A DNA stretch of 64,000 nucleotides from contig CAVUZR010000021.1 of the NCBI GenBank assembly GCA_963745855.1, forward strand, positions 851 to 64,850, written 5' to 3'. A program made the position numbers and the translations under genes. The notes beneath the pieces are model-generated. The model did not search any database. It had not been told where the DNA came from and saw nothing but the letters and a program-made list of their open reading frames with translations. Below, one piece after another: positions 1 to 64,000 of the stretch. Source of the DNA: an uncultured Alphaproteobacteria bacterium. Lineage in GTDB: Bacteria > Pseudomonadota > Alphaproteobacteria > Rhizobiales > Methyloligellaceae. Numbering within the stretch: position 1 is the stretch's first letter; each line of letters opens with the position of its first letter.

Positions 1-362
1 TTGAAGATTGGTGTGCGCTTTCTTGCCTTGATGGCTTGCGCTTTGGGTGGATTTGTCACTATATACGAGTACTCCTTAAACCTATTCGCCGCTCTCCCTG
101 CCAGGGGTGGGCGGCTTTTCTTTGCCAGCCCAGACGGCATATTCAACCAATTAGCCTATTCGTCTTCAATGTCCGAGAGCGTCGTGCCGCTGTCCACAAC
201 GAAGTCGGCGCGGGAGATTTTTCCTCACGGCGCCGGCTGTAGTGGACGAATCAGCGCTCTCATAAGAATCAGCATAGTCAAAACGTGGCAGGGGGCTAGA
301 GCGGGCGCCTGTGAACAGCGGGGAGAAGCGTATTTCGCCAACAACGGGCGAAACGGGGTAGC

Positions 363-596
363 TCAGCGCTTCCACAGCCTCACCCCTGGCTTGCGGCCAT
401 TGGTAAATTCCACACCAGCCTTCTCTAGCGCCTTCTTGATTGCTGCCAGAGTCTCAGGGCGACCCCCGGACTTACCTAGCTCAATGGCGCTGACGGTGTT
501 CCAGTGAAGGCCGGTGCAATTGGAGGTGTCAATCGCCTGGTCGAGCACCTTGAGGGCGACGCTCTTTCTCTTGTAGCCGCTCACCGATGGCAACAA
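363..596 (-). CDS. XRE-type helix-turn-helix DNA-binding protein (short)
   Basis: 77-aa ORF. Its central and C-terminal part (..NTVSAIELGKSGG..TLAAIKKALEKAGVEF..PGVRL) parallels the XRE repressor at 54548-54790 (..NTVSRFENGMG..TLKQIQLALEAAGIIF..PGIRL). Confidence 0.5.
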   Translation of the reverse strand: MLPSVSGYKRKSVALKVLDQAIDTSNCTGLHWNTVSAIELGKSGGRPETLAAIKKALEKAGVEFTNGRKPGVRLWKR

Positions 597-913
597 AGAT
601 GCGAGGCGCTTCGGGCTACCCTCTCGAACTTTGTGACGACGAGACTGTCGCCTTCCCTTGCATTAGTGCCGGCAGGGTTCGGCTCGTCCAACGTGCCTTG
701 TGGTATCACCCATCAAGGCAAAGATGTGCATTACATGAATAGGGAACATGGATTTCCACGTCATACCGCGCGCGGAATGACGGGATGCACATCGCGGGCG
801 ACCCACTGTGCAATCAGCGCTCGCACTAAAACAATTAAGAATAGAATGGAAAGGGTGACTGGAAAATCAAGGGCGGCTCAGATCAAGTCGCTCAAAGCTC
901 TGGCTGCGAGAAG

Positions 914-1768
914 GTGTTCGCCGAACAGGTCTCATCGACAGCCGAGCGGGAGCAGTTTGAGTACGCGCTTGAGTATCCCGAGCCTCTTTCTGGAGTTACT
1001 CTAATGGACAGTTTTGCCCCGAAATATCTTGAGACGCAGTATTGGCCTCAGACCATTGTGGAAATCGTTTCCGACGCACATGCGATCGGCTGGTCGTCTG
1101 AAGAGATGCAGCAACTTTGGAAGGTTCACGTTCTAATGGCGCGACTTTTCTCCGGTCGGTATCGGGGGTCTGGACGGCCTTTCATCAACCATTTGGCCGG
1201 GACGGCGGCGCTCGCCTTGCGCCACGGCGGTGGCGTGACCGAGGTGCTTGCCGGTTATGGCCACGCGGCTTATGAACAAGGTGAATTCGGAAGGGCGCGG
1301 CAGGGTGCCTCAAAGGCCAATCAAAGGGAACTTCGCACGGCCGTGGGCGATGCCGCCGAAGCCATCATCGCCGATTATGCCGGGTTCGACTGGAACGGGA
1401 TCGCCGTGCGCCGGAACACCGGCGAGGTCCTGGCCCTGTCCGGCCACGAGAAACAGCTCCTGTTTCTCCATATCGTCAATGAGCTGGACGACTCCTTCGA
1501 CTGCGGTGTTTATGACGCCGAGTGGTGCGAAGGGTGCCTCAGCCGTTTGGCAGCTGGTGCCGAATTCGCAAATGCTCTGGCGTACAAGGGTCTCGCGGAT
1601 CAGCTGAACGCCCGCATCAGCTACGTCCGGTCCAGCGGACTGGCCTCAACAAAAGGCGGCAGGCCAAAACGGTCCGAGACAATCCTGAACCCATCCAGCA
1701 AGCCGAGATACCTCCTGAAACTCAAGCGCAGGATTGTGCGTCTCTCGGATAAGCTGCGCAGCAACTAG
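914..1768 (+). CDS. hypothetical protein (alternative ATG start at 1004)
   Basis: Long ORF with coding-like composition and no recognisable motif. GTG at 914, or ATG at 1004 (MDSFAPKY). Confidence 0.45.
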   Translation: MFAEQVSSTAEREQFEYALEYPEPLSGVTLMDSFAPKYLETQYWPQTIVEIVSDAHAIGWSSEEMQQLWKVHVLMARLFSGRYRGSGRPFINHLAGTAALALRHGGGVTEVLAGYGHAAYEQGEFGRARQGASKANQRELRTAVGDAAEAIIADYAGFDWNGIAVRRNTGEVLALSGHEKQLLFLHIVNELDDSFDCGVYDAEWCEGCLSRLAAGAEFANALAYKGLADQLNARISYVRSSGLASTKGGRPKRSETILNPSSKPRYLLKLKRRIVRLSDKLRSN

Positions 1769-1780
1769 ATTTCCAGCGGG

Positions 1781-2810
1781 TCAGGCCAATTCAATTCCCG
1801 CTTTTTCCAAACCGTCCACGGGTGGCTTCGGCAGGACCAACGGTGCCTCATCATCGGGCTGCTTCGTGTCCAGGCTCAGAATATGCGGTTGATAGAATTT
1901 CAGAAGAGCCCGCTTAATCTTAGGCCGGTTCAACTGTTTGGGCAGACGCGGCAATCTGGTGAACATCGCGCGCTCGCGATGCAAGCGTACCCATCCAGAT
2001 CGCGACTCGGAAAGGTCTTTGTAAACGCCCCAGTTTTCCGCAAAGACGCGGTCAGAGGTTTCTGCCCGGTGCAGGGCCCAGCGAAACAAAAAATAGGGCC
2101 AGTCCTCATCCTCGAACCTCACAAACGCCCGATACATGACCCGTGCGCTTGGTTCGAATGTCAGGCGCCCACCCGCGATCATGAGGCGCAGAGAGCTGTC
2201 GAGATGTTCGTGCATGATAAGCCGCTCATCATGGCCGCCAACGGCACGCATGGCCTCTGCGTCCACAAGCACGCAATGGTATTCGAAATTCTTGTGATCG
2301 AGAGGTGCTTTGCCAAATTTATCCGCTTCGGCCTCGGGCAGCCGGACATTGTCGTAATGATGTACTTCGAAAAGCACCCTGCGGTCGGCACTATCTTTGC
2401 GAAACACAAATGACCCGCCGGCGTGGTGGATCATTCGGTGGGTCGCTAGGGCCGATGAAAATGAGCGGGGCAACTGCGGCCGAGCCGTTCGCCTCGGCAT
2501 TCTCGACCAATGCATCCAACCAGCCTGGCCAATAGTCGAGATCATTGTCGCAGAAGGCGACGTATTTGGTTTCGACGCGATCAAGAGCGATGTTCCGGGC
2601 CTTGTTGGGAAGCGTGAAATCCTCGCACTCGACAAGCTCGAAAGGCCGCTCGGCACACAGCGCATAGAGCTCTTTCCGAATGTGCTCAGGTGCGCCGCCA
2701 TCGACGACAATAACAGGCACGTTTTCATCTATCGTCTTGAACAACGATCGCAATGAATGGGGAAGTTGGCGGAATCTCTCTCGCGGAACAACGGCCACCG
2801 ATGCTTTCAT
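1781..2810 (-). pseudogene. family 2 glycosyltransferase, split by a frameshift near 2410-2440
   Basis: ORF 2391-2810 gives a GT2 N-terminus (VAVVPRERF..VIVVDGGAP..AFCDNDLDYWPGWLDAL). ORF 1781-2728 continues the same protein from ..MIHHAGGSFVF.. in another frame. Confidence 0.65.
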
Positions 2811-2822
2811 AGCCTCCTCCGA

Positions 2823-3398
2823 CTAACCTATTCCTGCCACTCCCCCACCGGCGATTAGATTCCCGGGCGGGTCGCTCTGACCTTTTTGAAATGGTTTTCC
2901 AATCGTTATGCTGTTCCTGTCGAGACCGCCGATCGTCCGCTCGAGCCTCCCCTGGCGGTGCAGCCAGTACGCGTAGGGCACAACTGCGAGGAGCTCGAAA
3001 CCGAACTCCCCGAAGTACTGGGTCTGCCGGCTTAGCAGCTCCCAGCACGGGGCGCCCGTCTCTTTCGCCAGCATCTCGGCCAGAGCGAAGTCCTTCGTCG
3101 AGAAACAGGCGATGCTCTCGATCTGCCCGGCTCGCACACACCTGAGCAGCTCCACAGCCCGGGCGAGAGCCCCGTTCTGTGCTCCCCCCGTACCGAGGCA
3201 CGCGATGAGAAGCCTGATGCGATCGCTAACTGAGATCGGCTCCGCCAGAAAGGCCAGTAGTTTGGCGACGAAGTTCCGCCAGCCGTTCCAATCGCCGATC
3301 ACGTTCCAAACCGCCAGTTCGTCCTGGCCCCCTCCTATCGCCTCTGGGTCGCACCTCCTCGACAGATCGGCGAAGCGCTCGAGAACCGCAACCTTCAT
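2823..3398 (-). CDS. hypothetical protein in polysaccharide locus
   Basis: 191-aa ORF tightly packed between the two glycosyltransferase-like genes. No motif recognised. Confidence 0.4.
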   Translation of the reverse strand: MKVAVLERFADLSRRCDPEAIGGGQDELAVWNVIGDWNGWRNFVAKLLAFLAEPISVSDRIRLLIACLGTGGAQNGALARAVELLRCVRAGQIESIACFSTKDFALAEMLAKETGAPCWELLSRQTQYFGEFGFELLAVVPYAYWLHRQGRLERTIGGLDRNSITIGKPFQKGQSDPPGNLIAGGGVAGIG

Positions 3399-3495
3399 GG
3401 CAAAATCTCCCCTGCGCCCCCCTGGCGGCCCAACTCTCCAACGATCGCAGAGCTAGGCGCGGGTAGCCTTCTTACCGCCGCCAACATCGAGGACC

Positions 3496-4809
3496 TCACG
3501 CACGCGGTTGAAGTATCCGAAGCGCCCTCTGCCCGGCCCGGAACCAGGCGCCAGCAACCGCGCGGACCCGGTCAACGCTACGCGCTGGCGGGACACCCCA
3601 GCCGAAGGAGATGATCCGTCGGCGGTCGGTTGTAAGAAAGCGCGAGCGCACGGCGTGTCCCCGCGCAAAATACTCCGTTCGTGCCCGGTCGAGGACCCCG
3701 ACCAGCGAATCGATCATCGCGTCGAAGGAGTATCGACTTCGTTCCCGCCTTGCGCTCGCCGCACCCGCGCGCGACCTCCGCTCTGACTCTAGCTGCTCCC
3801 GCAACGCGCCGTAGTCTCCATCCAGGTCGATGGCGACTCCGAGTCGATGGGGCTCCGTATAGCGATAGAAGCCCGGACGCCGATCGGTGATAATTGGGAT
3901 TCCGGCGAGAACATAGGTCGACAACCTGTTCGGGATCGCGGCGCTATTTTCCAGCGGCTTCCAACGAAACGGGGTTCCAATGTACGACCAGCCCGCATCG
4001 TATCGGGAGAACTCGCGCACCCACTGTGACTTCGTCCGCTGCACCTCTGCCCAATTCGCGCCGATCGTTTGCAGCGAGGAGTGGACGTGGACGTAACGGC
4101 ATAGTCTCGTCGCCTCGTCTCCAATCGCTTTAAATGGGTCGTCGTAGTTGTTGTTGTAGATGTGGACGTGGATGCCATGGCGCGCTGCAGCGAGATAGTC
4201 GATGCCGAACGGTCGGCCGATGCACACTGTGTGGATCTCTCCGTCCGAGTCGGACAGGCGCGGCGCGAAGTCGTCGTTCATGAACTCTTCCTTCGGCCGG
4301 TCGCTGTCCATAAACGCGATGACCTGGCACGCGCGGAACCCGTCGAGCCCGCAACCGCCGCGGGATGCCCGTTCCGTAAAGTAGACGAACTTCTCGCGGT
4401 TGCAGAAGATGTGGGCGTCGAGAGCGCGAGCGACATCTGGATCGAGCTGGTGGATGTCGAAGCCCCAATGCCGGACGATCGGCGCATCGAAGGCTCCCCG
4501 CTGCCGCTCGCACAGGAGGGCACGGAGCAGGGTGGAGATGTCGTGCTCGATGGCGCCATTCGTGGCGGCGAATAATCGCGGGTCATATTCTTGAAAAAGA
4601 CCGTAGATGCAGTCGATCTTCTGCTCCCGGATCGTGCGCGGCGCGTCGTTCAGAGTGATCTCCTGAACAAAGCCATCGAGAACCGGATACGGGCCCTGGT
4701 CCCAGGCCATGCTTCTCGACCACAATCCCCAGAGGCGGTGGCCCCTCTCGTGCAGGCTTCGAACCCGCTCGGGGTTCCAGGAGAGAGCTCCAACAAGTAG
4801 TATTCTCAC
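3496..4809 (-). CDS. glycosyltransferase-like protein (GT-B type, tentative)
   Basis: 437-aa ORF. The N-terminus MRILLVGALS.. and the C-terminal ..YVLAGIPIITDRRPG.. resemble GT1/GT4 enzymes; the context is a sugar-modification locus. Confidence 0.5.
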   Translation of the reverse strand: MRILLVGALSWNPERVRSLHERGHRLWGLWSRSMAWDQGPYPVLDGFVQEITLNDAPRTIREQKIDCIYGLFQEYDPRLFAATNGAIEHDISTLLRALLCERQRGAFDAPIVRHWGFDIHQLDPDVARALDAHIFCNREKFVYFTERASRGGCGLDGFRACQVIAFMDSDRPKEEFMNDDFAPRLSDSDGEIHTVCIGRPFGIDYLAAARHGIHVHIYNNNYDDPFKAIGDEATRLCRYVHVHSSLQTIGANWAEVQRTKSQWVREFSRYDAGWSYIGTPFRWKPLENSAAIPNRLSTYVLAGIPIITDRRPGFYRYTEPHRLGVAIDLDGDYGALREQLESERRSRAGAASARRERSRYSFDAMIDSLVGVLDRARTEYFARGHAVRSRFLTTDRRRIISFGWGVPPARSVDRVRAVAGAWFRAGQRALRILQPRA

Positions 4810-4850
4810 GTCGTTGCGCGCTCTAGTGGGTCGGGGGAATTGGAAACCGG

Positions 4851-6082
4851 ATGGACATCATCATCGTCGGCGCTGGATTCGCCGGAACCTGCGCTGCCAC
4901 GTTGCTGCGCGAGCAACTCGATGCCCGCGTTACGCTGCTCGAGCGGCACGAGGTTCCAGGCGGAATGCTTCGGACACTGTACACGAAAGAGGGTCTTTCC
5001 TACGAGTACGGGCCGCGGGTAGTCAGCGTTTTCCGGGGCACGCAGGAGATCATTCCGTTCCTGAGACGCTTCGTCAATCTTGAGGAGAGACTGATCTACC
5101 AGGGAACGCGCCTCCGACCGGAATATCCGATCATCCCTTTTCCCGTCGATCACGAGAGCCTCCGTCAGCTTCCCTGTGGGGAACAGATCGAACGCGAGCT
5201 GGCCGAGATCGAACGGGCAAAGTCGCCTCCCGCAGAGGGGAATCTCCGCGACTACCTCGAATCGACGGTCGGGGCCACCCTAACGGCGCTCGCGTTCGAC
5301 GGTTTCAACGAGAAGTTCTGGGGACTCCGGCTCGAGCAGATGCCCGCTGTTTGGGGCAAGCTCCGCCGACTTGAGCGGATCGCCGAGGTGGGCGCGTTTC
5401 GTCTTCCAAGCGATGCCCCGCACTTCTACCCGATCGGTGGCTTTAACCCAATCTTCGAAAAGATGCTAGATTGGGGTTGACGTTCGATACAACGTCATCG
5501 TCCATCACATCGACGTGAAGGCGAGCCAGCCGCAAGTTGTTACGGACGAGGGTAGGATTTCGGCCGATCTTGTCATTGTCACCGCCCCGATCGATGCCAT
5601 CTTTGGTTTTTGTCACGGACCTCTCGAGTGGAGAGGGTATCGCGTTGAAGTCGAAACTGTCAGTGACGCGGACGGCACCAGGCTCGGGGAGGCGCCGGAC
5701 GGCGTGCCCTTTGCGTGGGTGTACACGCCTTGGGCGGAAACACCGGTCTGTCGCACGACTGATTTCGGGGTGATCCATCACGGCCATCGCGAGTCGGATC
5801 GGCCCGACTTCACACGTCGTTTTACGCGAGATCGTTGATGATGGTGTGCGCATGTATCCGGTTTGGTGGGAAAATGACCGCTTCTACAAGTACCTCTCGA
5901 TGGCGACTAGTGTGCCCGGAGTGATTCCGTTGGGGCGGCTCGGTCTTTACAAGTACATCACGATGGACACCACCTACTCCATGGCATCGCGACTTCTGAG
6001 CTCTCTCGAGCGATACCTGGGCGCCAATGCAGGCGAACGCTTCGAGATCCTTCGGCACGTGCGGGGGGACTGGAGCGAGTGA
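4851..6082 (+). pseudogene. glf: UDP-galactopyranose mutase-like flavoprotein, two frameshifts (near 5470 and 5835)
   Basis: Three consecutive ORFs in different frames (4851-5480, 5515-5838, 5846-6082). They carry an N-terminal FAD fold (IIIVGAGFAG), a middle part, and a C-terminal ..GRLGLYKYITMD.. typical of UGM. The first shift lies at GATTGGGG, the second near a T4 run. Confidence 0.65.
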
Positions 6083-6173
6083 CTTGGACTACGGAAGGCA
6101 AATCGTGCCGCAGGCCAAACTGATCGCGGCGAGTAGCTTGCTAGCGAGAGCCGCGTCGCGTACGCGAAGTAAT

Positions 6174-6962
6174 ATGCCTGCCATAGCCATTCGGAAGCTA
6201 AAGCGCCTAGCTTGGCCTGCCTATAACCGGTTTTGGACATCAAGATGCGATAAAAAGCTCGCGTTAGTATTAGACAGGATCGCTGCTGCGGATTTAGACG
6301 ACCTGCGAAGACTGGAGTTTGTGGAAGGGCTGATACAACACATTGGTTTGGTGAAAGACAAAAGACAAATATACGGCGACGATGAAACGTATATGAATCC
6401 AATTCCGCGCGGCTTGCACCAAATTCCCAAGCAACTCGCCGAGTTTGCAATCTTTCTATCACAAGAAAGGGTGGGGAGTTTTTTGGAAATTGGCACCTAC
6501 ACCGGCCACACATTCACGTTCTTGATGGCATATCTTTCGAGATTTAATCAGAATCTTATTGGTATCACTTTGGACATTTGGGACCACAACCCTGTCCAGC
6601 AGCTATGGAAAGGCAGATTCGACGCTCGCTTCGTCAAGGAGCGCAGCCAGGATTTCGCAACTCGCGTTTTTGATTTCTGCTTTATCGATGGGGACCACAG
6701 CTACGATGCGGTTTCCGCCGACTTTGCCAATATTGGGCGAAATTCGAAGATCTGCGCGTTCCACGATGTCAACGACGCTATTGTGGAGAGCTGGCCCGGT
6801 AACGCGGGCGGTGTTCCGAGATTTTGGGAGCAATTGAAAGGCAGCGCCGACGACTGGAAATTTAGCGAGTTTACGTACCATTCAAGAGACAATCGTGTGA
6901 TGGGCATAGGCGTAGCGACCCATAGAGACCGAGTCACCGGACGGCCTCGACCCATTCGTTGA
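6174..6962 (+). CDS. class I SAM-dependent methyltransferase (tentative)
   Basis: Carries ..FLEIGTYTGHT.. (glycine-rich SAM motif) and ..FIDGDHSYD.. The segment is visibly AT-richer than its neighbours. The start could also be GTG at 6105. Confidence 0.5.
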   Translation: MPAIAIRKLKRLAWPAYNRFWTSRCDKKLALVLDRIAAADLDDLRRLEFVEGLIQHIGLVKDKRQIYGDDETYMNPIPRGLHQIPKQLAEFAIFLSQERVGSFLEIGTYTGHTFTFLMAYLSRFNQNLIGITLDIWDHNPVQQLWKGRFDARFVKERSQDFATRVFDFCFIDGDHSYDAVSADFANIGRNSKICAFHDVNDAIVESWPGNAGGVPRFWEQLKGSADDWKFSEFTYHSRDNRVMGIGVATHRDRVTGRPRPIR

Positions 6963-7039
6963 ACAGCGCCACGGCTCCCTCTTCGCAGATAAGCGCGTGC
7001 GCACCAATGACACCGGCAAAAGGTTCATTGAGGGTCGGG

Positions 7040-7240
7040 CGGCGAGCCGATCCGCATCCACCGGGGGGTATCCGCGGCACAGAAAACGGAACTCCACCGG
7101 TTATGGACCGTCACCGTGCTTACGGCAAGGCGCCGACCTTCAACACCAATGATTCTGGCACGTTCAAGCGCGCCGTAGACATGACCGACGACGAGTTAGC
7201 CGCGATCGTAGCCAAGGCCAAGCTGTTGCTATTTCGATGA
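7040..7240 (+). pseudogene. DUF5681-like phage-type protein, C-terminal remnant
   Basis: ..RAYGKAPTFNTNDSGTFKRAVDMTDDELAAIV.. parallels ..RAYGKAPTFSTSDTQAFKRAIDMTDDELAAIV.. at 31200-31387. The N-terminal GNPGGRP part is absent. Confidence 0.4.
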
Positions 7241-7454
7241 CCAACATTTTTGGGGAGGAGGAAGTCACCCTAGAGGGCCGGTCGTCGGCTTCGGCCCGGT
7301 GCCCCTCGCACATCCTTACTGCGCAAGCCGCCGATTGGGTGGCGCGCGGTGGCTAGCCAACTCAAGCTCGGCAGCAATATCTTCCCATATTCTTCCCAAT
7401 CGGATTTCCTGGGAAGATTTTGACCGCCAGAATTGGATAACTCATTGAAAGTGC

Positions 7455-7531
7455 TGGTACCGCCGGGTGAATTCGAATCACCGACCTCTTGATCCACAGT
7501 CAAGCGCTCTAACCAACTGAGCTACGGCGGC
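7455..7531 (-). tRNA. tRNA-His (anticodon GTG)
   Basis: Hand-folded 77-nt cloverleaf: GCCGCCG/TA/GCTC-AGTTGGTTA-GAGC/G/CTTGA-CTGTGGA-TCAAG/AGGTC/GGTGA-TTCGAAT-TCACC/CGGCGGT/A/CCA. It has G1:U72, A73 and an encoded CCA, and the base at -1 is A, not G. Confidence 0.93.
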
Positions 7532-7620
7532 TCAATCTTCCAGCCTGGCCCGGAACCTATGCGCAGCCGCCAAGGCTTGCAAGCGCAAGGACCTGGCCGG
7601 GATCAGCCTACAGAGCGAGT

Positions 7621-7662
7621 CCAAAGCAAAACAAAAGGCCCGGGGTTTGAAGCCCCGGGCCT
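7621..7662 (-). terminator. rho-independent terminator downstream of the phasin gene
   Basis: GGCCCGGGG (7637-7645) pairs with CCCCGGGCC (7653-7661). On the minus strand the hairpin is followed by TTTTGTTTTGCTTTGG. Confidence 0.7.
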
Positions 7663-7703
7663 GATCCAACTAACGCACGATGGCTTCGATTGTCTCTCGC
7701 GCC

Positions 7704-8198
7704 TTAGGTCGATTTGCGAATGGTATCGAAGGAGCGGGTCATCTGCGCCTTGATCGGCGCGGTGGTATCGGCGGCGATCTTGGTGGTCAGCGCCCTGATC
7801 TCGCTCGCCTGACTCGCAAACACGTCACACTGGTGGCGGATGAAGGCCGACTGCAGCTCCACGATCTCGGCCAGGTTCTTGGCGCCGGCCAGGCTCTTGG
7901 CGAGGTCGAAGCCGGAATTGAGATTGCGCTGGGCAATATCGATGAGCTTGCGGTTGAAGGCGGTCGCGCCTTGGCCGGCGGCGTCGAACGAGCGCTCGAG
8001 CGAATCGACGGCCTCTTCCAGCGCATCCTTGCCTTTTTCGTAGGCCTCGCGGGTCTGGTTCACAGTCTTCTCGGCGAGAGCGCGTACGCTCTCTGGCACG
8101 GTGGCATCGAGGGACAATTTCTCGAACTGCTCGGCACCTTTGCGGAAGGCATCGCGCGCCTGCTCGGCAGCGGCCTGGGGAGAATAAGTCGCGTTCAT
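7704..8198 (-). CDS. phasin family (PHA granule-associated) protein
   Basis: Ala/Glu/Lys-rich helical protein with ..AFNRKLIDIAQRNLNSGFDLAKSLAGAKNLAEIVELQSAF.. ATG at 8198 is preceded by GAGAGG. Confidence 0.8.
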   Translation of the reverse strand: MNATYSPQAAAEQARDAFRKGAEQFEKLSLDATVPESVRALAEKTVNQTREAYEKGKDALEEAVDSLERSFDAAGQGATAFNRKLIDIAQRNLNSGFDLAKSLAGAKNLAEIVELQSAFIRHQCDVFASQASEIRALTTKIAADTTAPIKAQMTRSFDTIRKST

Positions 8199-8532
8199 GT
8201 CTTTACCTCTCGGCTTGGGGGGCATCGCATCCTCTTCGCGCGGCCGGTTTGGGGGAAACCGGGTCCGCTGTCTTATGCTGCATCGCAATAATAATTGCTG
8301 CGCTGCGAAATGACAAGTGGTCGCAGGTGGCTACGACGACTTTATTTTTTCCTGCTTGAGAATTCGGGGGCAGTGCGCTTTCGAGCTTATGAAATGCATC
8401 TGATTCGCCTAAGTTTAGTGGATGAGTTGATTCGGCGGCGCGAATCCTAGTTCAGAGGCGGCAGTGGGCGTTTGGGCCCCTGTGCCCAAGAAAGACCCAT
8501 TGGCAGCTCCACTTGGCCCGGCAAGCTCCTCA

Positions 8533-9790
8533 ATGACCGATCCCATACAGCTGAGGCCCAAAGGCGACGTGCAGTCGGACCGCGAGGCGCTCGAGCACAT
8601 CGCGCGCGCGATGCAGGGGCGCGTGCTGCGCGGACCTGGGTCGCTATCGCCTGCTGGGGCGCTTGGGCTCGATACGCTGGCCTTGAGCCGCGCAAGCATC
8701 GAGGCCCTGCTCGAGGCGATGCCGGTGGCGATCGGCATTCTCGCCCATGGCGACCTCGTGCACGCCAATGCCGCCTTCGCCTATGCCTTTGGCTACCGCT
8801 CCTTCGACGAGCTCGCCATAGCTGGCGGGCTCGCGGCCATCGTCCCAGGCGGCGCGGCGCTGCTGAATGAAGGCGCGGAGACGAGCCGAGAGCGCACGCG
8901 TTGCCGTCGAGGTTCTGACTCGCGGCCGCCGGCGCCTCAAGATCAGCTTCGAGGTGAGGTCGCTCGCCGGCGAGCTCGAGCTGATCCGCCTCATGGACGG
9001 CGCGATAGCAGAGCCGGAAGTATCTGCCGCGACCGAAGCCCCTCTTGCCGTTGACCCTGAGGCCGCGGACCCCGGTGCCGCGGCGGCGATGCGACGGCTC
9101 GATTTCCTCGCCAAGGTGAGTCACGAGGTGCGCACCCCTTTGAACTCGATCCTAGGCTTCACCGAATTGATGCTGGAGGAGCGGCTCGGCGCCATCGGCA
9201 ATGCGCGCTATAAAGGCTATGTTGAGGATATCCATCAAAGCGGACTCTACGCGTTGAGCCTGCTGAACGATCTCCTCGACATTTCCAAGATCGATGCCGG
9301 AAAGTTCGACCTCGACTTCACCGTGGTGGACGTTCCAGAGCTGGTCGAGGCATGCGTCAACAGCCTGCAACCGCTCGCCAAGCGCGAGCGCATCCTGCTG
9401 CGGACTTCGCTTGCTCCAAACCTGCCAGCGGTCATCGCCGACCGGCGGCGGCTGAAGCAGATCCTGCTCAACCTTCTGTCCAACGCCATCAAGTTCACCA
9501 ATGCCGGCGGCCAAGTGATCGTCTCGGCGCGGTTGATCGACGGCGAAGATCTCAGATTGCGCGTGCACGATAGCGGCGTGGGCATGACCAAAGACGAAGT
9601 GTCCGCCGCCATGCAGCCCTTCCACCAGCTCGACACCGCGCCACGCAAACAGACCGGAACCGGGCTTGGGCTTCCCGTCACCAAGGCGCTCGTGGAGTCG
9701 AATCGAGCGCGGCTCCTCATCACCAGCGAGCGTCGTGCAGGCACCTCTGCCGACGTGATCTTCGCCAAGGATCGGCTCATGGCGCCGTAA
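8533..9790 (+). pseudogene. PAS-domain sensor histidine kinase, frameshift near 8865-8880
   Basis: The 8867-9790 frame has the H box (FLAKVSHEVRTPLNSILGF), N box (LLNLLSNAIKFT), G1 (DSGVGM) and G2 (GTGLGLPV). The PAS-like N-terminus (..LLEAMPVAIGILAHGDLVHANAAFAYAFGY..) is in the 8464-9054 frame. Confidence 0.7.
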
Positions 9791-9934
9791 GGACTGTGCG
9801 ACGCCCCGCCACATATCATGTGTTGCCGGCGCGAAGACTGCTTTTTCAGCAAGGACTGTTGGCCAGTTCCGGCGCAAAAAGCACTTCGCAGTAGTCTATA
9901 TTTTGCTCCTCGTGTTTTTACTTGAACTCTGAAG

Positions 9935-9951
9935 CTTAGAAGGCTTCTAAA
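9935..9951. promoter_or_regulatory. iron control element (Irr-box-like) upstream of the iron-binding protein gene
   Basis: CTTAGAAGGCTTCTAAA compared with the remembered ICE consensus TTTAGAA-N3-TTCTAAA. It is palindromic and lies about 135 nt upstream of the 10085 start. Confidence 0.6.
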
Positions 9952-10084
9952 TTTGAGAAAACCAAGACTTTATCGTTGACTTCTCTCCGGCTGACGGCTT
10001 AAGCGAGAAATGTGCATTTTTGAGTCATGAAGGCGATTGGTCCGATCCAGGGCCTGCGCCCCATGGGAATTGGAGAGGTCAGCG

Positions 10085-11140
10085 ATGCAGAGTCGTTCAG
10101 CGCGGTGGCTGTTGCTCGCCGCTCTCCCCCTCGCCCTTTCCTGCTCGCCAACGCACGGGGCTGTGGCCGCCGACGTCGAAGCGGTCAACGTTTATTCCTA
10201 CCGCCAGCCCTTTCTCATCGATCCCCTCCTCAAGAAATTCACCGAGGACACCGGCATCAAGGTCAACGTGATCTTTGCCGAGAAGGGGCTGATCGAGCGC
10301 ATGGCGGCGGAGGGGCGCAATAGCCCGGCGGATCTTTTGCTCACCGTCGATGTCGGCAATCTGATGCAGGCGAAGGAAGCCGGCGTCGGCCAAGTGGTCC
10401 ATTCGCAAGCCTTGGAGAAAGAGATCCCCGCCGCCTATCGCGACAAAGAGGGTGTGTGGTGGGGGCTCACGCGCCGCGCCCGCGTCGTCTACGCCTCGAA
10501 GGAGCGGGTGAAGCTCAGCGATATCACCTATGAGGACCTCGCCGATCCGAAATGGAAGGGCAAGATCTGCATCCGCTCAGGTCAGCACGTCTACAACGTC
10601 GCGCTGACCGCCTCGATGATCGCGGCCCACGGCGAGACCTGGACGGAGCAGTGGCTCAAGGGCGTGAAGGAGAATCTCGCGCGCAAGCCCGCCGGCGACG
10701 ACCGCATGCAGGTCAAGGGCGTCTATTCCGGCGAATGCGACATCGCGGTCGGTAACACCTACTACATGGGCGCCATGCTGCAGAACGAGAAGGAGCCGGA
10801 GCAGAAGGAGTGGGCGAACTCCGTCTATATCCTGTTCCCCAACACCAACGACCGCGGCACCCACGTGAACATCTCCGGCGCGGTGCTGGCGAAGAACGCC
10901 CCGCATAAGGACAACGCACTCAAGCTGATGGAATTCCTGGCCTCCGACGAAGGCCAGCAAATGTACGCCGAGGTGAACAACGAATACCCGGTGAAGGAAG
11001 GCGTCCCTTGGTCGCCGCTGGTCAAATTCTGGGGGAACTTCAAACCCGATCCGATCTCGCTCAACGAGATTGCCGCCTTGCGCAAGAAGGCGAGCGAACT
11101 CATCGACAAGGTCGGTTTCGACGACGGGCCGAGCACATGA
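10085..11140 (+). CDS. fbpA: Fe(3+) ABC transporter periplasmic binding protein (FbpA/AfuA-like)
   Basis: Signal peptide MQSRSARWLLLAALPLALS, then ..VNVYSYRQP..ADLLLTVDVGNL..GNTYYMG..HVNISGAVLAKNAPHK.. typical of ferric-binding proteins. Confidence 0.8.
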   Translation: MQSRSARWLLLAALPLALSCSPTHGAVAADVEAVNVYSYRQPFLIDPLLKKFTEDTGIKVNVIFAEKGLIERMAAEGRNSPADLLLTVDVGNLMQAKEAGVGQVVHSQALEKEIPAAYRDKEGVWWGLTRRARVVYASKERVKLSDITYEDLADPKWKGKICIRSGQHVYNVALTASMIAAHGETWTEQWLKGVKENLARKPAGDDRMQVKGVYSGECDIAVGNTYYMGAMLQNEKEPEQKEWANSVYILFPNTNDRGTHVNISGAVLAKNAPHKDNALKLMEFLASDEGQQMYAEVNNEYPVKEGVPWSPLVKFWGNFKPDPISLNEIAALRKKASELIDKVGFDDGPST

Positions 11141-11154
11141 TGGGGACTGCCTAG

Positions 11155-11679
11155 ATGAGCATCCATAACAAGACCGACAAGATAGCGCGGGTGCACGCTC
11201 TGCCACCACGCAAGACCGGGGCTGAGTGGCTGGTCGGCGTCGGTTTCCGTTGCTGGCTCGCCGGCTACGACACCGGAGACATCGCCTGCTGGGAAACTGG
11301 TTGGAATGCATACGCACGGGCGCTGGGCACCGAGCGGGCGAAGCGGGCCGTGACTGAGCTTGCCTGCTGGGTCAAGGCGGTGCGCGCCTCAGCCTCGCGC
11401 AAGATCGAGTATTACCCGTTCGGCTGCGCCGGGTTCTGCCGCGACGAATGCATGGCGATTTCGCTGATCGCCGCCTCGCAGCACCATCGCTGTCCGGCGA
11501 TGCACGCCTGCGCGTTGGCGTTGATCGGATCGAGCCTGGTCGAGCCGGTGATCGACGCCGCCAACGCCTTCGCCGATGCGCTGCAGGAGGCAGACCAGTT
11601 GTTGTCGCCGGAAGCCGTCGCCGCGCTTGCCGCACCGCTTGATGGGGCCCGCGGGGATCGACACGTGCCACGCAACTGA
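11155..11679 (+). CDS. hypothetical Cys-rich protein
   Basis: 174-aa ORF directly after the iron-binding protein gene. No family recognised. Confidence 0.45.
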   Translation: MSIHNKTDKIARVHALPPRKTGAEWLVGVGFRCWLAGYDTGDIACWETGWNAYARALGTERAKRAVTELACWVKAVRASASRKIEYYPFGCAGFCRDECMAISLIAASQHHRCPAMHACALALIGSSLVEPVIDAANAFADALQEADQLLSPEAVAALAAPLDGARGDRHVPRN

Positions 11680-11699
11680 GTCCCGCACGTCGCAAGCCG

Positions 11700-12162
11700 A
11701 TGCGCCGCATCGCGCGCCTCCGCGACAGCGGCAATCTCGCCTGGTCGGTTGCTGCCACTATCATCTCGCTGATTGCCATTGCGCCGGTGGTCACGATCTT
11801 CGTGCTCGCGCTGCAATCGAGCGGTGATAGCTGGTCGCATCTCGTCGCCAATGTGCTGCCCGGCGCTCGGCGCCGGCGCCCTCCTCGTTTTCGTGGACTC
11901 GATGAAGGAACTGCCTGCCACGCTTCTGCTTCGGCCCTTCAACTTCAATACACTCGCCACCCAGGTTTTCACGCTCGCCTCGCTCTATCGCTACGAGGAA
12001 GCCGGCCTGTCGGCGCTGAGCATCGTGGTTGTGAGTCTGGCCCCGGTGCTCCTCCTCCATGGCGTCATTGTCGCAGGTCGCCCGGGAGGCCCGGCCAACC
12101 AGCACAGCACGGCCTCGACCAAGGAGATCCGGGAGCCAGGAGGGCTCTTGATAAGTCGTTAA
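11700..12162 (+). pseudogene. iron ABC transporter permease (FbpB-like) with a large internal out-of-frame deletion
   Basis: The N-terminal roughly 55 aa (..IAPVVTIFVLALQSSGDSWSHLVANVLPGA) are joined near 11868-11875, in another frame, to the extreme C-terminus (LGAGALLVFVDSMKELPATLLLRPFNFNTLATQVF..). No ATPase gene follows. Confidence 0.7.
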
Positions 12163-12285
12163 AATCGGGCGGCGGGCTCGCTATCTCCGGCCAATCGGTC
12201 TAAAAAGCCCTGGGTCTTGGGTGGCACAATAAGAGCCGCGTTTTCCCCCTTGGGGGCGGCGTTGGGAACGGGTGGGTCGGACGGC

Positions 12286-14115
12286 ATGAAGCCTAGCCAG
12301 CTACCGTGGAATTGGCTTCTCTTCGGCCTTCTCGCGGTTCTGATTTTCGCCGTCGGCCTCATCCCTTGGCTGATCGGCGACACCTCGCGGTTCGAGGACC
12401 GCGTCGCCGCCAAACTCGCGGCATGGACCGGGGGCGAGGTCAAATTCGTCGGACCCGTGCGGGTGAGTTTCCTACCGGACGTTTCGGTGCGCGGCCAGCT
12501 AGAGGTGCAGGACTGCACCCGGCTTCCAGGGGTGCAAATGCTCGCCGCCAGGGAAGCGAAGGTTTCGCTTGACCTTGTCGACCTCCTGCGAGGGCGCGTA
12601 ACGATCGATGCGTTGCGTCTATTGAAGCCGCGTATCACCTTGCGCGACGGGTCGAGGGCCGCCGCGGCGCCGGCGGCGGAAGCGCCACAGAAGCTGCTCA
12701 CCAATCTCCTTAGCGCAGCGCCGGTGCGCGTGCTGCATGTGCGCAAGGGCAGGATCACGCTCAATGGTCGTTACCGCGGCGCCATCAGGGATATCTACGC
12801 GCATATCTACGCCGGCAAGGACACCGACGCCATGTCCGGTTTCGGTGCCTTCACTTACAACGGTGCGACGGTTCGCTACTCCGTGGAAGGCGGAGCGCTC
12901 ACCACCACGGGTGAGGCGGAGAGCTTCCCGCTCGCGCTCACGCTCACTTCCAAATTCATGTGGGCAAACCTCAGCGGCACCGCATCCTATGCAAGCGATT
13001 TCAAGTTTGACGGCGACATGCAGGCCAAGATGGACGATGCGCGGAAGTTTCTCAAATGGGTTGGCATCATGCTCCCCGAAGGCGATAGCCTGAAGGCATT
13101 TTCAGCCTCCGGCGGATTCCATCTTGCCGGCTCGACGCTCACCTTCGACGACGGGACCTTCATGATTGACGGAAACAAGGCCGTTGGCTTGCTCGCCCTC
13201 ACGGCGGCCCCACGACCGCGTGTCGAAGGCACGCTTGCCTTCGACCGGCTGGCGCTTGATCCCTATCTCGGCAGGAGCACGACGAGCGCAAGCGCGCAAG
13301 CTTCGCCGACAGCGACGGCAAAGTCTCTCTTTGATGGCGCACTGTTGCAATTTGCCGACGCGGATTTGCGCATCTCGGCGGCCTCGATCGACGCCCGCGG
13401 GAGGAAGCTCGGCCGGGGCGGATTTACTGTCAGCGCGAAGAACGGGACAGTGGCAAGCGAGGTTGGTGAGCTCGAATTGTGCGGCGGCTCCGCCGATGGG
13501 AGACTGAATGTCGATCTCGCGCAAGCCACCCACCCTATGACCTTCGCTGCCAATTTGTCGAATGTGTCGATCGACGCTTGCCTGCGGCCGCTCATGCTCG
13601 CGGTCCCCATCAGGGGCACTGGCCAACTCAAGACCGAGCTTGCGAGCGAGGGGACCGATTTTTCTCAACTGACCGGCAATCTCAGAGGAACTCTGAAGAT
13701 CGACGCCAGGGATGGCGTGGTACCGATCGATTTTGCCCGGCTGGCCACAGGATCGCCACCGCTCAACGGCGAGGGCTGGAGCAACGACAGCGTCACGTCG
13801 TTCACCGATCTCGAAGCCGATTGCCGTATCAATGACGGCCAGATTCGGTGTCAGTCCCTGACCTTGCAGACGCCGCGGGGCGCGATCTCGGGGGCCGGCG
13901 ACGTCGATTTGACCCGGCAGACGCTCGATTGGAGCCTCACCGTGGCGAGCCCAATCGCCCCGGCAATGGCCTCGCCGCAGTCGCAGGATGACGTGCCCAA
14001 GGTCTCAATTCGCGGATCGCTGGCGCAGCCGATGATACGCAGAGCGGACCGCCCCACTCTTGGCGAGAGCAGCTTGCCAACGAGCGCGGCAGCACCGCAA
14101 GTCTTGCCACACTGA
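12286..14115 (+). CDS. asmA: AsmA family protein
   Basis: N-terminal membrane anchor, then ..RVAAKLAAWTGGEVKFVGPVRVSFLPDVSVRG.. and a long beta-rich, AsmA-like body. Confidence 0.65.
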   Translation: MKPSQLPWNWLLFGLLAVLIFAVGLIPWLIGDTSRFEDRVAAKLAAWTGGEVKFVGPVRVSFLPDVSVRGQLEVQDCTRLPGVQMLAAREAKVSLDLVDLLRGRVTIDALRLLKPRITLRDGSRAAAAPAAEAPQKLLTNLLSAAPVRVLHVRKGRITLNGRYRGAIRDIYAHIYAGKDTDAMSGFGAFTYNGATVRYSVEGGALTTTGEAESFPLALTLTSKFMWANLSGTASYASDFKFDGDMQAKMDDARKFLKWVGIMLPEGDSLKAFSASGGFHLAGSTLTFDDGTFMIDGNKAVGLLALTAAPRPRVEGTLAFDRLALDPYLGRSTTSASAQASPTATAKSLFDGALLQFADADLRISAASIDARGRKLGRGGFTVSAKNGTVASEVGELELCGGSADGRLNVDLAQATHPMTFAANLSNVSIDACLRPLMLAVPIRGTGQLKTELASEGTDFSQLTGNLRGTLKIDARDGVVPIDFARLATGSPPLNGEGWSNDSVTSFTDLEADCRINDGQIRCQSLTLQTPRGAISGAGDVDLTRQTLDWSLTVASPIAPAMASPQSQDDVPKVSIRGSLAQPMIRRADRPTLGESSLPTSAAAPQVLPH

Positions 14116-14143
14116 CGCTCGCAGGAGACATTTCGGCCAAACC

Positions 14144-15517
14144 ATGTTCAGCCTTGCGCCAGTCACTTGCCGTTTCGGCGGCTTCCTAACACACGCTTGC
14201 GGTATCGTGCTCGTCTCTGGTTCGCTGATGTTGGCTGGGCCGAACGTGAGCGCGCAAGACGCCCCCGCCGCAGACGCGAAGCCGGCGGGCGGCACGCTCG
14301 CGATTGCGACCTGGGGGGGCGCCTATGGCCAGTCACAGGAGATCGCCTATTTCCAACCCTTCACGCAAAAGACCGGCGTCAAGATCACGACCGAGACCTA
14401 TGACGGCACGCTCGCCGCGATCAAGGACAAGCTCGACAACAGCGCCTCGCCGTTCGACGTGGTGGATCTCTCGCAAGCCGCGCTCGACGTGCTCTGCCGC
14501 GACGGCAAACTCGAGACCTTGGAAAGCTCGATGCTGAGCGCGGCCCCAGGCGGCCAGAGCGTCAGCGACGATTTCATCTCCGGCGGCATCACCTCTTGCG
14601 GCATTGCGAGCGTCGCCTGGTCGACAGCGATTGCCATCGACCGCCAAGCCTTCACCAAGGCGCAGCCGTCGAAGATCGCCGATCTCCTCGACGTTCAGCA
14701 CTTCCCGGGAAAGCGGGCGCTGCCCAACGGCGCCCGCTACACGCTCGAGCTTGCGCTGCTCGCCGACGGCGTGGACCCGGCCGATGTCTACAGCCAGCTT
14801 GCCACGCCTGAGGGCGCCGACCGCGCCTTCAAGGCGCTCGACAAGATCAAGGCGCAGATCCTGTGGTGGGACAAGGCGGAGGACGCGATTTCCTTGCTGC
14901 TGCAACGCAAGGCGGCGATGGCAGCAGGTTATAGCGGCCGCATCTTCCGCGCGGCGATCGCCGCCCGCCAGCGCATCGATGTGCTGTGGGACGGCCAGAT
15001 CTACGACCTCGATCTTTGGGCAATCCCGAAAGCCGCAGCGAACAAAGACGACGCCAAGCGCTTCATCGCCTTCGCCACCGAGCCGGCGCAGATGGCGGCG
15101 CAAGCCGAGCTGATCGCTTATGGGCCGATGCGCAAATCGGCGATTGCCCTGGTCGGTAAACATCCGTCCATCGACATCGCGATGAAGGAGTACCTGCCGA
15201 CTGCGCCGGACAATTTCCGCAAAGTCCTCAAGTTCGACGAGGCGTGGTGGAATGAGCACGGTGCGGATCTCACGACGCGCTTCCAGGCCTGGCGCGATCA
15301 GCCAGTGCCCGTCGAGGCGAAGGCATCGCCAGGAGACGCCAAGTCCAAACCCTCGACTGCGGACAGCAAGTCCAAGGCCTCGACCGCGGACAGTAAGTCC
15401 AAGGCCTCCCCCGCAGACAGCAAGCCATCGACCGCAGAGAGCAAGCCGGCGGCCGGCGACAGCAAGCCCTCGACGCCCGAAGGCGATACCGGCTCGGTTC
15501 CAAACAAGCCGCAATAA
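14144..15517 (+). CDS. ABC transporter substrate-binding protein (PotD/PotF-like) with repetitive Ser/Lys/Asp/Pro-rich C-terminal tail
   Basis: Signal peptide, then ..LAIATWGGAYGQSQEIAYFQPFTQKTGVKI.. The tail is KASPGDAKSKPSTADSKSKASTADSKSKASPADSKPSTAESKPAAGDSKPSTPEG. Confidence 0.75.
   Translation: MFSLAPVTCRFGGFLTHACGIVLVSGSLMLAGPNVSAQDAPAADAKPAGGTLAIATWGGAYGQSQEIAYFQPFTQKTGVKITTETYDGTLAAIKDKLDNSASPFDVVDLSQAALDVLCRDGKLETLESSMLSAAPGGQSVSDDFISGGITSCGIASVAWSTAIAIDRQAFTKAQPSKIADLLDVQHFPGKRALPNGARYTLELALLADGVDPADVYSQLATPEGADRAFKALDKIKAQILWWDKAEDAISLLLQRKAAMAAGYSGRIFRAAIAARQRIDVLWDGQIYDLDLWAIPKAAANKDDAKRFIAFATEPAQMAAQAELIAYGPMRKSAIALVGKHPSIDIAMKEYLPTAPDNFRKVLKFDEAWWNEHGADLTTRFQAWRDQPVPVEAKASPGDAKSKPSTADSKSKASTADSKSKASPADSKPSTAESKPAAGDSKPSTPEGDTGSVPNKPQ
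15335..15476 (+). repeat. imperfect tandem repeats (about 21-27 nt unit) encoding the (S/T)ADSK(S)KA tail
   Basis: gcggacagcaag tccaaggcctcgacc / gcggacagtaag tccaaggcctccccc / gcagacagcaag ccatcgacc / gcagagagcaag ... Confidence 0.75.
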
Positions 15518-15521
15518 AATT

Positions 15522-15553
15522 GCCCTTATGTTAAGGGGCTTGTGCTGTATTGT
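15522..15553 (+). terminator. putative rho-independent terminator
   Basis: GCCCTT-atgtt-AAGGGGC hairpin just after the stop codon, followed by a T-rich tract TTGTGCTGTATTGT. Confidence 0.45.
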
Positions 15554-16399
15554 GCGCTTGTTTGCGAGGCGTCGCAGCGCGTGGACTGCCACGTCGTATC
15601 CACCGCTCCGCTCGACGTCTGGCGCGCAAGCACGTGGATGCGTGACGGCGAACGGTGGGCGCGACCAGGATTTCACTGCGGAGCCCTTCGGCGACATCGA
15701 CAAGAAAATGCGGGAAGGTGCGAAACTCCCGTTTGCTTTAGGGTCATCATTGCGTCATCCTCTTCTTTCGGAGAGATTTTCTCTGACGCAGAATGCACGA
15801 CCAAGGTGGGCGCATCGCCTGGCGAACGCCACACCGATGAGGCCAGCACTGCCGGAGCGGGGCCGGCAGTGCACCCAGCTCTTCTCTAGAAGGCGCGATA
15901 GACGCCGAGCGACGCGTAGCGGCTTGTTTTGCAACAAGCTGCTATGTGCCGCTCTGGCTTGCTACAGCGAAAGCGCCGAAACTCAACGCATTCCTATCTG
16001 GAGAAGAAAACGTGAAACTAGCCGAAATGGCCATTAGTACCAGACAGGCCGATGCCCATTTTCAAGCCACTGATTTACCGAAGGAATTTCGCTATAAATC
16101 GGGGATTAGACACCCCTCCGCGCGGAGAGCAGACCAACGTGCCAACAGCGCATGGCGAGAGAGAGTGAGGTGCGTAATGGGGTCGTTCGGCGGCGAGCTC
16201 ACACGGGACACGAGCGACGTTAGCACGATTACGATGAGAGCAAGGAACAGAGACAAACCTAAGACCACGCCCATGAACGATGCACTCCGCAAGGACGAAG
16301 GGCGGCAAGCCTCAAGCCTGCCGCCCCTGGGGTAGAGAAGTCGCCAACCTCTGGGGGGTTGTTGACAAGCTTTTTATAGAGCGCACTTGCGGCCCTCTG

Positions 16400-16690
16400 G
16401 AGGTCGTGAGGATAAAAATTTGACACCCAGCGGCGAGGAGTCACGAAGAAGCCCCGCGAGGGGACCTCACGAGGCTTCTAAGGAGTACTTGTTCAAGTCG
16501 TCTGGCTACCAAAACAACCAGAGCACACTACCGGGTAGGGGCGGGCCAACCCCGCGAGGGGAGATGACCTCGTGAGGCTTCCGCATAAGGAGGTCTGAAT
16601 GGCTTTCAGACAGCCCAAATAGTAGTCCCCTGGGGAGGGCCATGCAAATCGCTTGGCTCGCGGCTAAAGGAGCAGCGGGGGAGTAGTTAG
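16400..16690 (+). ncRNA. candidate structured RNA or leader (unclassified): two tandem modules, GNRA-capped hairpins, competing helices, mini-ORF
   Basis: Modules at 16451-16485 and 16549-16593 share CCCCGCGAGGGG + CCTC(AC/GT)GAGGCTTC + AAGGAG. TCGTGAGG (16404-16411) and CCTCGTGAGG (16568-16577) can both pair with CCTCACGAGG (16465-16474). TAAGGAGGT (16586-16594) precedes ATG 16599, which sits in the loop of GTCTGA/TCAGAC. Confidence 0.3.
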
Positions 16691-16742
16691 CGGTCTCGAA
16701 AAACCGTTGTACGGGTAACCGTACCGTGGGTTCGAATCCCAC
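16690..16742 (+). other. tRNA-Ser(CGA)-like 3' fragment (anticodon arm, long variable arm, T arm); no acceptor stem or D arm
   Basis: GCGGT-CTCGAAAA-ACCGT (8-nt loop containing CGA), variable arm GTACGG-GTAA-CCGTAC, T arm GTGGG-TTCGAAT-CCCAC. The flanks cannot form an acceptor stem and there is no CCA. Confidence 0.5.
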
Positions 16743-16844
16743 AAAGGAAGGCCGTGGGATCGTTAAGTGCAATGATCCATTGGGAAGAGTTTTCTACTGT
16801 GCCGTGCACTCATAATCGAGATTGGTAAGCGGCGGTTGGTCACT

Positions 16845-16869
16845 GTCCGCTTTGCTCCCAAAAGCGGAC
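16845..16869. repeat. REP-like hairpin (GTCCGCTTT-N7-AAAGCGGAC family)
   Basis: GTCCGCTTTgctcccaAAAGCGGAC, followed by related GTCCGC/GGAC motifs up to about 16940. Confidence 0.7.
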
Positions 16870-17049
16870 ATTCGTCAGCGCCAGTGGCACGTCCGCTTAG
16901 TGCCAGGAACGGACATAAAGGACACAATGACGGACCAATCAGCACGCTGAACAGAGATTGATGATGACTTGAGGAAGAGTGGTGCCTCTAATGCTTCCAT
17001 TCCCCGTGCGTTGGTTGAAGGGGCGCTCTAACGCGGGGAACAGATCCTG

Positions 17050-18825
17050 TTGCAATCTCAAGGGATCGCGGAGCGTCGCTTCCAGCTCATCCTGATCAAA
17101 CCATCACATTACGACGACGACGGATATGTGATCCGCTGGTGGCGCGCGATGATCCCCTCGAATTCGCTCGCCGCAGTTTACGGCATTGCTGCGGATTGCG
17201 CCGAGCGGCAGGTTCTGGGGCCGGACGTCGCCATCGACATCGCGGTGAACGACGAGACGAACACCCACATCGACGTCCCCGCGCTTCTCGCCGGTCTTCG
17301 GCGCCATCGCAATTTCGGATTAGTCGCTCTCGTCGGCGTCCAGTCAAACCAGTACCCGCGTGCGCTCGACATCGCCCGACCGTTCCGCGAGGCCGGGGTC
17401 CAGGTTGCCATTGGCGGTTTCCACGTATCGGGTTGTCTGTCGATGTTAGACGGGCGCGCAGTTGAACTCGAGGCTTGCCGGAACATGGGCATTTCCATGT
17501 TTGCGGGCGAGGCCGAGGGCCGACTCGACGTGGTGCTGCGCGACGCCGCCGCTGGGCGCCTCGCACCGCTTTACAACTTCATGAAGGACTTGCCCGGCAT
17601 AGAAGGCTCGCCCGTGCCGTTCCTGCCAAAGCGCTATGTCGAGCGCACGCTAGGCCTAAGCGCGAGCTTCGACGCCGGCCGCGGCTGTCCCTATGAGTGC
17701 TCGTTCTGCACCATCATCAACGTGCAGGGACGCAAGTCGCGCTTTCGCTCGGCCGACGACGTCGAGGACCTGGTCCGTCTCAACTGGGCACAGGGCATCC
17801 ACAAATTTTTCATCACGGACGACAATTTTGCGCGCAACAAAGAGTGGGAGAAGATCTTCGACCGCCTGATCAAGTTGCGGGAGAAGGACGGAATCCCCCT
17901 CGGCCTGATGATCCAGGTCGACACTCTGTGCCACAAAATTAAGAATTTCGTGGAGAAGGCGAAGCGGGCTGGCGTCACGCGCGTCTTCATCGGATTGGAG
18001 AACATAAATCCAGACAATCTCACCGCGGCGAAAAAGCGCCAGAACAAGATCACGGAGTACCGCAAGCTGTTGCTCGCCTGGAGGGCGCAGGGCATCATCA
18101 CACTGGCGGGATATATCCTCGGCTTTCCGTCGGATACGCCGGAGTCGATCCGGCGCGATATCGCGATCATCCAGGAAGAGCTACCGCTCGATGTCATCGA
18201 GTTCTTCTGCCTGACGCCGCTGCCCGGCTCGGAGGATCATCAGGTCCTGTGGAAGAAGGGCGTCTCGATGGACCCCGATCTCAACACCTACGACGTGGAG
18301 CATGTGTGCACGGCCCATCCAAAGATGAGCAAACAGGAGTGGGAAGACATCTACCGCGAGGCATGGTCGCTCTATTACACGCCCAAGCACATGAAGACGC
18401 TGTTACGCCGCGCAGCCGCCACCGGCCTACCCATGGGCAGCCTTGTCAAGATCCTGGTGACGTTCGCGACGACGGTCCGCCTTGAGAACGTGCACCCGTT
18501 GCAGAGCGGCATCCTGCGTTCCAAGCGTCCGTCTGAACGCCGCCCCGGCCTGCCGCGAGAAAACCCCTGGATCTTCTGGTCGCGTTACACGTGGGAGACA
18601 CTCACCAAGCATGCGATCTTCGCCGGTGCGATCGTCCGGCTGCTGGTCACGGCAATTGCCGTCTCGTACGCCCCCGCCACACGAACCTACATGGATCAGG
18701 CGCTGACGCCGGTCGGCGACGATGCCGATGAGACGCTCGACCTCTTCACCAAGACGACGGGTGGGGGCGCCGCAGTCGCCCGCATCAAGAAGGTCGTCAA
18801 GCCAATAGTTGTCCACGCCGCCTGA
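17050..18825 (+). CDS. B12-binding domain-containing radical SAM protein
   Basis: N-terminal B12-binding-like region (..LVALVGVQSNQYPRALDIARPFREAGVQVAIGGFHVSG..). Radical SAM cluster motif GRGCPYECSFCT (CxxxCxxC). 591 aa, intact. Confidence 0.85.
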   Translation: MQSQGIAERRFQLILIKPSHYDDDGYVIRWWRAMIPSNSLAAVYGIAADCAERQVLGPDVAIDIAVNDETNTHIDVPALLAGLRRHRNFGLVALVGVQSNQYPRALDIARPFREAGVQVAIGGFHVSGCLSMLDGRAVELEACRNMGISMFAGEAEGRLDVVLRDAAAGRLAPLYNFMKDLPGIEGSPVPFLPKRYVERTLGLSASFDAGRGCPYECSFCTIINVQGRKSRFRSADDVEDLVRLNWAQGIHKFFITDDNFARNKEWEKIFDRLIKLREKDGIPLGLMIQVDTLCHKIKNFVEKAKRAGVTRVFIGLENINPDNLTAAKKRQNKITEYRKLLLAWRAQGIITLAGYILGFPSDTPESIRRDIAIIQEELPLDVIEFFCLTPLPGSEDHQVLWKKGVSMDPDLNTYDVEHVCTAHPKMSKQEWEDIYREAWSLYYTPKHMKTLLRRAAATGLPMGSLVKILVTFATTVRLENVHPLQSGILRSKRPSERRPGLPRENPWIFWSRYTWETLTKHAIFAGAIVRLLVTAIAVSYAPATRTYMDQALTPVGDDADETLDLFTKTTGGGAAVARIKKVVKPIVVHAA

Positions 18826-18950
18826 CGATACTGCATTGCCGGACCAGGTCCCTAAGTCAACCAGCTCAATACTTCGGAGCCTTCCGTCTGGAGTACACTA
18901 AGGCGCCCTAGGGCAGCCCACGCCGAGATTGGCGATAAAGCACTGCCAAT

Positions 18951-18976
18951 GTCCGCTTTGGGTCATTAGCAGACAT
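18951..18976. repeat. REP-like element, degenerate copy
   Basis: GTCCGCTTTGGGTCATTAGCAGACAT plus downstream GTCCGC repeats. Same family as 16845, 19591 and 29436. Confidence 0.5.
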
Positions 18977-19014
18977 CGCATCACGTCCGCGTCATTGTCC
19001 GTTATTCCCCCACA

Positions 19015-19185
19015 CGGCGCTGGCTCAATGCACTCTTCCGTGTCGTTCTTGACGCTATTGACCGCGTAAGCCTCCATTAAAGCCGGATGATAAGGCTTGA
19101 GCATGGCCTTAAGAGTCGCGGGTTTCGGGAGGGTGGCGTCGGGGTTACTTCTTGCCAACCTTCGCGCCTTTGCCGTGACGCTCAA
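19015..19185 (-). pseudogene. SOS response-associated peptidase (SRAP/YedK-like), C-terminal fragment only
   Basis: ..LKPYHPALMEAYAVNSVKNDTEECIEP.. matches the conserved SRAP C-terminus. The catalytic N-terminal part is absent. Confidence 0.5.
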
Positions 19186-19590
19186 GCCCCGGTTTCCCGC
19201 CAGTCAATCCCCATTGCAACATTTCAGGCGCGACAAAAGCGGCTGCGACACGTCTGCAACGCGACTTCCCGGCGGGAAGAAACAACATAGGTGGGAGGGA
19301 TGACAGTCGCGTCTCTCCTCCCCCCAACCCCTCGACGCGAATGGTGGTCGTCCTAAGGAGAATCGTCATGCTAAGTAAAACCGCAATTGCGCTTATAGCG
19401 GCTTCGCTCGCGCTCGGCTTCGCCGCCCTCACGCCAGCGATTGGACACCCTCTCCGCCATTTTTCTGTCTAATCGCCTGAATATGCTGAGAAGAATTACC
19501 GAGTACCGCTTGGATGCCCGCGTTCCTACCAGTGAATTGGGAGAGGCTTGCAAAAAGGCTTGGCGGCGCAATGACTTGGCCTAAGTCACT

Positions 19591-19612
19591 GTCCGCTTTG
19601 CCCCCAAAAGCG
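19591..19612. repeat. REP-like element, degenerate copy
   Basis: GTCCGCTTTGCCCCCAAAAGCG, with the distal arm eroded. Confidence 0.5.
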
Positions 19613-19666
19613 CCGTCAGCGCATTGAGCATGTCTGCTTTGTGCCAGAAGCCGACTGTCGCCCCGT

Positions 19667-20225
19667 TCACCGCTTCGGGTACGCCGTGAAAACGTAATCC
19701 TTTGCCTTCACTATCGTGTGGCACGCGAACCCGCACTTGGCGTCGTTCACCTGCGGTGGGTTGTCGGCCAAAGTGGCTGGCGTAAACGTATCGGACGCAG
19801 CGTCATAGTCAAACGCGGCCCATCCCCATCCGCCACTGTCCGCGAACCTCTTGCTATCCCTCTCCATGAAGTCGACGTTTTGCAAGGTGCCCGGCACCCT
19901 TGTCGCGGCTCGGGGGCCTCGGCACTCTTTTTCGGGTTCCAATGGATCTTCGCCATCTTGGAGGCGTCGGGGAAAGGCTTGCCGTTGTCGGGAACACCGG
20001 ACCGGTAGGCGTCGATCATCACGGGATTGGCGAGGATCACGGCGAGTGCGCCATCGGTCTGACTGACGGAAACGGTCTGCCAGTCCTCGTATCCTCTGAA
20101 CTCAGAGAACGCGAGGCCATTCGGCACTTGCACAGTGTACTTGTCCTGCGCCGAAATGGCCCTGCCGCCCAGAGGGCGAGCACTACCGCAATCATTACCA
20201 TCAGCCAGGATGGAATTCGCGTCAT
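19667..20225 (-). pseudogene. cytochrome P460 family protein, two frameshifts (near 19925 and 20160)
   Basis: Three frames carry, in order: the signal peptide MTRIPSWLMVMIAVVLALWAAG; ..AQDKYTVQVPNGLAFSEFRGYEDWQTVS..KMAKIHWNPKK..; and ..VPGTLQNVDFMERDSKRFADSGGWGWAAFDYD..CGFACH..DYVFTAYPKR. The first shift lies at a C5/T5 run. Confidence 0.65.
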
Positions 20226-20252
20226 GCTCACTCCTTCGCCAGCGTTTTGCAT

Positions 20253-20408
20253 TTAAATTCCAGTGGCGGATAGCCGCACCTTGGCACCTGTAAGCGACCA
20301 CCAAATATTGCAGTTCATGCAGCCCCGCAGCCGTTTGCCTCGGTTGTCTATTTCCGTGAGCGGTTGCTTGCATTCAATGCAATAGCTGGCACTGCGTTCG
20401 TCGGACAT
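20253..20408 (-). CDS. small zinc-ribbon protein (hypothetical)
   Basis: MSDERSASYCIECKQ..GCMNCN.. has two CxxC pairs. 51 aa. Confidence 0.4.
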   Translation of the reverse strand: MSDERSASYCIECKQPLTEIDNRGKRLRGCMNCNIWWSLTGAKVRLSATGI

Positions 20409-20673
20409 GGTGGAGCAATAGCACACCCGCACATGGCGCCATCGTGAGGATGCCACCAAGAAGCCCGACCGCTAACGCAATACGGGGCCGGGCTTCTCTC
20501 AGCCTAGGGGGCTGTTACCGGTGCCTTTTTGTCCGAACCACCGGCCTCCAATTCAACCCGCGATAGGATCGGGTGTTCCTGAAGTCGGCTTCGGCATGGC
20601 CCCTATCCGGCTTTCCGAACGGAAACGCCCAACGCATTGAGCAGTGCTTCGTTTGCTTTCCCCTGCGCTGCCA

Positions 20674-20702
20674 TTGAGAATGTGTGGCTTCCTCGCTACA
20701 GT
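20674..20702 (+). promoter_or_regulatory. orphan sigma70-like promoter (TTGAGA-17 nt-TACAGT)
   Basis: Hexamers at 20674-20679 and 20697-20702 with a 17-nt spacer. No credible ORF lies downstream before the terminator at 20771. Confidence 0.3.
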
Positions 20703-20770
20703 AGAGGACGCGCCAGGGTGCAACCGTGCTGTTCTAGCCTGCATAGCTGGATGTGTTTTTCCCCGGACTT

Positions 20771-20805
20771 AGCCCCGTATTGCGTACCCCGGGGCTTCTT
20801 TTTGT
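20771..20805 (+). terminator. orphan rho-independent terminator
   Basis: AGCCCCG (20771-20777) pairs with CGGGGCT (20790-20796), followed by TCTTTTTGT. Confidence 0.6.
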
Positions 20806-21038
20806 GTCGGCTTCGGTCGGCGCCTTTACACGATCCACCCCAGCTCGCGCGCCTTGTCGTTGGCGAGTTAGCCGCGAGCATGAAACTCTGCTGACGGATC
20901 GGGAAGGGCCGAATCGGGTCGGACTCTGTGACTATTTAGTAACGCGGCGAATTTCTTCCTCTGTGCTTTCGGATGGCCCGAGATTTGTCACGCTTGCGGT
21001 TTTTGCTGGTCACTGAAATCGCGCGTAGACGAGAGTTC

Positions 21039-21299
21039 ATGACCATGAGCGCATCGCAAAGGGTTGGCCGTGGCTTTCACCAACTCGGGCTACTTCTTGC
21101 AGCTACCCTGCTGACAATTGGCCTCCCGCTGATGGTGGCCGACGGAGTGAGGCTTAAGTTGTGGGACGTAGGGCAAGGCGACATCCTGGTGCTCGTTGCC
21201 GGAGTTCTTATCGCCTTGGTCGGCCTCGGCATAGCTTGCCTCGCCGTGTATGGCGTGGTCCGCGCGATAGGCTGGGTCATTGGTGGCTTTGCCGCATAA
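21039..21299 (+). CDS. small membrane protein (hypothetical)
   Basis: Two hydrophobic spans (LGLLLAATLLTIGLPLMV; ILVLVAGVLIALVGLGIACLAVYGVV). Confidence 0.4.
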   Translation: MTMSASQRVGRGFHQLGLLLAATLLTIGLPLMVADGVRLKLWDVGQGDILVLVAGVLIALVGLGIACLAVYGVVRAIGWVIGGFAA

Positions 21300-21450
21300 C
21301 CCACACAATCCATCCTCTCAACCTTTACCCCTGGTCTGCGCAACTGTGAGCGGACTAGGCGCGGGACCGCCCTACAGGAATATGCTAAGCGGTATAGCGC
21401 CAAGGCCGCATTGGAGCGTGAGCTAGAGCTGCTGGTCGGCACCTGGGGCG

Positions 21451-21993
21451 ATGACCACCAGAGACACCACCGACATGCTGGGAGGCTCGCCGTCTTGCTG
21501 GCGATGGCGCTGTTTGCCGCCGCCCGGCGCTCACCTTCAGCCCAAAAAGTACGCGACCTATGCTAAAGTCTTTGAGCCTTTCCAACCCCCAGAAGCGGAG
21601 TCCAATGCCATGGCCCAATACGGCACGCCAGAAGAAGCCGAAGCTATGCTCGATAAAGCGGTTGTCGCCTTGAAGGAGGACAAGACGAAGGCGCTCGATA
21701 TGTTCAACAAGGGTGATGGTGGCTTTAAGGACCGTGACCTTTATGTGTACTGTGCGAATGCCTCGGACGGAATTTTCACGGCGCATCCGAAACTAAAGGG
21801 TAAACAGCTCAAAGACATTAAAGGCGAGAAGGGCTTTCCGCTCGGAAAAGAGATTATGGAGAAGGCCACTGAAGGGAAGATGCGCGAGGTGACTTATTGG
21901 TGGCCTCGGCCCGGCTCGGACAAGGCGCTCGAAAAGCAGACCTTCTTCACGAAGGTTGGAGATCAAATCTGCGCTGTTGGCTACTACAAGTAG
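21451..21993 (+). CDS. cache-type periplasmic sensor-like domain protein (tentative; N-terminus uncertain)
   Basis: ..YGTPEEAEAMLDKAVVALKEDKTKALDMFNKGDGGFKDRDLYVYCANASDGIFTAHP..VTYWWPRPGSDKALEKQTFFTKV.. A signal-peptide-like stretch (RLAVLLAMALFAAA) sits in another frame at 21490-21525. Confidence 0.5.
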   Translation: MTTRDTTDMLGGSPSCWRWRCLPPPGAHLQPKKYATYAKVFEPFQPPEAESNAMAQYGTPEEAEAMLDKAVVALKEDKTKALDMFNKGDGGFKDRDLYVYCANASDGIFTAHPKLKGKQLKDIKGEKGFPLGKEIMEKATEGKMREVTYWWPRPGSDKALEKQTFFTKVGDQICAVGYYK

Positions 21994-23296
21994 ATTTGCG
22001 CCTTCGACCACAAACCGCACCCGTCTGCCGGGCAATCAAGGGCCCAAGAAGCGCTATAGTGCCAAGGCTGTGCTGGGGCGCGAGCTATATCATGGCATCC
22101 GATGAGTGACGCCACGTTCCTCGACACGCTAAAGGGCGCTGCGCTCATTGTGCCTTCATTGGCTTTCTCACCATCTTCGCCATGTGGGTATCGCTATGGA
22201 ATGATGTGTGGCGCGTGTCGGTCGAGCCGACTAGGGCGAGCATCTACAACGCCCGCCTAGTCCCTCTCACTGCCTATCGCGTTCTTGGTCATGGTGGTGG
22301 ACTCAGGTTGTCGGCTGACATAGGGCGGTCTTGCAGCATAGCGAGGGGATGGCGTGGACACCGATCATCGGGAATCATTGGTGCCGTCGAGATTGCGCGA
22401 GGTGAGTGCAGCACCGGGAATGGACCTGCTCAATCCAAATCTTCCATTCGGAACCGCGTTGGACGCTACCTGAGGTCCACATGGAGTCGAATAACCTCGT
22501 CGCACGCTAACAACATCAAAGAGACAAACCACTGGTAGTCATAAAACTTCCCTCGGTCTCCATCGTATTCCTCTTTCTCGTAGTCCAGTTTTGAGAAATC
22601 AGGATTTGCAAGCTCTGAGTATTGAATGCCATGGAGATGGTAGTCCTTCCAGATTTGTTTTGCTGTAGCCTCGCGTGAGTCGAGGACTGGACCTGCTCAA
22701 TTCCGAACTACAAAGCAAAGAGAGCTGCTATTGTGGTTAGCCACGTGGGTATATCTGGGTACATCCCCGGACATCTTCACCCGGTGGCGTCTTTAGCCGC
22801 AGCCCCTCTTAGTATTATATGCGATACCTTAACAATGGGTACGAGCTTGGGGGGGACAGCTACCGCCAGTCTGCGCCTTCTGTTTAACCAGCTAGGGTGT
22901 ATCTATTAGGGTGTATCATAATGTACCTACGCGTACCCGCTCGGTCGTCTTCGAGATAGTTGCCGGTGAAGCGGCCGGAGAGCGTGAGCTCGACGGCGCG
23001 GAGGTTCATTGTGACGAAGCCTCCACCGCCGCCCTGCGTCATACTCCTCGTTTGCCGAACGCGCCGCTTTCGAGCCCGAGCGCGAAGCGTGGCCCGAGTT
23101 TCAGCCGGCGCAAGACTCCAATATTGCTGAAACGCGGTGGCCGTACGATGCGTCGACCGACAGGAACCGGAGCGGCGAGAGATCAATCCAGCTTGCTGCA
23201 TCTCTCGATTGTGAATCAGGCGAATTACAACAGCCGCATGGCGAGTATTTTTAGAGATTATGCAATCTAAGGTAGACTCCCTTCCTAGTGTGCAGC

Positions 23297-24310
23297 ATGC
23301 ATCCTGAGCGCTTCGAGTCCTGGCTTGCTGTCGATACGCGCGGCCTCTATTGCCGGCCTGGCGGATTCCACATCGACCCGCACAGTCCGGTGAATCGCGC
23401 AGTGATCACGCACGCCCATTCCGATCACGCCCGCGCCGGCCACGATCATGTGCTCGCCACGCGCGAGACGATTGCCCTGATGAAGACGCGGCTTGGCACC
23501 GCGGCCAAGCTCGGGACGCAAACGCTGCCCTATGGCGAGACGCTGCAGGTGGGCGACGTGACGGTGACGCTCGCGCCGGCCGGCCACGTGCTCGGCAGCG
23601 CGCAAATCGTCATCGAATGGAGAGGGCGTCGCGCGGTGGTCTCAGGCGACTACAAGCGAAGCGCCGACCCGACCAATCCTCCCTTCGAGCTCGTGCCTTG
23701 CGATCTGCTTGTCACCGAGGCGACGTTCGCGCTCCCGGTGTTCAGCCATGGCGACGCGCGGGGCGAGATGGCGAAGCTGCTCAAATCGCTGAAGCAGTTT
23801 CCGGAGCGCGCGCATGTGGTCGGCGTGTATGGGCTCGGCAAATGCCAGCGCCTCATCGCGCTGTTGCGCGAGGCGGGGTACGTGGAGCCGATCTATCTGC
23901 ACGGAGCGCTTGCCGCCTGCTGCGAGGTCTATGAAAGCTTCGGGATCGAGCTCGGCGCGCTGAAGCCCGCAACCGGCGCGAAGCGCGAGGAGCTGAAGGG
24001 TGCCATCGTGTTGGCGCCCCCTTCGGCCATCGCCGAGCGATGGTCGCGGCGCATGCCGGATGCGCTCACCGCCTTTGCCTCTGGCTGGATGCGCGTCAGG
24101 GCGCGGGCACGGCAGCGCGGCGTCGAGCTTCCGCTCGTGATCTCCGACCATGCCGATTGGCGCGAGCTGACGCGGACAATTCATGAGACCGGCGCGCATG
24201 AAATATGGGTCACCCATGGGCGCGAGGACGCGCTGCTGCATCACATCCAATCCACAGGGCGCGTCGGCCGGGCGCTCGCGCTCATCGGTCGCGAGGATGA
24301 GGAGTCGTGA
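23297..24310 (+). CDS. ligase-associated DNA damage response exonuclease (metallo-beta-lactamase fold)
   Basis: ..AVITHAHSDHARAG.. motif. Its stop overlaps the ligase start (GTGA at 24307-24310). Confidence 0.75.
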   Translation: MHPERFESWLAVDTRGLYCRPGGFHIDPHSPVNRAVITHAHSDHARAGHDHVLATRETIALMKTRLGTAAKLGTQTLPYGETLQVGDVTVTLAPAGHVLGSAQIVIEWRGRRAVVSGDYKRSADPTNPPFELVPCDLLVTEATFALPVFSHGDARGEMAKLLKSLKQFPERAHVVGVYGLGKCQRLIALLREAGYVEPIYLHGALAACCEVYESFGIELGALKPATGAKREELKGAIVLAPPSAIAERWSRRMPDALTAFASGWMRVRARARQRGVELPLVISDHADWRELTRTIHETGAHEIWVTHGREDALLHHIQSTGRVGRALALIGREDEES

Positions 24311-25890
24311 AAGCGTTTTCCGAATTGCTGGACCGGCTGGCCTACACGCCGTCGCGCAACGACAAACTTCGTTTGCTCGCCGACTATTTTGCCACCACGC
24401 CCGACCCAGACCGCGGCTGGGCGCTTGCCGCCTTGACCGACGGTTTGTTCTTCCGGCTGCCGCTCCGCCGCATCTTGGGCGAGATGATCGAGGCCCGAGT
24501 CGATCCCGTGCTGTTCGGGCTCTCCCGCGACTATGTCGGCGACACCGCTGAGACAATCGCCCTGATCTGGCCTCAAGGCGACGCATCCGAGCAAGCGCCG
24601 CGGCTCGACGAGGTGGTGCAGACGCTGAAGCGCGCCATGCCGACGGAAGTGTCGGGACTGCTTGCCCAATGGCTCGATGGCCTCGACGCCACCGGGCGCT
24701 GGGCACTGCTCAAGCTCGTCACCGGGGCGCTCCGCGTCGGCATCTCGGCCCGGCTTGCCAAGACAGCGCTTGCCGAATGGTCCAAGGTCCCGCTCGCTGA
24801 CATCGAGGAGGTCTGGCACGGACTGCGTCCGCCTTATGTCGAGCTGTTCGCCTGGCTTTCCGGCGGAGGCCAGCGCCCCGAGGTCGGTGGGACGGCGACC
24901 TTCCGCCCGCTGATGCTGTCGCATCAGATCGAGGACCGGGAGCTTGCTTCGATCGCGCCTGAGGATTTCGTGGCGGAATGGAAGTGGGACGGCATCCGCG
25001 TGCAGGCCGCGCATCAAGGCGGCGAGCGGCGCCTCTACTCCCGCACCGGCGACGATATCTCCGGCGCCTTCCCCGATGTGGTCATGGGGCTGCCGCCCGG
25101 TGTGGTACTCGACGGCGAGCTGTTGGTGATGCGCGGCAGCGAGGTTGCGCCGTTCAACGATTTGCAGCAGCGGCTTAACCGCAAGACCGTAACCGCCGGC
25201 ATGCTGAAATCGCATCCGGCCCACATCCGCCTTTACGACATGCTGTTTCAGAGCGATGAGGACCTGCGCCCCCTTCCCTTCGTGGGGCGGCGCGCGCGGC
25301 TCGAAGCCTGGCATGCCAACGCAAGGCCGCCACGCACCGATGTGTCAGCTGTGCTTGACTTCAGCTCGATCGAGGAGCTCGAGCGTCTATGGGCGGGGGC
25401 GCGCGAGACCGGCATCGAAGGATTGATGTTGAAGCGCCGCGACAGCCCCTATCTTGCCGGGCGCCCGAAGGGCCATTGGTACAAATGGAAGCGGGCACCG
25501 CTCACCCTCGACGCCGTGCTGATGTACGCGCAGCGGGGCAGCGGCAAGCGCTCGTCCTATTATTCCGACTACACCTTCGGCGCCTGGCGCGAAGCGGAGA
25601 CCGGAGAGCCAGAGCTTGTTCCGGTGGGCAAATCCTATTTCGGCTTCACCGACGAGGAGCTCCGGCAGCTCGACGCTTTCGTGCGCAATCACACCGTGGA
25701 TAGTTTCGGGCCCGTGCGCCAGGTCGAGCCGAGGCTCGTGTTCGAGGTCGCGTTCGATTCGGTACATCGCTCGAGCCGACACAAATCCGGCGTCGCCATG
25801 CGTTTCCCGCGCATCCATCGTATCCGCTGGGACAAGCCTGCGGAGGAGGCCGATCGGCTTGAGACTCTCGTCGGCATGATCGTGGAGTGA
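24307..25890 (+). CDS. ATP-dependent DNA ligase (cisplatin/damage-response type)
   Basis: Adenylation motif ..AEWKWDGIRVQ.. (KxDG), ..LDGELLV.., ..EGLMLKRRDSPY.., ..KWKR.. 527 aa. Confidence 0.85.
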   Translation: MKAFSELLDRLAYTPSRNDKLRLLADYFATTPDPDRGWALAALTDGLFFRLPLRRILGEMIEARVDPVLFGLSRDYVGDTAETIALIWPQGDASEQAPRLDEVVQTLKRAMPTEVSGLLAQWLDGLDATGRWALLKLVTGALRVGISARLAKTALAEWSKVPLADIEEVWHGLRPPYVELFAWLSGGGQRPEVGGTATFRPLMLSHQIEDRELASIAPEDFVAEWKWDGIRVQAAHQGGERRLYSRTGDDISGAFPDVVMGLPPGVVLDGELLVMRGSEVAPFNDLQQRLNRKTVTAGMLKSHPAHIRLYDMLFQSDEDLRPLPFVGRRARLEAWHANARPPRTDVSAVLDFSSIEELERLWAGARETGIEGLMLKRRDSPYLAGRPKGHWYKWKRAPLTLDAVLMYAQRGSGKRSSYYSDYTFGAWREAETGEPELVPVGKSYFGFTDEELRQLDAFVRNHTVDSFGPVRQVEPRLVFEVAFDSVHRSSRHKSGVAMRFPRIHRIRWDKPAEEADRLETLVGMIVE

Positions 25891-25920
25891 TGCGTCCCGA
25901 AAACGGCTTGGTATTGTAGG

Positions 25921-27108
25921 TTGGACGACGGCTACGTCATCCAGTGGGTCCGCTCCCCAATACCTTCAAATTCCCTTGCATCCGTCTATAACCTGATCGA
26001 CGACGGCCGCCGGCGGAAGGCGCTCGGTGACGACGTAGAGATCGATATCGATGTGATCGACGAGACCAATACGGTCATCCGCTTCAACAAGCTGATCCGC
26101 CGCCTGAAAGAGGCGGACGGCGCCATGGTCGGCCTTGTCGGCGTACAGACGAACCAATTCCCCCGCGCGGTCGACATCGGTCGAAAGTTCCTCGACGCCG
26201 GTATTCAGGTCGTCATGGGCGGCTTCCATGCAGCTTGGGAGCATAGCCATGCTGCCCGAATGCCCGACGGAGATCGTCGAGGCGCAGAAACTCGGCATCG
26301 CGATCTACGCCGGCGAGGCTGAGGGCGAAATGGACGAGATTCTGCTTGCGGCATGGGCCGGCGAGTTGAAGCCGCTTTACAATCTGATGAAGGACTTGCC
26401 CGACCTCGCCAATGCGAGCGGGGGCCTATACCAGTTTTGACGCGGGACGGGGCAGCCCGTTCCAATGCTCGTTTTGCACATCATCAACGTGCAGGGACGC
26501 AAGTCGCGCCATCGCACGCCTGACGATGTCGAGGAAATTATCCGGATCAATGCCGCGCAGAATATTCAGCGGTTCTTCATCACCGACGACGACTTTGCGC
26601 GCAACAAGAACTGGGAAGCGATTCTCGACCGGCTCATCTGGCTGCGCGAGGAGCAGGGCTTCAAATTCAAGGTGACATTACAGGTCGACACGCTGTGTCA
26701 CGCCTCGACGGTTTCATCGAGAAGGCTGCGCGCGGCGGCTGTGCCCGCGTCTTCATAGGGTTGGAGAATATCGACCCTGATGCGCTCGCTTCCGCCAAAA
26801 AGCGGCAAAACAAGATCTGGGAATACCGCAAGATGCTACAGGCCTGGAAGGACGTCGGCGTGATCACATATGCCGGCTACATCCTCGGCTTTCCGAACGA
26901 CACGCCGGAGAAGATCGCCCGCCCCGCCTTGAAGCGCGTCCAAGCTGACGAGAGCGCGAGAGCGTACGCCGACCTAGCTCTGTCCCCGTCGACCGACGCC
27001 GAACAGGACGAAATGGATCTCATTCAGATGTTCAAGGGCGCGATCCCGCGAACACACGGTGCGCCGGGATTCGTCGGGAAGCCGGAACTGCGGCCGGCGC
27101 TCCCCTAA
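25921..27108 (+). pseudogene. decayed paralog of the B12-binding radical SAM gene (several frameshifts, internal deletion, cluster Cys lost)
   Basis: Fragments in at least four frames are collinear with the 17050 protein (MDDGYVIQWVRSPIPSNSLA.. / ..IAIYAGEAEGEMDEIL.. / ..FDAGRGSPFQCSFC.. / ..IINVQGRKSRHRTPDDVEE.. / ..VFIGLENIDPD..YILGFPNDTPEKIA..). About 200 aa of the C-terminal half are missing. Confidence 0.8.
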
Positions 27109-27111
27109 GGA

Positions 27112-27429
27112 CTAGGGCGCTGTAGCGGCCGCCGTTGCCCTCAGTTCTTTGTCGATGCAGGATTTGAGCCGCCAATAGTCGCCGCTCGCCTCGGTCGCCT
27201 TGCCGCAGGATTCCTGCACAGATGCCGGGACATTGTCCCAGGTGAGTGCGATGTCCTTCCGCGTGCGCTCCTGGAAATCGAGGCAACCGCGCATGATCAG
27301 CTCCTGCCTCGCCGAACCTCCCGCGACATCGGCGCAAATGGCCTCGGAGTTGTAGGCTGGTAGCATCTCGGCCTGGGCCGAAGAGGCGTATGAGATGAGG
27401 ACCAAAGCGAGGATGGGAAAGTGTCGCAT
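27112..27429 (-). CDS. small secreted protein (hypothetical)
   Basis: MRHFPILALVLISYASSAQA signal peptide followed by a Cys-containing mature part. Confidence 0.5.
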   Translation of the reverse strand: MRHFPILALVLISYASSAQAEMLPAYNSEAICADVAGGSARQELIMRGCLDFQERTRKDIALTWDNVPASVQESCGKATEASGDYWRLKSCIDKELRATAAATAP

Positions 27430-27816
27430 CTCAAACCTTTCTTTGATCGCAAGAGCCGCTGGCTCGGCTCGCGTGCGATCAACCGAGTGGTTAGATGCCC
27501 TGTGCCCTGTGGCGATTCCCTTCCCTCGCTTCAGTAAGACGCAAGTAAAGCCGCTTGCAAAGCAAATTCCGCGCCCGGGCGCGCGGCTTTGCGCGGTTTC
27601 CACCAGGCTGTTGCAGGGCAGCGACGACGCCCGTCCCCTGCCGAAAGGGCCCGCGCTATGCTAAACTTGCTCATTAAGAGCTTTTGGTGAGCTGCTTGGT
27701 GGCCGGTCAGCACCTGGCTGCTGACGCTGGAAAAGTCAGTAAGGCAAAGGTAAACCGACAACGAGCCGCAGCCGCTGGGAGACGCTTTCGAGGGCGAGTG
27801 AGGACAGGAGAGTAGC

Positions 27817-28218
27817 ATGGCCAATGACGCGTTCATGAAGCCTGAGGTGCCGGATGCGTTCCGCGAATTGATGAGGGTCAGCATCGAGCAAGCAAAGCGG
27901 GCGTTCGACACCTTCGCGGCGACGAGCGAGAAGACGTGGAAGACGTTCGAGACCAGCTCACAGACGGCAAGCAGCGGTTTGCGTTCGCTCAACGAGAAGA
28001 TCGCCGAGATCACCCGCAACAACGCCGAGGCGAATTTCGCCCTTGCGATGAAACTCGCGGAAAGCAAGGACGTCGGCCAGGCCATGGAGCTGCAAACCGA
28101 GCATGCGCGAAAGCAGATGGAGAGCTTCGTGCATCAGATCGAGGAGATCCGCGACCTCGCGGCGCAAGTAATCCAGGACAGCACGCCTCCCGGCATGCCT
28201 GGGGTTGGCAAGCCGTAA
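27817..28218 (+). CDS. phasin family protein
   Basis: ..AFRELMRVSIEQAKRAFDTFAATSEKTWKTFE..NAEANFALAMKLAESKDVGQAMELQTEHARKQME.. is phasin-like. GGAGAG precedes the ATG. Confidence 0.75.
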   Translation: MANDAFMKPEVPDAFRELMRVSIEQAKRAFDTFAATSEKTWKTFETSSQTASSGLRSLNEKIAEITRNNAEANFALAMKLAESKDVGQAMELQTEHARKQMESFVHQIEEIRDLAAQVIQDSTPPGMPGVGKP

Positions 28219-28245
28219 AAGCGGCCGGGCGATGTAGCTATTCGA

Positions 28246-28474
28246 TCAGGGCAGCTTGGTCGCAGGCGTGCAGATGACCTGCACTTTATTGTCCTTGTTG
28301 TCGGGATAGCACATGCTGATTTGTTCCTTGGCGTTGTCTATGACAAATACTGCGGCCCCGGGGGCGCAAAATTGATGCGGGTATATAGCCCGACGATTCG
28401 GCGTTCGCCGGCAGCGCCAACCCGGTCATGGCCATGGCGACAAGCGCCGTGGCGGCTAGTCTTCTCATACGCAT
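28246..28474 (-). pseudogene. small secreted protein, frameshifted (hypothetical)
   Basis: The signal peptide MRMRRLAATALVAMAMTGLALPANA in one frame continues as ..AAVFVIDNAKEQISMCYPDNKDNKVQVICTPATKLP in another. Confidence 0.35.
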
Positions 28475-28533
28475 AACATTCCTCCCTTGCTACACCTGTT
28501 GTTGTCTCGCCGCATTTGCTAGCACGCCAAGGA

Positions 28534-29264
28534 TCAGAGCTTCCAGCCCGGACCCGGGACGGTCTCCTGGAACGCCTTGTGCAATGCGGATCCCCACGCG
28601 TCGCGTATCGACCGAAGATAGGGATCGGACCCCTCAAGCCTGTCGGTGAAACCTGGCGACATCGAATCGCGCCGGTAGACGAGGAGATCGATCGGCGGCC
28701 CCACCGACACGTTGGAGCGCATGGTCGAATCGAAGGAGATCAGCGCGCATTTCACCGCGTCGTTTAGGCTCGTGCGTGGCTGGATGATGCGGTCGAGGAT
28801 CGGCTTGCCGTATTTCACCTCGCCGATCTGGAAATAGATCGTGTCGTCCATGGCATCGATGAAATTGCCGGCATCGTAGATCAGGAACAGCCTGAGCTGC
28901 CCAGTCTTGAGCTGCCCGGCAAGGATGAAGGAAGCGCTGAAGTCGACGTCGTGCTGCTGCAGATAGCCGCCGTCGATCTTGTGCATTTCGCGCATCGCGG
29001 TGCCGACGGCGCGCGCCGCGGCGAACATTGAGCCGATCGCCCACAAGTCTTTTTCTGGGTCGCCGGTATCGAGCCACTCGCCGAGCAGACTCATCACCCC
29101 TTGCGTCAGCGAACCGGCGGTGAGCAGGGCAAAGAAGCGTTCTCCCCGCTTCTCCAATACGTGCATCTTGCGGAAGGTGGAGACGCGGTCGATGCCGCAT
29201 TGGTGCGGGAATCGGAAGCCAGCACCAAGCCTTCATTGAGCAGAATGCCAATGCTATAGGTCAA
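28534..29264 (-). pseudogene. proteasome-type (Ntn) peptidase, frameshift near 29195
   Basis: A TTG start at 29264 after GGGGGA gives MTYSIGILLNEGLVLASDSRTNA.., and the 28534-29166 frame continues ..MHVLEKRGERFFALLTAGSL..LFLIYDAGNFI..YFQIGEVKYGKPILDR.. This family normally ends an ATP-grasp/alpha-E/transglutaminase operon. Confidence 0.7.
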
Positions 29265-29435
29265 GCCATCCCCCTATTGAGCTTGTTGTTGTTGCTGCTT
29301 GGAAACATGAGTCCGTGTGCGGCTGTCCATAGCCGTATCGTGAACCCTTTGGAAATATGGGATTTCCTCTCCGTCTGTCCGTGCTTGTCCACAGCCGATT
29401 ACGTCCGTATATTGGGGAATATTGGGCACGGAGCT

Positions 29436-29460
29436 GTCCGCTTTTGGGGGCAAAGCGGTC
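29436..29460. repeat. REP-like hairpin
   Basis: GTCCGCTTTTGGGGGCAAAGCGGTC. Related GTCCG motifs occur at 29300-29410. Confidence 0.65.
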
Positions 29461-29571
29461 GCAGAATGTTGCTGTGATAAGAGTGCGCTAGTGACCCAAG
29501 GCGGACATCATTCCCATCCTGAATGCCAGGGCCAAGCCGACAAGTATCTCGTCGTTTGAGGGGACGGCGCG

Positions 29572-30754
29572 TCAGCGGAAGGCCAGGGGGTCTAATGCTC
29601 GGGCCCCCACAACCCGAATTCGCTCGAATACAAAGATCTTGTCTTCTCGCGGTGACTCCCAATCAAGAAACTGGGGCTCTTGGTTTACGATCTTCAAGCC
29701 CAAGCAGGAAATGACGAGTAATCCGCCATCTGGCGAAAATTTTGCCCCATGTGGTGCGGCATTGCCGAGGTTTACGGTTTGAACTGGATTTCTGAATTTT
29801 GGGTCCTGGGTCAAACTATATAGAGAAAAGGAGTGATTGATTAAATCTGTAATGACGCATGTACCGTCAAGTATATCTATGTTTTCTAGTCGACAGAAAT
29901 CTTTCTGCACGAGGATTCGTTCAGGACTACGAGCAATTTCACCTTCGGCATTTATTGAGAATATGGCTATTCCATTTTTTGTTGGCATTCTATCTTGGGG
30001 GTTAGGTTTTTCTAATTCAACGGATTTCTTTCTGCGATCTCTCATCAGCGTTTTGCTAAAGGATTGACCTTTTTTAAAAATTTTCGTTCTAAGCTTATTA
30101 ATAGCTTTATAAGACAATTTCATCAATTTATCTGAAACAGGCAAGCTCTTTGTCTGATGTAAATGATAAGATACCTTTCCAAGAATGGATAACTGCTTGT
30201 TAGATTCAAACGTTACCAAAATTTTGGTGCCGTCGGCATTGAAACATATCCCTTTGCAGTCCCCGTACTCTGAAAACCAGGATTTCAGTCTTATCCAGGG
30301 GGCCGGTGATTTTGCCCGTTTCTTCGTTGAATCCGTAGGAAACGATCGCCCCACTTGGCGCAAGGTTCTCGCAGTAAGTGATGACCAATCTGCCGTCCCG
30401 CATCGCCAAAGTATGGGGCTCGCGAAGGTGATCGAATGGGCTTTGGAAGAATTGTATCGGTTTTGTTATCGTCTCGCCATTTCGGTAAACATTTATGGTA
30501 CCGGGCTTTTTAAGATTGTGAGCATTCGAAACCAGAAGGTATTTTTTAGTGAACAATACTCCGTGTGGACTATCAAATTGTGACTCAGGATTCCTTAATA
30601 CCTGCAACAACTTTCGAGTTCGCGAATCATAAATTCGAACCTCATTGATGCTTTCGTAGGTGGCTGCGAAATAAGACCCGGACGGGTGAAACGAAACCTC
30701 ACCGACCATACTGGGCGCCCCGTCGTTCTCTATAATCTCAGCGATGCGATACAT
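29572..30754 (-). pseudogene. beta-propeller (lactonase/YncE-like) repeat protein, frameshift near 30300-30360
   Basis: Recurrent blade signatures: ..FHPSGSYFAAT..VRIYD, ..PHGVLFTKKYLLVSN, ..PHTLAMRDGRLVIT, ..KGICFNADGTKILVT, ..PHGAKFSPDGGLLVIS. This is the most AT-rich gene in the window, and two ORFs (30206-30793, 29572-30363) overlap in different frames. Confidence 0.6.
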
Positions 30755-31067
30755 TGAAGGAACCCCCTGGTCCCAGAGTTTACATCGTCGCAACGGCTCA
30801 ACCAGTGCTCATTTATGAGTACACGCCCGAGGGCGTCATTCGCTGTTCGGCTCCGCGCCGGGGATCTCGATCTTGGGCTTCTTGCGCAACGTTGAGCAGG
30901 ACGCTTCGGCCGTCGCCCATATGCGCAGTGCTCTTAAAGGCTATCCCCAAAATCTTGAGGTTTTCTGTCTCCTTCGCCCAAGGACTTGCGCTCCCCACTT
31001 GTGCTAGTACCGCGCGTGGGGTATCCAAGTACCACATGGAGAGCGCTGAGAACAGGGCTGCATCAGT

Positions 31068-31387
31068 ATGATTGGCAGACCATTTCAGCCCGGCAAATCG
31101 GGGAATCCGGGCGGCAGACCTCGAACAGTCCACAGCCTCCAGGAGCTTGCGCGCAAGCACATGATCGAAGCCCTCGACGTGCTTGTCCAATCATGCTGAA
31201 CGAAAAAGCGCCGCCGAATGCCCGTGTTGCTGCCGCTAATACCCTGCTTGACCGCGCCTATGGCAAAGCACCCACGTTTAGCACCTCGGACACCCAAGCC
31301 TTTAAACGGGCCATCGACATGACCGACGATGAGCTAGCTGCCATCGTGGGTGGGGCCAAGCTTACCCTAGTAAAATCAGACATTTAG
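31068..31387 (+). pseudogene. DUF5681-type phage protein, frameshift near 31190
   Basis: MIGRPFQPGKSGNPGGRPRTVHSLQELARKHMIEALDVLVQ.. stops at 31199. It continues in the next frame as ..MLNEKAPPNARVAAANTLLDRAYGKAPTF..DMTDDELAAIV.. Confidence 0.6.
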
Positions 31388-31399
31388 TCCCCTATCCTT

Positions 31400-31522
31400 C
31401 TATGTTCTCTCGCTGGAGGGGTTCTCAGGGACCAGGATAGATCGGTCTAGGTTAACGCGAACAATCCTGGCGCGCGTCTCGCAGCGCTCGATAGCCGCCA
31501 GGAGGTAGTAGCGCTCGCTCAT
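31400..31522 (-). CDS. mini-ORF (40 aa), ATGA-coupled to the upstream 52-aa ORF
   Basis: MSERYYLLAAIERCETRARIVRVNLDRSILVPENPSSERT. Its start overlaps the stop of the 31519-31677 ORF. Confidence 0.2.
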   Translation of the reverse strand: MSERYYLLAAIERCETRARIVRVNLDRSILVPENPSSERT

Positions 31523-31677
31523 TGCTTGCCCTGCATGAACTCAATGCGGTCAAGCTCGGCGTCGACGAACTTCTGGACGGCATCGGTCGGGGCGCCGCTG
31601 CGGATCAGCGAAGCGGCCAGCTTATTGAGTGCGTCGATCTTCGCTGCGTGCGTCTTTGTCACATCGGCTTCGTTCAT
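31519..31677 (-). CDS. small hypothetical protein (52 aa)
   Basis: MNEADVTKTHAAKIDALNKLAASLIRSGAPTDAVQKFVDAELDRIEFMQGKQ. GGGAG lies 7 nt upstream of the ATG. It is too short to appear in the supplied ORF track. Confidence 0.35.
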   Translation of the reverse strand: MNEADVTKTHAAKIDALNKLAASLIRSGAPTDAVQKFVDAELDRIEFMQGKQ

Positions 31678-31976
31678 GATTTGCTCCCGAAATACTTGTC
31701 CATCGGATCAGTGGACTGAGGCTTGACCTCCAGGGCTGCCCGCGCGCTCGGCGTGAGCCCCAGCAAGGTCGCATTAGTGAGCTGCGTCTCATGACGCCAT
31801 GCGAATGATGCCGAGCAAGGGGTTAACAGATGGCCCACCGCGCTTGTTTTGGATGGCAAACACGAGGGTGCCAGTGGCGGCGGCACGTACACGTCCGAGA
31901 ATTTGACCGACACCGTCGCAGGCGGCAGATACAAGGGCTCCTAATCGCGAGGAGAAGTGGCGGAGCGATAACGTCC

Positions 31977-32069
31977 CTAGAGTATCCCGGTCGTGATTAA
32001 ACCAACCAGGACGAACGAGAACACGCAGAACAGCTTGAACGCCAACCCATCTGCCTCCTGCTTAGTCAT
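31977..32069 (-). CDS. 30-aa hydrophobic peptide (hypothetical)
   Basis: MTKQEADGLAFKLFCVFSFVLVGLITTGIL. AGGAGG lies about 9 nt upstream. Confidence 0.3.
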   Translation of the reverse strand: MTKQEADGLAFKLFCVFSFVLVGLITTGIL

Positions 32070-32840
32070 CGGGGTAACCCTCCTCATTCCCTAGTGCCCC
32101 AGCCGACTTCGATGCGGCTGTTGGACCTTAACCCCGATGATCGCCTGCGCGTTCCCCTGCTGCCGTCTGTTTCGACTGTTGGCCTCCACCACCGGCGCTA
32201 TCAGTTCTCAGGCCTCTGTGGCAGTTCGGCAACCAATTCCGACCCATAATATGGTTGCATTATAGGGTTGACGCCTTGCCGGTACGGCAAGTGACCGTCG
32301 GAGTGGGTGATTAGTCTGGTATCGCGTACAACCCCCGCAAGGTCGAGCGCAGGAAGCACCGATCATCCTCTAAATATAGAATTCGACTTGCGCCCCAAAT
32401 CTAGTCACCGGGCCGCAAGCCGAGGATAACACCTTACCCTGCCTTGGGCCGCGAACCCCTCCGAACGGCTCTTTTCTTGCTTATCCGCCGCTGCAAGGCG
32501 ACGACTATCCCCACACGGCCTTGGGCAGAAGCGCAACAACGTTTCAGACTTTATTACAAGTTTAGCGATCACAACGAGGGATGCGCTCTGTTGGGATTAG
32601 CTTCTGTGTTTGGGTAGCGAGGATAGCCCTAATCGTCTTCTTTGACTCGCTCGCAGATCCGGCGGTGGGCGTTGCCGCAGTCGCTGCGCTCCTCGCTGGG
32701 ATAATTTGGCTGCCCAATGAGAGGCACTCGCAATGGCCAAACGCGAGACTTGAGTTTAAGCAACCTGGATAACTGGCGGGCCGCTTTACCGGTGCGGATG
32801 ATGAGTAGACCGGCTAGGTAAACCCATAGGTAACGAGACC

Positions 32841-32965
32841 AGGTTCAATTCGCGGCCAGGATCAACGCAAATGCTGTTGGCGGGGGGAGATTGCTCCAAC
32901 AGTAAACGGGACTCCCTAGAAAACGGGTTGCGCCACAGAAAAAGGGACTCCGATGTTGGAGGGAT
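32841..32965 (+). repeat. direct repeat, copy 1 (contains a 41-nt insert relative to copy 2)
   Basis: aggttcaattcgcggccaggatcaacgcaaatgctg..ggggag...cgccacagaaaaagggactccgatgttggagggat. Confidence 0.7.
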
Positions 32966-33178
32966 GCAGTGATGTCGCCGCGATCTGCCGCAGTTCGAAA
33001 AGCAAGTCATACGTCTGCTCCAGCTGCTCCTGGTCTTGGGCCGGGCGCGTCTGGTCCATAAGCGAAAGCTCAATGTGAGCCCCGCTGCCGATCTAGCAGG
33101 GTGATAAACGCCTCCAATTGGCTGATGGCCGGGTTCATCGTTGCCAGATGCCTCACCAGGCCGCTAATTGAACAGACA

Positions 33179-33265
33179 AGGTTCATTCGCAGCCAAAATC
33201 AACACAAATGCTGATGACGGGGGAGTCCCGCGCCACAGAAAAAGGGACTCCGATGTTGGAGGGAT
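33179..33265 (+). repeat. direct repeat, copy 2
   Basis: aggttcattcgcagccaaaatcaacacaaatgctg..ggggagtcccgcgccacagaaaaagggactccgatgttggagggat. The last 35 nt are identical to copy 1. Confidence 0.7.
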
Positions 33266-33379
33266 CTTTCCCGAAGTATACGAATTTGTATAAGCCCGAA
33301 CACCAAACTCCCCCTTTTAAATCAAAGTGGCGCTCCATGTTCTCCCGCACTCTTACGAGCGACAAGCTGGGGGATCACA

Positions 33380-34348
33380 ATGGGAGCAGGGAGTGGCAAG
33401 AGCGATAAGTGCGGCGCCGGTCCAATAACCTCCGTTACGCTGTGTGTATGCACCCATCGCCGCCCCGGGTTTTTTAGCCAATTCACGCGCTCGCTTGAGA
33501 CCTTGATCGTTCCTTCGGTAGTGACGTTCCATCTTAGCGTTAGCGACAACAATATCGTTAGCCATTATGAATTATACATCAGGGACCTCCTGGAAAGGCT
33601 GCCGTTCGCCTCTTCCTATGGACATGAGCCTGCTCCCGGTTATTCGAATGCACGCAATAGGGCCCTTGAGCTTGCGCTGAAAACGCCGGCAGAACTACTT
33701 GCCTTCGTTGATGATGACATGACGGTTGCCCCGACCTGGCTGCTCGGACATCTGCGCAGTCATGAGGAATTTGCTTGCGATGTCGTCGGTGGAGCGATCC
33801 ACGGCCACCGCAGCCGGTACAACACCGGCCGCCGTTTTGCACACGGCGAAGAGCGACCCACTATCGGCACATCGAATGTTTCGTTCAAGCGTTGGATTGT
33901 GGCCGACGATGGATTGCGTTTGCTATTTGACCCTCGTTTCAATGCAAGCGGGGGTGAGGACAAGGACTTCTTTTCTTCGGCTCATCGGAAAGGCGCAAGG
34001 ATTGTTGTTAGCAGCTATCCGATCGTCCACGACTCGACTGCGAACCAGGTTGCGACCCTGTGGAATAAAGCCCAAGTCTCTTCAATCATGCACAGGGATC
34101 GGATTGTAAGGCTACGGAAAGAGGTTGGCTTTTTCGCCGGATTTGCCAGTGCGATTTGGGGGGTACGCTTCGGCATAAAATCGCTCCCGGTCTTTCTTGA
34201 TTATCGCGCTAGTCTCCTATTTAAGAACGCTGATCGAGCGTTACGGAAGCAAATTTCCGCATATAAGAATTTTCATAAGATGGTTCAGGGCTTCAATGGA
34301 CTGCGTGGCGATTATATAGCTCGTCATGAAGTGCGGCGGAGCTTCTAA
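33380..34348 (+). CDS. family 2 glycosyltransferase
   Basis: ..VTLCVCTHRRPGFF.., ..GYSNARNRALE.., ..LAFVDDDMTVAPTWL.., ..GGEDKDFF.. are GT2 hallmarks. Confidence 0.7.
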   Translation: MGAGSGKSDKCGAGPITSVTLCVCTHRRPGFFSQFTRSLETLIVPSVVTFHLSVSDNNIVSHYELYIRDLLERLPFASSYGHEPAPGYSNARNRALELALKTPAELLAFVDDDMTVAPTWLLGHLRSHEEFACDVVGGAIHGHRSRYNTGRRFAHGEERPTIGTSNVSFKRWIVADDGLRLLFDPRFNASGGEDKDFFSSAHRKGARIVVSSYPIVHDSTANQVATLWNKAQVSSIMHRDRIVRLRKEVGFFAGFASAIWGVRFGIKSLPVFLDYRASLLFKNADRALRKQISAYKNFHKMVQGFNGLRGDYIARHEVRRSF

Positions 34349-34548
34349 ACGGCTGGCCCTTTCCCGCGCTGAGTTCAAAAAAGCGACGTAATCAAGTGGT
34401 CACACGCTTTTGATCAGCGCCCGCGGCGCGCGGCCATGCTTTTTAGGGGCGCAAAAAATGTCCGGTCTCAAGGGAAGGGTTGCCCAACGCATAACCTCAT
34501 CGCTTTTTTTCTCAGCCCATTAGTGACCTCGGCAATTCCAAGGCTTAC

Positions 34549-34735
34549 GTGGTTTTTTTGCCCCTCATCGGTATAACATTGATCTTGTCAGCTTTGAGCA
34601 ATGGCAGTGGATTGCGCGAACTCCTGACCCCAAGTGCCTCTTGGACCCCTTTTTTCCTGCTCGCGCTCTACCTGTTTTTCAACGCGACATGGGCCGCAGA
34701 CCAACCTGCCGCGCTCGGTGCGGCGAGCCTATGCA
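34549..34735 (+). pseudogene. O-antigen ligase/polymerase-like membrane protein, N-terminal fragment (tentative)
   Basis: ..FFLLALYLFFNATWAADQPAALG.. resembles the first membrane segments of O-antigen ligase family proteins. The reading frame then runs into antisense ATP-grasp sequence. Confidence 0.3.
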
Positions 34736-35047
34736 CCCGCGCTTCACGAGCTCCCACTCGGCGCGATCCAGGATGCGTGGGATGAGATCGAAGGGGATCA
34801 GCCGCTCGGTCGAGCCGCCTTCGGCATAGACGGCGAAGGTGATGCCGAGCCGCCGGAACAGCTCCTCGGCGGCGACCTGCTTGGTGACCAGGGATTCGAT
34901 GGAGAGATCGTCAAGCAGCCCGGCGAAGTCGGCATAGGCGGGCCTCACGTTGCCGTCGGGGCTGCGCATTTCATCAAAAAATCGGCGGGACGGTGCTGGC
35001 GCCTCGCGCACCCGCGCTTCCGCTATCTCAGAACTTCGCAAGTCCAC
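34735..35047 (-). pseudogene. circularly permuted type 2 ATP-grasp protein, N-terminal roughly 105 aa only
   Basis: ..FDEMRSPDGNVRPAYADFAGLL..AAEELFRRLGITFAVYAEGGSTERLIPFDLIPRILDRAEWELVKRG.. then unrelated residues and a stop. Confidence 0.65.
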
Positions 35048-35191
35048 CCTGTCCGGTTCTCGTGAGCGACCTCTACTCCCGCCTGGGTGCGCTTCCGTTT
35101 TATGCTATGGCATCATTTTATGCCTATGCCGTTTGGATAGGCAACGTTTTTACAAGCCTATTTCCTGAGCAACACTCGCGCCATCGATTAC

Positions 35192-35833
35192 ATGTTCGAA
35201 ACCTTCCTCACGGCCTTCACCACCTTCTTTGCAGTGATCGGTCCCATCGATTCTGCGGTGCTGCTCACCACGCTTACGCCCAACGCGACGAAGGAGGAGC
35301 GTCGGGCGATCTCGCTGAAAGCCGTGGCCATCGCCACGTTGATCGTGCTCGTCTTCGCCCTGTTTGGGCAACCGATCCTCCATCAGCTAGGCGTCTCGCT
35401 GCCGGCGCTCCAGGTTGCCGGCGGCATCATCCTGCTGATGATCGCCCTCGACATGACCCTGTCGAAGCGCCCGTCGCAGGCCAAGCTCACGGTGAAAGAA
35501 AGCGAAGAGGCGGAGAGCAGAGCGGAGCAGCACGCCGAGATCACCGTGTTTCCACTCGCCACGCCGCTGCTTGCCGGGCCGGGCGCCATGACGTCAGCCA
35601 TCGTGCTCGCCGCCGGCACCCACGGCGACCCTAAGCTGCTCGTCGCCGTGGTGCTGGCAATTCTCGCGGTCATGCTGGTGACGCTCATCTTTCTGCTGCT
35701 CGCGCAGGAGATCCACTATCTGATCGGGCTCACGGCGCGGAAGGTGATCGTGCGCGTGTTCGGCGTGCTGCTCGCGGCCATTGCCGTGCAGTCGATCTTC
35801 AACGGCATCGCCGCCGCTCATATCTTTCGCTGA
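35192..35833 (+). CDS. marC: MarC family (UPF0056) membrane protein
   Basis: MFETFLTAFTTFFAVIGPIDSAVL.. with six hydrophobic segments, 213 aa. Confidence 0.75.
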   Translation: MFETFLTAFTTFFAVIGPIDSAVLLTTLTPNATKEERRAISLKAVAIATLIVLVFALFGQPILHQLGVSLPALQVAGGIILLMIALDMTLSKRPSQAKLTVKESEEAESRAEQHAEITVFPLATPLLAGPGAMTSAIVLAAGTHGDPKLLVAVVLAILAVMLVTLIFLLLAQEIHYLIGLTARKVIVRVFGVLLAAIAVQSIFNGIAAAHIFR

Positions 35834-35857
35834 GGCCACAATCGCAGGAGGTAGGTC

Positions 35858-36862
35858 ATGCGTGCTGTACAGGTATTGAAGCCCGGGTCGCCGCTCGAGC
35901 TTGTGGAGCGGCCGATGCCGGAGCCGGGTCCCGGCAAGGTGCGCGTCAAGGTGGAGGCTTGCGGCATATGCCACAGCGATTCCTTCACGGTCGAGGGCCA
36001 CTACCCCGGCATCCTCTATCCGAGAGTGCCGGGCCACGAGATCGCGGGCCATGTCGATGCGCTCGGGCCAGGGGTCACGGCCTGGCGCGTGGGGCAGCGC
36101 GTCGGCGTCGGCTGGCATGGCGGTCATTGCGGGGTGTGCGCCAATTGCCGACGGGGCGATTTCGTCCTCTGCGTCGTCATGCAGGTGCCGGGCATCGCCT
36201 ATGACGGCGGCTATGCCGACTACATGATCGCGCCCCAAGAAGCACTTGCCGCCATCCCTGACGACCTTACCGCGATAGAGGCGGCACCGTTGCTCTGCGC
36301 CGGCATCACCACCTTCAATTCGCTCCGCAATTCGGGCGCGGGCCCGGGCGATCTCGTGGCGATCCTCGGCATCGGCGGCCTCGGCCATCTCGGCGTGCAA
36401 TTCGCGGTAAAGATGGGCTTCAACACCGTCGCCATCGCGCGCGGCCCCGACAAGGCCAAGCTCGCGCTCGAGCTCGGCGCCCATCGTTATATCGACAGTG
36501 AAGCGGAAGATGCGGCCAAGGTGCTCGCCGGGCTTGGCGGCGCCAAGGTGATCCTTGCCACGGTGACCAACGCCAAGGCGATGAGCGCGCTGATCGAGGG
36601 CCTCGGGGTCGACGGCAAATTGCTGGTGGTGGGGGTGTCGCCGGAGCCGATCGGGGTCTCGCCCCTTCAGCTCATCGGCAAGCGGCGCTCGGTGGCAGGC
36701 TGGCCATCAGGTCGCGCCTCGGATTCGGAGGACACCATGCGCTTCAGCGCCCTTGAAGGTATTCGGCCGATGATCGAGATCGTCCCGCTCACAGAAGCTG
36801 CAAAGGGATATGCGCGGATGATGAAGGGCGATGCGCGCTTCCGCGTCGTCCTCGTCCCGTGA
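35858..36862 (+). CDS. zinc-dependent alcohol dehydrogenase
   Basis: ..ACGICHSD.., ..GHEIAG.., structural-zinc cysteines (..GHCGVCANCRRGDFVLC..) and the NAD fold ..ILGIGGLGHLGVQFA.. Confidence 0.85.
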   Translation: MRAVQVLKPGSPLELVERPMPEPGPGKVRVKVEACGICHSDSFTVEGHYPGILYPRVPGHEIAGHVDALGPGVTAWRVGQRVGVGWHGGHCGVCANCRRGDFVLCVVMQVPGIAYDGGYADYMIAPQEALAAIPDDLTAIEAAPLLCAGITTFNSLRNSGAGPGDLVAILGIGGLGHLGVQFAVKMGFNTVAIARGPDKAKLALELGAHRYIDSEAEDAAKVLAGLGGAKVILATVTNAKAMSALIEGLGVDGKLLVVGVSPEPIGVSPLQLIGKRRSVAGWPSGRASDSEDTMRFSALEGIRPMIEIVPLTEAAKGYARMMKGDARFRVVLVP

Positions 36863-37138
36863 CTACGAGCGGTTGCCGCCAAACAGATGGCCGGCAAGAA
36901 GCCGCAAATAGGAACCGCCGGTCTCGCCCAGGCATAGTTTAGATTGACCTTGGCGGCGCCGGGTGAAGGTGATCGGCACTTCGATGACGCGTATGCGTTT
37001 CGCAAGCGCGAGCAGCTACTGAAAGGCGTAGCCGTTATTCTGCAGACGCTTGTAGATCTCCTCGATGTTGCCGGCCTAGTCCATGGCGGCGGCGACGACG
37101 ACGTGCCGCCGCGAGCCCTCGGCCGACGCAAGTGTCAT
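36863..37138 (-). pseudogene. Dpm1-like GT2 glycosyltransferase remnant with two in-frame TAG codons
   Basis: MTLASAEGSRRHVVVAAAMD*AGNIEEIYKRLQNNGYAFQ*LLALAKRIRVIEVPITFTRRRQGQSKL.. It is far too short for the family, and its ATG overlaps the RND gene stop. Confidence 0.5.
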
Positions 37139-40100
37139 TCAGCGTGGACCGGCTCGGAACTTGGATAGGCCTTCGGCTTCGCCGCGAATTTGCGCACCAC
37201 CACGTAAAACACCGGCGTGAAGATCAGGCCGAAGACGGTGACGCCGATCATGCCGAAAAACACCGCGGTGCCCAGCGACTGGCGCATCTCGGCACCCGCG
37301 CCGGTGGCGATGACGAGCGGCAACACGCCGAGGATGAAGGCGAAGGAGGTCATGAGGATCGGGCGCAAGCGCACGCGCGCGGCCTCCGTCGCCGCCTGGA
37401 AGCGATCCTCGCCATGCTCCTCGTTCTGGCGCGCGAACTCCACGATCAGGATGGCGTTTTTCGCCGCCAAGCCAATAAGCACGACGAAACCGATCTGAGC
37501 GAGGATGTTTACGTCCATGCCACGAAGTAGGAGGCCGCTGATGGCGGCGAGCAAACACATGGGCACGATCAGAATGACGGCGAGCGGCAGCGACCAGCTC
37601 TCGTATTGCGCGGAGAGCAGCAGAAACACGAACACCACCGAGGCGCCGAACACATAGATCGCGGTGTTGCCGGCGAGCTGTTCCTGATAGGCGATTTCAG
37701 TCCAGGCCGCCGCATAGCCCTCCGGCAAGACCTGCTGGGCAATCTTGTCCATGGCGGCGAGCCCGTAGCCGGTGGAGAAGCCGGGCGCGGTGCCACCCTG
37801 CACGGCGGCGGACGGAAACAGGTTGAAATGCTCGACGCGATAGGGCCCGGTGATGTCGCGGAAGGACGCCACGGAGCCGAGGGGCACCATCTCGCCATTG
37901 GCGTTGCGCGTCTTAAGCTGCGAGATATCGTGCAGGTCCTGGCGAAACCTGCCGTCGGCTTGTGCCGTGACGCGGTAGGTACGGCCGAGGAAATTGAAGT
38001 CGTTCACATATTGGGAGCCGAGATAGACTTCGAGCGTGGTGAAGACGTCATCGGCCTTGACCCCTAGCATCTCGGCGCGGATGCGATCGATATCCGCCCA
38101 GACCTTGGGCGTCCGCGTGTTGAAGGTGGTGAACACACTCACGAGCCCCGGAGTCTGATTGGCGGCCGCCATGACGCCCTGTGCCACCCCTTCGAGCTCC
38201 GACAGTTCGCCGCCATGGGTGTCCTGCACCTCAAGCTTGAACCCGCCGGTGGTGCCGATGCCGCGCACCGGCGGCGGCGACACGCTGATAACCAGCGCGT
38301 CCTGGATCGCGGCGAATTTCTGGTTGAGCAGGACGCTGATCTTCTGCGCGGTCAGTCCGTCCTTGGCGCGCTCGTCGAACGCCTTGAGCGGCGAAAAGAT
38401 CACGGCTGAATTTGGCGCGTTGGTAAAGGTAGCGCCGTCCAACCCCACGATCGGCACGGTATGGGCGACCCCCGGCGTGTCCAGCACCAGCTTGTTGACG
38501 CGCCGCGCCAGCTCGTCAGTGCGGGCGAGCGAGGCTCCGGGCGGCAGCTGGACGATGTTGATGAGGTAGCCCTGATCCTGCTGCGGGATGAAACCGGTTG
38601 GCGCCCGGCTGAACTCGAAGATGGTGAGGCCGATCAGACCGGCATAGACCATCACCATGATCAAGGACACGCGCACAAGACGACCGGTCAGCTTGCCATA
38701 ACGGAAGGACAGCCATTCGAAGGCGCGATTGAAACCCCGGAAGAAGGCGTTGATCGGCCGGACGAAAATGTTCTGGCGTTGCGGATGCGGCTCGTGCGGC
38801 TTGAATAGGAGCGCGCAGAGCGCTGGGCTCAGAGTGAGCGAGACGATGAGCGAGATGACGGTCGAGGTGGCGATGGTGACGGCGAACTGACGGAAGAACT
38901 GGCCGAGAATGCCGGTGAGAAAGACCGACGGGATGAACACCGCCGTCAGCACGAGGGCGATCGCGACTAGCGCGCCGCCAACCTCTTCCATGGTCTTGTA
39001 GGCGGCGTCGCGCGGGCTCAAGCCTTCGCGAATGTTTCGCTCCACGTTCTCGACCACGACGATTGCGTCGTCGACCACGATGCCAATAGCGAGAAGCAAA
39101 CCGAACAGGGAGAGATTGTTGAGCGAGTAGCCCAGCGCCGACAGCATGGCAAAAGTGCCGATCAACGATACCGGGATGGCGACGATCGGCACGATCGAGG
39201 CGCGCCACGTCTGCAAGAACAGGATGATCACCACCACGACGAGGACCACGGCCTCGAACATGGTGTGGATCACCGCCTCCACCGATTGCGAAATGAAGAC
39301 CGTCGGATTGTAGACGATGTCGTATTTGAGGCCGGCGGGAAAGGACTCCGACAGCTTCTTCATGGTCGCCTGGACTTGGGCCGCGGTAGCGAGCGCGTTC
39401 GAGCCGGGACGCTGGAAGATACCGAGCGGCACCGCCACCCTCTCGTCGAGATAGCCATTGCGGCCGTAATCGGCGGCGCCAAGCTCCACCCTGCCGATAT
39501 CGCGGATGCGGACCACGCGCCCGTCGCTGCCCGACTTGACGATGATGTTGCCGAACTGCTCCGGATCGGTGAGCCGCCCTAGCGTTTCGACGTTGTATTG
39601 GAAGGCGCCTGGTTGCGGCACCGGCGGCTGGTTGGTCACGCCGGCGGCGACTTGCACGTTCTGCCCTCGGAGCGCGGCGACCACGTCACCGGCGGTCAGG
39701 TTGCGCATGGCGAGCTTCTCCGGATCGAGCCAGATGCGCATCGAATAATCGCGCGCGCCGAAGATGGTGACGTTGCCGACGCCGTCGATGCGCGACAGCA
39801 CGTCCTTCACGTGCAAGGTCGCGTAGTTGGAGATGTAGAGTTGGTCGCGCATGCCGTCTGGCGAAAACAGGTGGATCACCAGCATCAGGTCCGGCGACTG
39901 TTTAGTCACCGTCACGCCGATGTTGCGCACCTCCTCCGGCAGCCGCGGCTGGGCGACGGCGACGCGGTTTTGCACCAGCACCTGCGCGGTATCGAGATCA
40001 GTGCCGAGCTTGAAGGTGACCGTTAGCGACATGTTGCCGTCGCCGGTCGACTGCGACGTCATATAGAGCATGTTGTCGACGCCGTTGACCTCCTGCTCAA

Positions 40101-40332
40101 TCGGAGTTGCCACGGTCTTGGCCACGATCTCGGCGGAGGCGCCCGGATATTGCGTGGTGACCGAGATCGACGGCGGCGCGATGTCCGGGTACTGGGCGAC
40201 GGGCAGCGCGAAATAGGCAACGCCGCCGATCAGCGTGATGATGATGGAGATGACCGCGGCGAAGATCGGCCGGTCGATGAAGAAATGCGAAATGTTGGTG
40301 GGGCGATCGCCCTGAGGCGTGCTGTCGGTCAT
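37135..40332 (-). CDS. RND efflux transporter permease (AcrB/HAE1 family)
   Basis: 1065 aa. N-terminus ..ISHFFIDRPIFAAVISIIITLIGGVAYFALPVAQYPDIAPP.. with twelve-TM architecture. Confidence 0.9.
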   Translation of the reverse strand: MTDSTPQGDRPTNISHFFIDRPIFAAVISIIITLIGGVAYFALPVAQYPDIAPPSISVTTQYPGASAEIVAKTVATPIEQEVNGVDNMLYMTSQSTGDGNMSLTVTFKLGTDLDTAQVLVQNRVAVAQPRLPEEVRNIGVTVTKQSPDLMLVIHLFSPDGMRDQLYISNYATLHVKDVLSRIDGVGNVTIFGARDYSMRIWLDPEKLAMRNLTAGDVVAALRGQNVQVAAGVTNQPPVPQPGAFQYNVETLGRLTDPEQFGNIIVKSGSDGRVVRIRDIGRVELGAADYGRNGYLDERVAVPLGIFQRPGSNALATAAQVQATMKKLSESFPAGLKYDIVYNPTVFISQSVEAVIHTMFEAVVLVVVVIILFLQTWRASIVPIVAIPVSLIGTFAMLSALGYSLNNLSLFGLLLAIGIVVDDAIVVVENVERNIREGLSPRDAAYKTMEEVGGALVAIALVLTAVFIPSVFLTGILGQFFRQFAVTIATSTVISLIVSLTLSPALCALLFKPHEPHPQRQNIFVRPINAFFRGFNRAFEWLSFRYGKLTGRLVRVSLIMVMVYAGLIGLTIFEFSRAPTGFIPQQDQGYLINIVQLPPGASLARTDELARRVNKLVLDTPGVAHTVPIVGLDGATFTNAPNSAVIFSPLKAFDERAKDGLTAQKISVLLNQKFAAIQDALVISVSPPPVRGIGTTGGFKLEVQDTHGGELSELEGVAQGVMAAANQTPGLVSVFTTFNTRTPKVWADIDRIRAEMLGVKADDVFTTLEVYLGSQYVNDFNFLGRTYRVTAQADGRFRQDLHDISQLKTRNANGEMVPLGSVASFRDITGPYRVEHFNLFPSAAVQGGTAPGFSTGYGLAAMDKIAQQVLPEGYAAAWTEIAYQEQLAGNTAIYVFGASVVFVFLLLSAQYESWSLPLAVILIVPMCLLAAISGLLLRGMDVNILAQIGFVVLIGLAAKNAILIVEFARQNEEHGEDRFQAATEAARVRLRPILMTSFAFILGVLPLVIATGAGAEMRQSLGTAVFFGMIGVTVFGLIFTPVFYVVVRKFAAKPKAYPSSEPVHAE

Positions 40333-41705
40333 TGTTGCTTCGGTACGGCCGCGCCTTCAACCGTGCCCTGCTCCGGCGTGACTTTCTGCCCGGGGCGGGC
40401 GCGCAGGAGACCGGTGACGATCACTTCGTCGTCCTTGGTGATGCCGCTCCTAACGATGCGCAAATTGCCGTCGACCACCGGGCCGAGCTCGACCGGTTTC
40501 GGCACCACTGTGCCGTCCGGCGCGACCGTGAACAGGAGCTTGGTGGATTGGTCGGTCACGACGGCCGCATCCGCCACAAGCATGACCGGATGAAGCTGTG
40601 ACATCGGCACCTTAACGCGGCCGAATTGGCCGGGCGTGATGAAATACTCGGGATTGGGGAAGGCAGCGCGCACGCGTATGGTGCCGGTCGTGCGGTCATA
40701 TTGATTGTCGACGAAGTCGATGGTGCCTTTCATCGGCCAGTCGGTCTCATCCATGAGCTGGGCCCGCACCTCCACCGTATTGCTGCGAGCGGACGGGATT
40801 TCGCCTTTCGCCACGAGACGCTTATAGGTCATGCCGTCGCCCTCGCTCACGTTGAAGAAGATGTGGATGGGATCGAGCGAGACGATGGTGGTGAGCAGGG
40901 TAGGCGTGCCGGTGGTGCCGCCGATGACCAGATTGCCGACGCTGAGCTCGTGCCGGCTCGCGCGGCCCGCGATCGGTGCGGTCACCCGCGTATAGTCGAG
41001 ATTGAGCTGCGCCTGGTCGAGCTGGGCAATCGAGGAATCCCGGGTCGCCGTCGCCGTGTTCACCTGGGCAACGCGCTCGTCATAGGTCTCTTCCGTGGCG
41101 TAGCTCTTCTTCCTGAGCTCGGCAGTGCGGGCGAGCTGGGCCTTGGCCAGGTCAAGGTTGGCGTTGGCCTCGGCGAGATTTGCTTTGGCGGATTCGAGCG
41201 CGAGCTCGAACGGCTTTGGCTCGATCACGAACAGCAGGTCACCCTTCTTGACGATCTGCCCGTCGGTGAAATTGATGGATTCTAGATAGCCGCTGACGCG
41301 AGCGCGCACGTCGACGGAATCCACGGCCTCGAATTGCCCGGTGAAATCCTTAGATTCGACGAGCTCTCTTATGATGGGCTTGGCCACGGTTACCGCCGGA
41401 GGCGGTGGAGCTGCCGCGGTCGTTTGCTGCCCCCCCTGCAAAAACGGTAGATGCTCCCAAAAGCCCCAATAGCGGTAGAGCAGCACAGCGAGGCCAACCG
41501 CCAGCGTCAGAAATATGACGCGACCGACCCCTTTGCGCGGCCGGGGTGGAGGCTCGTCGGCGCGGGCGGGCGGAGGCGCAGCAGGCGCCTCATCCGGCTT
41601 GACCTTCAGCGTCGTGGTGTCGCCTGCGGCCTCGGCAATGCCGCCCCGGCGCGGACCGTTTGTCTCGTTTCTCTGCGCGTTCATGATCAATGCCAGGTGC
41701 GCCAA
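40329..41705 (-). CDS. RND efflux periplasmic adaptor (MFP) subunit
   Basis: ..VRARVSGYLESINFTDGQIVKKGDLLFVIEPKPFE.. lipoyl-like motif plus a coiled coil. It overlaps the permease start by 4 nt. Confidence 0.85.
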   Translation of the reverse strand: MAHLALIMNAQRNETNGPRRGGIAEAAGDTTTLKVKPDEAPAAPPPARADEPPPRPRKGVGRVIFLTLAVGLAVLLYRYWGFWEHLPFLQGGQQTTAAAPPPPAVTVAKPIIRELVESKDFTGQFEAVDSVDVRARVSGYLESINFTDGQIVKKGDLLFVIEPKPFELALESAKANLAEANANLDLAKAQLARTAELRKKSYATEETYDERVAQVNTATATRDSSIAQLDQAQLNLDYTRVTAPIAGRASRHELSVGNLVIGGTTGTPTLLTTIVSLDPIHIFFNVSEGDGMTYKRLVAKGEIPSARSNTVEVRAQLMDETDWPMKGTIDFVDNQYDRTTGTIRVRAAFPNPEYFITPGQFGRVKVPMSQLHPVMLVADAAVVTDQSTKLLFTVAPDGTVVPKPVELGPVVDGNLRIVRSGITKDDEVIVTGLLRARPGQKVTPEQGTVEGAAVPKQQ

Positions 41706-42239
41706 TGAGTCAGGCGTCCCGGCCTCGCTTGGGTTGGTATCGCCGGGAGCTTAGCCGGGGACGGCCAAAACGCAAAACACCAAGGTTTGATTGCGTCGAT
41801 TGGGCCGTCAGCCCTGTTCGGGCATGACTGTTTCGCCATTCGGGAAGTGGATAAAAGTACTTTCTGGCACTTTGAAGTTGGTAGCGAGCAAGAGATCGGG
41901 CGTGGAGGCCATCCAGGCGGTGATGGAGATCGACTGATGCAGATGCTCGACGGCCTTTCGCGCCAAGTTTTGTGCGCATTTCGCCCCCATCATGCCGCAA
42001 CATTCGGAGTGGCCAGGAGGTTCCCGCATGGTACTGGCGGATCACCAGAAATTGGATGGCTGGGCCAAACTTCATCGTCGTGGCGGAGTTGTGCTGCTTT
42101 CGGCGTCGATCCTCGAATTCATTGTCTGACGATCTGTTTTGCCGCCGCGGCAAAAGCCGTCCAGCTTCAGCGTCGACCAAATCATGCAGGAGCTGCAGAA
42201 ACCGCAGGGTGGCTAGCGAGAATACCACCATAGGAGGAT

Positions 42240-43671
42240 TTGATGCGTCGGTATTTGACGGCCCTAGCGTTTGGGCTTGTTTTTGCGTGTGGCGTGGCTC
42301 CGGCCGCTACGGCCGAGGCCGCCACCATCACCGCGGAAGAGGCGCACGCCATAGGCGTCGATGCCTATCTCTATTTCTACTCCCTCGTGACCATGGATGT
42401 GACGCGCAAGCAGCTCACCAATCAGGAGCCGAACTCCTGGGGGCATCGGCGGCCCGATGAACAGCTTCGCCAATGTCGGAGCGTTTCCCTCCGCCGACAT
42501 GAAGGTCGTGGTCAGGCCGAATTTCGACACGCTCTATTCGAGCGGCTGGCTCGACCTGACCAAGGAACCGATGGTCGTCTCCGTGCCTGACACCGGCGGG
42601 CGCTATTATCTCCTGCCCATGCTCGACATGTGGACAGACGTGTTTGCCTCGCCTGGCTGGCGCACCACGGGAACGGAAGCCGGCAACTTTCTGGTGACGC
42701 CCCCAGGCTGGAGCGGCACGGTGCCTGACGGCTTCACTGAGATCAAAGCGCCGACGCCCTATGTGTGGATCATCGGCCGCACCAAGACCGACGGGCCTGC
42801 CGATTACGACAGCGTGCACAAGATCCAGGAGGGCTACAAGATCACGCCGCTGTCGGAGTGGGGCAAGGAGCCGGTAGCGCCGGAGGTTAAGATCGACCCC
42901 TCCATCGATATGAAGACTCCGCCGAAGAAACAAGTCGACACCATGCCTGCCGGGCCGTTCTTCGCCTATGCCGCCGATCTGCTCAAGCTTCATCCGCCGC
43001 ACATCACCGATGAGCCGATCATCGCGCAGCTGAAGCGCATTGGCTTCGAGGTTGGCAAGAGCTTCGATCTGGATAAGGCCGATCCCGCCGTCAAGAAGGG
43101 GCTCGCAAGCGCGCCAGAGGACGCCCAGAAGCTGATGGCGTGGAAAGTTCCAACGCTTGCCAGGATCGCCAACTATTGGTCGATGAACACCGACACCATG
43201 GGCGTCTATGGCAACTACTATCTGAAGCGCGCCATCGTTACCCAGCTCGGCCTTGGTGCCAATCTCCCGGGCGACGCCATCTATCCCCTCAATCTCGCCG
43301 ATGACACGGGAAAGCCTCTCGATGGCGCGAGCAATTACACCCTCCACTTCGACAAGGACCAAATACCGCCGGCGCGGGCCTTCTGGTCGATAACCTTGTA
43401 TGACAATGACGGGTTCCAGGTGGCGAATTCCTTGAACCGCTTCGCCGTGTCGAGCTGGATGCCGTTCCACTACAATCCCGACGGCTCGCTCGACCTCTAT
43501 TTCCAGAATGAGAGTCCCGGCGCCGACAAGGAGGCCAACTGGCTGCCGGCGCCGAAAGGACCATACAATTTGACCATGCGTCTCTACGCGCCGAAATCGG
43601 AGGCGCTAACCGGCAGATGGAACCCGCCGCCGGTCATCAAGGCTCAGGCGCTGCCTGCCGCGGCGCAATGA
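42240..43671 (+). pseudogene. DUF1254/DUF1214 domain protein, frameshift near 42435-42455
   Basis: The signal peptide and ..AIGVDAYLYFYSLVTMDVTRKQLTNQEP.. (42240 frame) continue as ..GGIGGPMNSFANV..RPNFDTLYSSGWLDL.. (42457 frame). The C-terminus is ..NWLPAPKGPYNLTMRLYAPK.. Confidence 0.7.
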
Positions 43672-44450
43672 CGAGACTCGCACGGAGCTTCAGCGCGCCG
43701 GGCAGTAAACTTGGCGGCAGGGAGAGCCCGCGAGCCATGGCTCGACAAGTAACCAATCGACACGTAAGGGACAGACTTAGCCGCTTGCAGGAGCACTGGC
43801 GAGATCCGCTGCTCACTGCGCTGACCATCATGCTCGCTCTGTGGCTATTCGTGATCTCGCCTCTGCACAACGATGCGATCATCAGCACCGAGATCCTAGG
43901 TTTCGCTCTTTCCTTGATGCTGACCGCGGTGCTTCTCGTCCTTTCCAATAGTCCGGCCGCGGCGGTCCTGATGCTGCTGGCGATTGGTCTTGCGTCCACG
44001 GCGGCGCTGCTTCGCTTCAAGCATCCATCGGTCCTGGATGTGTGTCTGAATGCAGGTGCGTGGCTGCTGATTGGCGTGGTTTTGATTTGGGGGGTTGGCA
44101 AGGCTGTGTTTGCGCCCGGGCGAATCACCTATCATCGCATCATGGGTGCGATCCTCCTCTATCTGGCGATCGGCCTGGCGTTCGTTTCGCTCTTCACCCT
44201 GCTCGGCCTGCTTATCCCAGATGCCTTCACGGGCATGTCCATCACAGATAGCCCGAGCTTCACCAGCACCATGATCTATTTTGTTTTTGGGACCTTGACC
44301 GGAGCAGGGTCCGACAACATTGCGCCTTTGCATCCGATCGCGCGCAGTCTCACGGTTGTAGTTGCGATGATCGGGCAGCTCTATCCTGCTACATTGTTGG
44401 CTAGGCTCGTAACGCTCGAAATCGAAGGCGAAGACAAGCGTGGCCAATAG
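43668..44450 (+). CDS. two-TM ion-channel-like membrane protein with degenerate selectivity filter
   Basis: ..MIYFVFGTLTGAGSDNIAPL.. sits where K+ channels have TxTTxGYGD. The ATG at 43668 overlaps the upstream stop (ATGA); an alternative ATG is at 43737. Confidence 0.55.
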   Translation: MTRLARSFSAPGSKLGGRESPRAMARQVTNRHVRDRLSRLQEHWRDPLLTALTIMLALWLFVISPLHNDAIISTEILGFALSLMLTAVLLVLSNSPAAAVLMLLAIGLASTAALLRFKHPSVLDVCLNAGAWLLIGVVLIWGVGKAVFAPGRITYHRIMGAILLYLAIGLAFVSLFTLLGLLIPDAFTGMSITDSPSFTSTMIYFVFGTLTGAGSDNIAPLHPIARSLTVVVAMIGQLYPATLLARLVTLEIEGEDKRGQ

Positions 44451-44544
44451 CCCCGGGCACCGTCACCAAATCGCTAAGCGATTCATTGAAAATTCCAACA
44501 CCCACTCATTCGCCATCTTTCCCGGTTACAGTTCAGAGGTCTCG

Positions 44545-45570
44545 ATGATCAAAAGCCCTAACCGCCGAATGTTTGCGGTGCTGCTCGCCATTGGGCTTAC
44601 CGGCTTGGTTACAGTGGATGTCCACGCCGAGATCGCGGCGCCAGATCCCCTGCCCTCGTGGAACGACGGGCCGACCAAGCGGTCCATCATCGACTTCGTA
44701 ACGGCCGTGACCAAGGAAGGGGGTACCGACTATGTGGCGCCGCCCGAGCGCATCGCCACATTCGACAATGACGGTACGCTGTGGATCGAGCAGCCGATCT
44801 ACACCCAGTTCGCCTTCGCCGTCGATCGCGTCAAGGCCACGGCCAACAAGCACCCTGAGTGGCAGACGCAAGAGCCGTTCAAATCGATTCTCACGCGCGA
44901 CCTCAAAGGGCTTGCTGCTTCAGGCGAGAAGGGAATGGTCGAGATCGTAGAGGCGACCCATTCGGGGATGACCACCACCGATTTCAACAAGACGGTCAAG
45001 GACTGGCTCGCCATAGCCAAGCATCCCCGCTTCAAGGTGCTCTATACGGATCTCGTTTATCAGCCGATGATCGAACTGCTCGACTACCTGCGCGCCAACG
45101 GCTTCAAGACATTCATCGTGTCGGGCGGCGGGGTCGAGTTCATGCGAACGTTCGCCGACAAGACCTACGGCATTCCGCCAGAGCAGGTGATCGGGTCGTC
45201 AGGCGTCACCCAATATCAGATGTGGGACGCAAGCCCGGTCTTGATAAAAATGCCGAAGGTTTCCTTCGTCGATGACGGGCCCGGCAAGCCGGAAGGCATC
45301 GATCACTTCATCGGACGGCGCCCGATCTTCGCTTTCGGCAATTCCGATGGCGATAAGGAGATGCTGGAATGGACCGCAGCAGGAGATGGCTTGCGCTTCA
45401 TGGGGCTCGTGCATCACACCGATGCGACACGCGAATATGCCTATGACCGGGATTCGAGTGTCGGCAAGCTCGACAAGGCGCTCGAGGAAGCGACCGCGAA
45501 GGGCTGGACCGTGGTCGACATGAAGAACGACTGGAAGACGATTTTTCCCTCCGCGAAGGCGAATCCTTAG
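44545..45570 (+). CDS. secreted HAD-superfamily hydrolase
   Basis: Signal peptide. HAD motif I ..FDNDGTLW.. and motif IV ..FGNSDGDKEM.. Confidence 0.7.
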   Translation: MIKSPNRRMFAVLLAIGLTGLVTVDVHAEIAAPDPLPSWNDGPTKRSIIDFVTAVTKEGGTDYVAPPERIATFDNDGTLWIEQPIYTQFAFAVDRVKATANKHPEWQTQEPFKSILTRDLKGLAASGEKGMVEIVEATHSGMTTTDFNKTVKDWLAIAKHPRFKVLYTDLVYQPMIELLDYLRANGFKTFIVSGGGVEFMRTFADKTYGIPPEQVIGSSGVTQYQMWDASPVLIKMPKVSFVDDGPGKPEGIDHFIGRRPIFAFGNSDGDKEMLEWTAAGDGLRFMGLVHHTDATREYAYDRDSSVGKLDKALEEATAKGWTVVDMKNDWKTIFPSAKANP

Positions 45571-45596
45571 AGTCAAAAAGGAGAACGACGCATGAA

Positions 45597-45782
45597 GCAG
45601 ACGCGGACGGCTCCACGACGATCTACTTCAGCCCGACGCAGCCTGCGGGCGTGAAGCGCGGCAATTGGATTCAGACCATGCCGGGCAAAGGCTGGTTCAC
45701 GATCCTGAGGCTTTATAGCCCGCTCGAACCGTTCTTCGACAAGAGCTGGCGGCCAAGCGAGATCGAGGAGGTGTCGAACTGA
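45597..45782 (+). pseudogene. DUF1214 C-terminal fragment (no start codon)
   Basis: ADADGSTTIYFSPTQPAGVKRGNWIQTMPGKGWFTILRLYSPLEPFFDKSWRPSEIEEV. It parallels the C-terminus of the 42240-43671 protein. Confidence 0.55.
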
Positions 45783-46135
45783 CCGTTCGTCGCTCGACCG
45801 CCGGCAACTCATTTCTTCATGCAGTTGCCAAACAGGGCAAAGGACGACGGGCCGCGGACTAGACAGAAAGACGAGCCCAATTTCGGTCCATGACATCATT
45901 TTTCGATCTTGCTAGAAAGAGGCGGCCAAAGTGGCTACGCAGGTGCGGGGCCTCGCGTGCCTTCCTGATGATCTGCCATATAACTAATTGATATGGTTTG
46001 GTTTATCGGCTGTCAGCGGCCGCATGGAAGCGAGCGACGGGTGATCCGCTACGGGGAAATGTCGGCTCGCTGATGTCATCAAACGAGGCGCTCGATAGTG
46101 CCGGTAGCGAAGCCGGGTCTGCGGCGGGTTAGGCG

Positions 46136-48145
46136 ATGACGCTCGCTGTCGTCCTCGCCATCGCCGCCGCTCTGCTCATTGTCTCGGCGTTGTCGCTTGC
46201 GCTTCTCGGCACGGCGCTTGGCCGCATCCTCGTTTATGGGATCTCGCTGACTCTCGCGGGCATAGGACTCGCCGCCGCCCTCGGCGCGCTGATTGGGCAA
46301 GTTCCTACCGAGACCTTGACTTTGCCGCTGGGCCTTCCCTGGATTGGCGCCCATTTCCGGCTCGACGCGCTCTCGGCATTCTTTCTTGTCGTGGTCAATC
46401 TCGGCGGCGGCGCCGCGAGCCTCTATGCGCTCGGCTTTGGGCGGCATGAGACGGCGCCGCAGCGCGTGCTGCCCTTCTATCCGCTGTTCCTCGCCGGCAT
46501 GACGCTCGTCGTCATCGCCGACGACGCTTTCACCTTCTTGTTCTCCTGGGAGTTCATGTCCCTCTCCTCCTGGGCGCTGGTGATGGCACACGACCATCTG
46601 CGCGAGAATCTGCGCGCTGGATATGTGTATCTGGTGATGGCGAGCTTCGGCACGCTTGCGCTGCTGATCGCCTTCGGACTGCTGGCCGGACCTGACGGCG
46701 CCTACGCATTCGATGCGATCCGCAACAGCCAGGTCGCCCCCGGCCTCGTCCCGCTCGTCCTCATTCTGGTGTTGATCGGCACCGGCTCAAAGGCGGGCCT
46801 CGTGCCGCTGCACGCCTGGCTGCCGCTCGCCCACCCAGCGGCGCCGAGCCATGTCTCCGGGCTATTGAGCGGCGTCATGACCAAGGTCGCCGTCTACGCC
46901 TTCGTGCGCATCGTGTTTGACCTGTTGGGCGATCCGGCCTGGTGGTGGAGCATGGTGGTGCTCGCGCTCGCCGGCATCACCTGCGTCATGGGTGTGCTCT
47001 ACGCGCTGATGCAGCACGATCTGAAGCGGCTGCTCGCCTATCACACGGTCGAGAATATCGGCATCATCTTCATCGGCCTTGGGCTTGCGCTCGGATTTCA
47101 GGCTTACGATCTCGGCTGGGCGGCCGCGCTCGCTTTCACTGCGGCGCTCCTGCACGTGCTCAACCACTCCCTGTTCAAGAACCTCCTGTTCCTCGGCTCA
47201 GGGGCCGTGCTCACCGCCACCGGCGAACGGAACATGGAGCATCTCGGCGGCCTCATTCATCGCATGCCGCTGACGGCCTTCACCTTCCTCGTTGGCTGCG
47301 TCGCCATCTCGGCGCTGCCGCCGCTCAATGGCTTCGTCTCCGAATGGCTGACCTTCCAAGCCATCTTGCAAAGCCCACAGCTCGTCTCATGGGGCCTGAA
47401 ATTTCTGATCCCTGCGGTCGGTGCCCTGCTCGCTCTATCGGCGGCGCTTGCCGCTGCCTGCTTCGTCAAGGCCTTCGGCATCACCTTTCTCGGTCGGCCG
47501 CGCACTGAGGCCGCACGGCGCGCGCATGAAACCGATGCCTTCTCCCTCACCTCGATGTTTGCGCTCGCCACGCTCTGTCTGATCGCCGGCATTCTGCCCG
47601 GCTATTTCATCGACGCGCTCGCGCCGGTCGCCAAATCCATGGTCGGCGAAAGCATGCCGCTGCAACACGGCGTGCCCTTCCTCTCCATCGTCCCGATCGC
47701 CGAGGGCCGTAGCTCCTATAACGGCCTCCTCGTGTTCCTCTTCATGGTGTTCTCTGGTGTCGCCGCGGCAATCGTCATTCATCGATTTGCCTCCGATAGG
47801 ATTCGGCGTGGTCCGGCGTGGGATTGCGGCTATCCGGACCCGAGCACGCAGACCCAATATACCTCCTCAAGCTTCGCCCAGCCCTTCCGCCGAGTGTTCG
47901 GAACGCTAGTGTTTCGCGCGAGTGAGCAGGTCGACATGCCGCCGCCCGGAGATCAAAGACCCGCTCGCCTCGTGGTGCGCCTGACCGACACCATCTGGGA
48001 TGCCCTCTATGAGCCGATCGCGGTTGTCGTCGGCACCATCGCCGACCGGCTGAACCGGCTCCAGTACCTCAGCATCCGCCACTATCTCGGCTTCGTGTTC
48101 GTCTCGCTCGTCGGCCTTCTGCTCGTGCTTGCGATATGGCCATGA
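46136..48145 (+). CDS. hyfB: hydrogenase-4 component B-like antiporter subunit (NuoL/HyfB family)
   Basis: 669-aa polytopic protein with ..FLFSWEFMSLSSWALV.., ..GSKAGLVPLHAWLPLAHPAAPSHVSGLLSG.. Confidence 0.8.
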   Translation: MTLAVVLAIAAALLIVSALSLALLGTALGRILVYGISLTLAGIGLAAALGALIGQVPTETLTLPLGLPWIGAHFRLDALSAFFLVVVNLGGGAASLYALGFGRHETAPQRVLPFYPLFLAGMTLVVIADDAFTFLFSWEFMSLSSWALVMAHDHLRENLRAGYVYLVMASFGTLALLIAFGLLAGPDGAYAFDAIRNSQVAPGLVPLVLILVLIGTGSKAGLVPLHAWLPLAHPAAPSHVSGLLSGVMTKVAVYAFVRIVFDLLGDPAWWWSMVVLALAGITCVMGVLYALMQHDLKRLLAYHTVENIGIIFIGLGLALGFQAYDLGWAAALAFTAALLHVLNHSLFKNLLFLGSGAVLTATGERNMEHLGGLIHRMPLTAFTFLVGCVAISALPPLNGFVSEWLTFQAILQSPQLVSWGLKFLIPAVGALLALSAALAAACFVKAFGITFLGRPRTEAARRAHETDAFSLTSMFALATLCLIAGILPGYFIDALAPVAKSMVGESMPLQHGVPFLSIVPIAEGRSSYNGLLVFLFMVFSGVAAAIVIHRFASDRIRRGPAWDCGYPDPSTQTQYTSSSFAQPFRRVFGTLVFRASEQVDMPPPGDQRPARLVVRLTDTIWDALYEPIAVVVGTIADRLNRLQYLSIRHYLGFVFVSLVGLLLVLAIWP

Positions 48146-49092
48146 TCACCACGCTCGCGGTGCAGGCCGCACAGATGCTGCTGGTGTTGGGGCTCGCGCC
48201 GCTCCTCGTCGGTTTCGTGCGCAAGGTCAAGGCCCGGTTGCTTCGCCGCCAAGGTCCGCCGCTCATTCAGCCTTACCGCGACCTCATCCGGCTCCTGCGC
48301 AAGGACGTGGTACTGGCGACAAGTGCCTCCTGGCTGTTCCGCGCCATCCCCTATCTCATCTTCGCCGCGACCTGGGTGGCGGCGGCGCTGGTGCCGACCT
48401 TCGCCACCGGGCTGATGTTCTCCTGGTCGGCCGATCTGATCGTCATCATCGCGCTGCTTGGGCTCGCCCGCTTTTTCCTGGCGCTTGCCGGCCTCGATGT
48501 GGGCACGAGCTTTGGCGGCATCGGCTCAAGCCGCGAGGTGATGATCGCCTCGCTCGCCGAGCCGGCGATGCTGATGATCGTGTTCACGCTGGCGCTCACC
48601 GCCGGCTCGACCCAGCTCTCCACGATGGCAGAGTACCTTGCCTCGGGAGAAGCCGGTTTGCGTTTCTCGCTCGGGCTTGCGCTGATCGCGCTGATCATCG
48701 TGGCCATCGCCGAGAACGCACGCATCCCGGTCGACAATCCGGCGACGCACCTTGAGCTGACCATGGTGCATGAGGCCATGGTGCTCGAATATTCGGGGCG
48801 GCACCTGGCTCTGATCGACCTGTCGGCTGAGCTCAAGCTTTTGCTCTATGTGTCGCTGATCGCCTGCCTATTCATGCCCTGGGGCATCGCCGCACCTGAT
48901 GCCGGACTCGAGGCGCTGCTCATCGGCGTCATCGCCTATATCGCCAAGCTCGCTGCCGGCGGCTTCCTGCTGGCGGTGTTCGAAACCTCAATCGCCAAGA
49001 TGCGCGTGTTTCGCGTGCCTGAATTCCTGGGCGTGGCGCTCATGCTCGCGCTTCTCGCCACCCTGCTTCTGTTCGTGTCGCGGAGCCTCTAG
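48136..49092 (+). CDS. hyfC: HyfC/HycD-like (NuoH family) membrane subunit
   Basis: ..VRKVKARLLRRQGPPLIQPYRDLIRLLRK.. and ..PATHLELTMVHEAMVLEYSG.. are typical. Confidence 0.8.
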   Translation: MAMITTLAVQAAQMLLVLGLAPLLVGFVRKVKARLLRRQGPPLIQPYRDLIRLLRKDVVLATSASWLFRAIPYLIFAATWVAAALVPTFATGLMFSWSADLIVIIALLGLARFFLALAGLDVGTSFGGIGSSREVMIASLAEPAMLMIVFTLALTAGSTQLSTMAEYLASGEAGLRFSLGLALIALIIVAIAENARIPVDNPATHLELTMVHEAMVLEYSGRHLALIDLSAELKLLLYVSLIACLFMPWGIAAPDAGLEALLIGVIAYIAKLAAGGFLLAVFETSIAKMRVFRVPEFLGVALMLALLATLLLFVSRSL

Positions 49093-49755
49093 ATGCACGG
49101 CCTCAATTTCGATATCGCGCATCTCCTCGCCGGCTCACTCGTGCTGGTGAGCTTCATGCTGCTCTATCAGGACCGGCTCTATGCGCTGCTCAATGTCTAT
49201 GCGCTCCACGCCGTCGTGCTGGCGCTGTCGGTCGCCTGGCAGGCTTACATCCAAGACGCGCCGCATCTCTACATCACCGCGGCGATCGCGCTTCTATTCA
49301 AGGCGATCGTCATCCCCGTGGCGCTACACCGGATGATTGTCAAGCTCGGCATCCATCGCGAGATCGAGGCCGTCGGCGGCATCGGCCTCACCATGCTGCT
49401 CGGCATGGGGCTTGTGGCGCTCGCCATGGTGGTGACGCTGCGCGCGACCGAAGGCGCGGGCCTGCTCGCCCGTGAGGACCTCGCCTTTGCGCTGTCTGTG
49501 GTGCTGCTCGGCCTCCTGATGATGGTGGCGCGGCGAAATGCCGTCAGTCAGGTCGTCGGCTTTATGTCGCTCGAGAACGGGCTGGTGCTCGCCGCCACCG
49601 GCGCCAAGGGTATGCCGCTCGTGGTCGAGATCAGCGTCGCCTTCTCGATCCTCATCGCCTTCATCGTCATCGGCATCTTCCTGTTCCGCATCCGCGAGCG
49701 TTTCGACACGGTCGATGTCGCGGCGCTGGACCGCTATCGGGGTGAGCACGGATGA
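49093..49755 (+). CDS. hyfE: hydrogenase-4 component E-like membrane subunit
   Basis: 220-aa hydrophobic protein with ..GFMSLENGLVLAA.. (NuoK-like core). Confidence 0.7.
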   Translation: MHGLNFDIAHLLAGSLVLVSFMLLYQDRLYALLNVYALHAVVLALSVAWQAYIQDAPHLYITAAIALLFKAIVIPVALHRMIVKLGIHREIEAVGGIGLTMLLGMGLVALAMVVTLRATEGAGLLAREDLAFALSVVLLGLLMMVARRNAVSQVVGFMSLENGLVLAATGAKGMPLVVEISVAFSILIAFIVIGIFLFRIRERFDTVDVAALDRYRGEHG

Positions 49756-51194
49756 GCTTCGATACCGTGACCTTGCTCTTCCTCATCCCGGCGCTGGCGG
49801 CGGTGGTGATCGCGCTAATGCCTGGCTCGAAGCTCAGCGCCTATGTCAACGCCGGCGCGTCCTTCCTCACCTTCCTTGCCGCGTTATCGCTGCTGTGGGT
49901 CGATCGCCCTGCCCCCGGCGCCTATGTGCTGGTCGATGAGTTCAACACCATCTTCGTGGTGCTCATTACCTTTGTTGCCTTCACCACCAGCGTGTTCAGC
50001 GCGACGTATGTCGAGTATGAGCTTGAGGCCGGGCGGGTGACCCCGGCCTTCCTCAAGCTCTACCACGCGCTCTATCAGGCGCTCACGCTCTGCTTCAATC
50101 TCGCGCTACTTAGTAACAATATCGGCGTGATGTGGGTGGCGATCGAGCTTGCCACGCTCACCACCGTGGTCATGGTCGGCATCTACCGCACCCACGCAGC
50201 GATTGAGGCCGCGTGGAAATATTTCATTCTGGCGAGCGTCGGCATCGCCCTCGCTTTGTTCGGCACCATCCTCGTCTATATGGCGGCAGAGCCGGTGATG
50301 GGCGCCGGGCTCAATGCCATGGTGTGGACCAACCTCGTTGCCAATGCGGCGAAGTTGGAACCGGCGATGCTCAATCTTGCCTTCGTGTTCCTGCTGCTCG
50401 GCTACGGCACGAAGATCGGTCTCTTCCCACTGCATGCCTGGCTCCCCGACGCCCATGCCGAAGGTCCGACGCCGATCACCGCCGTGCTATCCGGGCTGCT
50501 GCTCAACGTCGCGCTCTACGCGCTGCTCCGTTGCAAGATGCTGCTCGCCGGCAATCCGGAGGCCTTGGCGCCAGGGCCGCTGATGATCGGCATGGGGCTC
50601 GTTTCCCTGCTGTTCGGCGCCTTCATGCTCTATCGCCGGCGCGACATCAAACGCCTGTTTGCCTATTCCTCCATCGAGCATATGGGCCTGATCACTTTCG
50701 CTTTTGGGCTTGGCGGTCCGATTGCCAATTTCGCCGGACTGTTGCACATGGCGCTGCACTCGCTGACCAAGTCGGCGATCTTCTTCGCCGTCGGCGACAT
50801 CTCGCAGGTCAAGGGCACGCAGAAGATCGCCGACATGGGCGGGCTCACCTCGACCAATCCGCTGATCGGCTGGGGTCTCGTGATTGGCGTCGCAGCCATC
50901 GCAGGCCTGCCTCCGCTCGGCATCTTCACCAGTGAATTTCTGGTGGTCAGTACCACCTTGGCAAAGGCGCCGCTGCTGGCGCTTCCTCTCGTGCTTGGAC
51001 TGCTCGTCGCCATCGGCGCGCTGTTCCTGCAACTGAACCGCATCGCATTCGGCGAGCCTAAGGGTGCGAACCACAAGGTGAAATGCTCCTATGTCCCAAT
51101 GATCCTCCATCTCGGGCTCGTGCTCTGCGCAGGCGTTTATCTGCCCGCATCCCTTGTCGCCTGGTTTCAGGCCGTGGCGAAGCTCCTCGGATAG
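49752..51194 (+). CDS. hyfF: hydrogenase-4 component F-like antiporter subunit (NuoM/N family)
   Basis: ..GYGTKIGLFPLHAWLPDAHAEGPTPITAVLSG.. 480 aa. Confidence 0.8.
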   Translation: MSFDTVTLLFLIPALAAVVIALMPGSKLSAYVNAGASFLTFLAALSLLWVDRPAPGAYVLVDEFNTIFVVLITFVAFTTSVFSATYVEYELEAGRVTPAFLKLYHALYQALTLCFNLALLSNNIGVMWVAIELATLTTVVMVGIYRTHAAIEAAWKYFILASVGIALALFGTILVYMAAEPVMGAGLNAMVWTNLVANAAKLEPAMLNLAFVFLLLGYGTKIGLFPLHAWLPDAHAEGPTPITAVLSGLLLNVALYALLRCKMLLAGNPEALAPGPLMIGMGLVSLLFGAFMLYRRRDIKRLFAYSSIEHMGLITFAFGLGGPIANFAGLLHMALHSLTKSAIFFAVGDISQVKGTQKIADMGGLTSTNPLIGWGLVIGVAAIAGLPPLGIFTSEFLVVSTTLAKAPLLALPLVLGLLVAIGALFLQLNRIAFGEPKGANHKVKCSYVPMILHLGLVLCAGVYLPASLVAWFQAVAKLLG

Positions 51195-51202
51195 GCAAAG
51201 CA

Positions 51203-52717
51203 ATGACCTCGCTCACCGACATCGCCAAGAGCGGCCGGAAGGCGGCAAGCCACCGTCCCTGGCCGCGCGCCATTGTCGGCAGCGACGGCTGGCGGCGCAC
51301 GATCCAAGAACTTGTCGAGGGGCGTGCCACGTTGCTCGGCCTCTGGGGCGACAAGGACGCAGTGCATGTTGCGCTACTCGAGGAGCCGTCAGGCGCGATC
51401 GCTGTTTTTACCCTTGAATGCCCCGACGGCAAATTCCCTTCCGTCGGCGCGCATCACCCACCGGCAATTAGGCTCGAACGCACCATCTCAGATCTCTACG
51501 GCCTGAAACCTGTCGGCGCCTCCGACAGGCGACATTGGCTCGATCTTGGCTTCTGGGGTGTGACCCGTCCGCTCGGCAAACCCAAGAAGCGAGCAATTGA
51601 AGCCTATCCGTACAATTTTCTGCCAGTGGAAGGCGAAGACCTGCATCAGATTCCGGTCGGGCCGGTCCATGCTGGCATTATCGAGCCCGGGCATTTCCGC
51701 TTTACCGCGAATGGCGAGACCGTGGTGCGGCTCGAGCAGCGGCTCGGTTACGTGCACAAGGGCACAGAGTCGCTGATGACCGGGGTGAGCCTCGACAAGG
51801 GAGCGAAACTTGCCGGGCGCACCTCCGGCGACAGCACCGTCGCTTATTCTCTCGCGTTCGCGCAGGCGGTCGAGTCGGCGGTGCAGATCGAGGTTCCGGA
51901 ACGCGCAATCTGGCTACGCGCCCTGATGGCCGAGCTTGAGCGCCTCGCCAACCATTTCGGGGACATCGGCGCCATCTGCAATGATGCGTCGTTCTCTCTC
52001 GCTTTCGCCCAATGCGGCATCCTGCGCGAGCATACCTTGCGCGCGGCGCAAGGCTGCTTCGGCCACCGGTTGATGATGGACCGCATCGTGCCAGGCGGCG
52101 TGACCGACGATCTCTCGGAGAGCCGCATCAAAAATCTTCGCGCCTTGCTTGCCATCGTGCGGCGCCTTTTCCCCGAGGTCGTCGAGATCTACGACAACAC
52201 CGCCTCGCTGCAGGACCGCACCGTCACCACCGGCTACCTCGCGCCGACCCTGGCGCGCGCCTTCGCTGCCGGCGGCTATATCGGCCGCGCTTCTGGCCGT
52301 GCCTTCGACGCGCGGAAAGCTGTGGCTTATGCGCCTTATGACGAGCTCGAATTCGAGGCGCCGGTCCGCGACGACGGCGATGTCAACGCGCGCGTATGGA
52401 TCCGCATCCGTGAGGTCGAGCAGAGTCTGCGGCTGATCGATCAGATCCTCGAACGCCTGCCCAAAGGCCCCATTCACACCGACCGCGCCAAGTCGGGCGG
52501 CGTCAGGGAGGGTCTCGCGCTGGTTGAGGCATTCCGCGGCGACGTGCTCATCGCCGTGCGCATCGGCGAGGATGGCCTGATCGAGCGCTGCCATATGCGC
52601 GATGCGTCCTGGTTCCAATGGCCGCTGCTCGAAGTCGTGATCGAAGGCAACATCGTCGCCGATTTCCCGCTATGCAACAAATCGTTCAACTGCTCCTATT
52701 CGGGCCACGACCTCTAG
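51203..52717 (+). CDS. NuoC-NuoD/HycE-like 'large subunit' lacking the NiFe-ligand cysteines
   Basis: The fold is recognisable (..IPVGPVHAGIIEPGHFRF..RLGYVHKG..). At the L1 position it reads RTSGDSTVAYS instead of RxCGxCxxxH, and the C-terminus is ..FNCSYSGHDL instead of DPCxxCxxR. There is no CxxC anywhere in the protein. Confidence 0.8.
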   Translation: MTSLTDIAKSGRKAASHRPWPRAIVGSDGWRRTIQELVEGRATLLGLWGDKDAVHVALLEEPSGAIAVFTLECPDGKFPSVGAHHPPAIRLERTISDLYGLKPVGASDRRHWLDLGFWGVTRPLGKPKKRAIEAYPYNFLPVEGEDLHQIPVGPVHAGIIEPGHFRFTANGETVVRLEQRLGYVHKGTESLMTGVSLDKGAKLAGRTSGDSTVAYSLAFAQAVESAVQIEVPERAIWLRALMAELERLANHFGDIGAICNDASFSLAFAQCGILREHTLRAAQGCFGHRLMMDRIVPGGVTDDLSESRIKNLRALLAIVRRLFPEVVEIYDNTASLQDRTVTTGYLAPTLARAFAAGGYIGRASGRAFDARKAVAYAPYDELEFEAPVRDDGDVNARVWIRIREVEQSLRLIDQILERLPKGPIHTDRAKSGGVREGLALVEAFRGDVLIAVRIGEDGLIERCHMRDASWFQWPLLEVVIEGNIVADFPLCNKSFNCSYSGHDL

Positions 52718-52726
52718 GAGGCAAGC

Positions 52727-53548
52727 ATGCGACGGCTTCTCTTCAAGAATGTAGCGCGCGGGCGCCTGACGGAGCCACCACCAGCGCCCGACGAAGCTGC
52801 CCTGGCGGAGTTGGCGGCAAATCTCGGCCGTGTGGCGCGGAAGAAGCTTGGCCGCAGCCTGGCCATCCGCGAGGTCGATGCCGGGTCCTGCAATGCCTGC
52901 GAACTCGAGATCCATGCGCTGAACAACGCCTTCTACGATCTCGAGCGCTTCGGCCTGCGCTTCGTCGCCTCGCCGCGCCATGCCGACGTGCTGCTGGTGA
53001 CCGGCCCGGTCACCAAGAACATGCGCGAGGCGCTGGAGCGCACCTATGCCGCGACGCCAGATCCAAAATGGGTGGTGGCGGTCGGCAGTTGCGCAGCGGA
53101 TGGCGGCATTTTCGCCGGGAGCTATGCGGTGGAAGGCGGCGTGTCGCGGGTCGTCCCCGTGGATTTGCACATAAGCGGTTGCCCGCCGACACCCGAGGCC
53201 CTTCTCAGGGGGCTCTTGCGCTCATCGCCGGCGCCTAAGCGGGAAGGCTTGCACGATCGAGAGTGCACAGCAGCAATTGGGTTCGTTTTGCAAAATCCCC
53301 TCGCCCAGGCGTTTACAACTATTAGTTGTTTATATCCTCAATGCTCGTTTTTCTCGGCCCATTCCCTGAAAGAACAAATGTGGAACACCATATATCTGGG
53401 GCCAATTAGGCCACTAAAGGGGGAAATCGAACCATGGCATCAGAAAAGCAGATCGACGCAAATAGGGCCAACGCGAAGAACAGCACCGGCCCGAGGAGCT
53501 TGGCGGGACAGGCACGCTCGCGCCTTAACTCACGGAAGCACGGACTGA
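52727..53548 (+). CDS. NuoB/HycG-like small subunit (FeS cysteines present); 3' end reads into the adjacent phage-like DNA
   Basis: ..DAGSCNACELE.., ..VAVGSCAADGG.., ..ISGCPPTPEAL.. The ORF then continues about 100 codons into AT-richer sequence before its stop. Confidence 0.7.
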   Translation: MRRLLFKNVARGRLTEPPPAPDEAALAELAANLGRVARKKLGRSLAIREVDAGSCNACELEIHALNNAFYDLERFGLRFVASPRHADVLLVTGPVTKNMREALERTYAATPDPKWVVAVGSCAADGGIFAGSYAVEGGVSRVVPVDLHISGCPPTPEALLRGLLRSSPAPKREGLHDRECTAAIGFVLQNPLAQAFTTISCLYPQCSFFSAHSLKEQMWNTIYLGPIRPLKGEIEPWHQKSRSTQIGPTRRTAPARGAWRDRHARALTHGSTD

Positions 53549-54016
53549 CGGCAAAGATGCTCATCATTGTCGGTGAGAACGCCGATGATTTTGATCAGCT
53601 GCGGGTGGAACTCATGGATGAGCATAATCCGCAGTCAGTCCTGGAGTGCGAACTGGTGGAGCGCCTGACGGGGATCCTTTGGCGGCTCCGTCGTGTGCCG
53701 CTCTTCGAGGCCGCGATGCTCGATGCAGCAGGTGTGGAATCAAAAAAATTATGGCTGCCTGCCTGAACCTGAAGGCCAGGAACATAAGCAGGAATTAGAT
53801 GAAGAGGAAGCCGACTGGGAAACGTCGGTTGACTTAGGCCTCGCTTTAATGGATGGGCGTTATGGCGACGCCCACGGCAAGATCGTGCGTCACGAGACTT
53901 CGCTGATGAATGCGTTAGCGAAGACGCTGCAGACGCTCCGTCTCCTTCAGCACGATCGCAATAATAAAGACGACACCGCGAAGCTCAAGATTATTTCCCT
54001 TCCCCCTGCAGCCTGA
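53434..54016 (+). pseudogene. conserved mobile-element hypothetical protein, frameshift at an A7 run near 53742
   Basis: MASEKQIDANRANAKNSTGPRS..RKHGLTA..ECELVERLTGILWRLRRVPLFEAAML.. continues in the next frame as ..ADWETSVDLGLALMDGRYGDAHGKIVRHETSLMNALAKTLQTLRLLQ.. Confidence 0.55.
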
Positions 54017-54082
54017 CTCTAGCGGGACGGAACGCATTTGTTCTCGCCCTGCTGATTCTTCGGACGCAAACGAGGGTTAAAA

Positions 54083-54376
54083 ATGGACCTGAAAAATAAA
54101 ACAGTGACACGTCTGAAGGCAGGCGGTTGGAAGAAGCGAGGGCCAAACAAATTACTATATGCAGGTGAAGTAGACTCCCGCCCGCTCCCACTCGACTACA
54201 TGCTCAGCGTGATGCGCGATCCGATCGCTAGCGCCGAGCTGCGCTTCGCGATGGCCTTGAGGGCGGCGCCCTACTGCCACCCCCGGTACAAGAGTGTTCA
54301 GCCGCCGCCGCGCAAGACCGAGATTCCAGAAAAAATCGAGATGGTCATCATCGATCCTCGTGATGCATACTGGTAG
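54083..54376 (+). CDS. small phage-type protein (hypothetical)
   Basis: ..PLPLDYMLSVMRDPIASAELRFAMALRAAPYCHPRYK.. resembles small ORFs found next to phage terminase or DUF5681 genes. Confidence 0.45.
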   Translation: MDLKNKTVTRLKAGGWKKRGPNKLLYAGEVDSRPLPLDYMLSVMRDPIASAELRFAMALRAAPYCHPRYKSVQPPPRKTEIPEKIEMVIIDPRDAYW

Positions 54377-54547
54377 CAATTCGCCACCTGTTAGTACCCC
54401 GAGCGATGAGCACGGGTAGAGCTCAGCGGTGCCCGTAAGCTCCGAGCTAAGGCCGCCCATTTTCCCGACTGCTTAACTCGGGCAACCGGGACATATCTGG
54501 GCATCCTGTGGCGGGTTTCAAAGTGCCGGTCACTTTGACCATTCGTT

Positions 54548-54790
54548 CTAGTCGTCAGCCCTGCTCTCTCTTAGTCGAATGCCCGGTCCCGTCGCACTGT
54601 CTCCCGGGATAAAAATGATTCCGGCCGCTTCTAGCGCCAATTGAATTTGCTTGAGTGTGGTGACGTTCGTGCCCATTCCGTTTTCAAATCTGCTCACGGT
54701 GTTCGCCGCAACACCTGCGCGTTTTGCCAGATCACGAACTCCCCAGCCAAGAGCCGCCCTTGCCATTCGCACTTGCGAACGGGTGATCAT
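54548..54790 (-). CDS. XRE-family repressor-like HTH protein
   Basis: MITRSQVRMARAALGWGVRDLAKRAGVAANTVSRFENGMG.. It is divergent from the Gp157/Rad52 genes. Confidence 0.7.
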   Translation of the reverse strand: MITRSQVRMARAALGWGVRDLAKRAGVAANTVSRFENGMGTNVTTLKQIQLALEAAGIIFIPGDSATGPGIRLRESRADD

Positions 54791-54818
54791 AAGGTTAGGC
54801 TTCTGTCGCCGAAAATAG

Positions 54819-54846
54819 TTGCGTTGTCGCAATTTTCGGGTATACT
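54819..54846 (+). promoter_or_regulatory. rightward promoter (TTGCGT-16 nt-TATACT) overlapping operator palindrome TTGCG-TTGT-CGCAA
   Basis: Hexamers at 54819-54824 and 54841-54846, palindrome at 54819-54832. It lies between the divergent XRE and Gp157-like genes. Confidence 0.5.
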
Positions 54847-54877
54847 AGCCACAATTCTAATTGATTTGGTTAGTCGC

Positions 54878-55384
54878 ATGAGCGCCCTGCTCCTGAAAAA
54901 CGAGCTCCAGCTTTACAACCGGCTTCATGAACGGCTGCTCGAACAACTCCCTGACATTGACGACGAAACAATTCGGGACACGCTCGAGGGAATCACCGAT
55001 CTCCACGAGATGATAGCTGCGGTGATCCGCTCAGCGCTAGTGGATGAAGCGCTTCATGCAGGGCTTCGCTTTCGGCTCGATGACATGAAAGAACGGCTCT
55101 CGCGGCTCGAGTTAAGGGCCAACAAGAAGCGCGAGCTCGCTCTCGAGGCAATGACTGAGGTTGGGCTTACCAAGCTCGAGCAGCCGGACCTCACCGCCTC
55201 AGCGCGAACGGGTTCTCCCGCTCTCGTGGTCATCGCTGAGGATAGGATCCCCGAAGCCTACTGGCTGCCGCAGCCGCCGAAGCTCGATCGCCACGCGGTC
55301 CTCACAGAGCTCAAGCGGGGCATAGAGATTCCCGGCGCGCAAATGAGCAACCTCAAACCAGTGCTTAGCGTGAGGACAAAGTGA
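54878..55384 (+). CDS. siphovirus Gp157-like protein
   Basis: MSALLLKNELQLYNRLHERLLEQLPDIDDETIRDTLEGITDLHEMIAAV.., ..IPEAYWLPQPPKLDR.. It sits directly upstream of the annealase. Confidence 0.55.
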   Translation: MSALLLKNELQLYNRLHERLLEQLPDIDDETIRDTLEGITDLHEMIAAVIRSALVDEALHAGLRFRLDDMKERLSRLELRANKKRELALEAMTEVGLTKLEQPDLTASARTGSPALVVIAEDRIPEAYWLPQPPKLDRHAVLTELKRGIEIPGAQMSNLKPVLSVRTK

Positions 55385-56199
55385 TGGCGCTTAGCGATAC
55401 CCAAGTTCGCCAATTGAAAGCGAAACTCGAGGGCAAGCACGTCAAAACATGCAAGGCCAACGGTGCCGATCTTCACTATGTCGAAGGATGGCATGTCATC
55501 GCCGAAGCCAACCGCATTTTTGGATATGACGCCTGGGATCGGAGGACGCTTGCCAGCCACTGCGTGTGGAGCGGCACCTCAGGCGCCTACCACGGCGCAG
55601 CTTACTCGGCCAAGGTCCGCGTCAGCGTCCGGGCAGGAGATATCACCATTGTGCGGGAGGGATCGGGGACAGGGGAAGGCAAGGCCCCTACCCCGGGACA
55701 AGCTCACGAGCTTGCCCTTAAGGGTGCCGAGACCGATGCCACCAAGCGTGCGCTTGCCACCTTCGGTAATCCCTTCGGTCTTGCCCTTTATGACCGCGAG
55801 CAGCTTGGCGTCCGCAAAGCCAAAGAAGCGAAGGCTTCGCCGCCGATCGGCCCTTGGATCTTACGCTTGGCTTCTGGTGAGGAAGGAGCAAGCTTCGACA
55901 AGCCAAGCGAGTTCGCAGAGACCCTACGCAAGGCAATGACTGAAGCTCGCGATGTCGAGCTCTTGTTCGCCATCTGGGAGCAGAACGTCGAAACAGTGAG
56001 AGCTGTGAACCGAAGCCTGAAGCAAGAATCACTGCCGAGATCTGGGATTGCGCCTCAGCTGGTAAATCATCTCAAGCAATGCGCCATCGGTTTGGTTAAG
56101 CCCGAGAGCCGAGCTAATGGGTCAGGCGATCCACTACCGAGGACGGCGCGTCCCAAGATCGACAAGAGCGTTCTAACCTTGGGTGAGCCGAAGAATTAA
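55381..56199 (+). CDS. Rad52/22-family single-strand annealing protein
   Basis: ..DLHYVEGWHVIAEANRIFGYDAWDRRT..GSGTGEG..AHELALKGAETDATKRALATFGNPFGLALYD.. Confidence 0.7.
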   Translation: MMALSDTQVRQLKAKLEGKHVKTCKANGADLHYVEGWHVIAEANRIFGYDAWDRRTLASHCVWSGTSGAYHGAAYSAKVRVSVRAGDITIVREGSGTGEGKAPTPGQAHELALKGAETDATKRALATFGNPFGLALYDREQLGVRKAKEAKASPPIGPWILRLASGEEGASFDKPSEFAETLRKAMTEARDVELLFAIWEQNVETVRAVNRSLKQESLPRSGIAPQLVNHLKQCAIGLVKPESRANGSGDPLPRTARPKIDKSVLTLGEPKN

Positions 56200-56438
56200 T
56201 TCAAAAAGGCGCCGAAATCCGACCAATCAGGGATGTGGCAAATGCCACAGCGCCGCTTCGAACAGGGCCCTATCATTATGATTATCGTTGGTCTTGGGGC
56301 TCGAAGCCGCCTCAAATCGAGGAGCTTGACCCAGTTCATTGAAGGATGTTCGCTATGATGCGCATTCTGGCTACACGCATCGAGGAAGGCACCAGCTTCG
56401 CGTCTCCTGCACATGGCTGGCGTCCTAGGTGGCGGCGA

Positions 56439-57149
56439 ATGGAGCGGTCCGAGATCGCAGTGCTCCCGCACACTCTGTCGGGAATCGCCATATTTGCCGG
56501 GCTCACGCCCAAGGCGTTGCAGGCAATCCATCAGCGTTGCTCCTGGCGACGGTATGAGGCGGGCGAGCCAATCGTCGACTATCTCAACTCCTCCGATGAC
56601 GTGTTTTTTGTCACCGCCGGAGAAGCCTCCGTCACCATCTACTCACTCGCCGGCAAAGCCGTCAGTTTTCGGTCTTTGGGACCGGGCGACATATTCGGCG
56701 AATACGCCGCGATAGATGGCGAGCCACGTTCGGCGAGCGTGGAAGCACGGTCGAGCTGCCTGGTCGCTTCGATGTCCGGCAAGGAATTCCGCAAGCTATT
56801 GGAGACTGAGCCGGTCGTGGCGCACGCGGTGCTGAAAGGGCTCGTGCGCAATGCGAGGGGCCTGACCAAGCGCGTCTACGAATTTAGTACGCTTGCTGTC
56901 AACAACCGCATTCAGGCCGAATTGTTGCGCTTGGCGAGCCTCGCACCGCGCGAGGGCAAGGGAGCCCGTCTCGAACCGGCGCCAACCCATGCCGAAATCG
57001 CAAGCCGCATCAGCACCCATCGCGAGGCGGTGACCCGCGAGCTCAATCGGCTGGCAAAAATTGGCATTATCGTGCGCCAGAATGGAACTATTCTCGTCCG
57101 CGATCTCGATAGATTGGCGGCAATGCTGCACGAGATGACCGGCGAATAG
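56439..57149 (+). CDS. Crp/Fnr family transcriptional regulator
   Basis: cNMP-binding-like fold (..FFVTAGEASVTIYSLAGKAVSFRSLGPGDIFGEYAAIDGEPRSASVEA..) and a C-terminal HTH (..THAEIASRISTHREAVTRELNRLAKIGII..). Confidence 0.8.
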   Translation: MERSEIAVLPHTLSGIAIFAGLTPKALQAIHQRCSWRRYEAGEPIVDYLNSSDDVFFVTAGEASVTIYSLAGKAVSFRSLGPGDIFGEYAAIDGEPRSASVEARSSCLVASMSGKEFRKLLETEPVVAHAVLKGLVRNARGLTKRVYEFSTLAVNNRIQAELLRLASLAPREGKGARLEPAPTHAEIASRISTHREAVTRELNRLAKIGIIVRQNGTILVRDLDRLAAMLHEMTGE

Positions 57150-57177
57150 GCCAAGCACCGAGCTTCGTATGTTGGAC

Positions 57178-57266
57178 CCCGGTTATGACGCGCAGGCATT
57201 CTGGATAGACTTCAAGAACAAGCATCCCGATGTCACGGTTAACTTCGAGATCGGATCGTCCGATGC
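57178..57266 (+). repeat. 89-nt diverged duplicate of the 5' part of the downstream binding-protein gene
   Basis: cccggttatgacgcgcaggcattctggatagacttcaagaacaagcatcccgatgtcacggttaacttcgagatcggatcgtccgatgc, compared with 57422-57510. Confidence 0.75.
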
Positions 57267-57295
57267 ACTCACGGCGTCTCAGTGAGGGCCCAGAC

Positions 57296-58369
57296 ATGAA
57301 AGCAACATTTCGTCTGTCAGTTTTGGTATTTCTTCTCGTGCTCGCCGTACTACCAGGTGCGTTGCGCGGAAGCGGTCCGGCAGTCGCAGGAGAGAGTGGC
57401 GAGCTTGTCGTCCGTGATTGGCCCGGTTATGACGCGGAGGTATTCTGGACAGACTTCAAGAGCAAGCATCCCGATGTCAAAGTAAACTTCGAGATCGGGG
57501 CGTCCGATGCGATATCTACGGCAAGATCAAAGCCGGCAGCCAGGCCGACATTATTCATCCGTATACGGGTTGGCTGCAGCTCTACGTCGATGAGGGATTG
57601 GTCGAAGAGATCGACGTAACCAAGATCGCGAACTGGGACAAGGTCCCCGAGAACTTAAAGAAGATTGGCAATTTCAACGGCAAACAATATTTCATCCCCT
57701 GGGATTGGGGATTCTCGTCCATTCTGTATCGAACCGACAAGGTAAAAGGGACGATCGATTCTTGGTCGGCGTTGCTCGACCCACAATACAATCGACACAT
57801 CTCCATGTAGGACGACGGGCCGTCGGCTGTGGCAGTCTCCGCTTACCTTCATAAGTACGACGAGCGCAATATCACCCCCGAACAACTCGCTGCCATAAAA
57901 GACGAGTGGATCAAGCAGCGAGATTTGAACCTCGTCTACTGGGCTGGTGAGCCTGAATTGGTCGATGCGATGGCCGTCGGCGATGTGTGGCTGGCTTACG
58001 CCTGGCAAGGGGCTTACGCCACGCTAGTGAAAAAAGGCGTGCCGGTCGCGTACGCCAATCCGAAAGAGGGCCGCGCCTCCTGGGTCGGCGTTTATGGCAT
58101 CCGCAAGGGGACAAAGAACAAGGAGCTTGCGTTGAAGTTTATTAACGAGAAGCTTTCCGAGGCAACGGCCAACAATGTGGTCAACTGAGTTCAACTACGG
58201 GGTCGCCAACGGCGAGGTCATGAACAGCATTTCCGATCCCGCGCTCAAGCAAGCCTTTTCGCTCGATGATCCGAGCGTGTTGGAACGGAGCAATTTTACA
58301 CCGGAGCTTACTGCCGAGCAGCGCGACGCGTGGACTTCCACGTGGACGGACGTTAAGGCAGCGCCTTAG
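57296..58369 (+). pseudogene. PotD/PotF-like polyamine-type substrate-binding protein: two frameshifts plus an in-frame TAG
   Basis: Four ORF pieces (57230-57619, 57598-57810, 57829-58188, 58175-58369) are collinear with one SBP. TAG at 57808-57810 replaces the Trp expected in ..HISM-W-DDG.. Frameshifts lie near 57515 and 58186. Confidence 0.75.
57422..57510 (+). repeat. second copy of the 89-nt duplication (inside the SBP gene)
   Basis: See 57178-57266. The two copies differ at roughly one position in eight by eye. Confidence 0.75.
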
Positions 58370-58441
58370 ATCGGCAAGCCAGCGCTGCCGATACGCAGCG
58401 GGGCGGAACGAGCGCGAAGCGGGACAAGCGGGTAGCACGGA

Positions 58442-60106
58442 GTGGAGCGACGGGCAACATTCTGGGCTCTGTCCTTGCCGCCTTTTCTATGGCTCGGCCT
58501 GTTTTTCATAGTTCCACTTATACTCATGTTCGCGCTCAGCTTCCGCGCCGACATGCAGGGCGAACTGTTTAGCATCTCGCCGACACTAAAGCAGTACCAG
58601 ACGATCTTCGCGATCGGCAGTTACTGGCGACTTCTGGGCATCTCTATCGCTATGGCCTTCGGGGTGGCTGTGATGGCGACTGCCTTGGCGTATCCGGTCG
58701 CCTACTTTCTCGTATTCCGCGCCGGGCGCGCTGCAGGACTTTGCCTGATGTTGCTGCTCATTCCGTTCTGGACCAGTTTCCTGCTCCGGGTGATGAGTTG
58801 GAAGTTTCTGCTAGGCTCCGAAGGAGCTATCAACAGTCTTCTCATATATTCGGGGGTCATTGCCGAGCCCATAGGTGGTCTCCTCTACAGCCGCAGTGCC
58901 GTCGTCATTGCGCTTGTCTATGTATGGGTCCCCTTCGCGGCCTTGCCCATTAGCGCCGCTTTGCAACGCATACAGCCCGAACTGGTTGAGGTGGCGGCCG
59001 ATCTCGGCGCCACCTCCTGGCGGCGCTTTTGGACGATCATTTTCCCGCTGAGCTTTCCCGGTGTTCTGGCCGCCTTCTTCATGGTGTTCATCCCGACCGT
59101 GGGTGAGTACGTAACGCCGCTGCTGGTGGGCGGGAGCCGCGGTATCATGTTTGGGAATATCATCCAGGACTTCTTCACCAGGAATGCCAATTGGCCGCGG
59201 GGTGCGGCCCTTTCGGTGGTGATGTTGGCCGTAACGCTTTTATTGGTCGCCTTCGCACGACGCTTCGTTAACGTGAAGGCCGCCAGGATGACAGCAACGC
59301 AGTCTACCATCAGTGAGCAAGGGCGTTTCTCTCTTCTGACTGGATACTTTGTTGGGCTGATCGTGCTGCTTTATCTGCCGCTCGCGGTCTTGTTCCTGTT
59401 TTCGTTGAATGAAGGGACCAGTTTGTCCTTTCCACTCCAGGGGCTGACCCTTCGCTGGTACGAAGAAGTATTCTCCTCCCCCGCACTGCTCCACAGCGCG
59501 CGTAACAGTATCCTTGTGGCGGTGGGGAGCAGCTGCTGCGCAACGGCCTTGGGCACCGCGGTTGCGCTGCTATTGATGCGCTTTAGCTTTCGTGGCGACC
59601 AATTGCTCTTTGCGCTGGCCATGCTTCCGCTGGTTGTGCCCGTCGTCATTCTAGCCGTGGCACTTTTGGTGTTGTTCCTTGCCGCCGGTATTGATCGTTC
59701 ATTGTGGACGGTCGCGATTGCTCACACGGTGGTGGCTTTGCCTTACGTGATCTTGATTGTGGCCGCGGGACTGGCGGGCTTCGATTCCGATCTCGAAGAA
59801 GCCGCCATGGATCTCGGTGCGCCATATGGAAGGGTCATCCTCAACGTTGTGTTGCCGCTCATTGCCCCTTCAATCCTGTCCGCTTGGCTCGTGGCAGTCA
59901 CGGTGTCGCTCGATGAATTCGCTCTAGCCCTGTTCCTCGCCGGAACTGAGCAGACGTTTCCCGTCTATCTCTTCGGCCAACTGCGTTATGCCAGTCGACT
60001 GCCGGTGATGATCGCATTCGCCGTCCTGATGATGATGGGTACGCTGCTCCTCGTCTTGATTGCAGAGTGGATCCGGCGCCGCGGTCAACCGGACACAGTC
60101 CGATAG
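58442..60106 (+). CDS. fused two-domain ABC transporter permease (PotB-PotC-like)
   Basis: 554 aa with two permease halves, each carrying an EAA-like loop (..EVAADLGATSWRRFWTIIFPL.. and ..EEAAMDLGAPYGRVILNVVLPL..). No ATPase gene is adjacent. Confidence 0.8.
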   Translation: MERRATFWALSLPPFLWLGLFFIVPLILMFALSFRADMQGELFSISPTLKQYQTIFAIGSYWRLLGISIAMAFGVAVMATALAYPVAYFLVFRAGRAAGLCLMLLLIPFWTSFLLRVMSWKFLLGSEGAINSLLIYSGVIAEPIGGLLYSRSAVVIALVYVWVPFAALPISAALQRIQPELVEVAADLGATSWRRFWTIIFPLSFPGVLAAFFMVFIPTVGEYVTPLLVGGSRGIMFGNIIQDFFTRNANWPRGAALSVVMLAVTLLLVAFARRFVNVKAARMTATQSTISEQGRFSLLTGYFVGLIVLLYLPLAVLFLFSLNEGTSLSFPLQGLTLRWYEEVFSSPALLHSARNSILVAVGSSCCATALGTAVALLLMRFSFRGDQLLFALAMLPLVVPVVILAVALLVLFLAAGIDRSLWTVAIAHTVVALPYVILIVAAGLAGFDSDLEEAAMDLGAPYGRVILNVVLPLIAPSILSAWLVAVTVSLDEFALALFLAGTEQTFPVYLFGQLRYASRLPVMIAFAVLMMMGTLLLVLIAEWIRRRGQPDTVR

Positions 60107-60476
60107 ACTTGCATGGGGGAGATAGGATGGTCCTCGTCCCGAGCGCACGAAATCTCTATGCGACCATTTCACCCGCTCCTCGAGGCGCGCCGGGTAGCCG
60201 CATCGTCGACCATGGGATAGGTCGATCCCGACACTGGCGCGATCATCCCACCGTAGACAGCACAACGCAGCTGCTGATCCCGCCGCGTACAAAAAAGAGA
60301 AAAGCACGAAGGTTCCTCGAGGGGCTTCGTGCATCAATTGCTACCACCGTCAGTCCCTGCGTGCTCCCATTCGCACGGCCGTTCACGACTTGGCGGTGGT
60401 ATCGACAAGTGTCTCTGGGGTTATTCATCCTTGCAGGCGAGTACCGGCGGGTGCAAATTTATAGTTCGACCTTGGG

Positions 60477-63400
60477 TTGAGCGAGTGGCCTGCCATGAGT
60501 TCGCGAGAGGTCACCAACTGGCTTCAGTCGCACCGGCTCGGCGCCCACGTCGACGTGTTTGCCGAGCATGACGTCACTTGGGTTGACCTCGGGGAACTCG
60601 GCGATCAAGACCTCAGGAAAATGGGTCTCAAGACGAGTGAGAGACGGCGCCTTTTGCAGGCCATTGCCTATGATTACTTGGTCGGGGGTGGTGAGCGCAA
60701 ACAAATCACCGGTCCTCTACTACGATCTCGTCCAGTCGGTCACCTTGTCGAATCTCATCGGTGATCCAGAGGTCTTCCTGGAAATCGTGCGCTCCATACA
60801 CGCTAGGTTCGACGTGCTCCTGTCACGCCTCGGCGGCACCAAATACCAAACGGAAGGTGATGGTGCATGGTATCTGTTCGGTTGGCCGGCCATCGAGGGC
60901 AACCAAGCCGCGCATTCCGCTCACGCTGCGTTGGCCATTATGCAGGCCGCAAGGGAGCTCAAGCTACCCGTTCCAGCTGGCTGGGTTGTACAATTTCGGG
61001 TGACTGTCGCCTCCGACCTCATGGTGATCATGCCGACCGAGCGCGAAAGCGAGGTAGACGGTAGCGGGGAACGCCATACATCTCGCAGCTCGCCTGAAGC
61101 GCAGTTGCCAACCCGGCTCGATCGTTATTGACAGAGCAACCAGGGACCGATTTGGGCGCTCGTTCCACGTCGCTGCGCTCGGGCTCCAATCGTTCGAGGG
61201 GGTCGAAGGTAACGTCGAAGCATTCGTTCTCGGGGTGCCGCGATCGGGGCTGACCACATTCGCGGCCCGAAATGCTGCCCACGCGCGGCCGCTCGTCGGG
61301 CGACATGACGAAATGGAGCAGCTTCGCAAGCAGTGGCTGCTCGCGTGCGAGGGGCAAGGTCAGGTCGGCTTTCTCGTCGGCACTGCTGGCGTCGGGAAAT
61401 CGCGAATGGTGCTGGCTCTCAGCCATCTCGCGGCCGCCGAGCAGCATGGTGCGGTCTTAAGCTACCAATGTTCCGATCTCTACCGAAGCAGCGCACTCTA
61501 TCCGCATCTTGGACCGGTTGCGGCGCGACGCAAGGATACGCCATCTCGATCGACCCGAGATGCAGATCGCAAAGCTGCGCAAGCTCCTCAGGGACCGCGT
61601 AGACACTCCCGCCGTCGACGACGATCTTTGCCGGTACTTGCTCGATATTGAGGTCAGCTCCGCAGAAAATCGCAGACGGGACGACCTAAGGGAGAATGCC
61701 TTTCAGCTGATGATCAAGCAATTGAAGCGCATGACCGCCAGTCGCCCCTACCTCTTGGTGATCGAGGATCTTCAGTGGATCGATCCCACGTCGCGCGAGC
61801 TTCTTGAGGCTATTGTCCAACTGGCAACAGAAATGTCGTTATTCGTACTAGTTACTTCGCGGCCGGGCCCAGCCGAAGAAAGCATGATCGCGGCCATTAG
61901 AGTCAAGCCGAACGTCGCGATCTATCGCCTGGGACCACTCAGCGACGAGCTCAGCTCGGCGATTATAGCCAACGCTTTCGAAGGCATTCATTGCCCTCCC
62001 TCGGTAACAGCGGCAATTCTCAAGCGCACTGAGCCAGATCGCCTTCCTTTCTATCTCGAGGAGCTCGCCCACTTTGTCCGCGACAAGCTGACGCCTCAAG
62101 GCGATCAGTGGAGCGAGGCTGACGCTCTGCAAGCGATCCGTGGCTCAATACCCGTCAACCTCGAGATGTTCTTGCGCGAGTCTCTGGATCGACTGTCGCC
62201 ATCGGCCAAGGTCCTCGTGCAAATCGCCTCTGCGGTGGGCCCGAAGTTTTCGCACGACCTGCTAGAGAGCGTCTGCCGTTTTGAACCGGAAGATTTCGAG
62301 CCTGCCTTCGTCGAGCTTGTCGAGTTACGCTTCATCCACGGATCAGGTGATGCCCAGCCGGTCCAATACGGGTTCAGACACGAGTTGCTTCGCGATGCCG
62401 CCTATCAAAGCATGCTGCGAAGCACCCGCAAGCAACTCCACCAGCATATCGCCAACACCTTGTGCACGTCGCATCCCGAAATTGCAGGCCAGATGCCCGA
62501 ATTCGTCGCTCATCACTGGACTGAGGCAGGAGACGCCGAGCGGGCGATCGAATACTGGTCTGCGGCGGGCGAGCGGGCGACAATGCGATCCGCCGTCAAG
62601 GAGGCCTTCGGCCATTTTCATCGAGCCATCGAGCTGCTCGATCAGATCAAGGATCGGCCGGCCGCCGCCGACACTGAGTTGATGCTGCGAGTGAGGGCGA
62701 GCGGCGTCGAAGCCGCGATCGAGGGCTGCTCGGCCCAGGCAAGTCAGCGCAACTAGGCCCGGATACTTGAGCTTTCGACAAACCTGGATCGTCCGAACGA
62801 ACAGTTCATGGCCCATTTGGGTCTTGCCGATTCTCTCTACGTAAATGGCAAGCTCGATGAAGCCTTGGAGCATGGTCGAGCATGCCTGGACATGGCCGAC
62901 ACGCACGCATTCCGCCGACCAATTCCTGCACGGTCATCGTATCCTGTCCGAGATCAGCTTCTATGTCGGCAAGTTCGCGGAATGCTGCGAACACGCCAAC
63001 GAGAGCATCGCGCGTTACAGAGTGGAGGACCATTATCGCCTGATCGGCGGAATCGGTGACGATCCCAAAGTCCTTTGCCTCATGTATCGGGCCCTGTCGC
63101 ATTGGATCTTGGGCAGGGCCGATCTGTCGATCGCCGATTGCGAGCAGGCCCTCGCGCTCGCCGGCGAGCTGGGCCACGCCTATTCCTCGGCACAGGCCGA
63201 GTTCTACGCGAGCTGGCTCTACGCGCTTATGCGCGACGCTCGTCGCGCCGAGCTCTTCGCCTCACGCGCCATCGCAAGCTGCGAGCAAGGCGGCTTCGAT
63301 TTCTATGGTGGGCTGGCGCATGTGATCCATGGCTGGGCGATCAGCTTCGGGCCTGACCCCGCTGCGGCCATTGCCGAGGTTTCGCTGGGCGTCGAGCAGG

Positions 63401-63795
63401 TGCGTGCTCCCGAGGCCGACATCTGCCTGAGCTGCTTTTTGCCTTGGCTCGCCGAGGTACACTTGCTGGTCGGCAACGTCGACGAGGGTCTGGGCACCAT
63501 GCGCGAGGCGCACGAGCTCGCCGAGGAGACATTCTACGCGGCCGAGCGATGGCGCCTTGAGGGGGACCTTCGCTCGGCGATCGATCTCTCCGGTGCGGCG
63601 GCCTGTTATGCGGAGTCGCTTAAAACCGCACGCCTTCAAGGGAGCGTTGCGTTCGAATTGAGAACGACGCTTAGCATGTGCAAGAACAACCTCTGCGGCG
63701 TTCACGAGCTTCGGCCTCTGCTGGAGCGGATGGTCGACACGCGCGAGGATCATGACTTGAGCGAGGCTCGTATGATGCTGAGCCTCGCCTCCTGA
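60477..63795 (+). pseudogene. SAM domain - class III nucleotidyl cyclase - AAA/STAND ATPase - TPR signalling protein, fragmented by multiple frameshifts and a stop
   Basis: Collinear pieces: SAM (60477-60700: ..VTNWLQSHRLGAHVDVFAEHDVTWVDLGELGDQDLRKMGL..), cyclase (60559-61131 frame: ERKQITVLYYDLV..GDGAWYLFGWP..), P-loop (61235 frame: ..FLVGTAGVGKSR..), the ATPase body (61509-62756) and TPR-like helices (62808-63795). Confidence 0.7.
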
Positions 63796-63863
63796 TGGTT
63801 TTTTTGACTTACGTGCCGGGCTGTTGCCATTTCGGAGGTCGTTAACGGAGGAGTGGTGCGAGA

Positions 63864-64000
63864 ATGTCCCGCTTCACGTGTCGTTCGACCGCGCGCGCAT
63901 TGCTGACGATCGCGGCTGATTACGCGGTCATTGTTGGAGCGATCGCTATTTCCGCCGCCTTGCGGGATAAAGGCTGGCCAGGCCTGGGCTGGGGAACCAC
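63864..64000 (+). CDS. partial ORF running off the window (membrane protein, unassigned)
   Basis: ATG at 63864 after GGAGGAG. MSRFTCRSTARALLTIAADYAVIVGAIAISAAL.. is hydrophobic. Confidence 0.3.
   Translation, partial: MSRFTCRSTARALLTIAADYAVIVGAIAISAALRDKGWPGLGWGT

Follow-up and report, generated by a model that had tools for sequence, protein, structure and literature searches.

How did a soil Methyloceanibacter-like alphaproteobacterium lose the core of a conserved four-gene operon, and how did foreign DNA come to lie in its place? We analysed a stretch of 64,000 nucleotides (the window) carrying this locus, and all the evidence comes from metagenome assemblies. The earlier note had described a compositionally foreign, AT-richer insert of about 5.4 kb replacing the ATP-grasp/alpha-E/transglutaminase core, and had called the mechanism not evident. 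The end state is as described, and synteny with relatives bears out the loss of the core. However, sister contigs (L281-L283 and L290) with an intermediate form speak against a single replacement and make the mechanism evident, i.e. an insertion and then a deletion of 4,325 bp that also truncated a Wzy gene of the island. We give a probability of about 0.82 to the reading that the locus is a two-step scar in an Anbu operon, an island insertion followed by a deletion, with subsequent decay of Anbu.

At least 13 relatives carry an operon core of about 2.9 kb at this site, and they align with the window as far down as 34731 and then again from 29308. This alignment places base-level breaks at 29308/29309 and 34730/34731, and the foreign stretch is therefore 29309-34730. 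The features of the locus are as follows.

28534-29264, minus strand: Anbu (proteasome-like peptidase) pseudogene, with one G missing behind 29196 and the frame shifted at codon 24
29274-29308, minus strand: last 12 transglutaminase codons and the stop (at 29274), from alignment to relatives
29289-29308, within the transglutaminase end: Anbu-side, attR-like copy TTGTTGCTGCTTGGAAACAT of the direct repeat flanking the island
29309-29428, no strand: island segment adjoining attR, common to L007 (which aligns across the junction up to 29428), with the doubled motif CCCAATAT
29309-34730, no strand: island remnant of 5,422 bp, absent from at least 13 relatives and found in every same-species contig
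34731-35047, minus strand: 105-codon 5' stub of the gene for the circularly permuted ATP-grasp, counted from the GTG at 35047; relatives and the sister allele (allele B) are homologous from exactly 34731 onwards

The insert has a GC content of 53.2% versus 60.4% and 62.2% in the flanks and a GC3 of 0.42-0.56 versus 0.80-0.85, and the tetranucleotide distance, scanned over the whole window, peaks at 29.0-31.5 kb. Two of the checks proposed in the earlier note gave clear outcomes: the insert stands apart from its flanks in all these measures, and synteny yields the uninterrupted operon and the exact junctions. The ATP-grasp gene breaks off after about 105 residues as had been claimed, with 34731 as its last homologous base. 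The stub scores nothing in Pfam because the domain starts only at residue 90 of the full-length proteins.

In the relatives, the 2.9 kb hold the missing part of CP_ATPgrasp_2 (537 bits) and the genes for Alpha-E (245 bits) and Transglut_core, and the proteasome-type peptidase follows. This order is kept in about 70 of 80 loci, in agreement with the four-gene arrangement that had been expected here. The downstream peptidase is Anbu, and the locus is therefore the known Anbu operon, consisting of Anbu, the COG2308 ATP-grasp, the COG2307 Alpha-E and the COG1305 transglutaminase (Valas & Bourne 2008, PMC3235984; Fuchs et al. 2017, PMC5666114, who cite Iyer et al. 2009). The relatives and the sister allele carry precisely these four genes in the published order, and the window peptidase with its G restored (245 aa) matches chains of the solved Anbu structures PDB 5NYJ, 5NYF, 5NYW, 5LOX and 5LOY with E-values from 1e-54 to 1e-84. 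The window itself, in contrast, has only a frameshifted Anbu, 105 ATP-grasp codons and 12 transglutaminase codons; it is an operon remnant and no working member of the Anbu operons.

The contigs of allele B encode a MarC protein identical to that of the window and are 99.2-99.7% identical to it over the right flank (34731-43834). They have an intact ATP-grasp (464 aa), Alpha-E and transglutaminase (270 aa), and their transglutaminase gene is followed by island DNA and not by Anbu. The island and the intact core were found together in the same-species contigs L281-L283, and complete in one piece in L290, a single 18-kb contig that reads phasin, intact Anbu, repeat, island, repeat, transglutaminase, Alpha-E and ATP-grasp and was sampled from the same source sample as an allele-A contig. 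Both alleles occur together in at least four soil metagenomes (Logan contigs). A contig with the intact ATP-grasp ends on the 30-mer 34731-34760, and its depth is 5.5-6.4 versus 2.7-11.4 for the window form across the three runs compared. The order of events can be read directly, since the intermediate and the derived alleles co-exist in the same soils.

In L290 a direct repeat of 20/21 nt, TTGTTGCT(G)GCTTGGAAACAT, borders the island on both sides, and its copy at the transglutaminase end is also present in L281, L282 and L275. The 64-kb window has a single copy of the 12-mer GCTTGGAAACAT, and L290 has exactly two, one per island end. The repeat contains a CAA-rich stretch (poly-Gln codons), and its unique part of 12 nt is exact. 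The new stop codon of the transglutaminase gene is supplied by the island and, together with the flanking repeat, is a signature of site-specific integration. In a first step, as the structure of the contigs shows, a foreign element, of about 6.8 kb in its present size, inserted within the last transglutaminase codons and parted Anbu from the other three genes of the operon; we suggest that the integrase of a phage or island, since lost, may have carried out this integration. The size of the undeleted island is an estimate from a composite of contigs, because no single contig shows it in full: L290 itself carries three internal deletions, and L274 departs from the window left of 32808. After the insertion the island has turned into a mosaic of a DUF5681 gene, a ~105-nt element, a beta-propeller gene and GT2 and Wzy genes of the polysaccharide-cluster type.

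The same Anbu-side junction is present in L007, a different lineage with flanks of ~84% identity, along with 120 nt of homologous island sequence, a gene for DUF5681 and the 105-nt element, in an island of at least 13 kb. The junction at 29308 is an old integration junction. Either one ancestral integration may be common to L007 and the window, or related elements may have inserted separately. The segment 29309-29428, in which a 34-nt block is 85% identical between the two, may be what is left of an att arm and could have acted as an arm site.

We consider it unlikely that the island arrived without site-specific integration, i.e. by illegitimate or transpositional insertion or by import with its flanks through homologous recombination, the repeat being incidental. 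No integrase was found in the island or in the readable 13 kb of the L007 island, and our search for an excised or attP form found none, which would agree with such an arrival, as would the partly low-complexity CAA codons of the repeat. The divergence of L093 is also unequal across the two sides of the locus (96.3% versus 99.2%), which fits recombination in the region. However, the unique 12 nt of the repeat recur without change right at either end of the island, the same nucleotide junction and a homologous island end recur in a lineage ~16% divergent, and the island holds phage-type DUF5681 remnants, with a second DUF5681 scar adjoining tRNA-His.

The window allele equals the undeleted form minus 4,325 bp, removed by a single blunt deletion without microhomology that spans from codon ~60 of the island Wzy to codon ~106 of the ATP-grasp gene. 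The breakpoints in allele B read ...GCGAGCCT/TTTTTTGG on the left and ...CCGCTGG/ATGCACCC on the right, and the window reads ...GCGAGCCT/ATGCACCC. About 1.4 kb of island DNA went together with the 2.9-kb core, and the deletion scar is 34730/34731 only. One contig, L275, links window positions 34343-34730, the full Wzy_C gene and the 3' end of the transglutaminase gene. As a second step following the integration, one sublineage gave rise to the window allele, losing the 3' part of Wzy, a spacer of ~290 nt, the transglutaminase-side repeat, the transglutaminase, Alpha-E, and the ATP-grasp beyond 105 codons.

A single double-crossover or illegitimate event that swapped foreign DNA for the operon core would fit the window taken alone, with its two junctions and no recombinase, but we regard it as very improbable. 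The intermediate with the same island and the intact core is present in the 99.2-99.7% identical strains, one deletion and no more separates it from the window, and undoing this deletion restores the island Wzy; both L290 and the pair L275 and L281 contradict the swap. Still harder to believe is the reversed direction, with the window form ancestral in the species and the intact core regained via 4.3 kb. The deleted form is the commoner one among the long contigs retrieved, with no direct evidence for such a regain, but the 4.3 kb would have to mend Wzy and ATP-grasp together, in frame and in the order of the relatives, and the allele B core shares 88% identity with L002 and 87% with L081, as vertical descent would predict. 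A chimeric junction, which the earlier note had raised as a concern and which the frequent indel errors (e.g. at 30283) of the long-read metagenome assemblies behind the window and many relatives might suggest, is the least credible of all, and misassembly is excluded at the contig level: Logan contigs cross 29308/29309 in four runs and 34730/34731 in two of these four, and the latter junction is also crossed by the Illumina SPAdes contigs L094 and L284, the NCBI MAG contig L285 and four long ENA contigs. Independent Illumina and long-read assemblies cross both junctions.

The 1-nt Anbu frameshift is found in most strains with the deleted allele and is common to seven independent contigs; it is real, since Illumina contigs are among them. 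Anbu is intact in three cases (L277/L288, L177 and L290), and it is gone from strain L093 through a 1,303-bp deletion. We interpret these states as a third step, in which the orphaned Anbu would now be decaying, by the frameshift and in one strain by loss of the gene. The loss of the partner genes may have caused this decay, as one frameshift event and one deletion would suggest. The identity of the peptidase as Anbu and its state as a pseudogene in this sequence are points absent from the earlier note. Many losses of Anbu are already known from the literature, and the operon is dispensable under non-stress conditions (PMC3235984; PMC5666114). The case is a well-resolved but ordinary gene loss, an instance of genome dynamics, because sister strains in the same soils keep the undeleted form. 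Nothing at the locus works as a system.

Some temperate phages and cryptic prophages, such as phage 21 and e14 in icd of E. coli, integrate at the 3' end of a protein-coding gene and rebuild that end. The island resembles them in its insertion within the last codons of a gene, in the short target stretch doubled at both ends with a replacement end and stop from the element, and in the use of the same site in a second lineage. It differs in that no integrase, excisionase or excised form was found, and in keeping a single phage-type gene (DUF5681) while most of its cargo is of the polysaccharide-cluster type. Deletions that reach into adjoining genes erode defective (grounded) prophages and genomic islands. 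We found no essential difference from these: several deletions arose independently among the siblings (one of 4,325 bp in the window, one of 1,303 bp in L093 and three others in L290), and single-gene modules form a mosaic and have other neighbours elsewhere.

The island is a mosaic without a recombinase, and we list its genes and elements here.

29436-29460, plus strand: REP-like hairpin GTCCGCTTTTGGGGGCAAAGCGGTC; second copy at 16845-16869 with 2 mismatches, against a chance expectation of 0 matches
29572-30754, minus strand: beta-propeller gene of low GC (44%), 393 aa without the extra base at 30283; identical 393-aa protein P0001 in public assemblies
31068-31387, plus strand: DUF5681 phage-type gene, frameshifted near 31188, matching PF18932 and phrog_15261 after read-through
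31400-31677, minus strand: pair of overlapping mini-ORFs (40 and 52 aa), which gene calling predicted in all sibling contigs
32836-32965, plus strand: conserved non-coding element of ~105-130 nt, copy 1 (repeat families D1 and D2)
33152-33265, plus strand: the same element, copy 2, with its 3' 36 nt identical to copy 1
33380-34348, plus strand: intact GT2 glycosyltransferase of 322 aa (PF00535, 26.5 bits)
34549-34730, plus strand: 5' stub (~60 codons) of Wzy_C (O-antigen ligase/polymerase family), cut by the deletion; full gene in L274, L275 and L276

Most of these had been recognized in the earlier note, including the phage gene, the GT2 gene and the lack of a recombinase (none was found in the island). 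The DUF5681 assignment holds with the frame corrected at 31188 (36.7 bits versus the Pfam cut-off of 27.5; phrog_15261 with an E-value of 3e-14). Its relatives lie on 282 IMG/VR contigs, and in Acetobacter phage phiAX1 the homologue lies directly 5' of a 448-aa ORF, a portal gene and a coat gene, where it holds the small-terminase position. The mini-ORFs have no match in Pfam, PHROGs or NCBIfam.

The direct repeat noted with a spacing of 340 nt is present, with spacings of 337 and 300 nt. Its ~105-nt element also occurs in L007 and nine JGI contigs with unrelated flanks, often directly 3' of DUF5681, and the contigs carrying it have a depth of 50-130x versus ~10x for the genome. It has no Rfam match, and the consensus fold of ten copies is weak and lacks covariation. 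An integron cassette array or an attC cluster that lacks an integrase (CALIN) was considered, as these repeats bound short modules and the GT2 module begins right after one copy. We rejected it: the locus has no IntI gene, the window copies differ internally, and the weakly folding element has no symmetric R''/R' hairpin as in attC.

The GT2 module (33266-34359) shares 92% identity with L264 and 86% with L262, and its flanks differ in each. The O-antigen-ligase-like stub is confirmed because near-identical contigs extend it into a Wzy_C gene: L274, 99.5% identical over 32808-34730, L275 and L276 run past 34730 into the full gene (PF04932, 45 bits). The AT-rich beta-propeller proposed from the letters alone is confirmed by an AF2 model with a pLDDT of 81 and by Foldseek matches to WD40-type 7-bladed propellers (E-value 1e-10). 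The extra base at 30283 that shifts its frame is present in the window sequence only, being missing in all four metagenomes compared and in the public 393-aa protein. A homologue in L181 lies within a polysaccharide gene cluster, and this ORF alone is common to both loci. Both the GT2 gene and the beta-propeller gene probably serve as functional cargo that acts on a surface polysaccharide. As for the REP hairpins that had been placed in the insert, one stands at 29436-29460, and the second copy found lies at 16845-16869.

The core of the Anbu operon is missing from the window, and 5,422 bp of other DNA occupies its place. We compared 80 loci around relatives of the peptidase with positions 20-45 kb of the window. 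The window has a GC content of 60%, and the genomes closest to it were assembled from soil metagenomes and bear the label Methyloceanibacter or uncultured Alphaproteobacteria. In at least 13 relatives the homology runs from the side of the RND pump, ADH and MarC genes to 34731 and picks up again at ~29308, with 2.9 kb between the equivalents of these positions. In L002 this 2.9 kb encodes the remainder of a 490-aa CP_ATPgrasp_2 protein, Alpha-E and Transglut_core, followed by the peptidase. In ~70 of the 80 loci the four genes adjoin in this order and occupy the same chromosomal position, and the relatives and the window have MarC, ADH, RND pump, phasin and ligase genes as common neighbours. 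The base-level alignments break at 29308|29309 and 34730|34731. The earlier note had claimed that the ATP-grasp/Alpha-E/transglutaminase core was lost and replaced by foreign DNA, which the synteny of the relatives and the base composition bear out; the comparison with syntenic loci that it proposed recovered the uninterrupted operon and both junctions. The features needed below are as follows.

Features of the operon remnant and the island.
28534-29264, minus strand: ORF pair, proteasome-type peptidase (Anbu)
29274-29308: transglutaminase-like gene (COG1305, PF01841), only the last 12 codons left
29436-29460: REP-like hairpin, with a second copy at 16845-16869
29572-30754: low-GC gene, predicted beta-propeller, 393 aa once the extra base at 30283 is removed
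31068-31387: DUF5681 gene (PF18932, phrog_15261), over threshold once the frameshift is read through
32836-32965 and 33152-33265: direct repeat, two copies of a ~105-nt element
33266-34359: GT2 glycosyltransferase module
34679-35047, minus strand: ORF holding the N-terminus of a circularly permuted (CP) ATP-grasp protein (COG2308, PF14403), of which only codons 1-105 are left (35047-34731)

The operon is the published Anbu operon, made of COG2308, COG2307, COG1305 and Anbu (PMC3235984; PMC5666114, citing Iyer et al. 2009). The frameshift-corrected peptidase matches the Anbu structures 5NYJ, 5NYF, 5NYW, 5LOX and 5LOY with E values from 1e-54 to 2e-84. The full-length ATP-grasp proteins of the relatives have 464-490 aa and score 537-545 bits. 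The Alpha-E gene (COG2307, PF04168) is missing at the window locus, where it falls within the deleted stretch, and is kept in the relatives and in a sister allele described below. The operon has been lost in other ways as well. Anbu is reported to have been lost many times, and the operon to be dispensable under non-stress conditions (PMC3235984; PMC5666114). In Methyloceanibacter sp. CWP6-1.bin.95 (L088/L009) the same operon was worn down independently by two internal deletions. What remains is Anbu, transglutaminase sequence of ~430 nt and 135 nt of Alpha-E adjoining MarC.

Misassembly, including the chimeric junction that the earlier note named as grounds for refutation, is ruled out by independent Illumina, Logan and long-read contigs that cross both junctions. 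The island stretch is present in more than 20 public soil metagenome runs. Four runs have Logan contigs that cross 29308|29309, and two of the four also have ones that cross 34730|34731. Four long ENA contigs (51-283 kb), retrieved through exact matches to the GT2, beta-propeller, MarC and phasin proteins, carry the same arrangement, which is also found in Illumina SPAdes and NCBI MAG contigs 97.7-99.8% identical to the window.

A second allele of the same species (allele B) keeps both the operon core and the island. Three contigs (L281, L282 and L283) encode the exact MarC protein and match window 34731-43834 at 99.2-99.7% identity; the homology ends precisely at 34731. Their core is intact, with an ATP-grasp protein of 464 aa, Alpha-E and a transglutaminase of 270 aa. 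The transglutaminase gene ends in ...ATGTTTCCAAGCCAGCAACAATGA and is followed by ~290 nt of REP-like DNA, not by Anbu. Contig L275 overlaps this REP-like DNA at 96-100% identity and, on the same contig, also has a full-length Wzy gene and the sequence of window 34343-34730. Over window 32808-34730, L274 is 99.5% identical, and from there it runs on into Wzy. These near-identical contigs complete the short ORF that reaches position 34730, identifying it as a 5' fragment of a Wzy_C gene (O-antigen ligase family). One 18-kb contig, L290, whose sample also yielded a window-type contig, shows the whole order: ligase, radical SAM, phasin, intact Anbu, first repeat copy, island, second repeat copy, transglutaminase, Alpha-E and ATP-grasp. 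L290 has deletions of its own, lacking 29878-30912, 32212-32924 and 825 bp within Wzy. Taken together, L290, L281-L283 and L275 indicate that the island is an insertion at the transglutaminase 3' end and that the core was still intact after its arrival.

The composite of allele B (L275 390-1796 plus L281 248-3165) exceeds the window by 4,325 bp. Its left breakpoint reads ...GCGAGCCT|TTTTTTGG and its right breakpoint ...CCGCTGG|ATGCACCC, and the window junction reads ...GCGAGCCT|ATGCACCC, which is blunt and has no microhomology. The missing DNA starts inside Wzy, whose 3' part is gone, and extends through the spacer, the repeat on the transglutaminase side and the transglutaminase and Alpha-E genes into ATP-grasp, which is lost past codon 105. 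Since refilling the 4,325 bp mends two genes and restores the gene order of the relatives, deletion is the only sensible direction. We put the probability that the insertion came first and the deletion second at above 0.9. Relocation of the core by inversion or translocation is unsupported, as the ATP-grasp contigs that cross the breakpoint and allele B both keep the core in its original place. The two alleles occur together in four soil metagenomes, where a contig with the intact ATP-grasp sequence terminates on the 30-mer 34731-34760. Over the three runs compared, its depth is 5.5-6.4 and that of the window form 2.7-11.4. One assembly, ERZ25039552, likewise contains a contig of each kind, contig_42970 with the window form and contig_42967 with allele B. 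The earlier note had described a replacement of unclear mechanism; its end state holds, but the co-existing alleles point to an att-like integration followed by a 4.3-kb deletion.

Three other observations concern the same flanks. Contig L286 (JGI 3300079545) has a third arrangement, with a right flank 97.4% identical and homology beginning at 35185; upstream of MarC its sequence is related to neither allele and holds a 185-aa partial ORF of no Pfam family. A 295-bp indel at 43681-43976 separates the window from the 99.75%-identical contig L092. A gene pair encoding a metallo-beta-lactamase-fold protein and an ATP-dependent DNA ligase (DNA_ligase_A_M/C) at 23288-25890 lies ~9 kb from the blunt scar.

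The ends of the island suggest how it may have arrived. In L290 its border with Anbu reads TTGTTGCTGCTTGGAAACAT and its border with the transglutaminase gene TTGTTGCTGGCTTGGAAACAT, and a 20/21-nt direct repeat, a putative att core, is found at both ends, of which the window retains the Anbu-side copy. GCTTGGAAACAT, a 12-mer with a single occurrence in the 64-kb window, is found twice in L290, precisely at the island ends, and relatives without the island have one copy. In L001-L006, L081 and most other loci the site is empty, with a gap of tens of nt between the transglutaminase and Anbu genes. L007, a locus on contig CAWHAX010000011.1 from a different lineage, with flanks ~84% identical, shares the Anbu-side junction to the nucleotide, and its homologous 120 nt include a 34-nt block with a doubled CCCAATAT. 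The L007 island is at least 13 kb long and carries a DUF5681 gene (91% identical), the ~105-nt element and a P27-type small-terminase remnant; integrase genes are absent from the 13 kb read, and a further 3 kb up the contig (L175) are unrelated. The repeat and the L007 pattern make site-specific integration into the 3' end of a gene the probable route, by which the transglutaminase 3' end would have served as an integration site in two lineages. Searches for an attP or a free form of the island gave 0 matches in three exact-pattern scans of IMG/VR with the core, the junction and the arm block, exact matching being insensitive. We propose that the island integrated at an att-like site at the transglutaminase 3' end, that the 4.3-kb deletion then reached into the neighbouring operon, and that the orphaned Anbu gene would have decayed afterwards.

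A second DUF5681 remnant, C-terminal only (...RAYGKAPTFNTNDSGTFKRAVDMTDDELAAIV), lies at 6959-7240 on the plus strand, ~215 nt from the 3' end of a tRNA-His gene (7455-7531, minus strand). It has the look of a further scar, left by an integrative element that carried DUF5681.

The island is a decaying mosaic with both a phage gene (DUF5681) and a foreign composition. Its GC content is 53.2% versus 60.4% and 62.2% in the flanks, with a local range of 37-55% between the peptidase and ATP-grasp ORFs. The GC3 of its genes is 0.42-0.56 versus 0.80-0.85, and the tetranucleotide distance at 29.0-31.5 kb is the highest of the whole window, so that the GC and k-mer profiles proposed earlier as a check mark the insert as foreign. 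The beta-propeller, DUF5681, GT2, O-antigen-ligase stub and direct repeat listed by the earlier note were each confirmed, be it by a structure model, Pfam or sibling contigs. Its statement that there is no recombinase agrees with our Pfam, PHROGs and NCBIfam scans, which found no integrase or recombinase among the island ORFs.

Pfam recognized the GT2 glycosyltransferase alone on the raw insert ORFs, and the remaining genes emerged after their frameshifts were corrected or from a structure model. The extra base at 30283 breaks the low-GC gene only in the window and is absent in 4/4 metagenomes compared; the identical 393-aa protein occurs in public assemblies. Its Pfam matches alone fall below threshold. 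The AlphaFold (AF2) model has a pLDDT of 81 and a pTM of 0.79, and nearly all of the top 50 Foldseek matches are 7-bladed WD40-type propellers (E about 1e-10, probability 1.0), giving a predicted WD40/YncE-like beta-propeller fold. This ORF alone is 82% identical to a gene of L181, which sits in a polysaccharide cluster. The GT2 module recurs in L264 (92% identity) and L262 (86%), in either case between unrelated flanks. A REP-like intergenic repeat family of the host (16844-16921, 18949-19010 and 45730-45773) also borders the module on both sides in L264 (1009-1210 and 2634-2742).

Relatives of the DUF5681 gene are found in 282 IMG/VR contigs. In Acetobacter phage phiAX1 the homologue occupies the small-terminase position, immediately followed by a 448-aa ORF and the portal and coat genes. 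Position 31188, like 30283, is a single-base difference from Illumina-based contigs; here DUF5681 is restored in the copies of high depth, which have one A more, and the sole local low-depth contig agrees with the window. The contig depth over the 3' half of the gene (31204-31470) is 120-220x versus about 10x, so that many diverged copies of the DUF5681 gene exist in these soils.

The direct repeat is real, and both of its copies belong to a ~105-nt non-coding element also present in L007 (9328-9406) and in L265-L273. The core of the element (...GAACAGACAAGGTTCATTCGCGGCCAGGATCAACGCAAATGCTG...ACAGAAAACGGGACTCCG) is highly conserved as DNA, and its flanks are unrelated between contigs. It often comes directly after the DUF5681 3' end (L007, L265 and L266) and precedes a DUF5681 C-terminal fragment in L270 and L271. 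Its contig depth in four soil metagenomes is 50-130x versus about 10x for the genome. An exact search for the repeat returned nine JGI contigs, with 0 matches in GTDB representative genomes and 0 in IMG/VR. Several identities were considered and rejected. A structured RNA found no relevant Rfam match at E<=1 over 28000-36000, and the RNAalifold consensus of 10 copies reached -7 kcal/mol with 0 compensatory pairs. The variable sites have no 3-nt periodicity in the alignment read by eye, which speaks against a coding repeat. An integron cassette array or CALIN, with the repeats as attC sites, was dismissed with no IntI, no symmetric hairpin on inspection and no covariation.

The Anbu gene of the window is not intact, as one G is missing behind 29196, and Illumina contigs show the same frameshift. 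This 1-nt frameshift at codon 24 is shared by the window and seven independent contigs (ENA contig_20284, ENA contig_23567, L293, L178, L292, L294 and Logan contigs of X1-X3), and all the frameshift contigs that include the far junction have the deleted allele. Anbu is intact in the deleted-allele contig L277/L288, in L177 and in the intact-core contig L290. In L093/L280 (ENA ERZ25039606 contig_10147) Anbu is gone through a 1,303-bp deletion corresponding to window 28099-29401, which takes away the 3' end of phasin, the entire Anbu gene and the island junction on its side, and shows a 2-nt microhomology. The pattern fits relaxed selection on the orphaned Anbu, though it comprises only two inactivating events. 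The left flank of L093 is 96.3% and the right flank 99.2% identical to the window, a difference that suggests recombination at the locus. A frameshift at codon ~68 in L007 and L006 was left out as evidence and may be an assembly error; both are long-read MAGs, one with an intact operon.

The locus is an instance of well-known processes, i.e. island integration, prophage decay and operon loss, hitting a known operon. The conserved ~105-nt element tied to DUF5681 genes comes to notice here. The alleles form a series in which the operon is split, the core deleted, Anbu frameshifted and Anbu deleted; intermediate and derived alleles share soils, so the order of events is read directly. The physiological role of Anbu and its dependence on ATP-grasp, Alpha-E and transglutaminase are an open question (PMC5666114), and in Pseudomonas putida the operon is induced under nitrogen limitation (PMC3235984). 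Natural strains differing only in the surviving operon genes could serve as comparison material, e.g. under nitrogen limitation, with modest value for Anbu biology. A further reading, against which we judge the odds to lie, is that the island is the remnant of an undescribed DUF5681-bearing family of integrative, phage-like elements; separately, the alleles could provide the first genetic evidence of Anbu dependence on its three partners. In this reading the elements, of soil Hyphomicrobiales, would target the transglutaminase 3' end and tRNA-His, the latter by the second scar at 6959-7240. The ultra-conserved ~105-nt element, 5-13x over-represented in soil metagenome contigs, would then be a functional DNA site (att, pac or operator).

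Elsewhere in the neighbourhood, a B12-binding radical-SAM paralogue at 25921-27108 is split into at least four ORFs, with 169 nt missing at 25923|25924. It may be a pseudogene or partly a long-read assembly error. The sibling contigs L288 and L290 hold an intact 425-aa version of this gene, and an intact B12-binding radical-SAM paralogue is present in the window at 17050-18825.

Follow-up and report, generated by a model that had tools for sequence, protein, structure and literature searches.

A Hyq/Ehr-class operon in a Methyloligellaceae bacterium predicted to encode a complex related to formate hydrogenlyase and complex I, with a large subunit that lacks NiFe ligands

We find that a six-gene operon from an uncultured Methyloligellaceae bacterium appears, as judged from its sequence, to encode a minimal complex of six subunits related to formate hydrogenlyase and complex I. 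Four of these lie in the membrane (a pair of antiporter-like subunits, a NuoH/HycD-like one and a HyfE-like one) and two are peripheral. The operon, which lies in a 64,000-nucleotide stretch of DNA (the window), is an ortholog of hyqBCEFGI of Azorhizobium caulinodans and a member of the Ehr class; it is not new, but an additional member of the published Hyq/Ehr system. On balance we lean towards the view that the Hyq locus specifies a NiFe-less, redox-coupled, ion-translocating six-subunit module and not a canonical [NiFe] hydrogenase. The A. caulinodans operon is hyqRBCEFGI (AZC_4360-4355; Ng 2009; Sprecher 2012; PMC2650096, PMC3357923), and the loss of both CxxC motifs was already described in 2012 (Sprecher 2012). 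The original prediction for this DNA, that the substrate and partner of Ehr complexes are unknown, is fair biochemically but missed both this operon and the contested function published for it.

Results

Positions 46136-53548 of the plus strand hold six closely packed open reading frames, and Pfam and NCBIfam profile scans gave family matches for all six, bearing out the predicted compact Hyf/Ehr-type operon. hyqB (46136-48145) overlaps hyqC (48136-49092) by 10 nt (48136-48145), the hyqC stop abuts the start of hyqE (49093-49755) at 49092/49093, hyqE and hyqF (49752-51194) overlap by 4 nt (49752-49755), and spacers of 8 and 9 nt precede hyqG (51203-52717) and hyqI (52727-53238), respectively. 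Two details of the predicted layout need revision: the span to 53548 describes the last reading frame as assembled, whereas native hyqI ends at 53238; and the six structural genes had been noted but a seventh cassette gene, a degraded hyqR at about 45995-46132 on the same strand, had not.

HyqB (EhrA, 669 aa) is a NuoL/HyfB-like antiporter-like membrane subunit that scores 862 bits against NF005086, 'hydrogenase 4 subunit B' (cut-off 667), matches PF00361 and is covered by the NuoL model over residues 15-666. HyqF (EhrD, 480 aa), a NuoM/N/HyfF-like antiporter-like subunit, scores 806 bits against NF005043, 'hydrogenase 4 subunit F' (cut-off 533), and its alignments with MbsH and E. coli NuoM show conserved Glu in TM5 and TM12 and conserved Lys in TM7, with Asn in place of the TM8 Lys. 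The small membrane subunit HyqE (EhrC, 220 aa) is HyfE-like, matching NF008556 at E=5.8e-24, under that model's cut-off, with a weak PF00420 match in its NuoK-like C-terminal half (residues 132-212); its identity is 76-95% across nearly all relatives, with outliers at 46-71% (loci L006, L070 and L076). HyqC (EhrB, 318 aa, PF00146) is a NuoH/HycD-like membrane subunit placed where the peripheral arm attaches. Its best PDB match is E. coli HycD (7z0s_D, 5.4e-42), followed by MbhM, and complex I ND1 is found at only about 1e-11; this junction subunit is of the hydrogenase type and not of the ND1 type. The acidic loop residues of HycD are retained.

HyqG (EhrL, 504 aa) is a NuoC-NuoD fusion with a hydrogenase large-subunit fold and a Complex1_49kDa match. 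Its closest solved relative by sequence is E. coli HycE (7z0s_E, E=4.8e-62), with MbsL matching at 8e-23, and an AF2 model (pLDDT 93.9) retrieves the same HycE chain as its top Foldseek match (TM 0.92/0.87), with TM 0.82-0.89 against E. coli NuoCD. In the HycE alignment, the L1 segment RTSGDSTVAYS, which begins at R206, lies under RVCGICGFAHS, and KSFNCSYSG, from the C-terminus that reads FNCSYSGHDL, lies under GSLDPCYSC; the Ni-ligand positions are thus occupied by S208, S211, S498 and G501 (C,C,C,C to S,S,S,G), and C497 is one residue off the ligand register. The whole protein has seven cysteines, 259, 491 and 497 among them, and no C-x-x-C. The predicted loss of the NiFe ligands and of any CxxC extends to the orthologs: all four ligand cysteines are replaced in 80/80 at species level, none of the 80 has a CxxC, and S208, G209, D210, S211, S498 and G501 are essentially invariant. 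The same is true, or nearly so, of C259 (80/80), C491 (79/79) and C497 (78/79). D210 is a new invariant Asp in the pocket, between the former L1 cysteines, and the hydrogenase scaffold is otherwise retained, loop Glu161 included. The quinone ligands of complex I are also missing, with I160, the second Ile in the loop A-G-I-I-E-P-G-H, standing opposite Nqo4 His38 in the alignment and Gly209 opposite Nqo4 Tyr87.

Synteny of all six genes extends over 80 species-level genomes (hyqB at 77 of the 80 loci). Against the closest relative, dN/dS is 0.04-0.10 for all six (0.09 for hyqG, against L001), and the structural genes are under strong purifying selection, a pattern that speaks for functional and not decaying genes. 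These data bear on whether the missing cysteines could reflect sequencing or assembly errors in an ordinary group 4 [NiFe] hydrogenase. Such errors are a general possibility, and the cluster may contain one indel error at another site, but here four independent codons are changed, and identical residues occur in all 80 orthologs, in 68 distant representatives and in published HyqG sequences. The artefact reading is refuted by the orthologs and the 68-representative clade, and we give it a negligible chance; since the substitutions are common to all 80 orthologs and purifying selection acts strongly on each of the six genes, the comparison indicates that the cysteines are genuinely missing.

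In a neighbour-joining tree, which has no bootstrap support, HyqG nests within a single clade of 68 ligand-less representatives (chosen at <=50% identity, most of them ~33-45% identical to HyqG), sister to Cys-complete hydrogenases and with HycE further out; this placement and the best match to HycE agree with the prediction of a Hyf-like, group-4-derived complex of the Ehr class. The representatives keep nearly every residue that is invariant in the nearest true hydrogenases (E161, R239, E244, E246, R247, H251, R289, D369, R371, D393, R397, R445, W473 and D503) and have D210 and G501 as family-specific invariants. Ligand replacement is near-universal in this clade, where positions 2-4 lack Cys by selection of the representatives and not as a result, and position 1 keeps its Cys in 7/68.

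Pfam scans of 36 window ORFs detected nothing of the Hyp, Fdh, Nif or Fer4 kind and no second hydrogenase, and a six-frame scan of the window gave no match to CxxCxxCxxxC[PAG], as expected from the prediction that ferredoxin-like, Fdh and hyp genes are absent. Across 80 related loci the cassette has no ferredoxin-like, Hyp, Fdh or Nif gene beside it, and neither a Hyp nor a HycF-like neighbour was found in these loci or on three plasmids. The proposed search of conserved neighbours for an electron-input partner came up empty over the same loci and plasmids, and the related loci yielded no linked ferredoxin or flavodoxin gene and no endopeptidase gene. NifA boxes, sigma-54 promoters and nif genes are absent from the window, and NifA/sigma-54 promoter motifs upstream in related loci occur at chance level only (<=2 of 53-71).

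Deletion genetics in A. caulinodans was read as showing Hyq to be an H2:quinone 'endo-hydrogenase', and implicates hyq in H2 recycling and, below 1 uM O2, in H2 evolution (PMC2650096, PMC3357923). A genuinely H2-metabolising Hyq might use a non-canonical site, for example one involving Cys259, Cys491 and Cys497 near the former NiFe pocket; the near-invariance of these residues among the 80 orthologs, the hydrogenase-type scaffold with its loop Glu, and a real hydrogenase subunit as nearest solved structure would all fit. Against this, the four Ni/Fe ligands are replaced in all 80 orthologs and almost universally in the ligand-less clade, the triad is unconserved across the clade (C259 21/68, C491 27/68, C497 9/68), and no Hyp, endopeptidase or HycF-like gene travels with the cassette. 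The original Hyq authors themselves called a NiFe site 'uncertain, if not unlikely' (PMC2650096, PMC3357923), and M. tuberculosis, which carries Ehr, is reported to lack NiFe maturation genes (PMC6728331). Moreover, diazotrophic growth is 21% slower in the deletion mutant, a deficit that remains at saturating H2 (PMC2650096), so the phenotype is not explained by H2 recycling. The published function is contested, and we consider this explanation unlikely.

The NuoB-like small subunit HyqI (EhrS, 170 aa in its native form; PF01058 (Oxidored_q6), NF005012) keeps its four FeS cysteines, as had been predicted: exactly four are present (55, 58, 122 and 152), invariant in 80/80 orthologs, and they are predicted to form one [4Fe-4S] site of the N2 type. 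DNA alignment with L081, whose hyqI product is 170 aa, and with L001, L018 and L005 indicates that one base is missing between 53214 and 53215, ten codons before the native stop (TAA, 53236-53238), which extends the frame to 53548 (273 aa) with an unrelated 103-aa tail. Because the frameshift is downstream of the last Cys ligand and beside a G5 run, it may be an assembly error; a contig 99.3% identical carries an intact 170-aa hyqI. A phage-derived variable segment adjoins the 3' end.

At the other end, the first structural gene is immediately preceded by a gene for an 80-84 aa HTH_3 protein at no fewer than 50 of 71 related loci, as it is on plasmids of R. johnstonii (pRL11), R. rhizogenes and Bradyrhizobium. 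The window copy of this XRE-type HTH regulator, hyqR, is a frameshifted and truncated remnant, of which only RMEASDG* (46021-46044) and, read one frame on, LRGNVGSLMSSNEALDSAG... are left. It could be argued that the operon is being lost here and is silent, or its complex defective, given the hyqR remnant, the frameshifted hyqI and the phage-derived segment. Nevertheless, all six structural genes keep their full length and have low dN/dS, the same hyqR decay is found in several related species (L001, L018, L002, L004, L006 and L010) whose structural genes are intact, and the position of the frameshift and the near-identical contig both speak against a broken hyqI. We judge loss of this copy to be very improbable; hyqR has decayed, and apart from the apparent hyqI 3' frameshift the structural genes are intact.

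Discussion

How might such a complex work? Under the redox-coupled reading that we prefer, electrons would pass through the single HyqI cluster, delivered by a partner that may dock directly on the HyqI/HyqG surface freed by the missing NuoI/HycF subunit; the most plausible candidate is a soluble carrier of low potential, for instance a ferredoxin or flavodoxin. The acceptor would sit in a pocket at the HyqG/HyqI/HyqC interface and would most plausibly be a membrane quinone, bound in a manner unlike that of complex I, and the reaction would be reversibly coupled to proton or cation translocation through HyqC, HyqE, HyqF and HyqB. A redox role is suggested by the invariant FeS cysteines and by the hydrogenase-invariant residues kept in the 68 representatives, an ion-translocating role by the charged residues kept in HyqF and the HycD acidic loop residues in HyqC; the absence of CxxC from all orthologs and of Hyp or HycF-like neighbours argues against a NiFe enzyme. 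The A. caulinodans growth deficit that saturating H2 leaves in place also counts in favour of this reading. A quinone site is a candidate only, since the headgroup ligands of complex I are missing and the junction subunit is of the HycD type.

We note that the lack of a linked ferredoxin or flavodoxin gene counts against this redox module, that the published hyq-dependent H2 uptake and H2 evolution (PMC3357923) have to be reinterpreted under it, and that, for the window copy, the decayed hyqR and the hyqI frameshift may interfere with normal expression and assembly. It is conceivable, instead, that Hyq is a redox-independent, Mrp-like cation/proton antiporter in which HyqG and HyqI form a structural or regulatory (e.g. 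redox-sensing) cap. The charged residues intact in the two antiporter-like subunits, the lack of a conserved electron-input subunit or partner beside the cassette and the absence of a NiFe site as well as of the quinone ligands of complex I would suit an antiporter. However, the FeS cysteines of HyqI are invariant at all 80 loci, and the whole catalytic scaffold of HyqG is conserved over a deep clade, with a new invariant Asp in the pocket; because this constraint exceeds what a passive cap would need, we disfavour the antiporter and think it quite unlikely.

Among known systems, the large subunit shares 64.5% identity along its full length with the one encoded on pRL11 of R. johnstonii 3841, which we take to be the type genome of R. 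leguminosarum biovar viciae, and the pRL11 cluster has the gene order of the window operon plus the upstream HTH gene. R. leguminosarum bv. viciae, the earlier name of R. johnstonii, is listed as hyq+ (PMC3357923). The A. caulinodans system shares with the window six structural genes in identical order, a 504-aa HyqG without CxxC motifs and with conserved Cys-258/491/497 (259/491/497 in the window), a four-Cys HyqI (Cys-55/58/.../152) and the lack of HyfA/D/H equivalents (PMC2650096, PMC3357923). It differs in that the window has only a remnant of hyqR, an apparently frameshifted hyqI and neither NifA box, sigma-54 promoter nor nif gene, and in that the host is Methyloceanibacter-like and not a documented diazotrophic microaerophile. 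The Ehr clusters of Geobacter sulfurreducens (GSU0739-0745) and M. tuberculosis (Rv0082-Rv0087), compared by description, likewise combine NuoL/M-like, NuoH-like and HyfE-like subunits with EhrL and EhrS and lack NiFe cysteines, but the window operon represents a different subfamily, and the G. sulfurreducens cluster has seven genes, with EhrA duplicated, instead of six.

E. coli formate hydrogenlyase and hydrogenase 4 (7Z0S) supply the best matches, HycE (in sequence and structure) and HycD, HyfB and HyfF models that score above cut-off, and a CxxC-type cluster motif in the small subunit. In contrast to them, the window operon lacks NiFe ligands, nearby hyp genes, HycF/HyfH (NuoI-like), HycB/HyfA ferredoxin, FdhF and a third antiporter-like subunit, and HyqG lacks a C-terminal extension for endopeptidase processing. 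With complex I (NuoB, NuoCD, NuoH, NuoL, NuoM) the window complex shares its module architecture and fold, the N2-type cluster site of its NuoB homolog and the conserved charges of its antiporter-like subunits, but it has six subunits against 11-14, neither NADH module nor NuoI, Ile and Gly in place of Nqo4 His38 and Tyr87, and a junction subunit much closer to HycD than to ND1. MBX and MBS of Pyrococcus, NiFe-less descendants of membrane-bound hydrogenases, are far larger, include a ferredoxin subunit of the NuoI-like type and are no more than distant relatives; they nevertheless provide a precedent for a group-4-derived, NiFe-less complex that is an active ion-translocating oxidoreductase with another substrate.

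Results

The original prediction of a tightly packed, six-gene Hyf-like operon is borne out by the ORF junctions and by the Pfam and NCBIfam family assignments. Six co-directional ORFs, whose junctions overlap or nearly abut, lie at 46136-53548 and encode HyfB (46136-48145; NF005086 at 862 bits, cut-off 667), a NuoH-family protein (48136-49092), a HyfE-like protein (49093-49755), HyfF (49752-51194; NF005043 at 806 bits, cut-off 533), a 504-aa Complex1_49kDa protein (51203-52717) and a NuoB-family protein (52727 onward). We refer to these genes as hyqB, hyqC, hyqE, hyqF, hyqG and hyqI, respectively. The closest solved relative of the NuoH-like subunit is HycD (5.4e-42), ND1 being distant (~1e-11). 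The single cluster, with its NuoB-, NuoD-, NuoH- and antiporter-like subunits, is syntenic in 80 species-level orthologous loci, which come mostly from Hyphomicrobiales MAGs but also include Bradyrhizobium sp. ARR65, one Casimicrobiaceae MAG and one Competibacteraceae MAG. All six structural genes are under strong purifying selection, dN/dS against the closest relative being 0.04-0.10 in each; together with the 80 orthologous loci, these values rule out pseudogenisation of the structural genes. Of the two antiporter-like subunits, HyqF was shown to keep the Glu of TM5, the Lys of TM7 and the Glu of TM12. We note that in HyqF (49752-51194) an Asn replaces the central TM8 lysine, at the position of E. 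coli NuoM K265.

The large subunit had been predicted to lack the NiFe ligands, and this is what we find. The closest solved relative of HyqG is E. coli HycE (7z0s_E, 4.8e-62), with MbhL and Nqo4 ranking behind, and a confident AlphaFold2 model (pLDDT 93.9) likewise has HycE 7z0s_E as its best structural match (TM 0.92/0.87), followed by E. coli NuoCD. Since HycE comes first both in sequence and in modelled structure, HyqG is a NuoC-NuoD fusion with a hydrogenase large-subunit fold. In the HMMER alignment the L1 motif RxCGxCxxxH is missing, R-V-C-G-I-C-G-F-A-H-S of HycE facing R-T-S-G-D-S-T-V-A-Y-S, and so is the C-terminal DPCxxCxxR/H, S-L-D-P-C-Y-S-C of HycE facing S-F-N-C-S-Y-S-G, after which HyqG continues H-D-L. 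The four ligand positions are thus S208, S211, S498 and G501; C497 does not line up with the ligand position and is replaced by Leu in most of the ligand-less clade described below. HyqG has seven cysteines and, as predicted, no CxxC, a motif found in none of the 80 orthologs. Residues S208, G209, D210, S211, S498 and G501 are essentially invariant among these orthologs, and Cys 259, 491 and 497 are conserved in 80/80, 79/79 and 78/79 of them. The recurrence of the substitutions across the 80 orthologs rules out sequencing error as the cause of ligand loss. In the databases this protein goes by names such as 'Ni,Fe-hydrogenase III large subunit', 'hydrogenase expression protein HypE' and 'NADH-quinone oxidoreductase subunit C'.

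The small subunit, HyqI, has exactly four cysteines (Cys 55, 58, 122 and 152), all invariant in 80/80 loci, in agreement with the prediction that its FeS cysteines are kept. In relatives HyqI is ~170 aa long. A comparison with four of them shows that the window's hyqI is one base short at 53214/53215, next to a G5 run; the native protein would end ...GLLALIAGA* at a TAA at 53236-53238 (170 aa), and the assembled ORF instead adds 103 unrelated residues up to 53548. The predicted gene set stands, and the 3' boundary of the operon moves from 53548 to this native stop. An intact hyqI is present on L081, a related contig 99.3% identical through hyqG/I; the frameshift may be a homopolymer assembly error, and we consider it highly improbable that the window's copy of the operon is being lost.

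Directly 3' of the operon lies a phage-derived variable segment (53240-56234) with an XRE repressor-like gene on the minus strand (54569-54790; 41% identical to HyqR), a Gam-like/Gp157 gene (54641-55384) and a Rad52-like recombinase gene (55381-56199). The segment differs in the near-identical contig L081, where 2297-7149 carries ParB-N6/N4 methyltransferase and DUF5681 genes. A search for att-like direct or inverted repeats around 53240-56234 returned only short, chance-level matches. Over the window as a whole, Rfam reported a tRNA-His alone. A metallo-beta-lactamase-fold gene translationally coupled to an ATP-dependent DNA ligase gene (LigA_N/M/C) at 23288-25890 is unrelated to the present finding. 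A short ORF at 45593-45782 (+), whose product ends '...NWIQTMPGKGWFTILRLYSPLEPFF...', looks, when read by eye, like an orphan C-terminal fragment of a DUF1214-type protein; a full DUF1254/DUF1214 gene is present at 42457-43671.

A full HMMER search with HyqG against 1.84 billion representatives gave 1116 matches at E <= 1e-30. The near-full-length top matches include 9 Cys-complete hydrogenases and 68 ligand-less representatives, the latter chosen by having no ligand Cys at positions 2-4 and Asp or Glu at 210. At the first ligand position the ligand-less set has Ser in 52/68 and Ala in 8, Cys being kept in 7. Subject to that selection, Asp stands between the two L1 cysteine positions in 65 of the 68, where the nearest hydrogenases have Val or Ala, and the fourth ligand Cys has become Gly in 65/68. 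Nearly all other residues that are invariant in the neighbouring true hydrogenases are kept, including the loop Glu161, and the only family-specific invariants of the large subunit are one Asp and one Gly, both at the former metal site. In a neighbor-joining tree without bootstrap, whose taxa include no named Ehr references, the 68 ligand-less sequences form one clade with the window protein nested deep inside it; this clade is sister to the 9 Cys-complete hydrogenases, and HycE and MbhL fall outside. We note that in the Cys-complete sister clade the small subunit (L088 2434-3258, at the locus of the nearest Cys-complete hydrogenase, P0213) is 274 aa long, with a faint Fer4_7 match fused to the NuoB domain, and that Hyq/Ehr small subunits are ~170-180 aa long without a Fer4_7 match; this difference could mark where an electron-input domain disappeared.

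In 50 or more of 71 related loci the gene directly 5' of hyqB is hyqR, which encodes an XRE/HTH_3 protein of 80-84 aa and is also found on Rhizobium and Bradyrhizobium plasmids. In the window hyqR is only a frameshifted remnant (~45995-46132), as it is in the window's closest relatives (loci L001, L018, L002, L004, L006 and L010). A conserved block 5' of 46136 was considered as a hairpin or leader peptide and rejected, as it is the hyqR coding remnant. The hyq operon of Azorhizobium caulinodans carries a NifA box together with a sigma-54 promoter (PMC2650096, PMC3357923). In the related loci, by contrast, consensus patterns for sigma-54-like sites matched the 300-700 nt upstream in 1-2 of 53-71 cases and those for NifA boxes in 2 at most, and the window has neither. 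With these motifs at chance level we reject sigma-54/NifA control of the cassette in this clade, where it is not tied to nif. FNR/FixK boxes (TTGA-N6-TCAA) 5' of the first gene and of hyqR were rejected likewise (1-2 of 53-71 loci, none in the window), and matches to sigma-70 promoters and terminators across the operon were no commoner than in shuffled sequence.

As predicted, the window holds no ferredoxin-like, formate dehydrogenase or hyp gene: neither Pfam on 36 ORFs nor a ferredoxin-motif scan of all six frames turned up Hyp, Nif, Fdh, Fer4 or a second hydrogenase, no CxxCxxCxxxCP motif of a NuoI/HycF/EchF-like subunit occurs in any of the six frames, and no nuo-like gene is present beyond the six. 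No hyp or HycF-like gene was found beside the orthologous clusters in the 80 loci. Their 1436 ORFs include two with a ferredoxin motif, neither adjoining the cassette, and BLAST clustering of these ORFs placed every neighbour family outside the cassette in 17 loci or fewer, the most frequent being generic transporters and dehydrogenases. In a Pfam census of 126 flanking ORFs of related loci the commonest families were DAO, MFS and FUR (6/126 at most), with no redox partner and no Hyp maturation gene. Among the distant ligand-less representatives, the sole long contig examined (L085) showed just the six genes, other contigs being mostly short. Since there is neither an enriched neighbour family nor an enriched NifA, sigma-54 or FNR motif, the cassette of regulator and six structural genes is self-contained, and it occurs in many genomic contexts. 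At least 579 Hyq/Ehr loci are confirmed in species-representative genomes, and in rhizobia the cassette is found on plasmids, several of them typed as conjugative. On two Rhizobium plasmids a DUF4365 gene (L082 11074-12114, L089 11083-12096) follows the small-subunit gene by 12 nt on the same strand; neither the window nor the Hyphomicrobiales MAG loci have it.

Discussion

We have found that HyqG and HyqI combine a single four-Cys cluster site with a hydrogenase-type pocket that has no metal ligands and has a new invariant Asp. On balance we lean towards the view that the complex is a redox-coupled ion translocator and not a NiFe hydrogenase; that a complex with such a cluster site, for all its antiporter-like subunits, is a non-redox antiporter seems to us very doubtful. 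As a reversible, redox-coupled ion-translocating module, it would exchange electrons between the HyqI cluster and a carrier docked directly where NuoI or HycF would sit, and the acceptor, most plausibly a quinone, would bind in the HyqG/HyqI/HyqC pocket. We would assign any particular donor-acceptor pair with much less confidence.

In A. caulinodans, Hyq has been described as an H2:quinone 'endo-hydrogenase', on genetic and physiological evidence only, in the form of deletion phenotypes (PMC2650096, PMC3357923). However, a 21% deficit in diazotrophic growth remains under saturating H2 (PMC2650096), which is at least equally compatible with a function distinct from H2 recycling, and the authors themselves call a NiFe site 'uncertain, if not unlikely' (PMC3357923). 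Moreover, the Cys-259/491/497 triad, although kept in the subfamily, is present in only 21, 27 and 9, respectively, of the 68 members of the ligand-less clade, which argues against its being a general catalytic site. We thus regard an endo-hydrogenase as quite unlikely. It is also unlikely, in our judgement, that the NiFe-less pocket, with its new invariant Asp210 and retained Glu161 beside a single [4Fe-4S] cluster, is a new catalytic or coupling site. If it were, the complex may run in reverse, the proton-motive force driving electrons from quinol to ferredoxin or flavodoxin, or it may turn over H2, in either direction, with no Cys-ligated NiFe centre. The reverse version, if true, would account for the nif-linked phenotype of Azorhizobium with no need for hydrogenase chemistry.

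The Hyq/Ehr family is widespread and stands at an evolutionary junction between hydrogenases and complex I. The window brings no new type, and by itself makes the function of the family no more tractable. The comparative results nevertheless sharpen that question, through the self-contained cassette, the lack of a linked electron-input protein, the absence of a tie to nif in this clade and the Asp and Gly invariants. They also bear on annotation, in that metabolic reconstructions should leave Hyq/Ehr genes out of their hydrogenase counts.

Compared with complex I, the window has only six genes and not the at least 11 core subunits that include NuoI, NuoA, NuoJ/K and NuoN. In a pairwise HMMER alignment with T. 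thermophilus Nqo4 (2fug_4), I160, the second Ile of A-G-I-I-E-P-G-H, falls under His38 and Gly209 under Tyr87, so equivalents of the complex I quinone ligands are absent. With group 4 [NiFe]-hydrogenases the complex has in common the fold of its large subunit and the proximal four-Cys [4Fe-4S] site of its small one, but it lacks the L1 and C-terminal cysteines and a NuoI/HycF/EchF-like 2x[4Fe-4S] subunit. The Ehr class, as reportedly defined by Coppi in 2005 and Marreiros et al. in 2013, has a cluster of NuoB-, NuoD-, NuoH- and antiporter-like proteins and a large subunit that lacks the NiFe-binding cysteines and lies beside group 4 and not NuoD. The window protein fits this class, its NiFe cysteines being gone and its position, in the neighbor-joining tree without bootstrap, being with ligand-less sequences beside group 4 hydrogenases and not NuoD. 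Published accounts likewise describe Ehr complexes as group-4-like but without Ni/Fe-coordinating residues (PMC6349859, PMC10284858, PMC7894505, PMC6728331), and a review points to 'hyq' of alphaproteobacterial diazotrophs (PMC4758237).

The seven genes of A. caulinodans hyqRBCEFGI encode six structural proteins and a transcriptional regulator; HyqG is a NuoC::NuoD fusion of 504 residues whose orthologs all lack both CxxC motifs and conserve Cys-258/491/497, and HyqI has Cys-55/58/112/152 (PMC2650096, PMC3357923). The loss of NiFe ligands from HyqG, published in 2012 by Sprecher et al., is therefore not new. The window's HyqG is likewise 504 aa long without CxxC, its cysteines being at 259, 491 and 497, and its HyqI has Cys 55/58/122/152; its hyqR, unlike that of A. 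caulinodans, is a remnant. On pRL11 of R. johnstonii 3841, a strain that we equate with the hyq+ R. leguminosarum bv. viciae of Sprecher et al., the order is an HTH regulator, hyfB, a nuoH-like gene, hyfE, hyfF, a 504-aa 'NuoC' and a nuoB-like gene, the same as the hyqB-C-E-F-G-I order of the window, and the two large subunits are 64.5% identical over their full length. Orthology to Hyq rests on this strain and on the published residue numbers. The original interpretation of ligand loss within the Ehr class is supported, and the residue numbers, the gene order and the identity with strain 3841 indicate that the window's cluster is another member of this known operon family.
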